From Candidatus Omnitrophota bacterium (GTDB lineage Bacteria > Omnitrophota > Gorgyraeia > 2-01-FULL-45-10): DNA of 32,000 nt. Location of the stretch: contig JAMWCX010000002.1 in the NCBI GenBank assembly GCA_023818895.1, positions 300,001-332,000 on the forward strand, given 5' to 3'. Under the pieces are notes generated by a model, which did not search any database, had not been told where the DNA came from, and was given only the letters and a program-made list of their open reading frames with translations. A program made the position numbers and the translations under genes. This document shows, one piece after another, positions 1-32,000 of the stretch (positions are counted from its first letter, which is position 1; the number at the start of each line of letters is the position of its first letter).

Positions 1-447
1 TACTCTATCCCCATAAACGAACCTCGCGCCATTACGCGAGTAATCGGTTACCGCGACCCTGCCGATTGATGCGCGAGACCTAATGCCATATTCAATCGAA
101 TCCACCTCAAGCTTAAAACGAGTTCTCGTCCCGTAATATGTTTTATCGGTAACCGGATCGTCGATAATGATCCCCGCCACGACAACTTTCTGCGGTTCTT
201 CAGATATAAGGTTTGAAATGTGATCGGCTGGCAGAATGTTGAAGTTCTGATAATACGCCATACCGAAAAATAGGACGCCGAGATAAAGAAAAACGTGAGA
301 AACTCCGGCTCTTCTGGATAACAGGATAGAACCTGAAAGAAATAAGGCGCTTAATATCAAAGAATAGAAGGCGGGCAAAACTACCAAACGCGCCGTTAAT
401 AAACTGAGGCAGAAAACGATCGTTATATAAAATACTGGGCGCTTCAT
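1..447 (-). CDS. comEC: ComEC/Rec2-family competence channel protein, N-terminal portion (partial; continues beyond left edge)
   Basis: Absent from the ORF track because it is open at the edge. Minus-strand reading from ATG 447..445 gives MKRPVFYITIVFCLSLLTARLVVLPAFYSLILSALFLSGSILLSRRAGVSHVFLYLGVLFFGMAYYQNFNILPADHISNLISEEPQKVVVAGIIIDDPVTDKTYYGTRTRFKLEVDSIEYGIRSRASIGRVAVTDYSRNGARFVYGDRV with no stop down to nt 1. This is hydrophobic helices followed by the OB-like segment usual at ComEC N-termini. The start overlaps the comEA stop as ATGA (444..447), and comEA-comEC synteny supports the call. Confidence 0.6.
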   Translation of the reverse strand, partial: MKRPVFYITIVFCLSLLTARLVVLPAFYSLILSALFLSGSILLSRRAGVSHVFLYLGVLFFGMAYYQNFNILPADHISNLISEEPQKVVVAGIIIDDPVTDKTYYGTRTRFKLEVDSIEYGIRSRASIGRVAVTDYSRNGARFVYGDRV

Positions 448-812
448 TCCACGGATATATTGTCTTTTATCTTTTCAAAAAGCGCCGGTCCGATACCGCG
501 TACCTTCTTAAGATCGTCAGCGGACAAGAAGAGTCCGTTTTTTTCGCGATATTCGACTATGCGTCGGGCAACAGTCCTGCCCACGCCCTTGAGCGCCATA
601 AGATCGGACTCATCGGCCACGTTTATATTGACCTTCGCCTTCTCGATAGGCAATGAGGTGGATTTTATCGCGGCTTCACTCCTAACTATTTTCATCTGTG
701 TGGGAGAGTATGCCTTTTTGTAAAGCGTTAAAGCGGCGCCCGCAAGAAACGATAAGATAAGGATTGTTATAACAGTCCTTTCTGATCTATCAAGATTGAA
801 CAATTTAATCAC
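444..812 (-). CDS. comEA: ComEA-type membrane-anchored helix-hairpin-helix DNA-binding protein
   Basis: 122 aa. N-terminal TM anchor (VITILILSFLAGAALTLY) and C-terminal tandem HhH region (INVADESDLMALKGVGRTVARRIVEYREKNGLFLSADDLKKVRGIGPALFEKI) typical of ComEA. Confidence 0.85.
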   Translation of the reverse strand: MIKLFNLDRSERTVITILILSFLAGAALTLYKKAYSPTQMKIVRSEAAIKSTSLPIEKAKVNINVADESDLMALKGVGRTVARRIVEYREKNGLFLSADDLKKVRGIGPALFEKIKDNISVE

Positions 813-2517
813 CGCTATTTTCCAAACGCTTGATTTTCTCGATAAGACTTTTATCCACTCCCCCGGTGGCCATCGCTCTAAGCCAAGCGCGTTTTGCCTT
901 TGCGTGTTCGCCTTTCATGAAATAGGCGTTACCGAGGTTTATCAAAGCGTTTCTGTGGCCCGAATCGATCATAAGGGCTTTCCTGAAAGAGACAAGAGCG
1001 TCGTCGTACATCTTTTTCCTATAATACGCGACGCCGAGATTATTATAGATATCGCTGTGTTCTTTTATGGCAATGGCCTTTTTGAAATTCTTAATAGCAA
1101 GATCCTCAAGCCCAAGCGCGCTGTAGGCGTTACCCAGCGCATAATAAACTATCTGCGAATCGGGTTTTAACGAAGCCGCTCTTGATAACTCCTCTATTGC
1201 CATCGCGTAATAGGCGGCCGCCAACGACCTGTCCGAAAGCTCAAGCATTTTCGCCTTCTTGGCATAGGCGTAACCGAGATTGTAGTGAGCCTTGGGATGG
1301 TATGGCGATCGGTCTGCCTCGTGCATATAGAATGAGATCTCATCCCTCCACTCTATATTGCGCGCAATCGTGAGCAAGCCGTATATAACAAGAACTGTGA
1401 CGAGAAACGAAACCAAAATATATTTTAAGACCGTCGTCATAGAGGCTGAGGTATTCGTCCAAGAAAATAGCAGGCCAAACAGCCCCGCGAATCCTATTAT
1501 TGGAAGATATAGAAAACGCTCGGCTATTAATGCTTTGAAGGGCACTATATTATATACGGGGGCTAGCATAACAAAAAACCAAAGCATGAAAAAAGACACC
1601 ATTTTTTTTCGTCTGAATAAGATATAGATGACGATGACGGCAGATATTATTAGGATCGTGCCAAAAATCTCCTGCATCGCGAGAGGAGGCGGGGGGCCTT
1701 CATTATACTCGACTCTAAGTCGGACCGGCAAAACAAGAAGCCGCACATATGACGCAACCACGTTCAGAGCTATCAATATATTCTCACCACCCCCCCTTCC
1801 CCACCAATCAGACCTCTGCGCAATCGACCCTAACACTGAAAAGCGCGTTACTACATAAGCGGCCGCGACAAGAAAAAACGGGGCATAATTTTTTACATGG
1901 AATCGCGCGCCCTTTCTGGGCTCAAAGTGGGCGTCATATATAATAAAGCCGAGGGGCAGGGCTATAGCCATTTCCTTTGACATCAAACTTAGGGCAAACA
2001 ATATAAGCGCAAGAGGCCTTTTATGCATAATATACGAGATGAATGCCGCAAGAAAAAATAACAGAAAAAGGACGTTAGAGCGTCCGGATATCCAACTCAC
2101 GGCTTCTGTCTGAACCGGATGTATGGCAAATACTATCGCGGCTATGAAAGCCGTGAAGCCATCGCAGAGCAAAAGCGCCACAAGAGTGTAGACGAGAATG
2201 GCGTTGACAACGTGCAACAGTGTATTCTCGATATGATAAAAACGAGTGTTTAGATTCCAAAGGCGATAATCTATTGCGAAGGATAGCGTCATAAGAGGAC
2301 GCCACACATCTTTGGCCAGACATTCGCTCGATGAGACCGAGCTCATCTCCGTAAAATCTGCGATTATGCTTTTCAAATCTAGTTTTCTTACGGCCGGATT
2401 CTCGACAAGGAAAGGATAGTCATCATAAACGAAGGAATTGTTAAATGAATCGTAGTAGACCAAAATAGTTATGGCGGCGACAAGTAAGGCAAAAACGACG
2501 TGGTCTCTGTTCGGCAT
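805..2517 (-). CDS. Polytopic GT-C-fold glycosyltransferase with C-terminal TPR domain (PMT/TMTC/ArnT-like)
   Basis: 570 aa. About 10-11 hydrophobic helices, with the acidic first-loop motif NSFVYDDYPFLVENPAV typical of GT-C enzymes of the PMT/TMTC type. The C-terminal ~170 aa are TPRs (AHYNLGYAYAKK, YYALGNAYSALG, YNNLGVAYYRKKMYDDALVSFRKAL, LINLGNAYFMKGEHAKAKRAW). 8-nt overlap with comEA. Confidence 0.7.
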   Translation of the reverse strand: MPNRDHVVFALLVAAITILVYYDSFNNSFVYDDYPFLVENPAVRKLDLKSIIADFTEMSSVSSSECLAKDVWRPLMTLSFAIDYRLWNLNTRFYHIENTLLHVVNAILVYTLVALLLCDGFTAFIAAIVFAIHPVQTEAVSWISGRSNVLFLLFFLAAFISYIMHKRPLALILFALSLMSKEMAIALPLGFIIYDAHFEPRKGARFHVKNYAPFFLVAAAYVVTRFSVLGSIAQRSDWWGRGGGENILIALNVVASYVRLLVLPVRLRVEYNEGPPPPLAMQEIFGTILIISAVIVIYILFRRKKMVSFFMLWFFVMLAPVYNIVPFKALIAERFLYLPIIGFAGLFGLLFSWTNTSASMTTVLKYILVSFLVTVLVIYGLLTIARNIEWRDEISFYMHEADRSPYHPKAHYNLGYAYAKKAKMLELSDRSLAAAYYAMAIEELSRAASLKPDSQIVYYALGNAYSALGLEDLAIKNFKKAIAIKEHSDIYNNLGVAYYRKKMYDDALVSFRKALMIDSGHRNALINLGNAYFMKGEHAKAKRAWLRAMATGGVDKSLIEKIKRLENSGD

Positions 2518-2527
2518 GATATAGCGA

Positions 2528-5011
2528 TTATATGACGATGTTTACTAGTTTCTTGGGGACTATTATGAATTTTTTGACAGAAGAATCCTTTATCCAGCGC
2601 TGAACATCGACATCGTTAAGTACGGTTTTTTTGATATCTTCTTCGCTCGCATCGAAGGGAACCTCTACCTTAGCCCGAAGCTTGCCGTTTATTTGCACGG
2701 GGATGGTGATCATGTCAGCGACTATAATGCAACTATCATATGAAGGCCAGCTGGTGGTGAATATGCTGCCGTTATTTCCCAATAATTGCCACATCTCCTC
2801 TGCTATGTGCGGCACGAAAGGAGCCAAAAGCACAACGGCGCTTTCAACGGCCTTTTTCAATATCGCCGTTCCACACCTACCTTCATCCGCCAGCGCCGCT
2901 ACTTCATAAGACTGGTTAACCAATTCCATAACCGCGCTTATGGCAGTATTGAAATGAAATCCTCCGTCGAGATCTTCGGTGACCTTTTTTATGCTCTGAT
3001 GGGTTTTTCGCCGCAACGCAAGCTCGTCCTTAGTTAGCTGAGGACTAGAACTCGGCGCCCGGCAATTCAGGTCCTTCACCTTATCCACCAGCCTCCACAC
3101 TCGGCCCAAAAAACGGTAGGCGCCTTCCACGCCTCTATCAGACCACTCAGCGTCTTTTTCAGGTGGCCCTATGAATAGCGTGTAAAGCCTTACGGTATCA
3201 GCGCCATATTTGTCTATAAGATCGTCTGGGCTTATCGTGTTACTTTTTGACTTCGACATCTTTATGCCGTTCTTCGTTATCATGCCTTGCGTAAAGAGGT
3301 TCCTGAAAGGCTCGTCGAAACCAACCCACCCTATGTCATTCAAAAATTTCGTTATGAACCTCGAATATAGAAGGTGCAAAATAGCGTGTTCAACCCCTCC
3401 TATATACTGATCCACAGGAAGCCATTTATCAACGAGAGTTCTTTCAAACGGCTTGTCCGCAAGCTTTGGTGTTATATATCGCAGGTAATACCAGCTCGAA
3501 TCGACGAACGTGTCCATGGTATCAGTCTCACGTTTTGAGTTTGCGCCGCATCTCGGGCACTTTGTATTAACAAATTCTTTGGAAAATTTAAGGGGGGACT
3601 CGCCCGTCGGTTTAAACTCCACATTACGAGGAAGAAGAACCGGCAGGTCTTTTTCAGGGACTGGGACTATGCCACAGGCGGGACAGTAAACTATAGGGAT
3701 GGGCGCTCCCCAGAACCTCTGACGCGATATCAGCCAATCCCGCAGCTTATATTGCGTGGCACGAACTCCATATTTTTTCTCTTCAAAGTAATCCGCTATC
3801 TTATCAATAGCTTCGGTTGATAACAAGCCGTTGAACTGGCCAGAATTCACCATGACACCCTCAGAGACATAAGCTTCTTTCATAGTCGCAGCATTCAGGG
3901 GATTAGCCGGATCATCTATGACCACTACTATGGGAAGATTATATTTTTTGGCAAATTCAAAATCCCGTTGGTCGTGAGCCGGCACCGCCATTATGGCGCC
4001 GGTGCCGTATTCCATGAGTATGTAATTAGCGACGTATATCGGTATTCTATTGCCGTTTACAGGGTTGATGACATAGCGCCCCGTGAAAATCCCTTCTTTC
4101 TCCACCTTGGCGTCCGAGCGCGCTATCTTAGACTCGTCACGCATCTTTTGGATCTTCCTCATAGCCGCCTCTTCGTCTTTTGCGCCTTTTATCAGCATCG
4201 GGACAAGAGGGTGTTCTGGAGCCACGGCCATGAAAGTGGCGCCATAGATCGTATCGACTCTGGTCGTGAAACATCTCAACATCTCGTTCATTCCATCGAT
4301 CTTAAAATCTATCTCGACTCCATGGCTCTGGCCGATCCAGTTACGTTGCATAATTTTGACGCGCTCCGGCCAGTTGGTAAGCTTTTCTATATCACTCAGG
4401 AGTCTTTCCGCGTAATGAGTTATCTTGAAGAACCATTGTTCTAAGTCTTTCTGTGTAACCTCGGAAGAACACCGTTCGCACAAACCATCTATAACCTGTT
4501 CGTTCGCAAGCACTGTCTTACAAGAGGGGCACCAATTGACAAACGCCTTTTTTCGGTAGGCAAGGTTTTTTTCGTAAAGCTTTAGGAATATCCATTGTGT
4601 CCACTTATAGTAATCCGGCATGCAGGAGATGACTTCGCGTTCCCAGTCATACTCCACCCCCCAACGGTTGAATTGCGATTTCATCGTGCGGATGTTATTC
4701 AAAGTGGACGTCTCGGGATCAAGCCCGCCTTTTATCGCGGCGTTCTCAGCCGGAAGACCGAAGGCGTCAAAGCCCATAGGCGTAAGAACGTTAAAACCCC
4801 GCATCATTTTGTAGCGCGCGACGGCATCGCCGATAATATAATTCCGGCCGTGGCCTACGTGCAGGGCCGCCGACGGATACGGGAACATCATCAGGCAGTA
4901 GTACTTATTCCTATAATCCTTCGTATCGACATTGAAAAGCCGCCTTTGGCGCCAGAACTCCTGCCATTTCGGTTCTATCTTATCAAAGGGATAAAGCTTT
5001 TCGATACCCAT
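2528..5011 (-). CDS. leuS: Leucyl-tRNA synthetase
   Basis: 827 aa. Class I signatures HVGHGRNY (HIGH) and KMSKSKSN (KMSKS), Zn-knuckle cysteines (CPSCKT..CERC and CPACG..CPRCG), a large CP1 editing insertion, and bacterial LeuS length and N-terminus ([14 protein letters not shown]). Confidence 0.97.
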
Positions 5012-5012
5012 C

Positions 5013-5855
5013 TTAACCTTTATATAATTTTTTAGCGACAGCTAAATTCTTCTTATCATCTTTATCCGTTTTCTTCGGTGTTTCCATTATGAAAGCGGCC
5101 TCTTTAAGACGAACGTGATTTATTATCCGGCCAAGCGCCTCCAGCCCTATTTTACCCTTACCTATATGTTGATGACGATCGACGTGGGAACCTATTGGCG
5201 AAAGGCTGTCGTTGAAGTGAACAACCTTAATCCGGTTAATGCCTATTATCTTGTCAAAACGCTTAAGTGTTGCCTCAAGGCCCTCCTTCGTTCTTATATC
5301 GTAGCCCCCTTCGAAGGTATGGGCCGTATCAAGACATACTCCCACTCTCTCCGGATCCCTTAGGTTATCGATTATTTTTCTTATGTGCTCAAATTTATAA
5401 CCAATCCAGGAACCGGAACCCGCCGTATTCTCAAGAAGTATCATTGTCCTAGGACGCGCTTTTCTTATTATCTCATTAAGCGCAACGCCGAATCTTTTTA
5501 TCCCCTCATCTTCACCGCTTCTCACATGGCTTCCGAGATGAGTAACAAAATATTCGGCCCCGAGCTCATCGGCGCGTTTTATGTCCTCTATATACGCCTC
5601 TATCGACTTTTTGTATAAAGCATCTTCGGGGGTCGCGAGATTTATTATATATGGTATATGAACAACTACCGGCCGTATGTCGTATTTTTCCTTGAGTTTC
5701 CTGAATTCAGCAACATCCGAGGACTCCAGCTTCGTTGCCTGCCAGCCGCGCGGATTACGGCTGAATATCTGCATCGTATTGCAACCGAGCGCCTTCGCCC
5801 GCTCTAGTGAATCGTAGATCTTCCCCGCTATCGATACATGAACGCCTATGCGCAT
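5013..5855 (-). CDS. nfo: Endonuclease IV (AP endonuclease family 2)
   Basis: 280 aa. Motifs [47 protein letters not shown] and [12 protein letters not shown] match the Nfo TIM-barrel metal-ligand pattern. The stop lies 1 nt from the leuS start, so the two are probably co-transcribed. Confidence 0.92.
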
Positions 5856-5922
5856 AACGTAATTGATCTTAAAAGGCCTGCCATACTAAACCCCAAGTCG
5901 TCCACGTCTTGAAGGTAAAATA

Positions 5923-6009
5923 TGGTGCCGAAGGTGGGAATTGAACCCACAAGGCCTTGCGACCATCGGTTTTTGAGACCGACGCGTATGCCAGTTCCGC
6001 CACTTCGGC
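5923..6009 (-). tRNA. tRNA-Leu (anticodon CAA), type II with long variable arm, CCA encoded
   Basis: The reverse complement reads GCCGAAGTGGCGGAACTGGCATACGCGTCGGTCTCAAAAACCGATGGTCGCAAGGCCTTGTGGGTTCAATTCCCACCTTCGGCACCA. It has a 7-bp acceptor stem, a Leu-type D arm, anticodon stem TCGGT/ACCGA with loop CTCAAAA (CAA), a 16-nt variable arm and T-loop GGTTCAATTCC. Confidence 0.93.
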
Positions 6010-6014
6010 ATTAG

Positions 6015-6043
6015 AATAAAATTCCCTCTTGCATGAAAGAGGG
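6015..6043 (-). terminator. Hairpin + U-rich tail between the two tRNA genes (weak terminator or processing structure)
   Basis: On the minus strand the sequence is CCCUCUU-UCAUGC-AAGAGGG (7-bp stem, plus coordinates 6024..6043) followed by AAUUUUAUU (6023..6015). It ends 5 nt before the tRNA-Leu 5' end. Confidence 0.3.
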
Positions 6044-6113
6044 ATGTCTTAACAAAACTTCAACATAACTTACCCAATGAACCCTGAGCTGTCTGCTTAT
6101 TTAAGGTAAAGCA

Positions 6114-6187
6114 TGGTGGAGCTGACGAGAATCGAACTCGTGACCCGACAATGCCATTGTCGTGTGATCCCTCTTCACCACAGCCCC
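6114..6187 (-). tRNA. tRNA-Ala (anticodon GGC), CCA encoded
   Basis: The reverse complement reads GGGGCTGTGGTGAAGAGGGATCACACGACAATGGCATTGTCGGGTCACGAGTTCGATTCTCGTCAGCTCCACCA. The cloverleaf folds by hand: the acceptor stem carries the G3:U70 Ala identity pair, the anticodon stem is CGACA/TGTCG with loop ATGGCAT (GGC), and the T-loop is TTCGATT. Confidence 0.92.
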
Positions 6188-6237
6188 ATTAAACTTAATG
6201 TTTATAATTATATCAAATATGGGGCTTTAAGGGTAGC

Positions 6238-6270
6238 AAAAAAACGCGCCCCCTCTACCGCGGAGAGGCG
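6238..6270 (-). terminator. Rho-independent terminator of the 79-aa ORF
   Basis: The minus strand reads CGCCUCUC-CGCGGUA-GAGGGGGCG (GC-rich stem of about 8 bp with one bulge and one G-U pair), followed by CG and U7 (plus A-run 6238..6244). The stem overlaps the TAG stop (6255..6257). Confidence 0.6.
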
Positions 6271-6494
6271 TCCCAGTGGGCACTATTTTCGGTCAGCAGA
6301 AGCTCCGCGCCAAGGCCCGCTATGCCGGATCCGGCGACCTCTTCCACGGACCCTTTGCTGGACAGCGTGGCAACCACGGCCTGTGAGTACCTTCCCTTAC
6401 CGATGAGCCTTCTGACCCTCATCGCGCTTGCCGGCTCCGAGATATCGACCCTATATAGTCGCGGGGGACGGCCTAACTTAAGTATTATCTTCAT
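6255..6494 (-). CDS. Hypothetical 79-aa protein (no family recognised)
   Basis: ATG is preceded by GGAGG with a 6-nt spacer (cggttGGAGGtttgaaATG). The ORF has its own promoter with an operator and its own terminator. It is visibly more GC-rich than both flanks. No motif recognised in MKIILKLGRPPRLYRVDISEPASAMRVRRLIGKGRYSQAVVATLSSKGSVEEVAGSGIAGLGAELLLTENSAHWDASPR. Confidence 0.6.
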   Translation of the reverse strand: MKIILKLGRPPRLYRVDISEPASAMRVRRLIGKGRYSQAVVATLSSKGSVEEVAGSGIAGLGAELLLTENSAHWDASPR

Positions 6495-6515
6495 TTCAAA
6501 CCTCCAACCGCTTAA

Positions 6516-6543
6516 AGTATATCACAAATTGTGATAATTGCAA
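6516..6543 (-). promoter_or_regulatory. Sigma70-like promoter of the 79-aa ORF
   Basis: On the minus strand: -35 TTGCAA (6543..6538), 16-nt spacer, -10 TATACT (6521..6516). The spacer is filled by the 17-bp palindrome O1. Confidence 0.5.
6520..6536. promoter_or_regulatory. Operator-like perfect palindrome O1 (TATCACAA-A-TTGTGATA)
   Basis: 8-bp arms around a single central base. It sits between the -35 and -10 of the minus-strand promoter, and an XRE-family HTH regulator is encoded 64 bp away. Confidence 0.6.
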
Positions 6544-6554
6544 GCTTTTATTTT

Positions 6555-6565
6555 CACATTTTGTG
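6555..6565. promoter_or_regulatory. Second, weaker operator-like site O2 (CACA-TTT-TGTG)
   Basis: It has the same core and spacing as O1 (CACA-N3-TGTG). Its centre is 32 bp from the O1 centre, and it abuts the -35 of the plus-strand promoter. Confidence 0.35.
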
Positions 6566-6593
6566 TTGACTGGCGGATTTTCCGTGATATATT
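6566..6593 (+). promoter_or_regulatory. Sigma70-like promoter (extended -10) of the XRE::REC-PilZ operon
   Basis: -35 TTGACT (6566..6571), 16-nt spacer, then TGa-TATATT (TG 6585..6586, -10 6588..6593). Exactly 6 nt separate the -10 from the A of the ATG at 6600, and no SD lies in between. Confidence 0.55.
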
Positions 6594-6599
6594 TGATGT

Positions 6600-7313
6600 A
6601 TGGGTTTCGCGGAAAATCTTAAGAACATACGGACAAGCCGCAACATCTCCCAGCAGGAGCTCGCCAAGAAGCTGAATGTTGCTCAATCCACCGTGGGCAT
6701 GTGGGAATCCGGCAAAAGAGTCCCAAAGCTCGACGAACTAAAGCGCCTGGCCAGGGTCCTTGGAATCACGATCAGCTGCCTCTTAAGCGGCAAAGAGCGC
6801 AAGATAGAGATAATAAAAAACGAGATATACATAGATGGTGAGAAGGTAAGTGAACTTGACCCGACGGATGTCGACGGCATTATAGAATACATAAACCTCG
6901 TCAAATCGAAAAAGGGCAAGATACCCAAAGGCCCTCCCCCCGCCATGGGCTCGCATGCCAAGAAGATCTTAGTGATAGACGACGAGCAGGAGATATGCGA
7001 AATGCTATACTCCTTCCTTGTGCCGCACAACTACAAGGTCTTCCTGGCGTTCAACGGCCAGATGGGACTCGAATACTTTGAAGAGGTAAAGCCGGATATA
7101 GTGCTTCTTGACCTCAAGATGCCAGACATAGACGGCGTGGAAGTGCTGAAGATAATACGAAAGGTCAGCGATGTGCCGGTAGTCGTTATCACCGGCCATC
7201 CGCAGGACGTGGCCGATATCCACGTGAATGACCTTACTATAGAGGGCTATCTGGAAAAGCCAATATCCCTTAAAGAGACGCTGAACACATTAAAACACAT
7301 AATAGGTGAATGA
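6600..7313 (+). CDS. Hybrid regulator: N-terminal XRE/Cro-C1 HTH + C-terminal response-regulator receiver (REC) domain
   Basis: 237 aa. HTH_XRE: NLKNIRTSRNISQQELAKKLNVAQSTVGMWESGKRVPKLDELKRLARVLGITISCLL. About 55-aa linker. REC: KKILVIDDEQE (acidic pair), DIVLLDLKMPDIDG (phospho-acceptor Asp), VVVITGH (Thr), YLEKP (Lys-Pro). Confidence 0.85.
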   Translation: MGFAENLKNIRTSRNISQQELAKKLNVAQSTVGMWESGKRVPKLDELKRLARVLGITISCLLSGKERKIEIIKNEIYIDGEKVSELDPTDVDGIIEYINLVKSKKGKIPKGPPPAMGSHAKKILVIDDEQEICEMLYSFLVPHNYKVFLAFNGQMGLEYFEEVKPDIVLLDLKMPDIDGVEVLKIIRKVSDVPVVVITGHPQDVADIHVNDLTIEGYLEKPISLKETLNTLKHIIGE

Positions 7314-7696
7314 TGAAGGAGCGCCGCGCACAGAAGAGGGCCAAAAAGTACTTCGCGATCAATATCGTAGCTATCGAGAACGGGGGCAAGGCCGCCAGGT
7401 TCGACAATATAAGGACCAACCCAAAGTTCTACGACGAAAGCGGCATAGACTTCTCGCCTGAAGGGCTTAAGATAATGTGCTCAAAGCCCCTTCCGCCGGA
7501 ATCCAAGATCCAGATGAAGCTCCTCATACCCGACGAGGACAGCCTAAACCTCATCAGGGCCGACGGCACCATCAAGTGGTTCAGACAGATAAAAGGAAAG
7601 CACGGGAAGTATTTCCTGATAGGGGTACACTTCAGGGAGTTGCGCAAAGAAGACAAGGAAAAGATCTTCCGTCTCTGGAGAAAGTATAAAGAGTAG
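7310..7696 (+). CDS. PilZ-domain protein (putative c-di-GMP receptor)
   Basis: 128 aa. Contains both PilZ signature motifs, RxxxR (ERRAQKR) and DxSxxG (IDFSPEGL), followed by beta-barrel-like alternation. The start overlaps the upstream stop as ATGA (7310..7313). Confidence 0.8.
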   Translation: MMKERRAQKRAKKYFAINIVAIENGGKAARFDNIRTNPKFYDESGIDFSPEGLKIMCSKPLPPESKIQMKLLIPDEDSLNLIRADGTIKWFRQIKGKHGKYFLIGVHFRELRKEDKEKIFRLWRKYKE

Positions 7697-7718
7697 GAAC
7701 GCTGCCGCCTAAAGAGGA

Positions 7719-9368
7719 TTACCTCTTTCCGTAATAATAATACGAGTAATAATATGTGTCGGCGCTAACGGGCGTTTTGTTGAATACCATGCCGATGACC
7801 TTTGCCTTAGCATGGTCAAGGAGCTGATGTATCCTGGCCAGTATCCTTTTCGATGTCTTGCCACTTTCGACGACCACTATGACTCCGTCGGATAAGCCCG
7901 CCACGATGACCGCGTCGGTCAGCATTCCTATCGGCGGGCTGTCGAAAAGGACGAAATCAAACTTCTCCTTTGCTTTGTCTATAAGCTCCTTCATTCTGTG
8001 GCCGGCCAATAGTTCCGAAGGGTTCGGCGGCACCACTCCTCCCGCGATAAGGCAGACGTTCTCTATGCCGGTCTTCTGGATCGCCTTGTCCAGGGAAACC
8101 TGTCCTGAAAGAATGCTGCTCAATCCTATTTCGTTGACGGCGCCGAAAGCCTCGTGAAGCCGCGGCCTTCTCATGTCGGCGTCGACCAAAAGGACTCTTT
8201 GCCTGTTCTGTGCCATGGCTATCCCAAGATTACATAAAGTGACGGTCTTACCCTCCTGCGGGCCTGGGCTCGTTATAAGAATGCTCTTCACGGGCCTCTC
8301 TTCCGTCGATGTGAAGAGGATCCTAGTCCGAATTATCCTGTATATCTCGGATATGGGGTCCTTAGGTCTTATATTCACAAAGACGTCCTTTTCTGACTCC
8401 TTGAACTTCCCCGCTCTGTCTATGTTAGGTACGCTTCCGAGGAAAGGCCATCTCGTGACCCCCTCTATATCGTCGACGGTTCTGGCGCTGTCGTCGAGGT
8501 ATTCGAAAAAGAACGCCAACCCGATACCGCCGAAAAGCCCCACTATCACCGAAAGGATTATATTGAGGGCCTTTTTCGGCCTGACCGGCTTTACGGGAAC
8601 GACCGCCTGGTCCTGTATTGTTATGTTATTGGCCTTAAATCCGGCAAGCGCATGAGCGGAACCCTGTTTGGCATACTCCTCGATATTATCAAAGTTATAG
8701 ATCGACTTTTTCTCATCCTCGATCTTGGCGGTCATCTCATCCATCTCTTTTTTGAGCCTAATCATCTCCGGATGGCCGCTTTTATAAACCTTCTCGTACT
8801 CCGACATCTTAGCTTCCAGTTTCAGATATTCGTTCTTTAGAAGGTTCATTAGTTCATTCTTGCTTATATAATACAAATTGCGCATAACAAAAAGCGCGGC
8901 GATCCTATTGGCAATATTTGCGGCAAGAACGGGATCCTTATTGTCCACATGAAGTTTAACAAGACGAGTGTCGCGAATCGGTTCGGTTCTTATGGTCTTC
9001 ATGAATTTTTTGAGCGGCTCGTCGCAGTTAACATACTCTTCCTGCTTCGCGATACCGAACTCATCGTAGACTTTCTTTATAAGCGAGTAGGAAGTCAGTA
9101 TCTCCATCTGGCTCTGGTAATACTCCCTGTAGGAATAGTAATTCTGGGATTGAAGCTCGACGGTGCCGGTGGTCGTCAGGACGTTTGGGCTCTCCGGGTC
9201 TATGAGAATTACGGCTGTCGCGCGGTAGGTGGGGGTCATGATGAAATTACCCACGGTGACGATAAGTATTGTTGTCACGAAGAAAAGGATGAATACACCG
9301 AAACGGCGCCTTAAGATATCGAGATAATCTTTAAGGTGCAGATCTTCGTACGTATGCGTATTATTCAT
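7719..9368 (-). CDS. Polysaccharide co-polymerase fused to bacterial tyrosine autokinase (PCP-2a / Wzc-GumC-EpsG type)
   Basis: 549 aa. N-terminal Wzz-like region with TM1 (GVFILFFVTTILIVTVGNFI), a periplasmic coiled coil and TM2 (LNIILSVIVGLFGGIGLAFFF). Kinase motifs: Walker A SPGPQEGKT, A' VLLVDADMRRP, B FDFVLFDSPP. C-terminal tyrosine cluster DTYYYSYYYYGKR. Confidence 0.9.
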   Translation of the reverse strand: MNNTHTYEDLHLKDYLDILRRRFGVFILFFVTTILIVTVGNFIMTPTYRATAVILIDPESPNVLTTTGTVELQSQNYYSYREYYQSQMEILTSYSLIKKVYDEFGIAKQEEYVNCDEPLKKFMKTIRTEPIRDTRLVKLHVDNKDPVLAANIANRIAALFVMRNLYYISKNELMNLLKNEYLKLEAKMSEYEKVYKSGHPEMIRLKKEMDEMTAKIEDEKKSIYNFDNIEEYAKQGSAHALAGFKANNITIQDQAVVPVKPVRPKKALNIILSVIVGLFGGIGLAFFFEYLDDSARTVDDIEGVTRWPFLGSVPNIDRAGKFKESEKDVFVNIRPKDPISEIYRIIRTRILFTSTEERPVKSILITSPGPQEGKTVTLCNLGIAMAQNRQRVLLVDADMRRPRLHEAFGAVNEIGLSSILSGQVSLDKAIQKTGIENVCLIAGGVVPPNPSELLAGHRMKELIDKAKEKFDFVLFDSPPIGMLTDAVIVAGLSDGVIVVVESGKTSKRILARIHQLLDHAKAKVIGMVFNKTPVSADTYYYSYYYYGKR

Positions 9369-9377
9369 GGCCCATTC

Positions 9378-10235
9378 CTAAAAAAAGCTTTCGGGGACAT
9401 ACACGATATCTTCGGGTTGCAGCACAATATCCTTCTCCTTCTGGTCCTTGCGGGTTATATCCTCTACGTTTATTACTATAGTGGTTCGCTGGCCGCCCTC
9501 TGTCCTCATAACCTTCACTTTGGTTATATCGGCAAACTTGGTGAAACCTTCCGCCATTGCGATAGCCGCAAGAAGCGTCATGCTTTTTTCTCTGGGCATG
9601 TCGAATTTTCCGGGCTTATTGACCTGTCCCAACACAGATACCTGCCAAAATCCGCGCGGAACTGTTATAACATCGCCCGCCTCTACTATGATGTCTTTAT
9701 CTTTCTCACCTTTAAGTGTAATATCTTGTGTGTCAATCTTTATAATCTTTTGTTGGCCGTCTTCTATCCTCATTATGGTGACGTTATGTATATCGGCATC
9801 GGTAGTAAATCCTCCCGCCATTCCTATAGCCTGCATCAGTGTGCGTGGTTTTTCGGAAAGAAGATCGTATTTGCCTGGATTCTTCACCTCTCCCATCACT
9901 GATATTTGCCTTATATTATATTGTTCGATAAAAACCAGCACTTCTGCCTTAACCAAATAATCCGCTTCCAGCAGCCTTTTGAGCTCCTGCTCGGCCTCAT
10001 GAACGGTCATGCCCTGTACTTTTACTTGACCAAGAAGCGGAAAAGTAATAAAACCTTCTTTTGTAATGCGCGTCCTCGTGGTTAGGTCCGGTTGATTATG
10101 AACTGTGATTGTTATAACATCCGTTGGCTGCAGTCTATACTCTGAATCTTTGTTTGGATCGAAGCCCCCATATCCGCAATGAGTTGCCATCACGAGAAAT
10201 ACAACCGCGGTTATAATTGACAGGTATTTTTTCAT
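9378..10235 (-). CDS. Outer-membrane polysaccharide export (OPX, Wza-like) protein, short form without C-terminal OM helix
   Basis: 285 aa. Signal peptide (MKKYLSIITAVVFLVMATHC). Poly_export motif (YRLQPTDVITITVHNQPDLTTRTRITKEGFITFPLLGQVKVQGMTVHEAEQELKRLL). Two SLBB-like repeats (ISVMGEVKNPGKYDL.., VSVLGQVNKPGKFDM..). The protein ends ..VYVPESFF directly after the second SLBB. Confidence 0.85.
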   Translation of the reverse strand: MKKYLSIITAVVFLVMATHCGYGGFDPNKDSEYRLQPTDVITITVHNQPDLTTRTRITKEGFITFPLLGQVKVQGMTVHEAEQELKRLLEADYLVKAEVLVFIEQYNIRQISVMGEVKNPGKYDLLSEKPRTLMQAIGMAGGFTTDADIHNVTIMRIEDGQQKIIKIDTQDITLKGEKDKDIIVEAGDVITVPRGFWQVSVLGQVNKPGKFDMPREKSMTLLAAIAMAEGFTKFADITKVKVMRTEGGQRTTIVINVEDITRKDQKEKDIVLQPEDIVYVPESFF

Positions 10236-10236
10236 A

Positions 10237-11517
10237 TCAGAATCCTGCGGTTCCGCTTAATGAGATTAGATGGTCGAGATAATCATACATATCGAAATTA
10301 GAGCTCTTGTTGGTGCATTCATATTTTATATCGAAGGAAAGCCACCGGCTCATGTTATACCTAAGGTTAATACCGCCTTTTAAGTAATTATCGATACGTT
10401 TGGCAGTCTTGCCATTTTCAGAAGATTCGCTCGGATAGGTATGAAGCTGATATGAGCCGTAGAACCTGCTAATAACTTTTTCTTTATAGATCTTCTTATA
10501 TTCAAGACCGACGAGGTTGGCCACATAGTAGTTCATGTTGGCATAGGTGGATTCGTCTACCGACCTCTGCAATGTAAGTATGATCAGATCGCCTTTAGAC
10601 GCCTCGTATTGGAAGCCGCCGCGGGCAACAGGCCCTATATAGGTTTTATGCGCCATGAATGGCGAGCCCTCATACTGCTGGTACCTAAATCCAGTTTTGA
10701 AATCAAGAGACATCCGGGCAAACCAATCACCTTTGAACCCAACGAGTATCTCGTCAAACCATGAACCAGGCACCTGAGAAGTATTATAGTAATGTATAGT
10801 TCCGATATCGTTTTCGATAATGACGTCGGTCTTGGGCATGAAGCGGTAGCTCATGGAAGCGTCAATTATATTATAGACATGATTCTTGTCTTCATAGGTA
10901 AGATTTCCGTTCCAAAGATTCGTAGAGTTATAAGTCTGGATGATGTTGGAATATCCTATGTCATATTGCATCTTGTTAAGTTCAGCCGCGACGCCGAACC
11001 TGAAATTGTTTACCGTCTCCTGTAGCCTTACACTATCTTCGTTCGCGGCTCTGTCGGTAAATATGGTAAATGTATCTTTAGCCGTAATATGAGCTTTACC
11101 CAGCCGGATATCGAGCAAAAACCGGCCTAGATGATCAAGGTGGTTCTGGTCATGATATACGCCGTAATAATGCGGGCTCAGTTCATAATCGGCGCTCATC
11201 CTGTGAGGACCGAACGGAACAACAAATCCCAGCGACGGTCTGAGGATCGATATTATATCGGTCCTCCTGTCGGTATTGTCGTAGAAGACGTTGGTGTCGA
11301 TCTGCTCTTCGGATTTTATGGCAGCGTGTATAGTAGCTTTATTGTTAGCCACCTTGATTCCGCGGCGCTCTGGAAGATCGTTACTCTGAAGGACCCTCTT
11401 AATCTCTAAATAATCGGGGGTCTCATCAAGCTCAGTCGCATACAAAAACGCGCAGAATACCAGCGAACTTATCGCGGCAGCTGCGCATACCGATATGTTT
11501 TTTGTTATGGTTGGCAT
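10237..11517 (-). CDS. Putative outer-membrane beta-barrel protein of the export module
   Basis: 426 aa. N-terminal signal-like segment (ISVCAAAAISSLVFCAFLYA). Alternating aromatic/polar beta-strand pattern throughout, rich in Y/N/D/G turns. C-terminus ..ISLSGTAGF has the terminal Phe typical of BAM substrates. 1-nt gap to the OPX gene. Confidence 0.6.
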   Translation of the reverse strand: MPTITKNISVCAAAAISSLVFCAFLYATELDETPDYLEIKRVLQSNDLPERRGIKVANNKATIHAAIKSEEQIDTNVFYDNTDRRTDIISILRPSLGFVVPFGPHRMSADYELSPHYYGVYHDQNHLDHLGRFLLDIRLGKAHITAKDTFTIFTDRAANEDSVRLQETVNNFRFGVAAELNKMQYDIGYSNIIQTYNSTNLWNGNLTYEDKNHVYNIIDASMSYRFMPKTDVIIENDIGTIHYYNTSQVPGSWFDEILVGFKGDWFARMSLDFKTGFRYQQYEGSPFMAHKTYIGPVARGGFQYEASKGDLIILTLQRSVDESTYANMNYYVANLVGLEYKKIYKEKVISRFYGSYQLHTYPSESSENGKTAKRIDNYLKGGINLRYNMSRWLSFDIKYECTNKSSNFDMYDYLDHLISLSGTAGF

Positions 11518-11531
11518 ACTACGTAAAGTGG

Positions 11532-12263
11532 CTATATCCTGCTTGCCTTGTTTTCCTGCGCAGGATTTTCCTGCGTCATCTCCTGCTGCGACATATCACC
11601 CAGGTTATCCTGGTTGCTTACTTCCGGTTCGGTGTAGAGCTCCGCAATCGGGCCGGTCTCCCATCCGGCCAGCACAGCTGCCTTCTCGTCGCCGGTAAGC
11701 TTCCTCGGCTGGGACATCTCTCCGGTAACTGACGCTATCGATTCCATGCCCTGTATAACAACATAGCTGTCGCCGCTGATAGTGCTTGTGAAATCAACCG
11801 AACCTTCATCGACATACACTCTGGTATCCGCGCCTTCGATGAAGATATAGAAAACAGTGCCGCGCGCGCCGCATATTGCAGCAGGGGTCTTCACCTTAAA
11901 ATCAGACGGTGTCTTTATGAGCACCTTCAATTGCCCCGCGGTCATGTTTATGCCGACCGTCTTGGCGGCCTCTTCCCAAACCAGCTCCTCGACCGACACT
12001 TCCGTATTCTCCTTAAGCGTCACGGAACTTGTGTCCGGGAACTCAAGTCTCGCCACACCGTCTTCCGCGGTCTTGATGCCATCTTTTTTACTCAACACTT
12101 GCCCCTGTTGAGCGTCTGACCATTCAGCAGCCGGCGATATCATGACCATGACCTTGCCGCTTGCAGCCGCGATCTTGAGAGCCCCTTCCGCGGCAATTGC
12201 GCTTGTTGCCAGCAAAAAAATCGAACCTATCATTAAAATTTTCATCATATTAGATGGTTTCAT
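11532..12263 (-). CDS. Secreted FecR-domain protein
   Basis: 243 aa. Signal peptide (KILMIGSIFLLATSAIAAEG). FecR-type motif: GKVMVMISPAAEWSDAQQGQVLSKKDGIKTAEDGVARLEFPDTSSVTLKENTEVSV. Q/E-rich C-terminal tail. SD AAGGAG lies 5 nt before the ATG. Confidence 0.65.
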   Translation of the reverse strand: MKPSNMMKILMIGSIFLLATSAIAAEGALKIAAASGKVMVMISPAAEWSDAQQGQVLSKKDGIKTAEDGVARLEFPDTSSVTLKENTEVSVEELVWEEAAKTVGINMTAGQLKVLIKTPSDFKVKTPAAICGARGTVFYIFIEGADTRVYVDEGSVDFTSTISGDSYVVIQGMESIASVTGEMSQPRKLTGDEKAAVLAGWETGPIAELYTEPEVSNQDNLGDMSQQEMTQENPAQENKASRI

Positions 12264-12294
12264 TTTGTCTCCTTATATTGATATTAACCTTGTA

Positions 12295-12323
12295 AATATA
12301 TCATATAAAGCACAAGAAGTCAA
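12295..12323 (-). promoter_or_regulatory. Internal sigma70-like promoter ahead of the FecR/barrel/OPX/BY-kinase genes
   Basis: On the minus strand: TTGACT (12323..12318), 17-nt spacer, TATATT (12300..12295). A ~25-nt leader with AAGGAG precedes the ATG at 12263. It lies in the largest intergenic gap (97 bp) of the locus. Confidence 0.55.
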
Positions 12324-12360
12324 ATGCAAGGATTAACTTTTTTATCTCTTAATTTTGCCG

Positions 12361-13026
12361 TTAGTAACTTTCTTCGAGGTGAAGATCTACGTAGGATGCC
12401 ATTATTTCGGCGACTTTGGTAGGAGGTATTACTGAAAAGTAACTATCAATAACCGCATGGGCTATTTCATGGGCTATTATGGAGTCGGTAATGCCGCTTT
12501 CATAGGCATAGATGGTCTTATACTTATGGACATAAAAAGCCTTGAGGTTGTTTTGCGTCTTCCCGAAAATCCTGCGATACTCTTGTTCAAGATTATCCCG
12601 GCTGTTGAATATACGCACATTGAATCTGGCCGCGCGCGGCCGCATGTCGAGGATCTCCTCCACCCGCTTAAGTAGCCCGTCTAGTCTGTCGGCGACTTTT
12701 ATCTCTGGAGTGGCACCTGAACCTGACCCAAAAAAAGATACGCCCCCGCTTCCGAGCCTGCGGGCTACCGTTCTGACGTCAACAGTCCTTTCGCAGTATA
12801 CGGTAAAATACCGGCTGTTGATAACCGTCCGGCCGGCAGCTCCCTCAGCCGCGGCTGCCGACGAAGAAAAGCCATCGGAGAGAGGCGCCTGGACGGTAAA
12901 ATCAGGCGCATATTCGGCGAATAGCGATATGATGCCGAAAGAAAACGCGAAAAAAAATGCCGCCACAAGGACTACCCTGCCCGGATTTATGATGTCCGCC
13001 CTGACCGCTTCTGGGAAATTATTCAT
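12361..13026 (-). CDS. Membrane-anchored protein with C-terminal HExxH(+E) zinc-metallopeptidase-like motif
   Basis: 221 aa. One N-terminal TM (VVLVAAFFFAFSFGIISLF) and an Ala/Ser/Gly-rich linker. HEIAH lies near the C-terminus, with a Glu 17 residues after the second His (..KVAEIM), which is gluzincin-like spacing. Confidence 0.5.
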   Translation of the reverse strand: MNNFPEAVRADIINPGRVVLVAAFFFAFSFGIISLFAEYAPDFTVQAPLSDGFSSSAAAAEGAAGRTVINSRYFTVYCERTVDVRTVARRLGSGGVSFFGSGSGATPEIKVADRLDGLLKRVEEILDMRPRAARFNVRIFNSRDNLEQEYRRIFGKTQNNLKAFYVHKYKTIYAYESGITDSIIAHEIAHAVIDSYFSVIPPTKVAEIMASYVDLHLEESY

Positions 13027-13029
13027 CCA

Positions 13030-13575
13030 TCACTCCGTAATAAAGGAGTCGAGCTCTTTTCTAAGTTTCAGGACCTCGTCCTTAACCTCAGCCGATATAG
13101 AAATTCTTTCAAGCTCGGAACATATTTTCTTTATCCTGGATATGCGGGTCCGCAAAGTTTGTGTCATAACTTCGAGGCTGACCGCAAGCGGCTTTATCTG
13201 ATCCTGTCGCCTGAGGTTGAGCTTCGCCGTAAGATTGCCGGAAGCGATCTCCCCCGCCCCTATTTCCATCCTATAGAGCGCGCCGGATATCTTATGGGAG
13301 GTAAACAGAGTTATAAATATCGTGGCGATCCCGACCAATATTATAACGATCGCGCTGCTCAATAGAAGCAGGGGAAGTATATATTCCGCGGTGCTCTTTA
13401 TGACAAGGCGGGAGTTCTCAAAGGTAGTCGTGACCGTGGATGTTGACATGACATACACGATAATACCGGACAGCAGGGCACCCAGTACCACAAGGGCGCA
13501 GAATCTCAATATAAAATCCCTCTGGAATTTTTTTCCTATATAGTAACGCTTGCGTCTTTCCTCGATTTTTCTCAT
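13030..13575 (-). CDS. Two-TM membrane protein with HAMP domain and no output domain
   Basis: 181 aa. TM1 (ILRFCALVVLGALLSGIIVYV), a ~20-aa outside loop, TM2 (ILPLLLLSSAIVIILVGIATIFITLF). HAMP-like segment: TSHKISGALYRMEIGAGEIASGNLTAKLNLRRQDQIKPLAVSLEVMTQTL. This is followed only by a ~35-aa coiled-coil tail. Confidence 0.6.
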   Translation of the reverse strand: MRKIEERRKRYYIGKKFQRDFILRFCALVVLGALLSGIIVYVMSTSTVTTTFENSRLVIKSTAEYILPLLLLSSAIVIILVGIATIFITLFTSHKISGALYRMEIGAGEIASGNLTAKLNLRRQDQIKPLAVSLEVMTQTLRTRISRIKKICSELERISISAEVKDEVLKLRKELDSFITE

Positions 13576-13583
13576 AAAACGCG

Positions 13584-14189
13584 TTAACGCTCCAATCTTA
13601 CCTTGTCCAGGTTTTCTCTGTACACCGTCACGTCTCCTTTATTTATCAGGTCCGCCATCCATCCGTCAAGGGCGCTCTGTATCTTCTTGTTAAAAAGCTC
13701 GCGTTTTATCTCGGGAGCCATCTCTTCATAGCTTTTTATCTTGCCGCCCTCCTCCATCGCCGTCTCTTCATACCTTTTCTTCACTTCCTCATCGCTTACC
13801 CGTGTGGAAGCGGCAAGCTCCCTCATCTTCATGTTGAACAGCTGTTTCAGGAGGGCCTGCTCCCAATATCTTTCGATCTCCAACATAAAAGACCTCTCCC
13901 TGTCAAACCCATGCCGCTGCGCTTCCTGCACAAGAAGTTTTCTCATTATTATTTCGTCGAGAAGCTGCGCTTTTGCCCGGGCCTGGTCTTCCGGCAGGCG
14001 CCTGCCGTATCCCGAAAGATAAGTCTCCTCCTGAAAATCCTTGGTGCTCATCCTGTAATTGCCGATCCTTACCACAAGCTCCTTTTCGGCCGGTTCCTTG
14101 CCGTGCGGCCCGCAGCCGGATACCGATGCCATGGCTGCCACCACGATAAGCGCCAAATAGAATCTTCTTCTCATATGCGATTTTTTCAT
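13584..14189 (-). CDS. Lipoprotein with SurA-N-terminal-like chaperone domain (no parvulin domain)
   Basis: I trimmed the track ORF (13584..14264) to the ATG at 14189, which gives MKKSHMRRRFYLALIVVAAMASVSGC (lipobox VSGC) and overlaps the upstream stop (TGATG). SurA_N-like helix: AQLLDEIIMRKLLVQEAQRHGF. No rotamase motifs. Confidence 0.6.
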   Translation of the reverse strand: MKKSHMRRRFYLALIVVAAMASVSGCGPHGKEPAEKELVVRIGNYRMSTKDFQEETYLSGYGRRLPEDQARAKAQLLDEIIMRKLLVQEAQRHGFDRERSFMLEIERYWEQALLKQLFNMKMRELAASTRVSDEEVKKRYEETAMEEGGKIKSYEEMAPEIKRELFNKKIQSALDGWMADLINKGDVTVYRENLDKVRLER

Positions 14190-15649
14190 CAATATGCGCC
14201 GATACCGAAAATGACGACAGGTATGGTCTTTAAAAGTATCTTGAAATCGAGCCACAATGACCATCTATCGATGTACTCTAGGTCTAGCTTCATCCACTGC
14301 TCGAAACTGAGCTTGCTCCTTCCACTCACCTGCCAAAGGCACGTGATGCCCGGCCGCATCGAAAGCCTCCTGCGCTGCCACGGCTCAAGCTTAGATACCT
14401 CATAGGCCGGGAGCGCCCTCGGCCCGACGAGACTCATGTGGCCCACAAATACATTGAAAAGCTGTGGAAGCTCGTCGATACTGAATTTCCGCAAGAACCT
14501 GCCGAGGGGCGTAATACGCGGGTCATCCTTTACCTTAAATACCGGTCCTTTCATTATATTCATGTGCGCCACCTCAGATTGTCTACGATGGGCGCCTTTA
14601 TACATTGAACGGAATTTATAAAGTATAAATCGCCTGCCGTTTAAGCCTATTCTTTTCTGGATAAAGAAGACCGGTCCCGGCGAAGTAAGCTTGATCAAGA
14701 CAGCGACAAGAAGAAAGAGCGGGCTCAGTAAAATAATACCCACCCCTGACACGATTATGTCGAAAGCCCTCTTGACGAAGCGCTGCCACTCCTGAGCCAC
14801 CGTCGTTTCAAAAGTTATGAAAGGAATTCCCGCCAGTTCTGTCTGATGCGCCTTCGCCATCCTGAGCTCAAATAAATCCACCGCTAGTGTTGGTCGGATT
14901 CCGTAAATCTCGCAGGCATAAAGAGAATTTTCGATCAGATTCAATTTTGAACGAGGGACAATAAATATGACCTCATCTATGGCGTATCCTTTAAGGATGC
15001 GCGGAATATCCTCGAGCATTCCTATGACGGTAGCCCCTGTCTCATCGACCTCTTTTCCGCGATGAGTCTCCTCATAATCAACAGCCCCTACCACCTTGAA
15101 ACCCCATTCCTTGTGTTCCTGCACGTTTCGGATGAATTGCGCCGCGCGTGGGCCGCTTCCGACGACCAGTACCCTTCTGATATTGTGACCTTGCCGTCGG
15201 GCAAACCGCATGACGTAAAATATTATAAGTTTTTCCGCGATTATGAACGCGAAGCTTATTAGCAGGAATATTATGAAAAAAGCCCTGCTCACGAATTTCA
15301 GCTTGAAAAGGAACGCCGCCGTGCCGAAGACTATGGCTGTCATCAGCGCGGCTTTTATAACCATCAGTATTATTTCGGAAACCGGCAGAGTCCGCCACCT
15401 GCTATAAATCCCGCTTAGATACAGGGACGCACACCATATCGGCACGACGAAAAACAGCACCACCAGGTAATCACTGAGCGACAGCGCCTGAAGGTCGGCA
15501 ACTATCCTTATGTTGGGGATGAGGTCTATCTGATAAAAATTCTGAAAGTTCTTGCGAAGGAAAAAAGCGAGGAAGAAAGCGGCACAGACGACGGCGGCGT
15601 CGAGTATCGCGAGGGCTTTCCGGATCACATTCTCATGCTCTCTGATCAC
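14189..15649 (-). CDS. Polyprenyl-phosphate sugar-1-phosphate transferase (WbaP/EpsB-type priming glycosyltransferase)
   Basis: 486 aa. 4-5 N-terminal TM helices and a central Rossmann-like segment (RRVLVVGSGPRAAQF). C-terminal bacterial sugar-transferase domain: KRAFDIIVSGVGIILLSPLFLLVAVLIKLTSPGPVFFIQKRIGLNGRRFILYKFRSM .. DELPQLFNVFVGHMSLVGPRA. GTG start with SD GGGAGAG. Confidence 0.93.
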   Translation of the reverse strand: MIREHENVIRKALAILDAAVVCAAFFLAFFLRKNFQNFYQIDLIPNIRIVADLQALSLSDYLVVLFFVVPIWCASLYLSGIYSRWRTLPVSEIILMVIKAALMTAIVFGTAAFLFKLKFVSRAFFIIFLLISFAFIIAEKLIIFYVMRFARRQGHNIRRVLVVGSGPRAAQFIRNVQEHKEWGFKVVGAVDYEETHRGKEVDETGATVIGMLEDIPRILKGYAIDEVIFIVPRSKLNLIENSLYACEIYGIRPTLAVDLFELRMAKAHQTELAGIPFITFETTVAQEWQRFVKRAFDIIVSGVGIILLSPLFLLVAVLIKLTSPGPVFFIQKRIGLNGRRFILYKFRSMYKGAHRRQSEVAHMNIMKGPVFKVKDDPRITPLGRFLRKFSIDELPQLFNVFVGHMSLVGPRALPAYEVSKLEPWQRRRLSMRPGITCLWQVSGRSKLSFEQWMKLDLEYIDRWSLWLDFKILLKTIPVVIFGIGAY

Positions 15650-16868
15650 AGGACTCTCCCATTGTGATCGCTATCCATATGACAAATACTATCATATTTG
15701 CCGTAATATGAAAATTAAAATCAACAAGGCCATGAATGGCCAGGCTTAATACTCCTGTCGCGCAGCCAAACGCATAGGGACCGGCGTCTTTCTTCAAGCC
15801 TGCAGATACTGTCAGTGCAAATATCCAGACCATAAAAACAGGGGCAACCAGTCCCATCTCCGTAGCGGCCTGCAGATAATCATTATGAGCATAAACCACC
15901 CTAACATTAAGACCGGTGGGCCTATAACGATAAAAGCCGCTGTCGAAATTGCTAATCCCGACGCCAAGAAGCGGCCTGGCTTTTATCATCCCCATAGCGC
16001 CTTGCCATATCTTCAGCCGTCCGCCGGAAACGTCTTCGCCCGAACTTACGCCACTTAGAGTCTCAAGGCGAGTTGTCACTACATCCTGTGAAAAATATAA
16101 GAGAGCCAGGACCGCTAGGAGCAGGCATGCGACAACCAGGGACTTTTTAGCAAGGGACATTTCTGATCTAAGCATCGCCATCAGCATTATAGCTATAGAC
16201 GCCCCCAACGATATCCATGCACCTCTAGACTGAGTCAACAATAATGCCGCAGACATAACCACGATGGCCGCAGCAAGGCATAATCCATAAACTATGTCTT
16301 CCGACTTGCGCCGCACCGCAATAGACAATGCTACCGGTATCACAAGTTCAAGATATCCCGCGAAATGATTATGATTCACGTAGGTAGCGGCAAGAAACTG
16401 CGGCGGATACCACCATGACTTGTCGAATACACCGAAATACTGCAATAGCCCGTATAATGAAAGCCCGCTTCCTACGGAAATTGCGACCCATATGACGCGT
16501 TTTCTCATCCTATGGTCGAACTCATTCATGATGACATAATAGAGCCCTATATATGCGAACAGCCTCAAGAGGGCGTAGAAGCTGTCGTGCTTGTAGATAG
16601 AGAATGCAAAGGAAGTTGTGGCCAAAAGAGCGAGTACCGCTATAGGAATATCAAGGGACTGTACCCGCCTCTGTGTCTTCTCCGGGGCGGGGACTGTCCC
16701 TCTGGTATTAACAACTTTGAGCAGCCGCAAGAATATCATCGCATATAGCGCCAGCATGACCGGCGCCATTGACCAGAGTCGCACGGTTCCACGCGCAATT
16801 GGCGAGAAAATGAGGACGGCCGCCAGCATAAACACTAACAAGTTTTTATAAATTTCCGTTGATATCAC
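15633..16868 (-). CDS. O-antigen ligase / Wzy_C-family polytopic membrane protein (polymerase, ligase or O-oligosaccharyltransferase)
   Basis: 411 aa, about 10-12 TM helices. Wzy_C hallmarks: LLLTQSRGAWISLGASIAIML, the large loop ..GGRLKIWQGAMGMIKARPLLGVGISNF.., and AHNDYLQAATEMGLV. GTG start overlaps the upstream stop (GTGA). Confidence 0.8.
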   Translation of the reverse strand: MISTEIYKNLLVFMLAAVLIFSPIARGTVRLWSMAPVMLALYAMIFLRLLKVVNTRGTVPAPEKTQRRVQSLDIPIAVLALLATTSFAFSIYKHDSFYALLRLFAYIGLYYVIMNEFDHRMRKRVIWVAISVGSGLSLYGLLQYFGVFDKSWWYPPQFLAATYVNHNHFAGYLELVIPVALSIAVRRKSEDIVYGLCLAAAIVVMSAALLLTQSRGAWISLGASIAIMLMAMLRSEMSLAKKSLVVACLLLAVLALLYFSQDVVTTRLETLSGVSSGEDVSGGRLKIWQGAMGMIKARPLLGVGISNFDSGFYRYRPTGLNVRVVYAHNDYLQAATEMGLVAPVFMVWIFALTVSAGLKKDAGPYAFGCATGVLSLAIHGLVDFNFHITANMIVFVIWIAITMGESCDQRA

Positions 16869-18112
16869 TTTGTCTCTGCCTCAGTCTTAACCCTAACCTC
16901 TGCCTTCCCCAGCCACAGATTTCTGTCTTCACCGGTGCGCGGATCATACGCGTCATTTACAAAACGTACACCTATTAGTGAAAGCCCTCCTTGTGACCTC
17001 AGCGGAAACTCATAGGTCGCAATCTGCGCCGTTTCAACAAAAGCCTCGCCTATCTCCTGGCCATCGACTTCCACCACCAGGTAGGGCCATATACTCTTAA
17101 AGGGGGAACCTTTGGCTTCTAAGATAAGGAGGCTGTCTCCTGCAGGTACATTCAGAATAGCATATGCAGTGGAGTTAGAGTATAAAACACCATTAGCATA
17201 ACTGATATTCTTGTAGTCTTTAGATATCAAAACCCAGTCGTCGGTTGCAACCACTCCGTTCTTGCGCCTCTGGTATCGCGCCTTGGCGCTTTCTAATATC
17301 TTTTCCCCGTCTTCTGCCAATACTGTCCTGCCTTCAACTCTTTTCCACGCCCCTGCTTCAAAAAACTTCTCTGCTTCAAGAATCTTTGATTTAATATCAG
17401 TAACTACCAAGGTGTCTTCTTTTATTGATCCGGCGATTTCTTTTCTGTACTGCCACAGATTATCAGCAGCTATAAATCTATACAGCTCGGTTGTATTTTG
17501 CCGCGCATCGGCTGTTATCTTTTTGAGCAAGTTAATATCCTTTGAAGCCCTCCAGACGGCGTCATAAACTTTCTGGGCCTGGTCCGGGCTTGTTTTCATA
17601 ATATAGGCAAGCCTTTCTGTCACGAAATTCCTCTCTTTGTCGTCTAGAGATTTCCAGAAGTTCATGCCCGTATAACCGATGGCGTAAGCTATGCTGTAAC
17701 CGTTTGGATCATGCAGGTATGCCTCATGAAGGTCTTTGAACGCTTCCTTAACAGACCTTCCGGCCTCGAGCCTGGCAAGGCCCCGTTTCAGGTAATATTC
17801 GGCATTCTCAGGATCAAGCGCAATAGCTTTATCGTAGAGCCCGATCGCCTTATTTAAAACATCTGTTTTATCGTAGAGATACCTGGCGGATTTTCGTAGA
17901 AATTCCGCATACCCACTTACATATTTCGAACTAAAGGGATTGAGTCTTATGGCTCCAACAAACCGGGAGGGAGCCTCTGACCACCTGTATTGTCCGGCAA
18001 GCTTCTCGGCTAAATTAAAGTTCAATTCTGCCAGAAGAGACACAATAAGGATAGCGGCGATTAAAAAAAATGCTATAAACAATATTAAATTAAAAATCCA
18101 TTTTAACGACAC
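16865..18112 (-). CDS. Membrane-anchored protein: TPR region + C-terminal beta-sandwich, carbohydrate-binding-module-like domain
   Basis: 415 aa. N-terminal TM (IFNLILFIAFFLIAAILIVSLL). TPRs (AIGLYDKAIALDPENAEYYLKRGLARLEAG..). The C-terminal ~130 aa end in ..WPYLVVEVDGQEIGEAFV..IGVRFVNDAYDPRTGEDRNLWLGKAEVRV. This resembles the F-x-N-D..D-R-N-L signature I associate with CBM-type domains (recognition only). Confidence 0.45.
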   Translation of the reverse strand: MSLKWIFNLILFIAFFLIAAILIVSLLAELNFNLAEKLAGQYRWSEAPSRFVGAIRLNPFSSKYVSGYAEFLRKSARYLYDKTDVLNKAIGLYDKAIALDPENAEYYLKRGLARLEAGRSVKEAFKDLHEAYLHDPNGYSIAYAIGYTGMNFWKSLDDKERNFVTERLAYIMKTSPDQAQKVYDAVWRASKDINLLKKITADARQNTTELYRFIAADNLWQYRKEIAGSIKEDTLVVTDIKSKILEAEKFFEAGAWKRVEGRTVLAEDGEKILESAKARYQRRKNGVVATDDWVLISKDYKNISYANGVLYSNSTAYAILNVPAGDSLLILEAKGSPFKSIWPYLVVEVDGQEIGEAFVETAQIATYEFPLRSQGGLSLIGVRFVNDAYDPRTGEDRNLWLGKAEVRVKTEAETK

Positions 18113-18120
18113 TTTTAATC

Positions 18121-19236
18121 TTACTTTCCCGATACCTTTTTATAAACCAATCTTGTTTGATCCGCTATAATATCCCAGTTATATTTCTCGGCGACCATCT
18201 CAATTTGCCTTTTCTTCTCCTCATCGCTCAAGGGTTTTAATGAAAACTCCCTTATCTTTTGAGCAAGCTCCTTAATATCGCCGGTTTTAAAATACCTATA
18301 TCTCGGCAAACCCACTGCCAAGTTGGCCGGAATATCCGACACGATGCAGGATAGCCCATAGCTCATGGCTTCAAGCAATGCTATAGAAAGCGCCTCGTAA
18401 TACGAAGGGAGGACAAAGATACCTGCGTTGCTATATAGTTCTTCTAAAGACGCACCGCTCAAGACACCTGTAAAGATGATATCGTTTCCCGTTTTTCTTT
18501 TAAGAGAGGTCGTGTAGCTATCCTGGTGTGTGGCATCACCCACTATAGCCAGCTTCCAATCCGCAAGTCCTGCCATCTTAAAGGCATCGATAAGGTCATG
18601 GAAACCTTTTTCGGGGACAAAACGGCCCACTGCCATAATATACCTATTTTTTTCCAATCCATATTTGGATATGGTATCTTTACTTTTTGAAATTTCTGGT
18701 ATATTAACACCGTTCGGGATAAATACCACATCCCGACGGTATTTCGTAGCAATGTCATCGGCCAACTGTTGGGAAACGCATATAACGGCATTTGAATACC
18801 TGCTTCCCAGGTATTCGCCAAACCGCAAAACCGCTTTGGCGACCCGGCCCCATTTTTTTCGCTTATAATCCGGCCCGTGATTCGTCATGACGACCTTCAT
18901 ACCTAACATCTTGGCAAGCGGAACAAAAAGCGATGGCCCAATCGCATGTATGTGTAATATGTCAGGGGACAGTTTTCGGGCAACTAAAACACCGATAAAG
19001 GTATGAAAGAAAGCTTCGAGAAATTTATTTCTTATACATGGCAAAATAATCAGTTTCACACCATCATATTCTCTCGTCGACTTATCGACATAGGATCGAC
19101 GCGCAAATACCGTTACATCACATCCTCTTTTGACGAGCAGAGGATAAAGGTTCTGGCTATGGACTTCCGGTCCACCCTGCACGGCGGGAAAGCCTCGTAT
19201 ACCCAATACCGCTATCTTCACATTCTCCAACGTCAA
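18121..19236 (-). CDS. GT-B glycosyltransferase, family 4 (DUF1972-type N-terminus)
   Basis: 371 aa. N-terminus KIAVLGIRGFPAVQGGPEVHSQNLYPLLVKRGCDVTVFARRSY. C-terminal GT1 motif FVLPSYYEALSIALLEAMSYGLSCIVSDIP. TTG start overlaps the upstream stop (TTGA). Confidence 0.85.
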   Translation of the reverse strand: MTLENVKIAVLGIRGFPAVQGGPEVHSQNLYPLLVKRGCDVTVFARRSYVDKSTREYDGVKLIILPCIRNKFLEAFFHTFIGVLVARKLSPDILHIHAIGPSLFVPLAKMLGMKVVMTNHGPDYKRKKWGRVAKAVLRFGEYLGSRYSNAVICVSQQLADDIATKYRRDVVFIPNGVNIPEISKSKDTISKYGLEKNRYIMAVGRFVPEKGFHDLIDAFKMAGLADWKLAIVGDATHQDSYTTSLKRKTGNDIIFTGVLSGASLEELYSNAGIFVLPSYYEALSIALLEAMSYGLSCIVSDIPANLAVGLPRYRYFKTGDIKELAQKIREFSLKPLSDEEKKRQIEMVAEKYNWDIIADQTRLVYKKVSGK

Positions 19237-20219
19237 TATCGCTGCCTTTTTTTAAAAAATTTATTCTCCAAAACCCAAAGAATCGGTTTTAGCGGATGGT
19301 CCCAGATGGCGGGAGCCGCGCTTCCTATCATCCAGCAGTTCTTCTTGCATTTTTGCACCATCTGTCGAATTTCTCTGGCCTTTCCGCCGCTCCATATCTC
19401 CTGCCAGGTCTGCTCCCTTAGATTTCCTATAGGCTGTTTTTCATCCATTCCATTACAGACAAGCACATCGCCCCAAGGATCTATGAAAAAACCGTTCTTG
19501 CCCATCTCGCATGGCAATAATCGCGGGTTACCGTTGATGTAATTTATGAGTCCGTAATTGAAGTAGGCCCTGAACCAGTCCTTCGGCCTTTTTGATCTCA
19601 GCAGAAGTTCGATCAATTTTTTGAATTCACCGCAAACCTTTTCCTTATCCTGGATCTTATTATCCCATTTGTGGAAATAGTGCGAGTTGTGAAGGGTAGC
19701 CGTGGCAAACTCATACCCCAGCGCCTCGGCCAGGCGGTATAATGAAATTAGGTCTTCACAGTTGATATCCTGCACCGTTGTGCTAAAACCGATATCCTTA
19801 AGTCCCATGGCACGCAACTCAAGAAGAGTCCTCAAGCCCCTATCAAATCCGTCGGGAATTCCGCGTATGGCGTCATTGGCTTTCGGAAGGCCCTCGATGC
19901 TTATCCGTAGTCCGATATCAGGAAATCGCCTGCACAATGATATAACCCTTTCGGTAAAATAGCCGTTTGTTATTACCACAAGTCTTCTTGTTTTCCTCCT
20001 TACAACTTCCACCAACTCCGGCAGGTCTTCCCTCACAAACGGCTCTCCACCGGTTATATTGGCAAAGAACATGCGCGGAAGCTTTTCCAGCGTCTCCACC
20101 CCGATTTCTTCGGACGCCTTGCTGGGATTGGCCCAGACATTACACATATTGCAGCGTGCGTTGCATCTGTATGTCACTATTATCGCGCCATGTAATTTCG
20201 CAGACATATGCCGCCTCAT
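19233..20219 (-). CDS. Radical SAM enzyme with C-terminal Cys-rich (SPASM/twitch-like) extension
   Basis: 328 aa. CxxxCxxC cluster in VTYRCNARCNMCNVW and GGEP motif (ITGGEPF). C-terminal cysteines: LLPCEMGKNGFFIDPWGDVLVCNG .. QKCKKNCWM. The start may instead be Met5 (20207), which has GAGG upstream. Confidence 0.8.
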   Translation of the reverse strand: MRRHMSAKLHGAIIVTYRCNARCNMCNVWANPSKASEEIGVETLEKLPRMFFANITGGEPFVREDLPELVEVVRRKTRRLVVITNGYFTERVISLCRRFPDIGLRISIEGLPKANDAIRGIPDGFDRGLRTLLELRAMGLKDIGFSTTVQDINCEDLISLYRLAEALGYEFATATLHNSHYFHKWDNKIQDKEKVCGEFKKLIELLLRSKRPKDWFRAYFNYGLINYINGNPRLLPCEMGKNGFFIDPWGDVLVCNGMDEKQPIGNLREQTWQEIWSGGKAREIRQMVQKCKKNCWMIGSAAPAIWDHPLKPILWVLENKFFKKRQRY

Positions 20220-20238
20220 TTTATAATACTATATTTCT

Positions 20239-21462
20239 TTATTTTTTAAGCGCCTCTTCGTATATCGCCATTAACCCTTCGTAGTGCTTCTCGCCATTGA
20301 ATTCATCTTCCACCATCTTCCTTGCGTTTTTGCCCATTTCTATGACTTTTTCCGGGCTTTTCGCAAGATATCGTATCTTAGAAGCCAGGTCATAGGCATT
20401 ACCGGGCTCGAACGTAATGCCAGTTTGACCGTCTTTGACCAATTCCGGAATGCCTCCTATGCGTGAACCTACCACAGGCTTACCGAAGGCAAAACTCTCC
20501 ATCACAGACATCGGAAAATTCTCGTAACATTCTGAGGCAATCACTGTAAAAATTGAGTTTTTTATTTCTCTTTTCAGATCCTCTCCTTTTTTATATCCCA
20601 AAAATTCGACGTTTGACGCCTTCTGGCTGTTCGCTTTTGATATGAGGGCGTCTTTGAGCGGCCCGTCACCGATTATCTTTAGCCTGGCTTCCTCAACATA
20701 TTTGAACGCATCTATAAGAGTAAATAATCCCTTCTCGCGAGATAGCCTGCCGAAATATACTACCGAACGGCTTTCAGATCCGTATACGGGTTCAAACTTC
20801 TCAACCATCAACGGATAAGGCAAGCGCGCAATCTTCCCTCTAAACCCCATCTCTTCGAGCTTATTTTTCATGAATTCGCTCGGTGAGATAAATACGCTGA
20901 TAGGGTCATAGATATGCAATATGTTATGGTGTAGATACATTTCAAGAGTGTTTATAAGGCTTTTGAGGTAGCTGTCTTTGGTGCATTTATTAATGAAACA
21001 TTGATAAAATCTCCCACCTTTGCATCTTTCGCAGGGTTTGCCGCCGGCAAGCATGGAATAGGAAGGGCATACCATTTTATAATCATGCATAGTCATAACA
21101 GCGGCTATGCCGCGCCTTTTAATAACGTTGAGGATAGAGGGAGATATCTGATGGGCGAAATTATTAAGATGGATTAGGTCCGGCCTATTGGAGGCGACAA
21201 GCTTTTCGAACTTCTTTTCAGCCTCAAACGAATAAAATACATTAAGCGCTAGCTCGATTTTCCGAAAAATACCGGCGCTTTCATTAAAATCAATATTTTC
21301 CACGAAGTATCTCTGATACTCGTATGGCGGATTAAGCGGATGGTTCATGCCCCAAAATATTACCTCATGACCTTTCTTCTTTAACAACTCCCCTGTGGCA
21401 AGGGTTGCGGTTGCATCCCCGCCTTTAGCATATAGGAATTTGTTTATAAGAAGGATTTTCAT
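20239..21462 (-). CDS. GT-B glycosyltransferase, family 4, with Cys-cluster insertion
   Basis: 407 aa. N-terminus MKILLINKFLYAKGGDATATL. Cys cluster: CPSYSMLAGGKPCERCKGGRFYQCFINKC. C-terminal motif ASECYENFPMSVMESFAFGKPVVGSRIGGIPELVKDGQTGITFEPGN. Confidence 0.88.
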   Translation of the reverse strand: MKILLINKFLYAKGGDATATLATGELLKKKGHEVIFWGMNHPLNPPYEYQRYFVENIDFNESAGIFRKIELALNVFYSFEAEKKFEKLVASNRPDLIHLNNFAHQISPSILNVIKRRGIAAVMTMHDYKMVCPSYSMLAGGKPCERCKGGRFYQCFINKCTKDSYLKSLINTLEMYLHHNILHIYDPISVFISPSEFMKNKLEEMGFRGKIARLPYPLMVEKFEPVYGSESRSVVYFGRLSREKGLFTLIDAFKYVEEARLKIIGDGPLKDALISKANSQKASNVEFLGYKKGEDLKREIKNSIFTVIASECYENFPMSVMESFAFGKPVVGSRIGGIPELVKDGQTGITFEPGNAYDLASKIRYLAKSPEKVIEMGKNARKMVEDEFNGEKHYEGLMAIYEEALKK

Positions 21463-22109
21463 TTTTTCTCCGCCACGACAAAAAGGGATTCAGAGATACC
21501 TAATAATAATGGCCGTATGGACCTGATGCTGAAGCCCAGCGACTTGAATTCATCACGTATCTGACCGAAGGTTACCGGGTACCACATGACTTGGCGCAAG
21601 TTGCGGTCTCTTCTCCGCAATATATTCTGCAGCGAATTCTTATGATAGTATACAAAAATAGCCATCTCCTTTGATACCCTCATAAGTTCCGCTATTATCC
21701 TGCGGCGTGCGTCGGGTGGCGTGTGCCCCAAAAGTCTCAGGCATACGGCCGCGTCAAAGCTGCCATCCTCGATATTCAATGATTCCGCATTGCCGGAAAT
21801 AAAATTGATCTCGCTGCCATATCCCGCGTTCTCTATTTTCTCTGACGCTTCGTCCATCATCGCCTGCGATACATCAGCCCCTGTCACCTTATAGCCTTTT
21901 TTTGCAAGATAAAGGCTAAGCCTGCCGGTACCGCAAGGTATATCCAATATCCGGGCACCCTTCCCTATTCCATTACCTGAGAGTAGCTTATAAATTAAGC
22001 TCTTTTCAGCCATATCGACGAGCCGGCCTTTGATCGAAAGAAACCTGCCCCTATCATAACTTCTGGCAACATTCTTTTCCTGGTATGCGGTCTTGGCTTT
22101 GTAATTCAT
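21459..22109 (-). CDS. Class I SAM-dependent methyltransferase
   Basis: 216 aa. Motif I ILDIPCGTGRLSLYLAKKGYKVTGADVS. Post-I/II motifs GNAESLNIEDGSFDAAVCLRLLGH. ATGA overlap with the upstream GT. Confidence 0.88.
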   Translation of the reverse strand: MNYKAKTAYQEKNVARSYDRGRFLSIKGRLVDMAEKSLIYKLLSGNGIGKGARILDIPCGTGRLSLYLAKKGYKVTGADVSQAMMDEASEKIENAGYGSEINFISGNAESLNIEDGSFDAAVCLRLLGHTPPDARRRIIAELMRVSKEMAIFVYYHKNSLQNILRRRDRNLRQVMWYPVTFGQIRDEFKSLGFSIRSIRPLLLGISESLFVVAEKK

Positions 22110-22112
22110 ATC

Positions 22113-23318
22113 TTACCCATTTTTTGAAAACAGTTCCAGATACCGTCTTGCTATATCCTGCATATTATAATCTTCCCTGATCTTCCTGATGCAGTTTTCT
22201 TTAAAAGAATCGTGCGCGTATGCGATGGCAAACATCTTATCCACAAGATTATGCTCATCCACAATATAACCTGTCTTTCCGTCTTCGATTATTTCGCCTG
22301 AGCCCGGAACGTCTGTAGTAATGATGGGGACCCCGATGGACATGAATTCGATCCAAGTAAGCGGTGGCGCGATTATGCAGTTTTTATTAAGGATCGGTGA
22401 AAGAAATACATCGGATGCCTGTTTAAGGGTATCAAAGAAATCCTTAGCTGTAGGCCTTACATATATGCCGGCAGCTGGCTCATCAAAAGCCCGGAAAGAG
22501 CTTTCGAACGTTTCCGGTTTAAAAGCAAAATATATCGTCGCCTTTAAGCCTTTTGCTAAAGCTCGCCTGGCGCAGTCCAGCAAAAACAGGAAATCCTGCC
22601 TCTGAACCTGTTGTATATAGCCTGCCCAGACAAACAGGGGCCGATCCGCCGGCAGGCCTGCCTTTTCTTTAGAAGACGCTTTATCCCCTACGGTACCTAT
22701 GCGTTCAGGCGACACGCCCCACGGAATATGCTTTACGCTGCGATCATTCAAACCGAATTTTACAAGCCAGTCCGCAAAAGCGCGCGAATAGGCTACAATG
22801 GACGCTCCGGATAGGTCATATGAAAGCTTAAGATAAGGATGATAAAGGAAAGGGTTCCTACCCTGGTGCGCGATCGCTGAAACCGACATACCGGCACCAA
22901 GCTTATTGATCGTTTTTAATAAACCTCTGTTTGACGGGCCAAAATTATCCATGAGGTGCACGTGCGAAAACGGCTCTTCCGCATAAAGTGAACCAAGCTT
23001 TTTCATTATCCTATGCGCGCTGATTGTCTTTTCGACTATTCCCCACAGAAGCGGGAAGGCGCCCTCCCGCCAGAATATGCGCCGGCGGTAATGGACGTCA
23101 GGAGTTTCCACAAGCTGAGGGAGTATATAGTCGATCGTTACGCGGCACTTCCCAACGAAAAGCTCTTCTCTTTCAAGATGATGTTTGCGCACGGATATGA
23201 TGGAGACCCTGTCCAGGCCGGAAGCGATCAGCCTTATCGCGTCACTCCAGAAGTTCTTATCGCCGCTGCTTTTTTCCGGCTGATAATTCAATCCAGCAAA
23301 GACGACATGTCTACACAT
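22113..23318 (-). CDS. GT-B glycosyltransferase (family 1/4-like)
   Basis: I trimmed the track ORF (22113..23435) to Met40 (MCRHVVFAGLNY..). The longer form would overlap the upstream gene by 125 nt, whereas Met40 gives an 8-nt overlap with GGAGAG upstream. C-terminal motif: EFMSIGVPIITTDVPGSGEIIEDGKTGYIVD. Confidence 0.78.
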   Translation of the reverse strand: MCRHVVFAGLNYQPEKSSGDKNFWSDAIRLIASGLDRVSIISVRKHHLEREELFVGKCRVTIDYILPQLVETPDVHYRRRIFWREGAFPLLWGIVEKTISAHRIMKKLGSLYAEEPFSHVHLMDNFGPSNRGLLKTINKLGAGMSVSAIAHQGRNPFLYHPYLKLSYDLSGASIVAYSRAFADWLVKFGLNDRSVKHIPWGVSPERIGTVGDKASSKEKAGLPADRPLFVWAGYIQQVQRQDFLFLLDCARRALAKGLKATIYFAFKPETFESSFRAFDEPAAGIYVRPTAKDFFDTLKQASDVFLSPILNKNCIIAPPLTWIEFMSIGVPIITTDVPGSGEIIEDGKTGYIVDEHNLVDKMFAIAYAHDSFKENCIRKIREDYNMQDIARRYLELFSKNG

Positions 23319-24615
23319 AGTTATTGCCGCTCTCCTTAAGCACTCTGCTATAAACAGCCGCCAAGAGAAAATAGAACGTATAGCTTGAAGAATCATACCT
23401 CCACACGAGGTCATAGACCGGCCCCAGAATAGCATAATAGGCCCACATCCCTATTAGCGCTGTTGATATGACAGATAGATACGCATCCCTGAGCAGCACA
23501 TTGGCTTTCCTTATCATCATTATGAGATTCAATTGTATGAAATAATAAAGGCCCAATCCTACTAGACCAACGTCAGTTAAAATAGCCGCCAACTGGCTTA
23601 CGGCCGGCACCTTTATCGCAGAATACATGACCCCTTTCTGCATGACGCCGCCGAAGAAGGAGCTTCCTGGCCCTAAACCCAGCATTATCCTGTATGGATC
23701 TCCCTTTATTGCATTCCACACATAAACTAAAGCGCCTATTCTCGATTGGCGGCTCAGCTCATAATCTGATATTTGAGAGGACGCCAGCCCGAATATTCTC
23801 AGGACCTTATTGAGATATAAGGCTAGCAGATTACCGCTGACCCTGTATACCCTGCCCCACGACATGATTACAAAATACAACAAAATTAGCAAAAGGATTG
23901 CGATGCAAATATGGATGAATACTTTTTTTCGACCCTCATCGCGCTTGAACGCGAAGTAACTGATAAGCAGAATGATCACCGGTGCCGTAAAAATAAACGC
24001 TTTTATTTCTCCGAAAAGCGCTATTATAAAAAAAGCGGCTATCGGAAGCAGATAAAACCATCTGAACTTCTTTATTAACACAAACGAAACTATGAGGGAT
24101 GTCGCATAAGACATATATATACCGAGATCAAGGGTCCCCCACGGCCCTAACGACCATGAGATATTATCCCATCCTATGCCGAGTATTAAATATCTGTAAA
24201 AGCACTCAGGTATCTGTATTATCAAAAGAAATAAAAAGAGTGTTATGAACTTTTTCATAGTACTTTCACATATGTCCATATTTACAAAAGCCATAAATAA
24301 CACCGGATATCTTATATAGACCATAAGATTACCGAGGAATTCATACAGTCCTGTCTCATTGGCAACAGCGGATACCATGGACCAGATGATAAACAACCCC
24401 AGAGGCACGGCTATGCAGGTCATCCTGAAAGGCTTGCCCTCTGCAGAGGTCCTCAGGAATTGGAGAAAGAAAACAACCGGTATGATGACAAAGCTGATCC
24501 ATCTCAAAAAGATGTAATTTTCCAGGACACCGCTTGGCGCGGTCTGGCGGGGTATGTACCACAAGATCGGCAGCAGTATTATTGATACCTTTTCCAGAAA
24601 ACCTGCTTTCGCCAT
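23311..24615 (-). CDS. Polytopic membrane protein, probable Wzy-type repeat-unit polymerase
   Basis: 434 aa, about 11-12 TM helices. Large loop with SRQSRIGALVYVWNAIKGDPYRIMLGLGPGSSF, a degenerate Wzy_C-like R..W..P..G.G.G motif. It lies between the flippase and the GTs. Confidence 0.6.
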   Translation of the reverse strand: MAKAGFLEKVSIILLPILWYIPRQTAPSGVLENYIFLRWISFVIIPVVFFLQFLRTSAEGKPFRMTCIAVPLGLFIIWSMVSAVANETGLYEFLGNLMVYIRYPVLFMAFVNMDICESTMKKFITLFLFLLIIQIPECFYRYLILGIGWDNISWSLGPWGTLDLGIYMSYATSLIVSFVLIKKFRWFYLLPIAAFFIIALFGEIKAFIFTAPVIILLISYFAFKRDEGRKKVFIHICIAILLLILLYFVIMSWGRVYRVSGNLLALYLNKVLRIFGLASSQISDYELSRQSRIGALVYVWNAIKGDPYRIMLGLGPGSSFFGGVMQKGVMYSAIKVPAVSQLAAILTDVGLVGLGLYYFIQLNLIMMIRKANVLLRDAYLSVISTALIGMWAYYAILGPVYDLVWRYDSSSYTFYFLLAAVYSRVLKESGNNYV

Positions 24616-24658
24616 AGGTTGGAGCTCACCCTTTCAGGCAAGGCACCTTTACCTGTGA

Positions 24659-26086
24659 TCAAGCCTTGCCGAGAGACGATCCTTTTTCGCCACGCAAAAT
24701 GCCTACGATCAGACTGATCGATCCGCGATTAATATAAGAGATATAGGCAAGGATTAAAGATGCTGAAAAAATATAAAGCCACAAGCCCAGCTGAAATATT
24801 AATATTGATACAATGAAAACGATGCCTAACTTTAAAAACATTATTTTGTCTACAGCTATTTTCACTTTATCTTTCGATAAAATAACCCTAAGGAAGAGCG
24901 CGGAGATAGAAGCCACGAGAACGCTGAATGTCGTTGCCGCAATGCCATACGTCGGAACCAACAGTATATTCAATATAACGTTAATTGCCGCCGCGATCAA
25001 GGCTGAGTAAAATATCACCATCGTATTCTTATGTATCTGGAATATGATCTCATAGAACCAGGCAAACGTCAGTATCAGAATGGCCAATAATAGATAAGGT
25101 AGATATATATGAGCGCTCAGATATCTCGGGTCTACCATGATGTGAAAAAACGGCTTCAAAAACACTAAGCATACTATCACTATGGAACCGCCTGTCAGGA
25201 CCAGCTTATTAAATATCTTTGAGAAGAAGGTCTCCTTGTCCGGATGGGAAGCGCTGTCCAGCGCGGAGTCCTGCCATGCCATGTAAAAGATCAGGCTTCC
25301 TATATACATGACGGATGGTATTTTGTCAGCAACGGCATATATGCCTACCTCGTCAAGGCCTTTATAGATAGACAGTATGTACCGTCCGGAAATGCGTATG
25401 AACCACCAGCTTATGGTCGCAGGTAGAAGGGGCAGGGAATATTTAAGGATCGGCGTAATTACCGCCATATTGAAGTCCATCGGATTGTAGAATTTTATCA
25501 GGTCGGCTTTTTTGACCTTATACAGCAGGCTTATGGCATGCGCCAGGATCGCGGCTATAAAAAAACCGGAAACGCCCTGCCCGAAATACCCGATAAAAAT
25601 AATATTAAATACAAACATGCTGCTGGTAAGTATTATACCTGACTTGGAATACAACACATTTTTTCCGAGTGCCCTGACGATCTGCAGAAAACAGGCATCG
25701 ATGACTTTGAGGGCTATGTAAAAAACAACCAGAAATAAAGAGCTATAAGGAATGATCCCTCTTAAATAAGGCGCCCCTAGCCAGCAAAGGATGACAAAAA
25801 TAAACACATTGATGAGGATAACATTTACGACAGATGATATGGTAGCGGTCCTTGCCTGCAGCCTGGTCTCCTCGATTACGAATCTATATGCGCCGTCCGT
25901 GAGCCTCAAGGATATGACCGAGGCCAGAAGTATGGACCCTGTCACCACAAGGTCTATGAAGCCATACTCTGCCCGCGAAAATACTTTTGTGTAGAAAGGC
26001 AGCAGCAGAAAGCTGACGAAGCTTGCGCCGAATGTGCCTAACCCATATATAAAAATGTCTTTAATTAATCTCTTCTCTCTCAACAT
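24659..26086 (-). CDS. wzx: Wzx-type oligosaccharide flippase (MOP superfamily)
   Basis: 475 aa, about 12-14 TM helices. N-terminus LIKDIFIYGLGTFGASFVSFLLLPFYTKVFSRAEYGFIDLV is typical of Polysacc_synt flippases. Confidence 0.85.
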   Translation of the reverse strand: MLREKRLIKDIFIYGLGTFGASFVSFLLLPFYTKVFSRAEYGFIDLVVTGSILLASVISLRLTDGAYRFVIEETRLQARTATISSVVNVILINVFIFVILCWLGAPYLRGIIPYSSLFLVVFYIALKVIDACFLQIVRALGKNVLYSKSGIILTSSMFVFNIIFIGYFGQGVSGFFIAAILAHAISLLYKVKKADLIKFYNPMDFNMAVITPILKYSLPLLPATISWWFIRISGRYILSIYKGLDEVGIYAVADKIPSVMYIGSLIFYMAWQDSALDSASHPDKETFFSKIFNKLVLTGGSIVIVCLVFLKPFFHIMVDPRYLSAHIYLPYLLLAILILTFAWFYEIIFQIHKNTMVIFYSALIAAAINVILNILLVPTYGIAATTFSVLVASISALFLRVILSKDKVKIAVDKIMFLKLGIVFIVSILIFQLGLWLYIFSASLILAYISYINRGSISLIVGILRGEKGSSLGKA

Positions 26087-26110
26087 AGTATCTGGTTGAT
26101 GTTAGAACGG

Positions 26111-27052
26111 TTATGATATCTTCCTTAACACCACTCTTAAAAATTCCCGGTTGCCTTCGTCACTATCGTTTGTGTAATCTATTTTTTCTACCGCACGGCT
26201 TCCGAATAGCAGTGACTTTATATTTATTAATGTCTTAAAGACAGCCGGAAAGCAGGAAATCAGATCGCGTAATCTTCTCTTTGCAGCCGCAAGAGTGCCT
26301 GATGTGATGCGCAAAACATCCCCTGCCGTTGATACTCTGAGCATCATGAGGGAGTCTGAAAAATTTATTTTAAAAAAATATGAAATGCTATCTTTATCAA
26401 AAAAGGTTATATGCGGCTCGTGATAATAAGGCTGATTTCCTCTGTGGATCAGGACCTCTGTAATATCGTTGGGGGTCTCAACTATCATTATCCCGTCTTT
26501 TTTGAGACCCTTCAAAACCGTATAGATATATTCTTTCGGATCCTTCAAGTGCTCCAATACGTGAGATAACAGGACTACGTCGTATTGGCCTTTATCCGGA
26601 GAGGCAATATTTACTTCGGGAGGATATTCGATGGTCTTGTCGATCTCATCTGTGAAAAGGCTGCAATCCCTGTAGGCTTTTTTAAACTCGGCCAAGTTAA
26701 AGCCGTAACCGGCGCCAAGCTCAAAAACAGCGGGAGTCTTTACAGATTCCGGCAGATATTTTTTAGCGAGGCCGACAAGCGCTTTGCCCCTCGCCCGGAA
26801 TCTGGAAACATCACCGCTTGATAATTTAATACCGATCTTGGCCTTATCTCTGTATATATTCTCATAATAATAATCTAATTTACTCTTTTCAATTTCCTGA
26901 TGGCATACCTGGCAGAGACCGCAATTGCGGCATTTCATTATACGCAGACCTGGAAACATCTGCTTAAAAAGGCGTTCTTTGTAAATATAGTCGGTTATTT
27001 TCGAGAATTCTTTACCACCGCACGATACGCATTGCATCCTGCACGCCCCCAT
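26111..27052 (-). CDS. Class I SAM methyltransferase with N-terminal Zn-ribbon (sugar C-/O-methyltransferase-like)
   Basis: I trimmed the track ORF (26111..27103). Its first 17 codons are the stem-loop of the giant gene's terminator. The likely start is Met18 (27052) or Met23 (27037, MQCVSCGG..). Zn ribbon: CVSCGG..x28..CRNCGLCQVC. Motif I VFELGAGYGFNL. Also YDVVLLSHVLEHLKDP. Confidence 0.8.
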   Translation of the reverse strand: MGACRMQCVSCGGKEFSKITDYIYKERLFKQMFPGLRIMKCRNCGLCQVCHQEIEKSKLDYYYENIYRDKAKIGIKLSSGDVSRFRARGKALVGLAKKYLPESVKTPAVFELGAGYGFNLAEFKKAYRDCSLFTDEIDKTIEYPPEVNIASPDKGQYDVVLLSHVLEHLKDPKEYIYTVLKGLKKDGIMIVETPNDITEVLIHRGNQPYYHEPHITFFDKDSISYFFKINFSDSLMMLRVSTAGDVLRITSGTLAAAKRRLRDLISCFPAVFKTLINIKSLLFGSRAVEKIDYTNDSDEGNREFLRVVLRKIS

Positions 27053-27059
27053 AATACTG

Positions 27060-27068
27060 ATTATATCA
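27060..27068 (-). promoter_or_regulatory. Candidate extended -10 promoter element for the polysaccharide operon
   Basis: The minus strand reads TGaTATAAT (TG 27068..27067, TATAAT 27065..27060) immediately after the terminator U-tract. The -35 is poor (ATTAAT). Met18 ATG (27052) lies 7 nt downstream of the -10. Confidence 0.35.
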
Positions 27069-27069
27069 C

Positions 27070-27103
27070 AAAAAATGCGCCCATTAATCACTAATGAGCG
27101 CAT
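27070..27103 (-). terminator. Strong rho-independent terminator of the giant repeat-protein gene
   Basis: The minus strand reads AUGCGCUCAUUA-GUGAU-UAAUGGGCGCAU (12-bp stem with one G-U pair and a 5-nt loop, 27103..27075) followed by UUUUU-G-U-G (27074..27067). It begins 29 nt after the TAA stop at 27133..27135. Confidence 0.7.
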
Positions 27104-27132
27104 TTTTGGAATTTCTACTTACTGTTGTTTTA

Positions 27133-30100
27133 TTAACGCCTGTCAGTCAACCCTGTCGGACCGCCTGCCAGGGATGACGTAAGAGTATAACCGCCCTCAG
27201 CCGTTGTCGCGCCCGGAGGTGTTACCGAGTTCTGCACATCAAGGCGCTGTGAGACCTCCAAGTCCGGACTCAATGTTGAAAGCTGGGTCCACGCATTGTT
27301 GGAGTACTTGTATAAGCCTTTGGCGCCGAAATCGGCTATTATGTCATAGGTATTATTATTTACTGTCAGCATGAACGAATCAGCATCCCAGCCTGAAAGC
27401 TTCGTCCATATGCTATTAGCGTATTTGTATAAGCCATTGACGCCGAAGTCAGCGACAATGTCATATACGCCATTGTTGAGCTGCGAAAGCGCAAAATACT
27501 CGGCATTCCACGAAGTGAGCCTGGTCCAGCTGCTGGCGGCGTACTTGTATAAACCATTGATACCAAAATCCGTTATGATGTCGTAACTGCCGTCGGTGCG
27601 TCTGTCGGTCAGCGTGAAAGAATCGGCGTTCCAACCGGAAAGTTTCGTCCAGCTGTTATTTGAGTATCTGTAGAAACCGCTACCGCCGAAATCTGCCACT
27701 ACGTCGTAAGCATCGTTGTACAGTTTGGATACCGTAAAACAATCGGCGTTCCAGCCGGAAAGTTTCGTCCAGCTGTTAACAACGTATTTGTATAAGCCGT
27801 TGCCGCCAAAATCAGTTACGATGTCGTAACTGCCGTCGGTGCGTCTGTCGGTCAGCGTGAAAGAATCGGCGTTCCAGCCTGAAAGCTTTGTCCAGCTGCT
27901 GCCGGAATACTTGTAGAAGCCGATAGTACCGCCAAAATCACTTATTATGTCATACGTACCGCCATAAAGGCTTGTAAGCATGAAGAAATCTGCGTTCCAG
28001 CCGGTAAGCTTGGTCCATGTATTGTTGGAATACCGGTGCATGCCATTAAGGCCGAAATCTGCCACTACATCGTACTTGTCGTTATTAAGGCCACTAAGCA
28101 TGAAGGAATCGGCATTCCATCCGGAAAGCTTGCTCCAGCTATTATTGGAATAGCGATAGAATCCGCTGCCTCCGAAATCGACGATAGCGTCATAGCTGTT
28201 ATCAGAGCGCTTCTTTGACAGCATGAATGAATCGGCGTTGTAAGCGGAAAGCTTGGTCCAACTAATACCATTGTATTTAAAGAATCCATTAATGCCAAAG
28301 TCGGCAAATATATTCTCGCTGGTGTATTGCTTGACTCCCGTATCGTATTCCACCATTACCAGGTTGCCCAAGCTGTCGTATTCCTCGAATACAATGTCAC
28401 CGTCCACGATACCGTCCTGGTCGAGCATCCAGTGGTATCTGAGCGTGGTACCGTTCGTGAAGTACTCTTTCGTCTCGTAGATAACGTGCGCATCAGTATA
28501 GAAGGTGTCGAGCTTGCGGTCGGTCGTGGACGGGAAGTACTCTCTCGTAAAGTAGTAGCCGGTATCGAGGACTTCCTTGATCAGAAGGCCGGAGCTATTG
28601 TATTCCCTGAACGTTACGTCGCCGTCCGGAGTCGAATCCTGGTCGAGCATCCAGTGGAATTTGAGAGTGGTGCCGTCCTCGAAATACTCCTTCGTCTCAT
28701 ATACCACGTGCACATCTGTATAGAAGCTGTCGAGCTTGCGGTCATTGGTTGAGGGGTAGTACTCCCTGGTCATGTAGTATCCGGTGCTGAGAGTCTCCTT
28801 TATAAGGCGGCCGTAATCGTCCGTAAGGTCTCCCTGCGTGCCGCCGTCATCGACGGTCGTATCATCATATTCTGATACAGTGCCATCTGCCGTAGTCTTC
28901 GTATGTATCCTTCCTGACGGATAGTGGGTATAGATAGCGCCGCCGCCGATGCCCGTAAGATACCCGATCAGCGTATAGCCGGAGGTGCTCACCAAACCAA
29001 AAAGTCTCCCCCTGTAGGAACTATTATTGACTGGATCTTGGAGCTCTACCGCGATAAACTCCTGAGATGCGAATTCATCGCGTAGATCATATATATCGAG
29101 CGCCCTGTGAAGTTCCGCGCCTGCGGCAAGGTTGGAGAGAAATTCCGATAGATTGTCAATTCCCCCTATCCCGATCACTATTTCCTGTAGTATCGCGACA
29201 TATTCACTATTACTCATCAATTGTTCATCTATGGGTGTTCCGTACATGAGCGAGAAGTCGGCCTGGAGGTTGCTTGCAACGATGGCGTCGTGGACAACGC
29301 CAGGCTCTGATAAAGTGGCGAGGTAGCCGGAAAGCGTATAACCAGGCCCGTTTACGACGCCGGAAAGATATGCGCGGTAAGTATCGGGATGCGCGACAGG
29401 ATCCTGATCAGAAACCGCGATGCCCGACGCTGCCGCGAATGCGACGCGCAGGTTATACGTATCGAGCGCCAAGTGCAGCTCGGCGATCCCGGCAAGTTCT
29501 GTAAGGAAACTGTTGAGCGTATACGCGGGCTCATGATCATTGATGTAGGCGGCTATTCCCTGTATAAGATTTGTATAATCACCATTGGTAAGAATCTGCT
29601 CGGCGACGGGAGTGCCGTACATCAGCTCAAATTCATCCCGCAGCTCATTTGTACCCAGCGCATCATGCAACGTGACGGTATCGGTAAGAGACTGTAAGAA
29701 CGCTATCTCGTTGGCCTGGTTATAGCCGCCTGCCATGACTATCGCCGCAAGGTAACTGCGATACTCACCAGTGATGGCGATCTGGTCAGCGACAGAGATA
29801 CCTGAGCGTATAGCGAACTCTTCGCGCAGGTCATTGTCTATTATGGCCTGATGCAGATCGGCCATCCTTGAAAGCTCGGTTGTGAAGGTCGTCACCGTAT
29901 AAGTCGGATTGTCGAGCATATAACTTGCTATTCCGGAAAGTATATAGAGATAATCGTTGCTTGATGCCGGAGGCGTTGCAACAGCTACACCGTACATTAG
30001 AAGGAAGTCCGCCTGGAGATCGGCTGACGCCACAAGGGCCTCATGTATATCCGCCATGTGCGAAAGCGCACCGGTAAAATCGCTCACGCCATAACTTCCG

Positions 30101-32000
30101 CTATTGGCGACTATATAACTTGCCACGCCTGATAAGATAGCGCGGTAATTGTCGCTCTGGACCGAGGCGGTCGTGTCAGGAGTCACGCCATAGACAGTGT
30201 TGAAATCGGCCCTCAAACTGGCATCCGCCAGAAGCGCCTGGTGTATGTCCACTATGTATGGCACTCCGTTAAGTATATCAGTGACGGTAATTCCTGGATT
30301 AGCGAGAACATAAGCTCCGATGCCGGAAAGAACAGTCCTATAATCTTCACTGGTGACGGTGGCCGTGGTGTCAGCCGTCGTGTTATACGCGATGTTGAAA
30401 TCCGCCCTCAGGCCCGGATCGGCCAGAAGCGCGGCATGTATATCCTGCATATAAGGAATGGCACCCAAAATATCATCTATAGTGGTGCCGGCGTTGGCCA
30501 GTATGTAACTGGCTATGCCAGAGAGCGCGTAGCGGTAGTTTTCGCCGGTTATATTGGCTGTGGTGTCGGCCGTTACACTATATATAACCTCAAAGTCCAC
30601 TCTCAAAGCGGCATCCGCAAGAAGCGCCGCGTGTAGATCGGCCATGATGGGAAGCGCGTCCAGAAGATCGGAGGTCGTAAGGCCATTATCCAGAATATAG
30701 GCAGCCATTCCGGCGAGCGCGTAGCGGTAAGATTCTGTTGTAACATTTGCTGTAGTATCAGCGACGACATTATACACAACGGTGAAGTCCGCCTGAAGAT
30801 CGGCATCGGCAAGAAGGGCCGCGTGCAGATCCGCCATTACTGGTATCGCATTAAGTATATCGTTAGCAGTCAGCCCCTCGTCGAGAACATAGCTTGCGAT
30901 GCCTGAAAGGGCATAGCGATATGCCTCGGTAGTGACGTTTGCGCCTGAGTCGGCTATAGTATTATAGACAGTATTAAAGTCGGCTCTTAAGCCGGCGTCG
31001 GCAACCAGGGCCTGATGGATATCGGCCATGATGGGTATGGCGCTCAGGATATCATTTATTGTCATAGGAGGATTGTCTAAAACATAGCTTGCGATCCCAG
31101 AAAGTGCGTAGCGGTAAGATTCGGTGGTCACGGATGGTGTAGTATCCGCGGTGACGTTATATACGACGTTGAAGTCCGCGCGCAAAGACGCATCCGCAAG
31201 AAGCGCGGCGTGTATATCTGCCATCGGCGTCAGTGCGCCGACAAAGTCGCCTACCGTATAGCCGGCGTTATCGAGGATATAATCAGCGGTGCCGGAAAGC
31301 AGATTCCTATAATTTTCGTTTGTCACAGGATCCTGGTTAGCCGGCGCTATGCCGTAAATAACCTCAAAATCATTCTGTATATCAGCTGACGCGGTGATGG
31401 CGGCGTCGAGGTCTGCCATGATGGGAAGCGCCTGCGTAAACCGCAGGACCGTGTAACCGGGTGTTGTCACGATGTAACGCGCAATACCGGAAAGCGCATT
31501 TGCATAATCAGGGTTATTTACCGGGTCCTGGTCGGCGACCGCTATGCCATATATAGTCTCGAAGTCAGCTTGAAGATCCGGATCCGCTGAAATAGCGGCG
31601 TGCAGATCATCTATAATAGGAAGGCTTGCCAGGAAGTCATTCACGGTCATCGGAGGATTCGCAAGAATGTAATTGGCCACACCCGAAAGTATATTACGAT
31701 AGTCAGCGTTCGTAACCGGGTCCTGGTCGGCGACCGCTATGCCGTAGACAGAGGCAAAATCCTCTCCCACCCCTGTAGGATCTGCGGCAAGCGCCTCGTG
31801 AAGATCGGCCATGAGCTCAAGCGCATCCATGAATATAGCTACGGTATATCCGGCGTTATTCAGGATAAAGCTCGCAATACCAGAAAGGTTAAAGCGGTAG
31901 GCATCATTCGTAATGGGATCCTGGTCGGCCGGCGCAATGCCGTATATTGTCTCGAAATCGGCCTGCAGAAGAGCATCTGCCTGGAGGGCTTCATGAACAT
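27133..32000 (-). CDS. Giant modular repeat protein, C-terminal >=1,620 aa (partial; N-terminus beyond right edge)
   Basis: The track ORF starts at the first in-window Met (31830). The frame stays open to nt 32000, reading ..VHEALQADALLQADFETIYGIAPADQDPITNDAYRFNLSGIASFILNNAGYTVAIF-MDALEL.., which continues the same repeat. Three repeat classes plus a 45-aa tail. No family confidently recognised. Confidence 0.9.
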   Translation of the reverse strand, partial: VHEALQADALLQADFETIYGIAPADQDPITNDAYRFNLSGIASFILNNAGYTVAIFMDALELMADLHEALAADPTGVGEDFASVYGIAVADQDPVTNADYRNILSGVANYILANPPMTVNDFLASLPIIDDLHAAISADPDLQADFETIYGIAVADQDPVNNPDYANALSGIARYIVTTPGYTVLRFTQALPIMADLDAAITASADIQNDFEVIYGIAPANQDPVTNENYRNLLSGTADYILDNAGYTVGDFVGALTPMADIHAALLADASLRADFNVVYNVTADTTPSVTTESYRYALSGIASYVLDNPPMTINDILSAIPIMADIHQALVADAGLRADFNTVYNTIADSGANVTTEAYRYALSGIASYVLDEGLTANDILNAIPVMADLHAALLADADLQADFTVVYNVVADTTANVTTESYRYALAGMAAYILDNGLTTSDLLDALPIMADLHAALLADAALRVDFEVIYSVTADTTANITGENYRYALSGIASYILANAGTTIDDILGAIPYMQDIHAALLADPGLRADFNIAYNTTADTTATVTSEDYRTVLSGIGAYVLANPGITVTDILNGVPYIVDIHQALLADASLRADFNTVYGVTPDTTASVQSDNYRAILSGVASYIVANSGSYGVSDFTGALSHMADIHEALVASADLQADFLLMYGVAVATPPASSNDYLYILSGIASYMLDNPTYTVTTFTTELSRMADLHQAIIDNDLREEFAIRSGISVADQIAITGEYRSYLAAIVMAGGYNQANEIAFLQSLTDTVTLHDALGTNELRDEFELMYGTPVAEQILTNGDYTNLIQGIAAYINDHEPAYTLNSFLTELAGIAELHLALDTYNLRVAFAAASGIAVSDQDPVAHPDTYRAYLSGVVNGPGYTLSGYLATLSEPGVVHDAIVASNLQADFSLMYGTPIDEQLMSNSEYVAILQEIVIGIGGIDNLSEFLSNLAAGAELHRALDIYDLRDEFASQEFIAVELQDPVNNSSYRGRLFGLVSTSGYTLIGYLTGIGGGAIYTHYPSGRIHTKTTADGTVSEYDDTTVDDGGTQGDLTDDYGRLIKETLSTGYYMTREYYPSTNDRKLDSFYTDVHVVYETKEYFEDGTTLKFHWMLDQDSTPDGDVTFREYNSSGLLIKEVLDTGYYFTREYFPSTTDRKLDTFYTDAHVIYETKEYFTNGTTLRYHWMLDQDGIVDGDIVFEEYDSLGNLVMVEYDTGVKQYTSENIFADFGINGFFKYNGISWTKLSAYNADSFMLSKKRSDNSYDAIVDFGGSGFYRYSNNSWSKLSGWNADSFMLSGLNNDKYDVVADFGLNGMHRYSNNTWTKLTGWNADFFMLTSLYGGTYDIISDFGGTIGFYKYSGSSWTKLSGWNADSFTLTDRRTDGSYDIVTDFGGNGLYKYVVNSWTKLSGWNADCFTVSKLYNDAYDVVADFGGSGFYRYSNNSWTKLSGWNADSFTLTDRRTDGSYDIITDFGINGLYKYAASSWTRLTSWNAEYFALSQLNNGVYDIVADFGVNGLYKYANSIWTKLSGWDADSFMLTVNNNTYDIIADFGAKGLYKYSNNAWTQLSTLSPDLEVSQRLDVQNSVTPPGATTAEGGYTLTSSLAGGPTGLTDRR
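27268..28305 (-). repeat. Class C: about 9 tandem units of 38-42 aa (about 120 bp), beta-propeller-blade-like
   Basis: Unit: DFGxxG(L/F)Y(K/R)YxxxxWTKLSGWNADSFxLxxxxxxxYD(I/V)(I/V)x. DFG motifs occur at aa 1177, 1218, 1258, 1298, 1340, 1379, 1421, 1461 and 1500 of the track ORF. Confidence 0.85.
27577..27876. repeat. 57-bp perfect direct repeat (27577..27633 and 27820..27876), 243 bp apart, inside class C
   Basis: Both copies read gatgtcgtaactgccgtcggtgcgtctgtcggtcagcgtgaaagaatcggcgttcca. A further 38-bp pair with one mismatch lies at 27621..27658 and 27741..27778. Confidence 0.85.
28336..28821 (-). repeat. Class B: two and a fraction copies of a 74-aa (222-bp) unit with YD-repeat-like motif
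   Basis: GRLIKETLSTGYYMTREYYPSTNDRKLDSFYTDVHVVYETKEYFEDGTTLKFHWMLDQDSTPDGDVTFREYNSS aligns with GLLIKEVLDTGYYFTREYFPSTTDRKLDTFYTDAHVIYETKEYFTNGTTLRYHWMLDQDGIVDGDIVFEEYDSL, followed by the partial copy GNLVMVEYDTG. Confidence 0.85.
28936..32000 (-). repeat. Class A tandem repeat: 16 visible units of 59-66 aa (about 177-198 bp)
   Basis: Consensus: (M/I)ADLHxALLADxxLRADFxxVYxVxADTTxxVTxExYRxALSGIASYxLxNxGxTxxDxLxAxP. Counted by hand from the translation (aa 1-965 of the track ORF plus one unit upstream of Met1). Confidence 0.9.

Follow-up and report, generated by a model that had tools for sequence, protein, structure and literature searches.

Omnitrophota are uncultured, mostly ultra-small bacteria. 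To our knowledge, their large extracellular proteins, thought to mediate attachment or predation, are almost wholly unannotated. The stretch of DNA analysed here, 32,000 nucleotides from a contig of a Candidatus Omnitrophota bacterium (hereafter the window), holds at one edge the end of a giant repeat-bearing gene next to a polysaccharide locus, which raises the question of what such a protein does and whether it serves the neighbouring polysaccharide. For large proteins of this phylum, adhesion or the breakdown of polysaccharides on the surface of target cells has been put forward as a function (PMC10066038; bioRxiv 10.1101/2023.11.21.568195). We propose that the gene product is secreted, carries a stalk, and both acts on and binds glycans, a reading to which, taken as a whole, we give a probability of roughly 0.55. 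The features on which it draws are located in Table 1.

Table 1. Features of the giant gene and its surroundings, in window positions and in the direction of reading
Feature	Position	Strand	Basis
Class A array, 16 copies visible (24 in the full protein)	28924..32000	-	hmmsearch, alignment
Linker and class B, a degenerate lead-in followed by two YD-like units of 74 aa (~28351-28794)	28327..28923	-	
Class C, nine ~41-aa units (YDIvADFGxnGlYKYsnnsWTKLSgWNADSFxL)	27271..28326	-	alignment, AlphaFold
C-terminal module, ~45 aa, PDLEVSQRLDVQN ... AEGGYTLTSSLAGGP	27136..27270	-	family alignment
Stop codon of the giant gene, TAA	27135-27133	-	read from sequence
Intrinsic terminator, hairpin and U-tract	27066..27110	-	RNA fold -20.3 kcal/mol, z = -4.08
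TGATATAAT, extended -10-like box directly 3' of the terminator	27060..27068	-	read from sequence
18-gene Wzx/Wzy-dependent polysaccharide locus (adjoins the giant gene but is separate from it)	7719..27052	-	Pfam, NCBIfam
AP_endonuc_2 (backbone gene)	5013-5855	-	
LeuRS (backbone gene)	2528-5011	-	

The frame of the giant gene, on the minus strand, is free of stops from 27136 to 31998, which amounts to 1,621 residues in the window translation. An earlier note, made from the letters alone, had counted about 1,620 codons from the stop at 27133 to the window edge, and this count holds. The listing of open reading frames gives only 27133..31830 because the called start is an internal ATG; the real frame leaves the window. 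Over all its 1,621 residues, the window protein matches residues 1327-2947 of a 2,947-residue protein from a Candidatus Omnitrophota MAG (NCBI MCM8791039.1, here P0020) at 100% identity, and forms the last 55% of it. P0020 (~316 kDa, very acidic) begins outside the window with MKKIVGLVCLVMLFVMVTTHAALA and has an N-terminal Sec-type signal peptide. The earlier note had placed the N-terminus and possibly further repeats beyond the window, and P0020 indeed adds a signal peptide, a head domain and enough class A copies to bring their total to 24. Signal peptide and repeat arrays together bear out the large secreted repeat protein that the note had suspected. The gene is intact, and its product is predicted to be secreted. 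That it is a decaying pseudogene, or an assembly artefact of the repeat region, is extremely improbable. Assemblies often break at repeats, the sequences of several relatives stop at the end of a contig, and an exact-sequence look-up gave no contig for P0020. But the recovered full-length frame, with its start codon and signal peptide, has 2,947 codons and no interruption, which disposes of the decay that the note had allowed for, and orthologues of 1,381-1,811 aa have the same architecture. Moreover, the DNA of the class A units has diverged, and Tandem Repeats Finder reports no tandem array spanning their region (the sole repeat there is at 31009-31038, 30 bp with a 16-bp period), which argues against collapse or expansion during assembly.

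The modules of P0020 are, in order, the signal peptide, three N repeats of ~70 aa, the head domain, 24 class A units, the YD-like class B, the predicted nine-bladed propeller formed by class C, and a tail module of 45 aa. The order of signal peptide, three N repeats, head, N repeat, class A and, optionally, class B/C recurs in P0020 and in its relatives P0023, P0024, P0032 and P0043, signal peptides being present in relatives too. The tail was found wherever a C-terminus is present, in P0020, P0023, P0024 and P0077, the last being the member of the P0032 cluster that is complete. Meanwhile, the modules are shuffled in P0001, P0002, P0041 and P0044. A genome scan of the GTDB representatives, which do not include the window's MAG, gave a single relative, L003, at 61% identity.

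The longest visible part of the protein is the class A array. Each unit is ~65 aa long, acidic and predicted to be all-helical, with the consensus xADLHxALxAxxLRxDFxxxYGIxVxxQxxxNxxYxxxLxGIAxYIxxxxGYxxxDxLxxL. The earlier note had seen at least 16 copies, and an HMM seeded from the window detects 16 domains there, 12 with domain E-values of 1e-25 to 1e-37 and four degenerate ones at 3e-14 to 3e-6. In the full-length protein, the array contains 199 Asp and Glu against 40 Lys and Arg residues (pI 4.05). Four repeats modelled by AlphaFold2 (pLDDT 95.8, pTM 0.88) have three helices per unit and a single long helix spanning each unit boundary, so that class A is confidently predicted to fold as a continuous helical rod. 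In agreement with the note, which could place class A in no named family, its sequence has no match in Pfam, NCBIfam or PDB, and the model has no Foldseek match at E<0.3 in solved (PDB) or predicted viral (BFVD) structures. Relatives number only 52 among 1.84 billion representatives, and all class A proteins with an organism name come from Omnitrophota MAGs. Class A is a previously undescribed repeat restricted to Omnitrophota, and a candidate for a new Pfam family. Its units also occur within far larger Omnitrophota proteins (P0051, of 7,107 aa, P0053, P0056 and P0027), and its central loops are Thr-rich and contain NxT. Two assignments of this repeat were rejected. The 28.3 bits obtained for DUF6642 are a sum over repeats in which no single stretch passes, and two of 31 repeats match it at E>=0.026; matches to Phage_TAC_5 and tape-measure models, and to tail proteins in BFVD (E>0.6), are weak, low-complexity helical noise.

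The remaining modules of the window were also recognized by the earlier note, as two or more copies of a 74-aa YD-like unit, about nine copies of a 40-aa DFG..W..L..W repeat and a 45-aa tail, and each was recovered (two complete class B units behind their lead-in, nine class C units). Class B scores 15.3 bits against Pfam RHS_repeat in the window and 19.5 bits in P0077, both below the cut-off of 22, and its AlphaFold model is of low confidence with predicted beta-hairpins. Homologous units occur in P0001 and P0044, four in each, and in P0004. Class B resembles RHS/YD proteins (PF05593) in these sub-threshold matches, in its Y-rich predicted beta-hairpin units and in an 'EY(N/D)SxGxL' motif, but its unit has 74 aa, it is present in only two to four copies, and there is no RHS core or shell.

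The class C units, of 39-42 aa with DFG at the start of each, form an array that Tandem Repeats Finder also picks up in the DNA (period 123, 70% matches). AlphaFold models them with a pLDDT of ~85-97 as nine four-stranded blades, a predicted nine-bladed beta-propeller. Foldseek matches to the model are generic propellers, the best being the PLL5 lectin 8q83. The note had left class C, too, outside named families. This stands for direct comparison, as class C of the window matches no Pfam propeller model, and none of the FG-GAP models (PF01839, PF13517) even at E 10, but through homologues it can be linked, indirectly only, to FG-GAP-type propellers. The class C HMM matches P0002 in six units (1777-2010) that enclose an FG-GAP_3 match at 1930-1981, and hhalign pairs it with P0017 (probability 70%, E 4e-5); against the canonical FG-GAP repeats of P0044, hhalign gave no match. 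Like the FG-GAP/VCBS propellers of the integrin alpha N-terminal type, class C has ~40-aa units predicted as four-stranded blades with an FG motif. P0002 and P0017 carry a class C-like 'ADFGxxGLWxY..W..L' unit and do match FG-GAP models. Class C differs in its nine predicted blades, against seven, and in the place of the DxDGDG calcium loop it has 'LSxxxxDxxYD', whereas its homologues P0002, P0008 and P0017 have 'DxDGDG'.

The 45-aa tail closes at least nine distinct family members, following class C, class B or class A alike. Judged from the family alignment, it is a conserved, family-specific C-terminal module, and it has the look of a targeting or anchoring element common to the family. AlphaFold gives it a short helix followed by disorder, with low confidence; as the tail is disordered there, a role as the 'velcro' strand of the propeller found no support. 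Reading of its sequence revealed no hydrophobic segment, and neither NCBIfam nor Pfam models, those for sorting signals included, match it. A profile of the tail had no match at E<=10 among 5.8 billion proteins, and a narrower alignment found two loci in a metagenome search. Known routes to the cell surface were sought and rejected. A motif search found zero GGxGxD nonapeptides, which together with the N-terminal Sec signal peptide of P0020 speaks against a T1SS adhesin; a regex search found neither LPxTG nor a PEP motif near the C-terminus, and no NCBIfam model for the T9SS CTD or other sorting signals matches. XrtA-associated NCBIfam matches of several locus proteins are sub-threshold, and the locus contains no exosortase. 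The earlier note had reported RTX nonapeptides, LPXTG, PEP-CTERM and the T9SS CTD as missing, and the searches agree. Surface attachment is speculative, because no anchor or lipobox and no partner for secretion across the outer membrane came to light.

The head domain (P0020 residues ~271-745) lies outside the window and provides the main insight into what the protein may do. It matches Pfam DUF3131 with 32.5 bits (cut-off 20.3), the heads of orthologues match Glycoamylase (PF10091) at 62-69 bits, and the P0020 head is homologous in sequence to 8wy1 (E 3e-29). By this homology, it is a member of the (alpha/alpha)6 SGL (beta-1,2-glucanase) clan. The general-acid glutamate of the clan is E1356 in the 8wy1 enzyme, E211 in CpSGL and E239 in XcSGL (PMC10834661, PMC12102758). 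P0020 E600 ('YTEIRPT') aligns with residue 353 of the 8wy1 chain, which is E1356 given a construct of 1005-1591 (PMC10834661), in a local segment that is weak taken alone. E600 is invariant in six family members, as are 142 of the ~475 head columns in those six. The order of segments is swapped: what is C-terminal in the models and in 8wy1 corresponds to ~277-401, ahead of the N-terminal part at ~426-677, and in the sequence matches the twelve barrel helices depart from their canonical N-to-C order. The head is apparently circularly permuted relative to its solved homologues, and could therefore be a non-catalytic binding module. We infer its enzymatic activity and substrate. With the clan's DUF3131/Glycoamylase glycosidases it shares sequence homology and the aligned general-acid glutamate; it differs from these enzymes in the fusion to ~2,200 residues of repeats and in carrying the C-terminal quarter of the barrel first. 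The locus would thus add a possibly permuted, repeat-fused member to a recently defined clan. The earlier idea of a giant adhesin or matrix scaffold is correct as far as a large, repetitive, secreted protein is concerned, but the N-terminal beta-1,2-glucanase-clan domain means that it is not simply that.

On its downstream side, the giant gene is closed by its own strong terminator (z = -4.1), as the earlier note had it. The distance of 29 nt to the polysaccharide locus that the note gave is an artefact, because the ATG at 27103 sits within the stem of the terminator. A start of the next gene at 27052 or 27037 is more likely, and the gap of 80-95 nt then contains both the terminator and the TGATATAAT box, which is a candidate promoter of the polysaccharide operon. 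A consensus terminator scan left the hairpin at 27066-27110 unreported, and a -35/-10 scan the TGATATAAT box. By eye, this hairpin far exceeds the short stem-loop sought by the consensus scan.

The polysaccharide locus encodes methyltransferases, Wzx, GT1 and GT4 glycosyltransferases, a radical SAM/SPASM protein, a TPR protein with CBM60, Wzy_C (15633-16868), a priming transferase, a porin, Wza and Wzc. Its co-orientation with the giant gene, stated in the earlier note, was confirmed, and the linkage to such loci proved recurrent without being universal. Among six loci with readable downstream sequence, a Wzx/Wzy-type cluster lies directly downstream in four (the window, L005, L006 and L009). 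In L009, downstream of P0044, five orthologous genes (GT1, methyltransferase, GT4, radical SAM/SPASM and GT4, in this order) are collinear with the window locus at 42-71% identity. In L004, by contrast, the giant-gene orthologue is directly followed by AP_endonuc_2 and LeuRS, the genes found 21 kb further on in the window (74% and 79% identical to L004 12243-13088 and 13088-14380). Because these backbone genes directly follow the orthologue there, the polysaccharide locus is a dispensable island with respect to L004. Upstream, MlaEFD, CHASE2/SpoIIE and GAF/HD-GYP genes are conserved in the orthologue loci, from which the upstream flank of the window's own gene is taken. The site of the giant gene is syntenic, and variable polysaccharide islands recur beside it in the chromosome.

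Based on these findings, we postulate that the class A rod would be a spacer between a glycan-cleaving or glycan-binding head and the C-terminal propeller and tail, and that the latter two may provide the protein's binding or anchorage to the envelope, a polysaccharide or another cell. The whole would form a stalked extracellular glycan-active fibre, with its gene being its own transcription unit at a conserved place in the chromosome, in most cases next to a variable Wzx/Wzy island. The analysis bears directly on the completeness of the frame, the order of domains, the homology of the head, the folds of class A and class C, the taxonomic restriction and the synteny; from these we infer where the protein is located, that the rod acts as a spacer and the tail as an anchor, and that the protein may be coupled in function to the polysaccharide next door. 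The giant protein might instead be an accessory that works specifically with the product of its neighbour. It could be a tethered hydrolase by which the polymer is trimmed or set free, much as PslG, BcsZ and AlgL are encoded within their own polysaccharide loci; a matrix scaffold whose propeller holds the polymer; or a glycoprotein that is decorated by way of the Wzy_C-family gene. This is possible but rather unlikely. The glycosidase type of the head, the Thr-rich class A loops with NxT, a Wzy_C gene in the locus, the position of the giant gene, co-oriented and immediately 5' of the polysaccharide loci in four cases, and the collinear genes of L009 agree with it. However, the L004 orthologue has no such locus, P0044 lacks any head domain beside the most similar one, and the two units are set apart by a strong terminator and by a -10 box of its own for the second. 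Furthermore, the glycosyltransferase content varies widely between loci while the head stays 41-57% identical, which fits a conserved gene beside a variable island.

Somewhat less likely again is a host- or prey-contact factor, in which the rod would project the head or propeller to a partner cell and bind or degrade its envelope glycans, for example beta-1,2-glucans. The Omnitrophota origin of all organism-named class A proteins and the class A units inside much larger proteins are compatible with this, as are proposals that giant proteins and flanking glycoside hydrolases serve attachment and cell-wall degradation (PMC10066038; 10.1101/2023.11.21.568195; 10.64898/2026.06.07.730766). On the other hand, no pilus or secretion genes lie alongside, the flanks being housekeeping and signalling genes, and Pfam finds none of the HEAT repeats, dockerins or TM helices described for the giant proteins. 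We doubt still more that the protein is a non-enzymatic adhesin or matrix scaffold with a head that is a lectin only. It is repeat-rich, acidic and secreted, its predicted propeller resembles lectin propellers, its head appears permuted, and P0001, P0041 and P0044 keep class A and class B/C (P0041 and P0044 also the tail) while being headless. The aligned catalytic glutamate and the 142 invariant head columns fit a retained active site instead. Least probable among these functional readings is an as yet undescribed, Omnitrophota-specific surface fibre system combining a class A rod, the tail as a new sorting or anchoring signal and the permuted beta-1,2-glucanase-clan head at the far end, tied functionally to the flanked, hypervariable Wzx/Wzy island by tethering its polymer or by Wzy_C-family O-glycosylation of the Thr-rich loops. 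The stalked glycan-active protein that we favour would extend known biology without overturning it, since a repetitive stalk that bears an enzyme or a lectin follows a familiar logic.

Giant repeat adhesins of Gram-negative bacteria, such as LapA, SiiE and MpIBP, are acidic extracellular proteins with a long Ig-like extender between terminal domains and a C-terminal T1SS signal. The giant protein is likewise acidic, with a long repeat extender between terminal functional domains, but its extender is predicted to be alpha-helical, its Sec signal is N-terminal, RTX nonapeptides number zero, and the flanks read at orthologue loci contain no T1SS genes. A term search of two preprints on Omnitrophota giant proteins found no mention of DUF3131 or Glycoamylase. 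The Dockerin-type giants of this phylum reach 30,000 aa or more; the giant proteins are further characterized by repeats of the HEAT or dockerin/TSP3 kind and by a predicted anchor in the membrane (10.1101/2023.11.21.568195). Compared with these and with the Archaeovorins, P0020 is at least ten times smaller and, according to Pfam, lacks TM helices, HEAT and dockerin; it shares with them the phylum and a large extracellular format, and class A units are present in some of the much larger Omnitrophota proteins.

The minus-strand frame that ends in a TAA stop at 27135-27133 is open as far as the window edge, as the earlier note had proposed, and its translation yields 1,621 residues with zero stops; the ORF listing of 27133..31830 is shorter only because it takes an internal ATG as its start. 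The repeat inventory of that note was also recovered in full. An HMM seeded from the window detected 16 class A units (acidic helical repeats of ~65 aa each), 12 of them with domain E-values of 1e-25 to 1e-37, while the four closest to the C-terminus were degenerate. These are followed by two complete 74-aa class B units, nine propeller-like class C units (39-42 aa, each with DFG at its start), and a 45-aa tail. The class A array is strongly acidic (D+E 199 vs K+R 40, pI 4.05). A motif search found no GGxGxD, LPxTG, or PEP motifs, consistent with the reported absence of RTX nonapeptides, LPXTG, and PEP-CTERM signals. The class C array is visible in the DNA (Tandem Repeats Finder, period 123 bp, 70% matches). 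The same program reported no tandem array across the class A repeats, where its sole report was a 30-bp repeat with a 16-bp period, so these units are ancient and have diverged from one another.

The visible part displayed no significant match to Pfam, NCBIfam, or PDB sequences, and a word-indexed search returned only two relatives among 5.8 billion proteins. A class A profile built from 31 units and searched against 1.84 billion representative proteins matched only 52 of them at E<=1e-3. The best match, P0020 (NCBI MCM8791039.1, 2,947 aa, encoded on a 442,820-bp contig), is 100% identical across all 1,621 visible residues, the first of which is its residue 1327. Extending the frame, as had been advised, thus recovers a complete ORF, and we rejected the possibility of a pseudogene. 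Beyond the window, P0020 carries a Sec-type signal peptide, three N-terminal repeats of ~70 aa each, a ~475-aa head domain matching Pfam DUF3131 above threshold, and eight more class A units, for a total of 24. The same order (signal peptide, three N repeats, head domain, one N repeat, class A array, then optional class B or C) is found in P0020 and its relatives P0023, P0024 (with cluster members P0071 and P0073), P0032 (with cluster members P0076 and P0077), and P0043, and other family members display the same modules in shuffled order. All organism-named class A proteins that were checked (12/12) came from Candidatus Omnitrophota MAGs, and a few class A units sit within far larger proteins, such as P0051 (7,107 aa). 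The divergent member P0002 (locus L002) has, in place of the N-terminal head, a ~370-aa insert between its class A and class C arrays (residues ~1400-1770). This insert had no Pfam match and by eye resembles an alpha/alpha-toroid of prenyltransferase or terpene-cyclase type, with motifs such as 'SDGSW'.

In a sequence match to solved structures, the head domain hit 8wy1 (E 3e-29), the cyclic beta-1,2-glucan synthases 8rf9 and 8rf0 (E 1e-19), 8xuj (E 9e-11), and the GH144 endo-beta-1,2-glucanase 5gzh (E 2e-3). The 8WY1 entry represents the GH189 cyclization domain from the Thermoanaerobacter italicus synthase (PMC10834661), and the matched families together form the beta-1,2-glucanase clan (PMC12102758). 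Numbering 8wy1 from its construct range of 1005-1591 (PMC10834661) makes chain residue 353 the acid/base E1356, to which E600 of P0020, within "YTEIRPT", was aligned. This residue is invariant in six family members, as are 142 of the ~475 head-domain columns. The segment order of this DUF3131/Glycoamylase (alpha/alpha)6 domain (residues ~271-745) is unlike that of 8wy1 and of the Pfam models. Its first segment corresponds to the C-terminal end of 8wy1 (chain 451-556) and to Glycoamylase positions 105-220, and its second matches 8wy1 chain 19-411 and DUF3131 positions 2-124, which suggests that the barrel is circularly permuted.

AlphaFold2 was run on four class A units, with an alignment of repeat blocks from the window and from the family protein P0001, and returned a confident model (pLDDT 95.8, pTM 0.88). 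Three helices plus a 12-residue loop make up each unit, and a single long helix bridges every unit boundary, so the array is predicted to form one unbroken rod and not a string of separate beads. The model found nothing better than E 0.36 in PDB or E 0.68 in BFVD by Foldseek, the class A profile nothing below E 0.39 among PDB sequences, and no Pfam family matched more than two of 31 units scanned singly. With NCBIfam equally silent, class A fits no named family, as originally stated.

A second AlphaFold2 run covered the last 601 residues and reached confidence for class C only, with nine four-stranded blades (pLDDT ~85-97) and values below 50 for class B and the tail. Foldseek matched the class C model to generic propellers, foremost the Photorhabdus lectin PLL5. 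Class C had been regarded as unassignable, and the window units indeed lack a match to FG-GAP models even at E 10; however, their HMM picks up equivalent units in the homologues P0002 and P0017 (70% probability against P0017 by hhalign) that Pfam FG-GAP models do recognise. Those units have DxDGDG loops, whereas the window units have no calcium loop, and no similarity was found to the canonical FG-GAP units of P0044. Class C is best regarded as an offshoot, devoid of the calcium loop, of an "ADFG-GLW" propeller type bordering FG-GAP. The YD-like character ascribed to class B was detectable, but at 15.3 bits fell below the cut-off of 22. The tail (…EVSQRLDVQN…AEGGYTLTSSLAGGP…) is kept in at least nine distinct family members, following class C in P0003, P0004, P0024, P0041, and P0002, class B in P0044, class A in P0023, and another module in P0077. 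Its conservation whatever domain precedes it indicates an independent C-terminal module. It lacks a TM segment and resembles none of the known sorting signals, and a profile search found no further carriers; we consider it a candidate new targeting or anchoring element.

Features of the giant gene and its surroundings in the window
Feature	Position	Strand	Description
LeuRS	2528-5011		79% identical in locus L004
AP_endonuc_2	5013-5855		74% identical in locus L004
ORF	6113-6406		remnant in locus L004
Region compared with locus L004	~6400-27100		polysaccharide locus plus PilZ and HTH-REC genes; set against L004 11364-12243
PilZ and HTH-REC genes	6600-7696		absent from L004 site
Wzy_C-family gene	15633-16868	-	O-antigen-ligase/PglL-like
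TPR+CBM60 gene	16865-18112	-	35% identity to L006 7525-8121
Radical SAM/SPASM gene	19233-20219	-	71% identity to L009 11524-12501
TGATATAAT	27068-27060	-	extended -10-like box read from sequence, in 80-95-nt spacer
Terminator hairpin	27110-27066	-	19-bp stem then U-tract; -20.3 kcal/mol, z = -4.1
Giant-gene frame	27136-31998	-	1,621 residues
Tail	27136-27270	-	~45 aa, EVSQRLDVQN…YG…AEGGFTFTSALAGGP
Central class A loops	~30000-31200	-	Thr-rich, with NxT
30-bp repeat	31009-31038		16-bp period

The giant gene does have its own strong terminator, as the earlier note held, but the 29-nt gap to the next gene is an artefact of an ATG at 27103 that falls within the terminator stem. A more plausible start for the methyltransferase gene is 27052 or 27037, leaving a spacer of 80-95 nt. 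The TGATATAAT box lies directly after the U-tract and 8 nt ahead of the ATG at 27052. We infer that it may be a promoter, which hints at a separate, possibly leaderless, start of the polysaccharide operon. The downstream Wzx/Wzy locus of 18 co-oriented genes was likewise borne out by Pfam and NCBIfam, which assigned methyltransferases, Wzx, GT1 and GT4 glycosyltransferases, a radical SAM/SPASM protein, a TPR+CBM60 protein, a Wzy_C protein, a priming phosphotransferase, SurA_N, HAMP, and FecR proteins, a BBP2_2 porin, Wza, and Wzc; a 434-aa product matched neither database. The CBM60-like module, calcium-dependent and carbohydrate-binding, is C-terminal in the TPR protein.

Three orthologue loci keep the upstream genes MlaE, MlaF, MlaD, an optional FecR, CHASE2/SpoIIE, and GAF/HD-GYP, with no secretion system among these neighbours. 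L004 has the ORF remnant, AP_endonuc_2, and LeuRS immediately after the orthologue, and the whole polysaccharide locus is missing there. The ~21-kb locus of the window is therefore an island relative to L004, consistent with a variable glycan island that sits between conserved flanks. In L009, P0044 is followed by Wzx and then by GT1, methyltransferase, GT4, radical SAM/SPASM, and GT4 orthologues, these five collinear with the window at 42-71% identity. The radical SAM/SPASM gene is the best conserved of the cluster, which is unusual for a Wzx/Wzy locus. Tail-bearing genes in L005 and L006 precede Wzx/Wzy-type clusters of differing gene content, and L002 has another giant gene downstream. In L007, the gene directly downstream of the orthologue P0071 (15424-16812) encodes a second secreted protein that combines YD-like units with class C propeller units, a paralogue reusing these modules without head domain or rod. 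The suggested linkage to EPS loci, with a polysaccharide cluster as the immediate downstream neighbour, thus holds in 4/6 informative loci, but not in L004.

These findings best support the reading of a Sec-exported, stalked protein, either glycan-active or glycan-binding, in which a rigid helical rod would hold a beta-1,2-glucanase-clan head apart from the propeller and C-terminal module. Its gene would form a separate transcription unit, located where a conserved site usually borders a variable polysaccharide island. The protein may act on the polymer of its own cell or on the envelope of a partner cell; for large proteins in general, the Omnitrophota literature favours adhesion or target-cell polysaccharide degradation. 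It may also be purely adhesive, in line with the adhesin or scaffold proposed earlier, but P0020 carries a beta-1,2-glucanase-clan head, so that proposal stands only in part. A term search of two Omnitrophota giant-protein preprints found no mention of DUF3131 or Glycoamylase, and one of a Nature Microbiology survey, for other terms, found none of glycoside hydrolases or exopolysaccharide. Both the class A helical repeat and the C-terminal module are new and confined to a single phylum; the head domain belongs, possibly in permuted form, to a known clan. The central class A loops display NxT sites (ADTTANVTTE), the adjoining locus includes a Wzy_C-family gene, and the giant protein could be glycosylated.

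Follow-up and report, generated by a model that had tools for sequence, protein, structure and literature searches.

A rare and old array of predicted three-helix repeats in a large multidomain Omnitrophota protein

The end of the 32,000-nucleotide stretch of DNA analysed here (the window) holds part of one large Omnitrophota gene that carries a tandem array of units of about 65 residues, raising the question of what these units are, whether the array is still expanding, and what role it may have in the protein. Omnitrophota are uncultured, nano-sized bacteria, and their very large surface proteins are suspected of involvement in host or prey contact.

The gene and its repeat units

The repeat is protein-coding and lies on the minus strand, inside a single ORF of 1621 codons plus a stop (27133-32000; stop at 27133-27135) that forms the C-terminal part of the gene; because the ORF is still open at base 31998, the 5′ end of the gene falls outside the window. 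The visible part is identical to residues 1328-2947 of a database protein of 2947 aa from Candidatus Omnitrophota (MCM8791039.1, annotated as a "DUF3131 domain-containing protein" and here called P0026). In the whole protein an array of 24 units, 16 of them visible in the window, is flanked by an N-terminal DUF3131/beta-1,2-glucanase-like domain and, on the C-terminal side, by YD-like repeats, about nine beta-propeller-like blades and a conserved tail; the window does not reach the N-terminal catalytic-type domain, for which the identical database protein is the only source. Two plus-strand ORFs within the region (29389-29697 and 30241-30636) were discounted as shadows of the gene on the minus strand, because both the homologues and the conserved units follow the minus-strand frame.

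An earlier sequence-only reading had counted sixteen units of about 65 residues, and sixteen were found in the minus-strand ORF at 28936-31998, with lengths of 57-67 aa and anchor spacings of 61-66 aa (unit 0, at 57 aa, is incomplete; the remaining visible units have about 60-67 aa). Each is significant against a family-only HMM, and all 24 units of the whole protein score 47-85 bits (E 1e-15 to 1e-27) with this model, which was built without P0026 units; the array is far beyond chance. The family is recognised by tandem copies of the signature L9-H10-x-A12-L13 ... L19-R20-x-x-F23 ... Y27-G28-I29 ... Q34 ... N39 ... Y42 ... L46-x-G48-I49 ... G58-Y59 ... F64-L65. Most of the conserved positions belong to the hydrophobic core (L3, L9, A12, L13, L19, F23, Y27, I29, Y42, L46, I49, F64, and L65), with conserved polar positions in or near a loop (H10, R20, D33, Q34, and N39). 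The same reading had described its landmarks as invariant, which overstates the case: A12, F23, and Y42 are invariant and H10 and L46 nearly so, and the others vary. The visible array contains no lysine in 1021 residues and has a net charge of -103.

Two loop sub-types had been proposed, and both are present. Units 0-3 (31240-31998, minus strand; borders 31828-31998, 31630-31827, 31435-31629, and 31240-31434) carry the "DQDPV" loop YGIA(V/P)A(D/N)QDPVxN, which is near the family consensus loop G-I-x-V-x-D-Q-x-P-x-T-N, as seen in the unit alignment and in family-only HMM scores of 73-84 bits. Units 4-9 (30073-31239, minus strand; borders 31045-31239, 30853-31044, 30661-30852, 30466-30660, 30271-30465, and 30073-30270) carry the "TT" loop YN(V/T)xADTTxxVT(T/S)E (YNVTADTTANVTTE). 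Unit comparison, family conservation, and HMM scores indicate that these units are a derived variant specific to this lineage, in which the family-conserved G28, Q34, N39, and Y59 have been lost; in a comparison of units across the family, the TT type was seen in one protein only, P0026. The claim that the central units are the most similar in the array holds for units 4-8 (59-70% amino acid identity). Unit 10 (29881-30072, minus strand; loop GVAVATPPASSN) is transitional, sharing 44-53% identity with units from either block.

Units 11-15 (28936-29880, minus strand; borders 29695-29880, 29503-29694, 29320-29502, 29137-29319, and 28936-29136) alternate in the order B, A, B, A, B and form a super-repeat that spans two units and about 122-125 aa, visible in the unit alignment, in HMM comparisons, and as a direct DNA repeat with a spacing of 366 nt. 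The B type has the pattern S-G-I-x-V-x-D-Q ... Y-R-x-Y-L-x-G-V-V-N and a short helix 3, and the A type the pattern M-Y-G-T-P ... Q-G-I-A-x-Y-I. Units 11, 13, and 15 are mutually alike (55% amino acid identity between 13 and 15), as are units 12 and 14 (36%). The A/B alternation runs throughout the arrays of three other proteins of the family (P0027, P0029, and P0003).

Predicted fold and database comparisons

An AlphaFold2 model of a di-unit (30496-30882), made with a family alignment of 59 rows, each a non-overlapping di-unit, has a pLDDT of 96.6 and a pTM of 0.88. Each unit is predicted to consist of three helices of 20, 11, and 17 residues, in agreement with the earlier suggestion of a small helical bundle per unit, and an ordered 12-residue loop between helices 2 and 3. 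This loop is the sole long non-helical element and bears the segments that distinguish the sub-types, so that the description of these as two loop variants is structurally correct on this model. Helix 3 (17 aa) is linked to helix 1 of the next unit (20 aa) by a 3-residue turn, and the pTM of the di-unit favours a fixed junction between units over beads on a flexible string. A single-sequence prediction of four units, used for secondary structure only, was also all-helical (pLDDT 46). The unit is small and confidently modelled, and could be produced for tests.

The repeat family is rare and undescribed. A unit profile matched 45 representative proteins among 1.84 billion, and all 11 of those with an organism name are from Omnitrophota; a search with the protein for related loci in collections of genome contigs and metagenome contigs found no relative. 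Searches of Pfam, NCBIfam, and PDB sequences gave no match to the units (for Pfam, the whole protein, the 16 single units, and 59 di-units by hmmscan), so that the match to an annotated repeat which the earlier reading had named as its refutation was not seen in Pfam or NCBIfam. A Foldseek search of the di-unit against the PDB had a best E value of 1.4, with TM scores of at most 0.32, and returned no Ebh/Embp entry. A defined module of this kind offers a handle for annotating the "dark" proteome of Omnitrophota.

PF20347 (DUF6642) was the sole Pfam family to pass its whole-protein cutoff (28.3 bits, cutoff 27). This score is a sum of weak matches of helices 1-2 of TT-type units to profile positions 47-92 (46 of 182 positions); whole-protein scans contain no single significant stretch, and only two of the 59 family di-units match, both from P0026. 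Homology to DUF6642 was rejected, a compositional match to an A/L/D-rich helix being the best reading. A match to Phage_TAC_5 was likewise set aside as sub-threshold or compositional, and no link to the 68-aa "HATALLTALRASSGAGL" repeats of another protein (P0004) could be demonstrated (hhalign probability 24%).

Serial all-helical units with mainly hydrophobic core conservation, forming an extended scaffold, recall the HEAT, ARM, TPR, Sel1, and spectrin repeats. However, the unit described here has about 65 aa, with three helices and a long ordered loop, whereas a HEAT repeat has about 40 aa, a TPR 34, and a spectrin repeat about 106. The HEAT, ARM, TPR, Sel1, PPR, and spectrin models of Pfam match neither the protein nor its units; TPR matches within the window belong to other genes.

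Rods of tandem helical bundles in giant bacterial surface proteins are known; what is new here is the building block, a three-helix unit of about 65 aa with an ordered loop. The staphylococcal Embp/Ebh proteins contain 125-aa repeats, each of two three-helix bundles, that form rigid rods of about 70 Å per repeat, their rigidity and elongation having been established by crystallography and SAXS (PMC7587433; PDB 6GV5 and 2DGJ). The Omnitrophota array is best read as an analogue of these FIVAR-GA rods and is not a member of their family. Both consist of tandem helical repeats inside a very large exported bacterial protein, build each module of about 60-65 aa from three helices, and alternate two module types in a super-repeat of about 125 aa, a likeness of organisation only; the rigid, elongated rod that they would share is suggested here by the AlphaFold2 di-unit. 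In contrast, the Omnitrophota units match neither FIVAR (PF07554) nor GA (PF01468) even at E values up to 1-10, and Foldseek found no match although 6GV5 and 2DGJ are in the PDB library. Their units are joined by a short turn, whereas Embp/Ebh bundles share a long helix, and the 12-residue loop with its G-I-x-V-x-D-Q...N motif is a further difference, as are the Gram-negative-type organism and the GH-like and beta-propeller-like partner domains.

Age of the array

The sequence-only reading proposed a recent expansion of the central block by unequal recombination and a progressive degeneration of units 11-15, a model that amounts to a recombination-prone contingency repeat, still expanding and with ends in decay. 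The high mutual similarity of units 4-8 relative to other units, and a detectable DNA periodicity of 192-198 nt, are what such a model would lead one to expect. Yet even the most similar units are just 58-67% identical at the DNA level, with synonymous sites near saturation; the longest exact DNA match is 17 nt among units 4-9 and 29 nt overall, and Tandem Repeats Finder detects no repeat array of this period. Identical residues share a codon 41.9% of the time, close to the 37.2% expected from codon usage. A comparison of copy number between related genomes, as had been suggested, also speaks against expansion: strain-level relatives of the orthologue P0029 all keep nine units, and their length polymorphism corresponds to one propeller blade. 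A 2026 preprint on long genes of Omnitrophota comes to the same general conclusion (10.64898/2026.06.07.730766).

Decay of the terminal units fares little better. Units 11-15 are indeed shorter (about 60-64 aa), but they alternate between the B and A types, and their scores against the family-only HMM (47-76 bits) are not below those of units 4-9 in the central block (47-61 bits). Units 11 and 13 share 58-61% identity with units elsewhere in the family, but no more than 41-56% with the other units of P0026. The apparent gradient results from comparing each unit with the majority type of its own protein, which is a general caution for the reading of repeats: units that look degenerate by that measure can be conserved ancestral types. 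A recent, ongoing expansion with decaying ends is largely refuted by these results. By these sequence comparisons the repeat family is old and stable, and the array seems neither to be expanding recently nor to be decaying. The array may have been built from an ancestral alternating A/B pair through old single-unit and multi-unit duplications, and purifying selection acting on the protein would have maintained it since; a block duplication is seen within P0026, where units 4, 5, and 6 match units 12, 16, and 17 at 75%, 70%, and 67% identity.

Protein architecture and possible roles

Relatives share a recurring order of signal peptide, N-terminal module, GH-like domain, and repeat units, followed in some by YD-like repeats, blades, and tail; in those compared, globular modules always border the array on both sides. 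Among distant orthologues that share the N-terminal domain, the array has 8, 9, 11, or 24 units, and a relative without the GH domain has 21. P0026 matches PF11329 at 32.5 bits (cutoff 20.3) through its N-terminal domain, outside the window, and P0029 matches PF10091 (E 7e-19); PDB matches of the N-terminal domain are 8WY1 (E 5e-29), 8RF9 (3e-19), and 5GZH (2e-3). On these profile matches the whole protein is assigned to the DUF3131/GH144-like beta-1,2-glucanase superfamily. The domain N-terminal to the array in P0026 and several relatives is thus the one found in the characterised DUF3131 and GH144-GH162-GH189 proteins (PMC10834661; PMC12102758), in which such a helical array is not described. 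The family links a beta-1,2-glucan-type enzyme domain with a putative stalk-and-propeller architecture.

C-terminal to the array, a linker and two YD/RHS-like repeats of about 74 aa each (YYMTREYYPSTNDRKLDSFYTD...) occupy 28375-28935 (minus strand); in the DNA repeat analysis these two are 79% identical and represent the youngest duplication in the gene. They are followed by about nine blades of 40-41 aa (27262-28374, minus strand; DFGxNGxYKYSNNxWTKLSGWNADSF), recognised by DNA and protein repeats as beta-propeller-like; the C-terminus encoded in the window has no Pfam match of its own, and homologues carry the FG-GAP/VCBS families PF01839 and PF13517. The conserved tail (27136-27261, minus strand; PDLEVSQRLDVQN...AEGGYT.TS.LAGGPT) is common to the propeller-bearing relatives and shows no visible hydrophobic anchor.

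On balance we favour a stalk as the role of the units, which would form a rigid, acidic, lysine-free spacer rod in a secreted multidomain protein of sugar-cleaving type. The three-helix units with their ordered loop would pack head to tail into a continuous, strongly acidic rod, a projection to the whole array from coordinates modelled for two units. In a Sec-exported protein this rod may act as a spacer that keeps a fixed distance between the beta-1,2-glucanase-like (alpha/alpha)6 domain and the YD-like repeats, propeller, and tail, which presumably provide the anchor or bind a target; copy number would then set the length of the stalk.

Each unit could instead be a ligand-binding module for beta-glucan, the organism's own exopolysaccharide, or Ca2+, so that the array is multivalent and the two loop types represent two specificities; we regard this as a tentative and rather unlikely alternative. 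The loop bears the family-conserved polar residues G28, D33, Q34, N39, and Y42, with Y59 in the next turn, of which G28, Q34, N39, and Y59 are replaced together in TT-type units, and the protein joins the array to a glycoside-hydrolase-like domain. On our own reading of the sequence, the acidic helix-loop-helix segment D-Q-D-P-V-T-N-x-D-Y is loosely reminiscent of Ca2+ loops. An EF-hand loop, however, has 12 residues with ligands at positions 1, 3, 5, and 12 and Gly at 6, and by inspection the segment has Val at 5, Thr at 6, and a non-acidic position 12; no EF-hand or dockerin model of Pfam matched the protein, the 16 units, or the 59 di-units, no carbohydrate-binding family in Pfam did so either, and Foldseek matched no solved binding domain. 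The loop also contains hydrophobic residues (I29, V31, and L37) and is modelled with a pLDDT of 96-98, as would be expected of a loop that is structurally pinned.

In this genome the gene heads a polysaccharide locus, which the binding reading can also draw upon. The locus (7719-27103) lies on the same, minus strand and starts 29 nt past the stop codon, with no terminator-like site found between them; its genes code for methyltransferases, a Wzx-type flippase, GT1/GT4 glycosyltransferases, a radical SAM-SPASM protein, a TPR+CBM60 protein, a Wzy_C-family protein, a priming sugar transferase, an EpsL-like barrel, Wza, and Wzc. Against the binding reading, the one relative with downstream context (L085) does not share this adjacency: there the next gene encodes another secreted repeat protein and is not a polysaccharide gene. 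The contigs of P0027, P0031, P0035, and P0041 stop at the gene or close to it, so that the comparison is with L085 alone.

A further alternative is that enzymes of the adjacent locus glycosylate the Thr-rich TT loops (NVTADTTANVTTE), for example with the Wzy_C protein as an O-oligosaccharyltransferase, which would make the central block a glycosylated part of the stalk. TT loops contain four to six Thr/Ser residues, together with one or two N-x-T motifs whose positions, 28 and 36, are fixed; the Wzy_C (PF04932) protein is encoded downstream on the same strand, near glycosyltransferases and with no terminator-like site intervening, and has a weak, below-cutoff match to [quoted passage not shown]. 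A role as polymerase in a Wzx/Wzy pathway accounts for the Wzy_C protein equally well, however, and the array shows no enrichment of N-x-S/T sequons (16 observed, 12.6 +/- 3.3 in shuffled sequences). The TT type is moreover confined to P0026, and the literature consulted contained no report of protein glycosylation in Omnitrophota. We consider glycosylation of these loops very improbable.

Improbable too, if somewhat less so, is a combined reading in which the loop G-I-x-V-x-D-Q-x-P-x-T-N-x-x-Y is a binding site and the array an all-helical, multivalent "ruler" for glycans or cations. Its sites, up to 24 at fixed spacing, would align the glucanase-like domain along a periplasmic glucan of prey or host or along the organism's own exopolysaccharide, and the Thr-rich block would be changed in specificity or glycosylated by the adjacent locus.

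With regard to the favoured stalk, the conserved polar residues H10, R20, D33, Q34, and N39 are not obviously needed by a pure spacer, and the two loop types would suit a binding role equally.

Layout and predicted fold of the repeat units

The repeat-bearing ORF lies on the minus strand, with its stop codon at 27133-27135; the gene extends beyond the window, its frame being open up to base 31998, and the visible product is 1621 aa long. Phasing by the anchor motif [LIV][HD]xA[LI] gave 16 units (0-15, numbered from the N-terminal side) with anchors spaced 61-66 aa apart; the first is a 57-aa partial unit and the other 15 measure 61-67 aa. They span protein residues 1-1021 (DNA 28936-31998, minus strand), in agreement with the array coordinates of the sequence-only reading, whose two sub-types were also correct in a MAFFT alignment: units 0-3 carry the loop YGIA(V/P)A(D/N)QDPVxN, and units 4-9 (the TT block) share a Thr-rich segment of the YNVTADTTANVTTE type. 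Columns A12, F23, and Y42 are invariant across units and H10 and L46 nearly so; mutual similarity is highest among units 4-8 (59-70% amino acid identity). The visible array is acidic (D+E 12.7%, net charge -103, pI ~4.05) and has no lysine in its 1021 residues; lysine averages 2.1% in the units of other family members and 5.1% in the blades of the same protein.

Each unit had been proposed to form a small helical bundle, and structure prediction supports this. AlphaFold2 modeled four units without an alignment as all helical (pLDDT 46); a second run, guided by a 59-row alignment (A4) in which di-units of the window and the family were sampled without overlap, yielded a model of units 6-7 (DNA 30496-30882) with pLDDT 96.6 and pTM 0.88. 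From its helices (6-25, 27-37, 50-66, 70-89, 91-101, and 114-128), a unit comprises helix 1 (20 aa), helix 2 (11 aa), an ordered 12-residue loop, helix 3 (17 aa), and a 3-residue turn; helix 1 begins in a segment that the earlier phasing had assigned to the end of the preceding unit. In the predicted structure the loop corresponds exactly to the segment that defines the sub-types, and the high two-unit pTM suggests that the junction between units is fixed.

Foldseek found no match for the di-unit model in the PDB (best E 1.4, TM <= 0.32) or in BFVD (best E 1.1), and PDB sequences yielded none to a profile search. The protein, the 16 units, and the 59 di-units were also scanned against Pfam and NCBIfam, and no recurrent family emerged. 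DUF6642 passes the whole-protein cutoff solely through weak hits summed over the A/L/D-rich helices of TT units; because the match is present in two of the 59 di-units, it was taken as compositional and membership was rejected.

Family distribution and protein architecture

The 16-unit profile, scored against 1.84 billion representative proteins, matched 45 at E <= 1e-3 and 18 at E <= 1e-30. A word-indexed search of the collection that holds these 45 proteins returned no match for the array, nor for a profile holding the relatives' own units; for A/L/D-rich repeats, absence from an indexed search is no evidence of absence. All 11 family members carrying an organism name are Candidatus Omnitrophota. 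The LeuRS encoded in the window is nearest to Omnitrophota MAG sequences (73%, then 64% identity).

The best profile match, P0026 (2947 aa; NCBI MCM8791039.1, a "DUF3131 domain-containing protein" from Candidatus Omnitrophota), contains the window product exactly over 1620 aa. It consists of a signal peptide (Sec-type, by inspection), an N-terminal module, a DUF3131 domain (PF11329, 32.5 bits; cutoff 20.3), 24 units, two ~74-aa YD-like repeats, about nine 40-41-aa blades, and a conserved tail. The PDB relatives of the DUF3131 domain (8WY1, 5e-29; the Cgs entry 8RF9, 3e-19; and the GH144 entry 5GZH, 2e-3) belong to the GH144/GH162/GH189 group acting on beta-1,2-glucan (PMC10834661, PMC12102758). 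The order of GH-like domain, units, and then YD-like repeats, blades, and tail recurs with 8-11 units in P0029, P0031, P0041, P0050, and P0077; P0027 has 21 units without a GH-like domain, and P0003 has two units immediately ahead of the blades. A small module (…F[RT]..W...G[FY]I[TS]V....G.I..[IV].[IL]T..G…) occurs in P0026 outside the window (residues 1-270 and ~740-800), with several copies before the GH-like domain and one after it, abutting the first helical unit; the same arrangement is present in P0027, P0029, P0031, P0041, and P0050.

In the window, the YD/RHS-like repeats (28375-28935, minus strand; two of ~74 aa, YYMTREYYPSTNDRKLDSFYTD...EYF.DGTTL.FHWMLDQD) have no Pfam match; at 79% DNA identity (28415-28591 versus 28637-28813), they are the gene's most recent duplication. 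About four such repeats are present in P0027. The blades (27262-28374, minus strand; DFGxNGxYKYSNNxWTKLSGWNADSF) are 60-74% identical in DNA to a reference copy and are the only part of the gene detected by Tandem Repeats Finder (27524-27951, period 123). The ~40-aa tail (27136-27261, minus strand; P[DE][LP]EVSQRLDVQN...[AS]EGG[FY]T.T..L[AV]GGPT and then a few residues before the stop) recurs in conserved form in P0001-P0006, P0029, P0030, and P0046; it contains no hydrophobic segment and may serve as a signal for sorting, secretion, or attachment. P0004 (973 aa, JGI) has the same blades and tail, and in place of the helical units it carries a different 68-aa repeat in eight copies (HATALLTALRASSGAGLTYL...LYGLMYNADGTT; residues 30-575); profile-profile comparison of this repeat with the unit family gave a probability of 24%.

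Age and relationships of the units

The array is old, contrary to the recent central expansion first proposed. The most similar unit pairs share 58-67% codon-threaded DNA identity, and exact DNA matches extend to at most 29 nt over all units and at most 17 nt inside the block of units 4-9. Tandem Repeats Finder reported no unit-period array in 28936-32000; a laxer method detects a 192-198 nt periodicity at 60-78%. Where two TT-block units share a residue, the codon is also the same in 41.9% of cases (37.2% expected from codon usage alone), and synonymous sites are nearly saturated. In full-length P0026, units 4, 5, and 6 pair with units 12, 16, and 17 (75%, 70%, and 67% identity), which marks an old duplication of a multi-unit block. 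Every full-length member of the P0029 strain-level cluster (P0029, P0071-P0074) has nine units, and these proteins differ in length only by a single additional 40-aa propeller blade (P0073 versus P0071); it is therefore the blades, not the helical array, that vary in copy number. For long Omnitrophota genes, a 2026 preprint describes the same pattern in general terms (10.64898/2026.06.07.730766).

Progressive decay of units 11-15 does not hold either. Units 11, 13, and 15 are alike (55% amino acid identity for 13 versus 15, 41% for 11 versus 13), as are units 12 and 14 (36%), so the C-terminal end of the array is a two-unit super-repeat, seen also in the DNA as a direct repeat spaced 366 nt apart (family D15). 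Against an HMM built from the units of other proteins, excluding those of the window's protein, units 11-15 score 62, 76, 72, 47, and 58 bits, central units 4-9 score 47-61, and units 0-3 score 73-84. For units 11 and 13, identity is 58-61% with units of P0027, P0030, and P0031 and just 41-56% with any unit of their own protein. Given these scores and identities, the terminal units are conserved family types; units 4-9, the most uniform internally, have drifted furthest from the family consensus and have lost the family-conserved G28, Q34, N39, and Y59.

Function and genomic neighborhood

The units represent an undescribed, rare helical repeat family, apparently restricted to the phylum, and the best-supported reading is that the array would act as a rigid, acidic stalk in secreted multidomain proteins. 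This reading draws on the mostly hydrophobic-core nature of the conserved positions, the invariable placement of the array between globular modules, a copy number that varies among distant orthologs and is constant among strains, and the absence of lysine with a net charge of -103. The staphylococcal Embp/Ebh FG-repeat, a 125-aa repeat of two alternating three-helix bundles forming a rod of ~70 A per repeat (PMC7587433), offers the closest analogy; the likeness is in organization only, and tests of sequence and fold membership fail. The main rival, in which the loop binds a glycan or a cation, keeps some weight, because polar residues are conserved (H10, R20, D33, Q34, and N39) and G28, Q34, N39, and Y59 are replaced together in the TT block. 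As for the Thr-rich loops, their glycosylation through the adjacent locus is a possible but unsupported reading, and sequons are not enriched in the array.

That locus, a complete Wzx/Wzy-type polysaccharide locus (7719-27103, minus strand, as is the repeat gene), begins 29 nt past the repeat gene's stop codon with no terminator-like site between them. It encodes a Wzx-type flippase, a Wzy_C-family protein, EpsD-like and EpsL-like proteins, Wza, and Wzc, together with GT1/GT4 glycosyltransferases, a priming glycosylphosphotransferase, and methyltransferases. Unusual members include a radical SAM-SPASM protein (19233-20219), a TPR+CBM60 protein (16865-18112), a small HAMP protein (13030-13575), a FecR-domain protein (11532-12263), and the EpsL-like outer-membrane barrel (10237-11517); ORFs 23311-24615 and 12361-13026 have no family match. 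The adjacency is not kept at L085, the one relative locus with readable downstream DNA, and was therefore given no part in the proposed mechanism. Divergent from the locus on the plus strand, an HTH_3 and receiver-domain response regulator (6600-7313) overlaps a gene for a PilZ-domain protein (7310-7696), possibly a pair of c-di-GMP-linked regulators of the polysaccharide genes.

Ortholog contigs mostly end at, or just past, the repeat gene. Upstream of the orthologs bearing the GH-like domain (L082, L084, L085, and the P0073 contig), synteny comprises GTP cyclohydrolase I, DUF212, LysM-YkuD, and AccA, followed in three of these four places by an anti-sigma/STAS pair, MlaEFD, CHASE2-SpoIIE, and GAF-HD.
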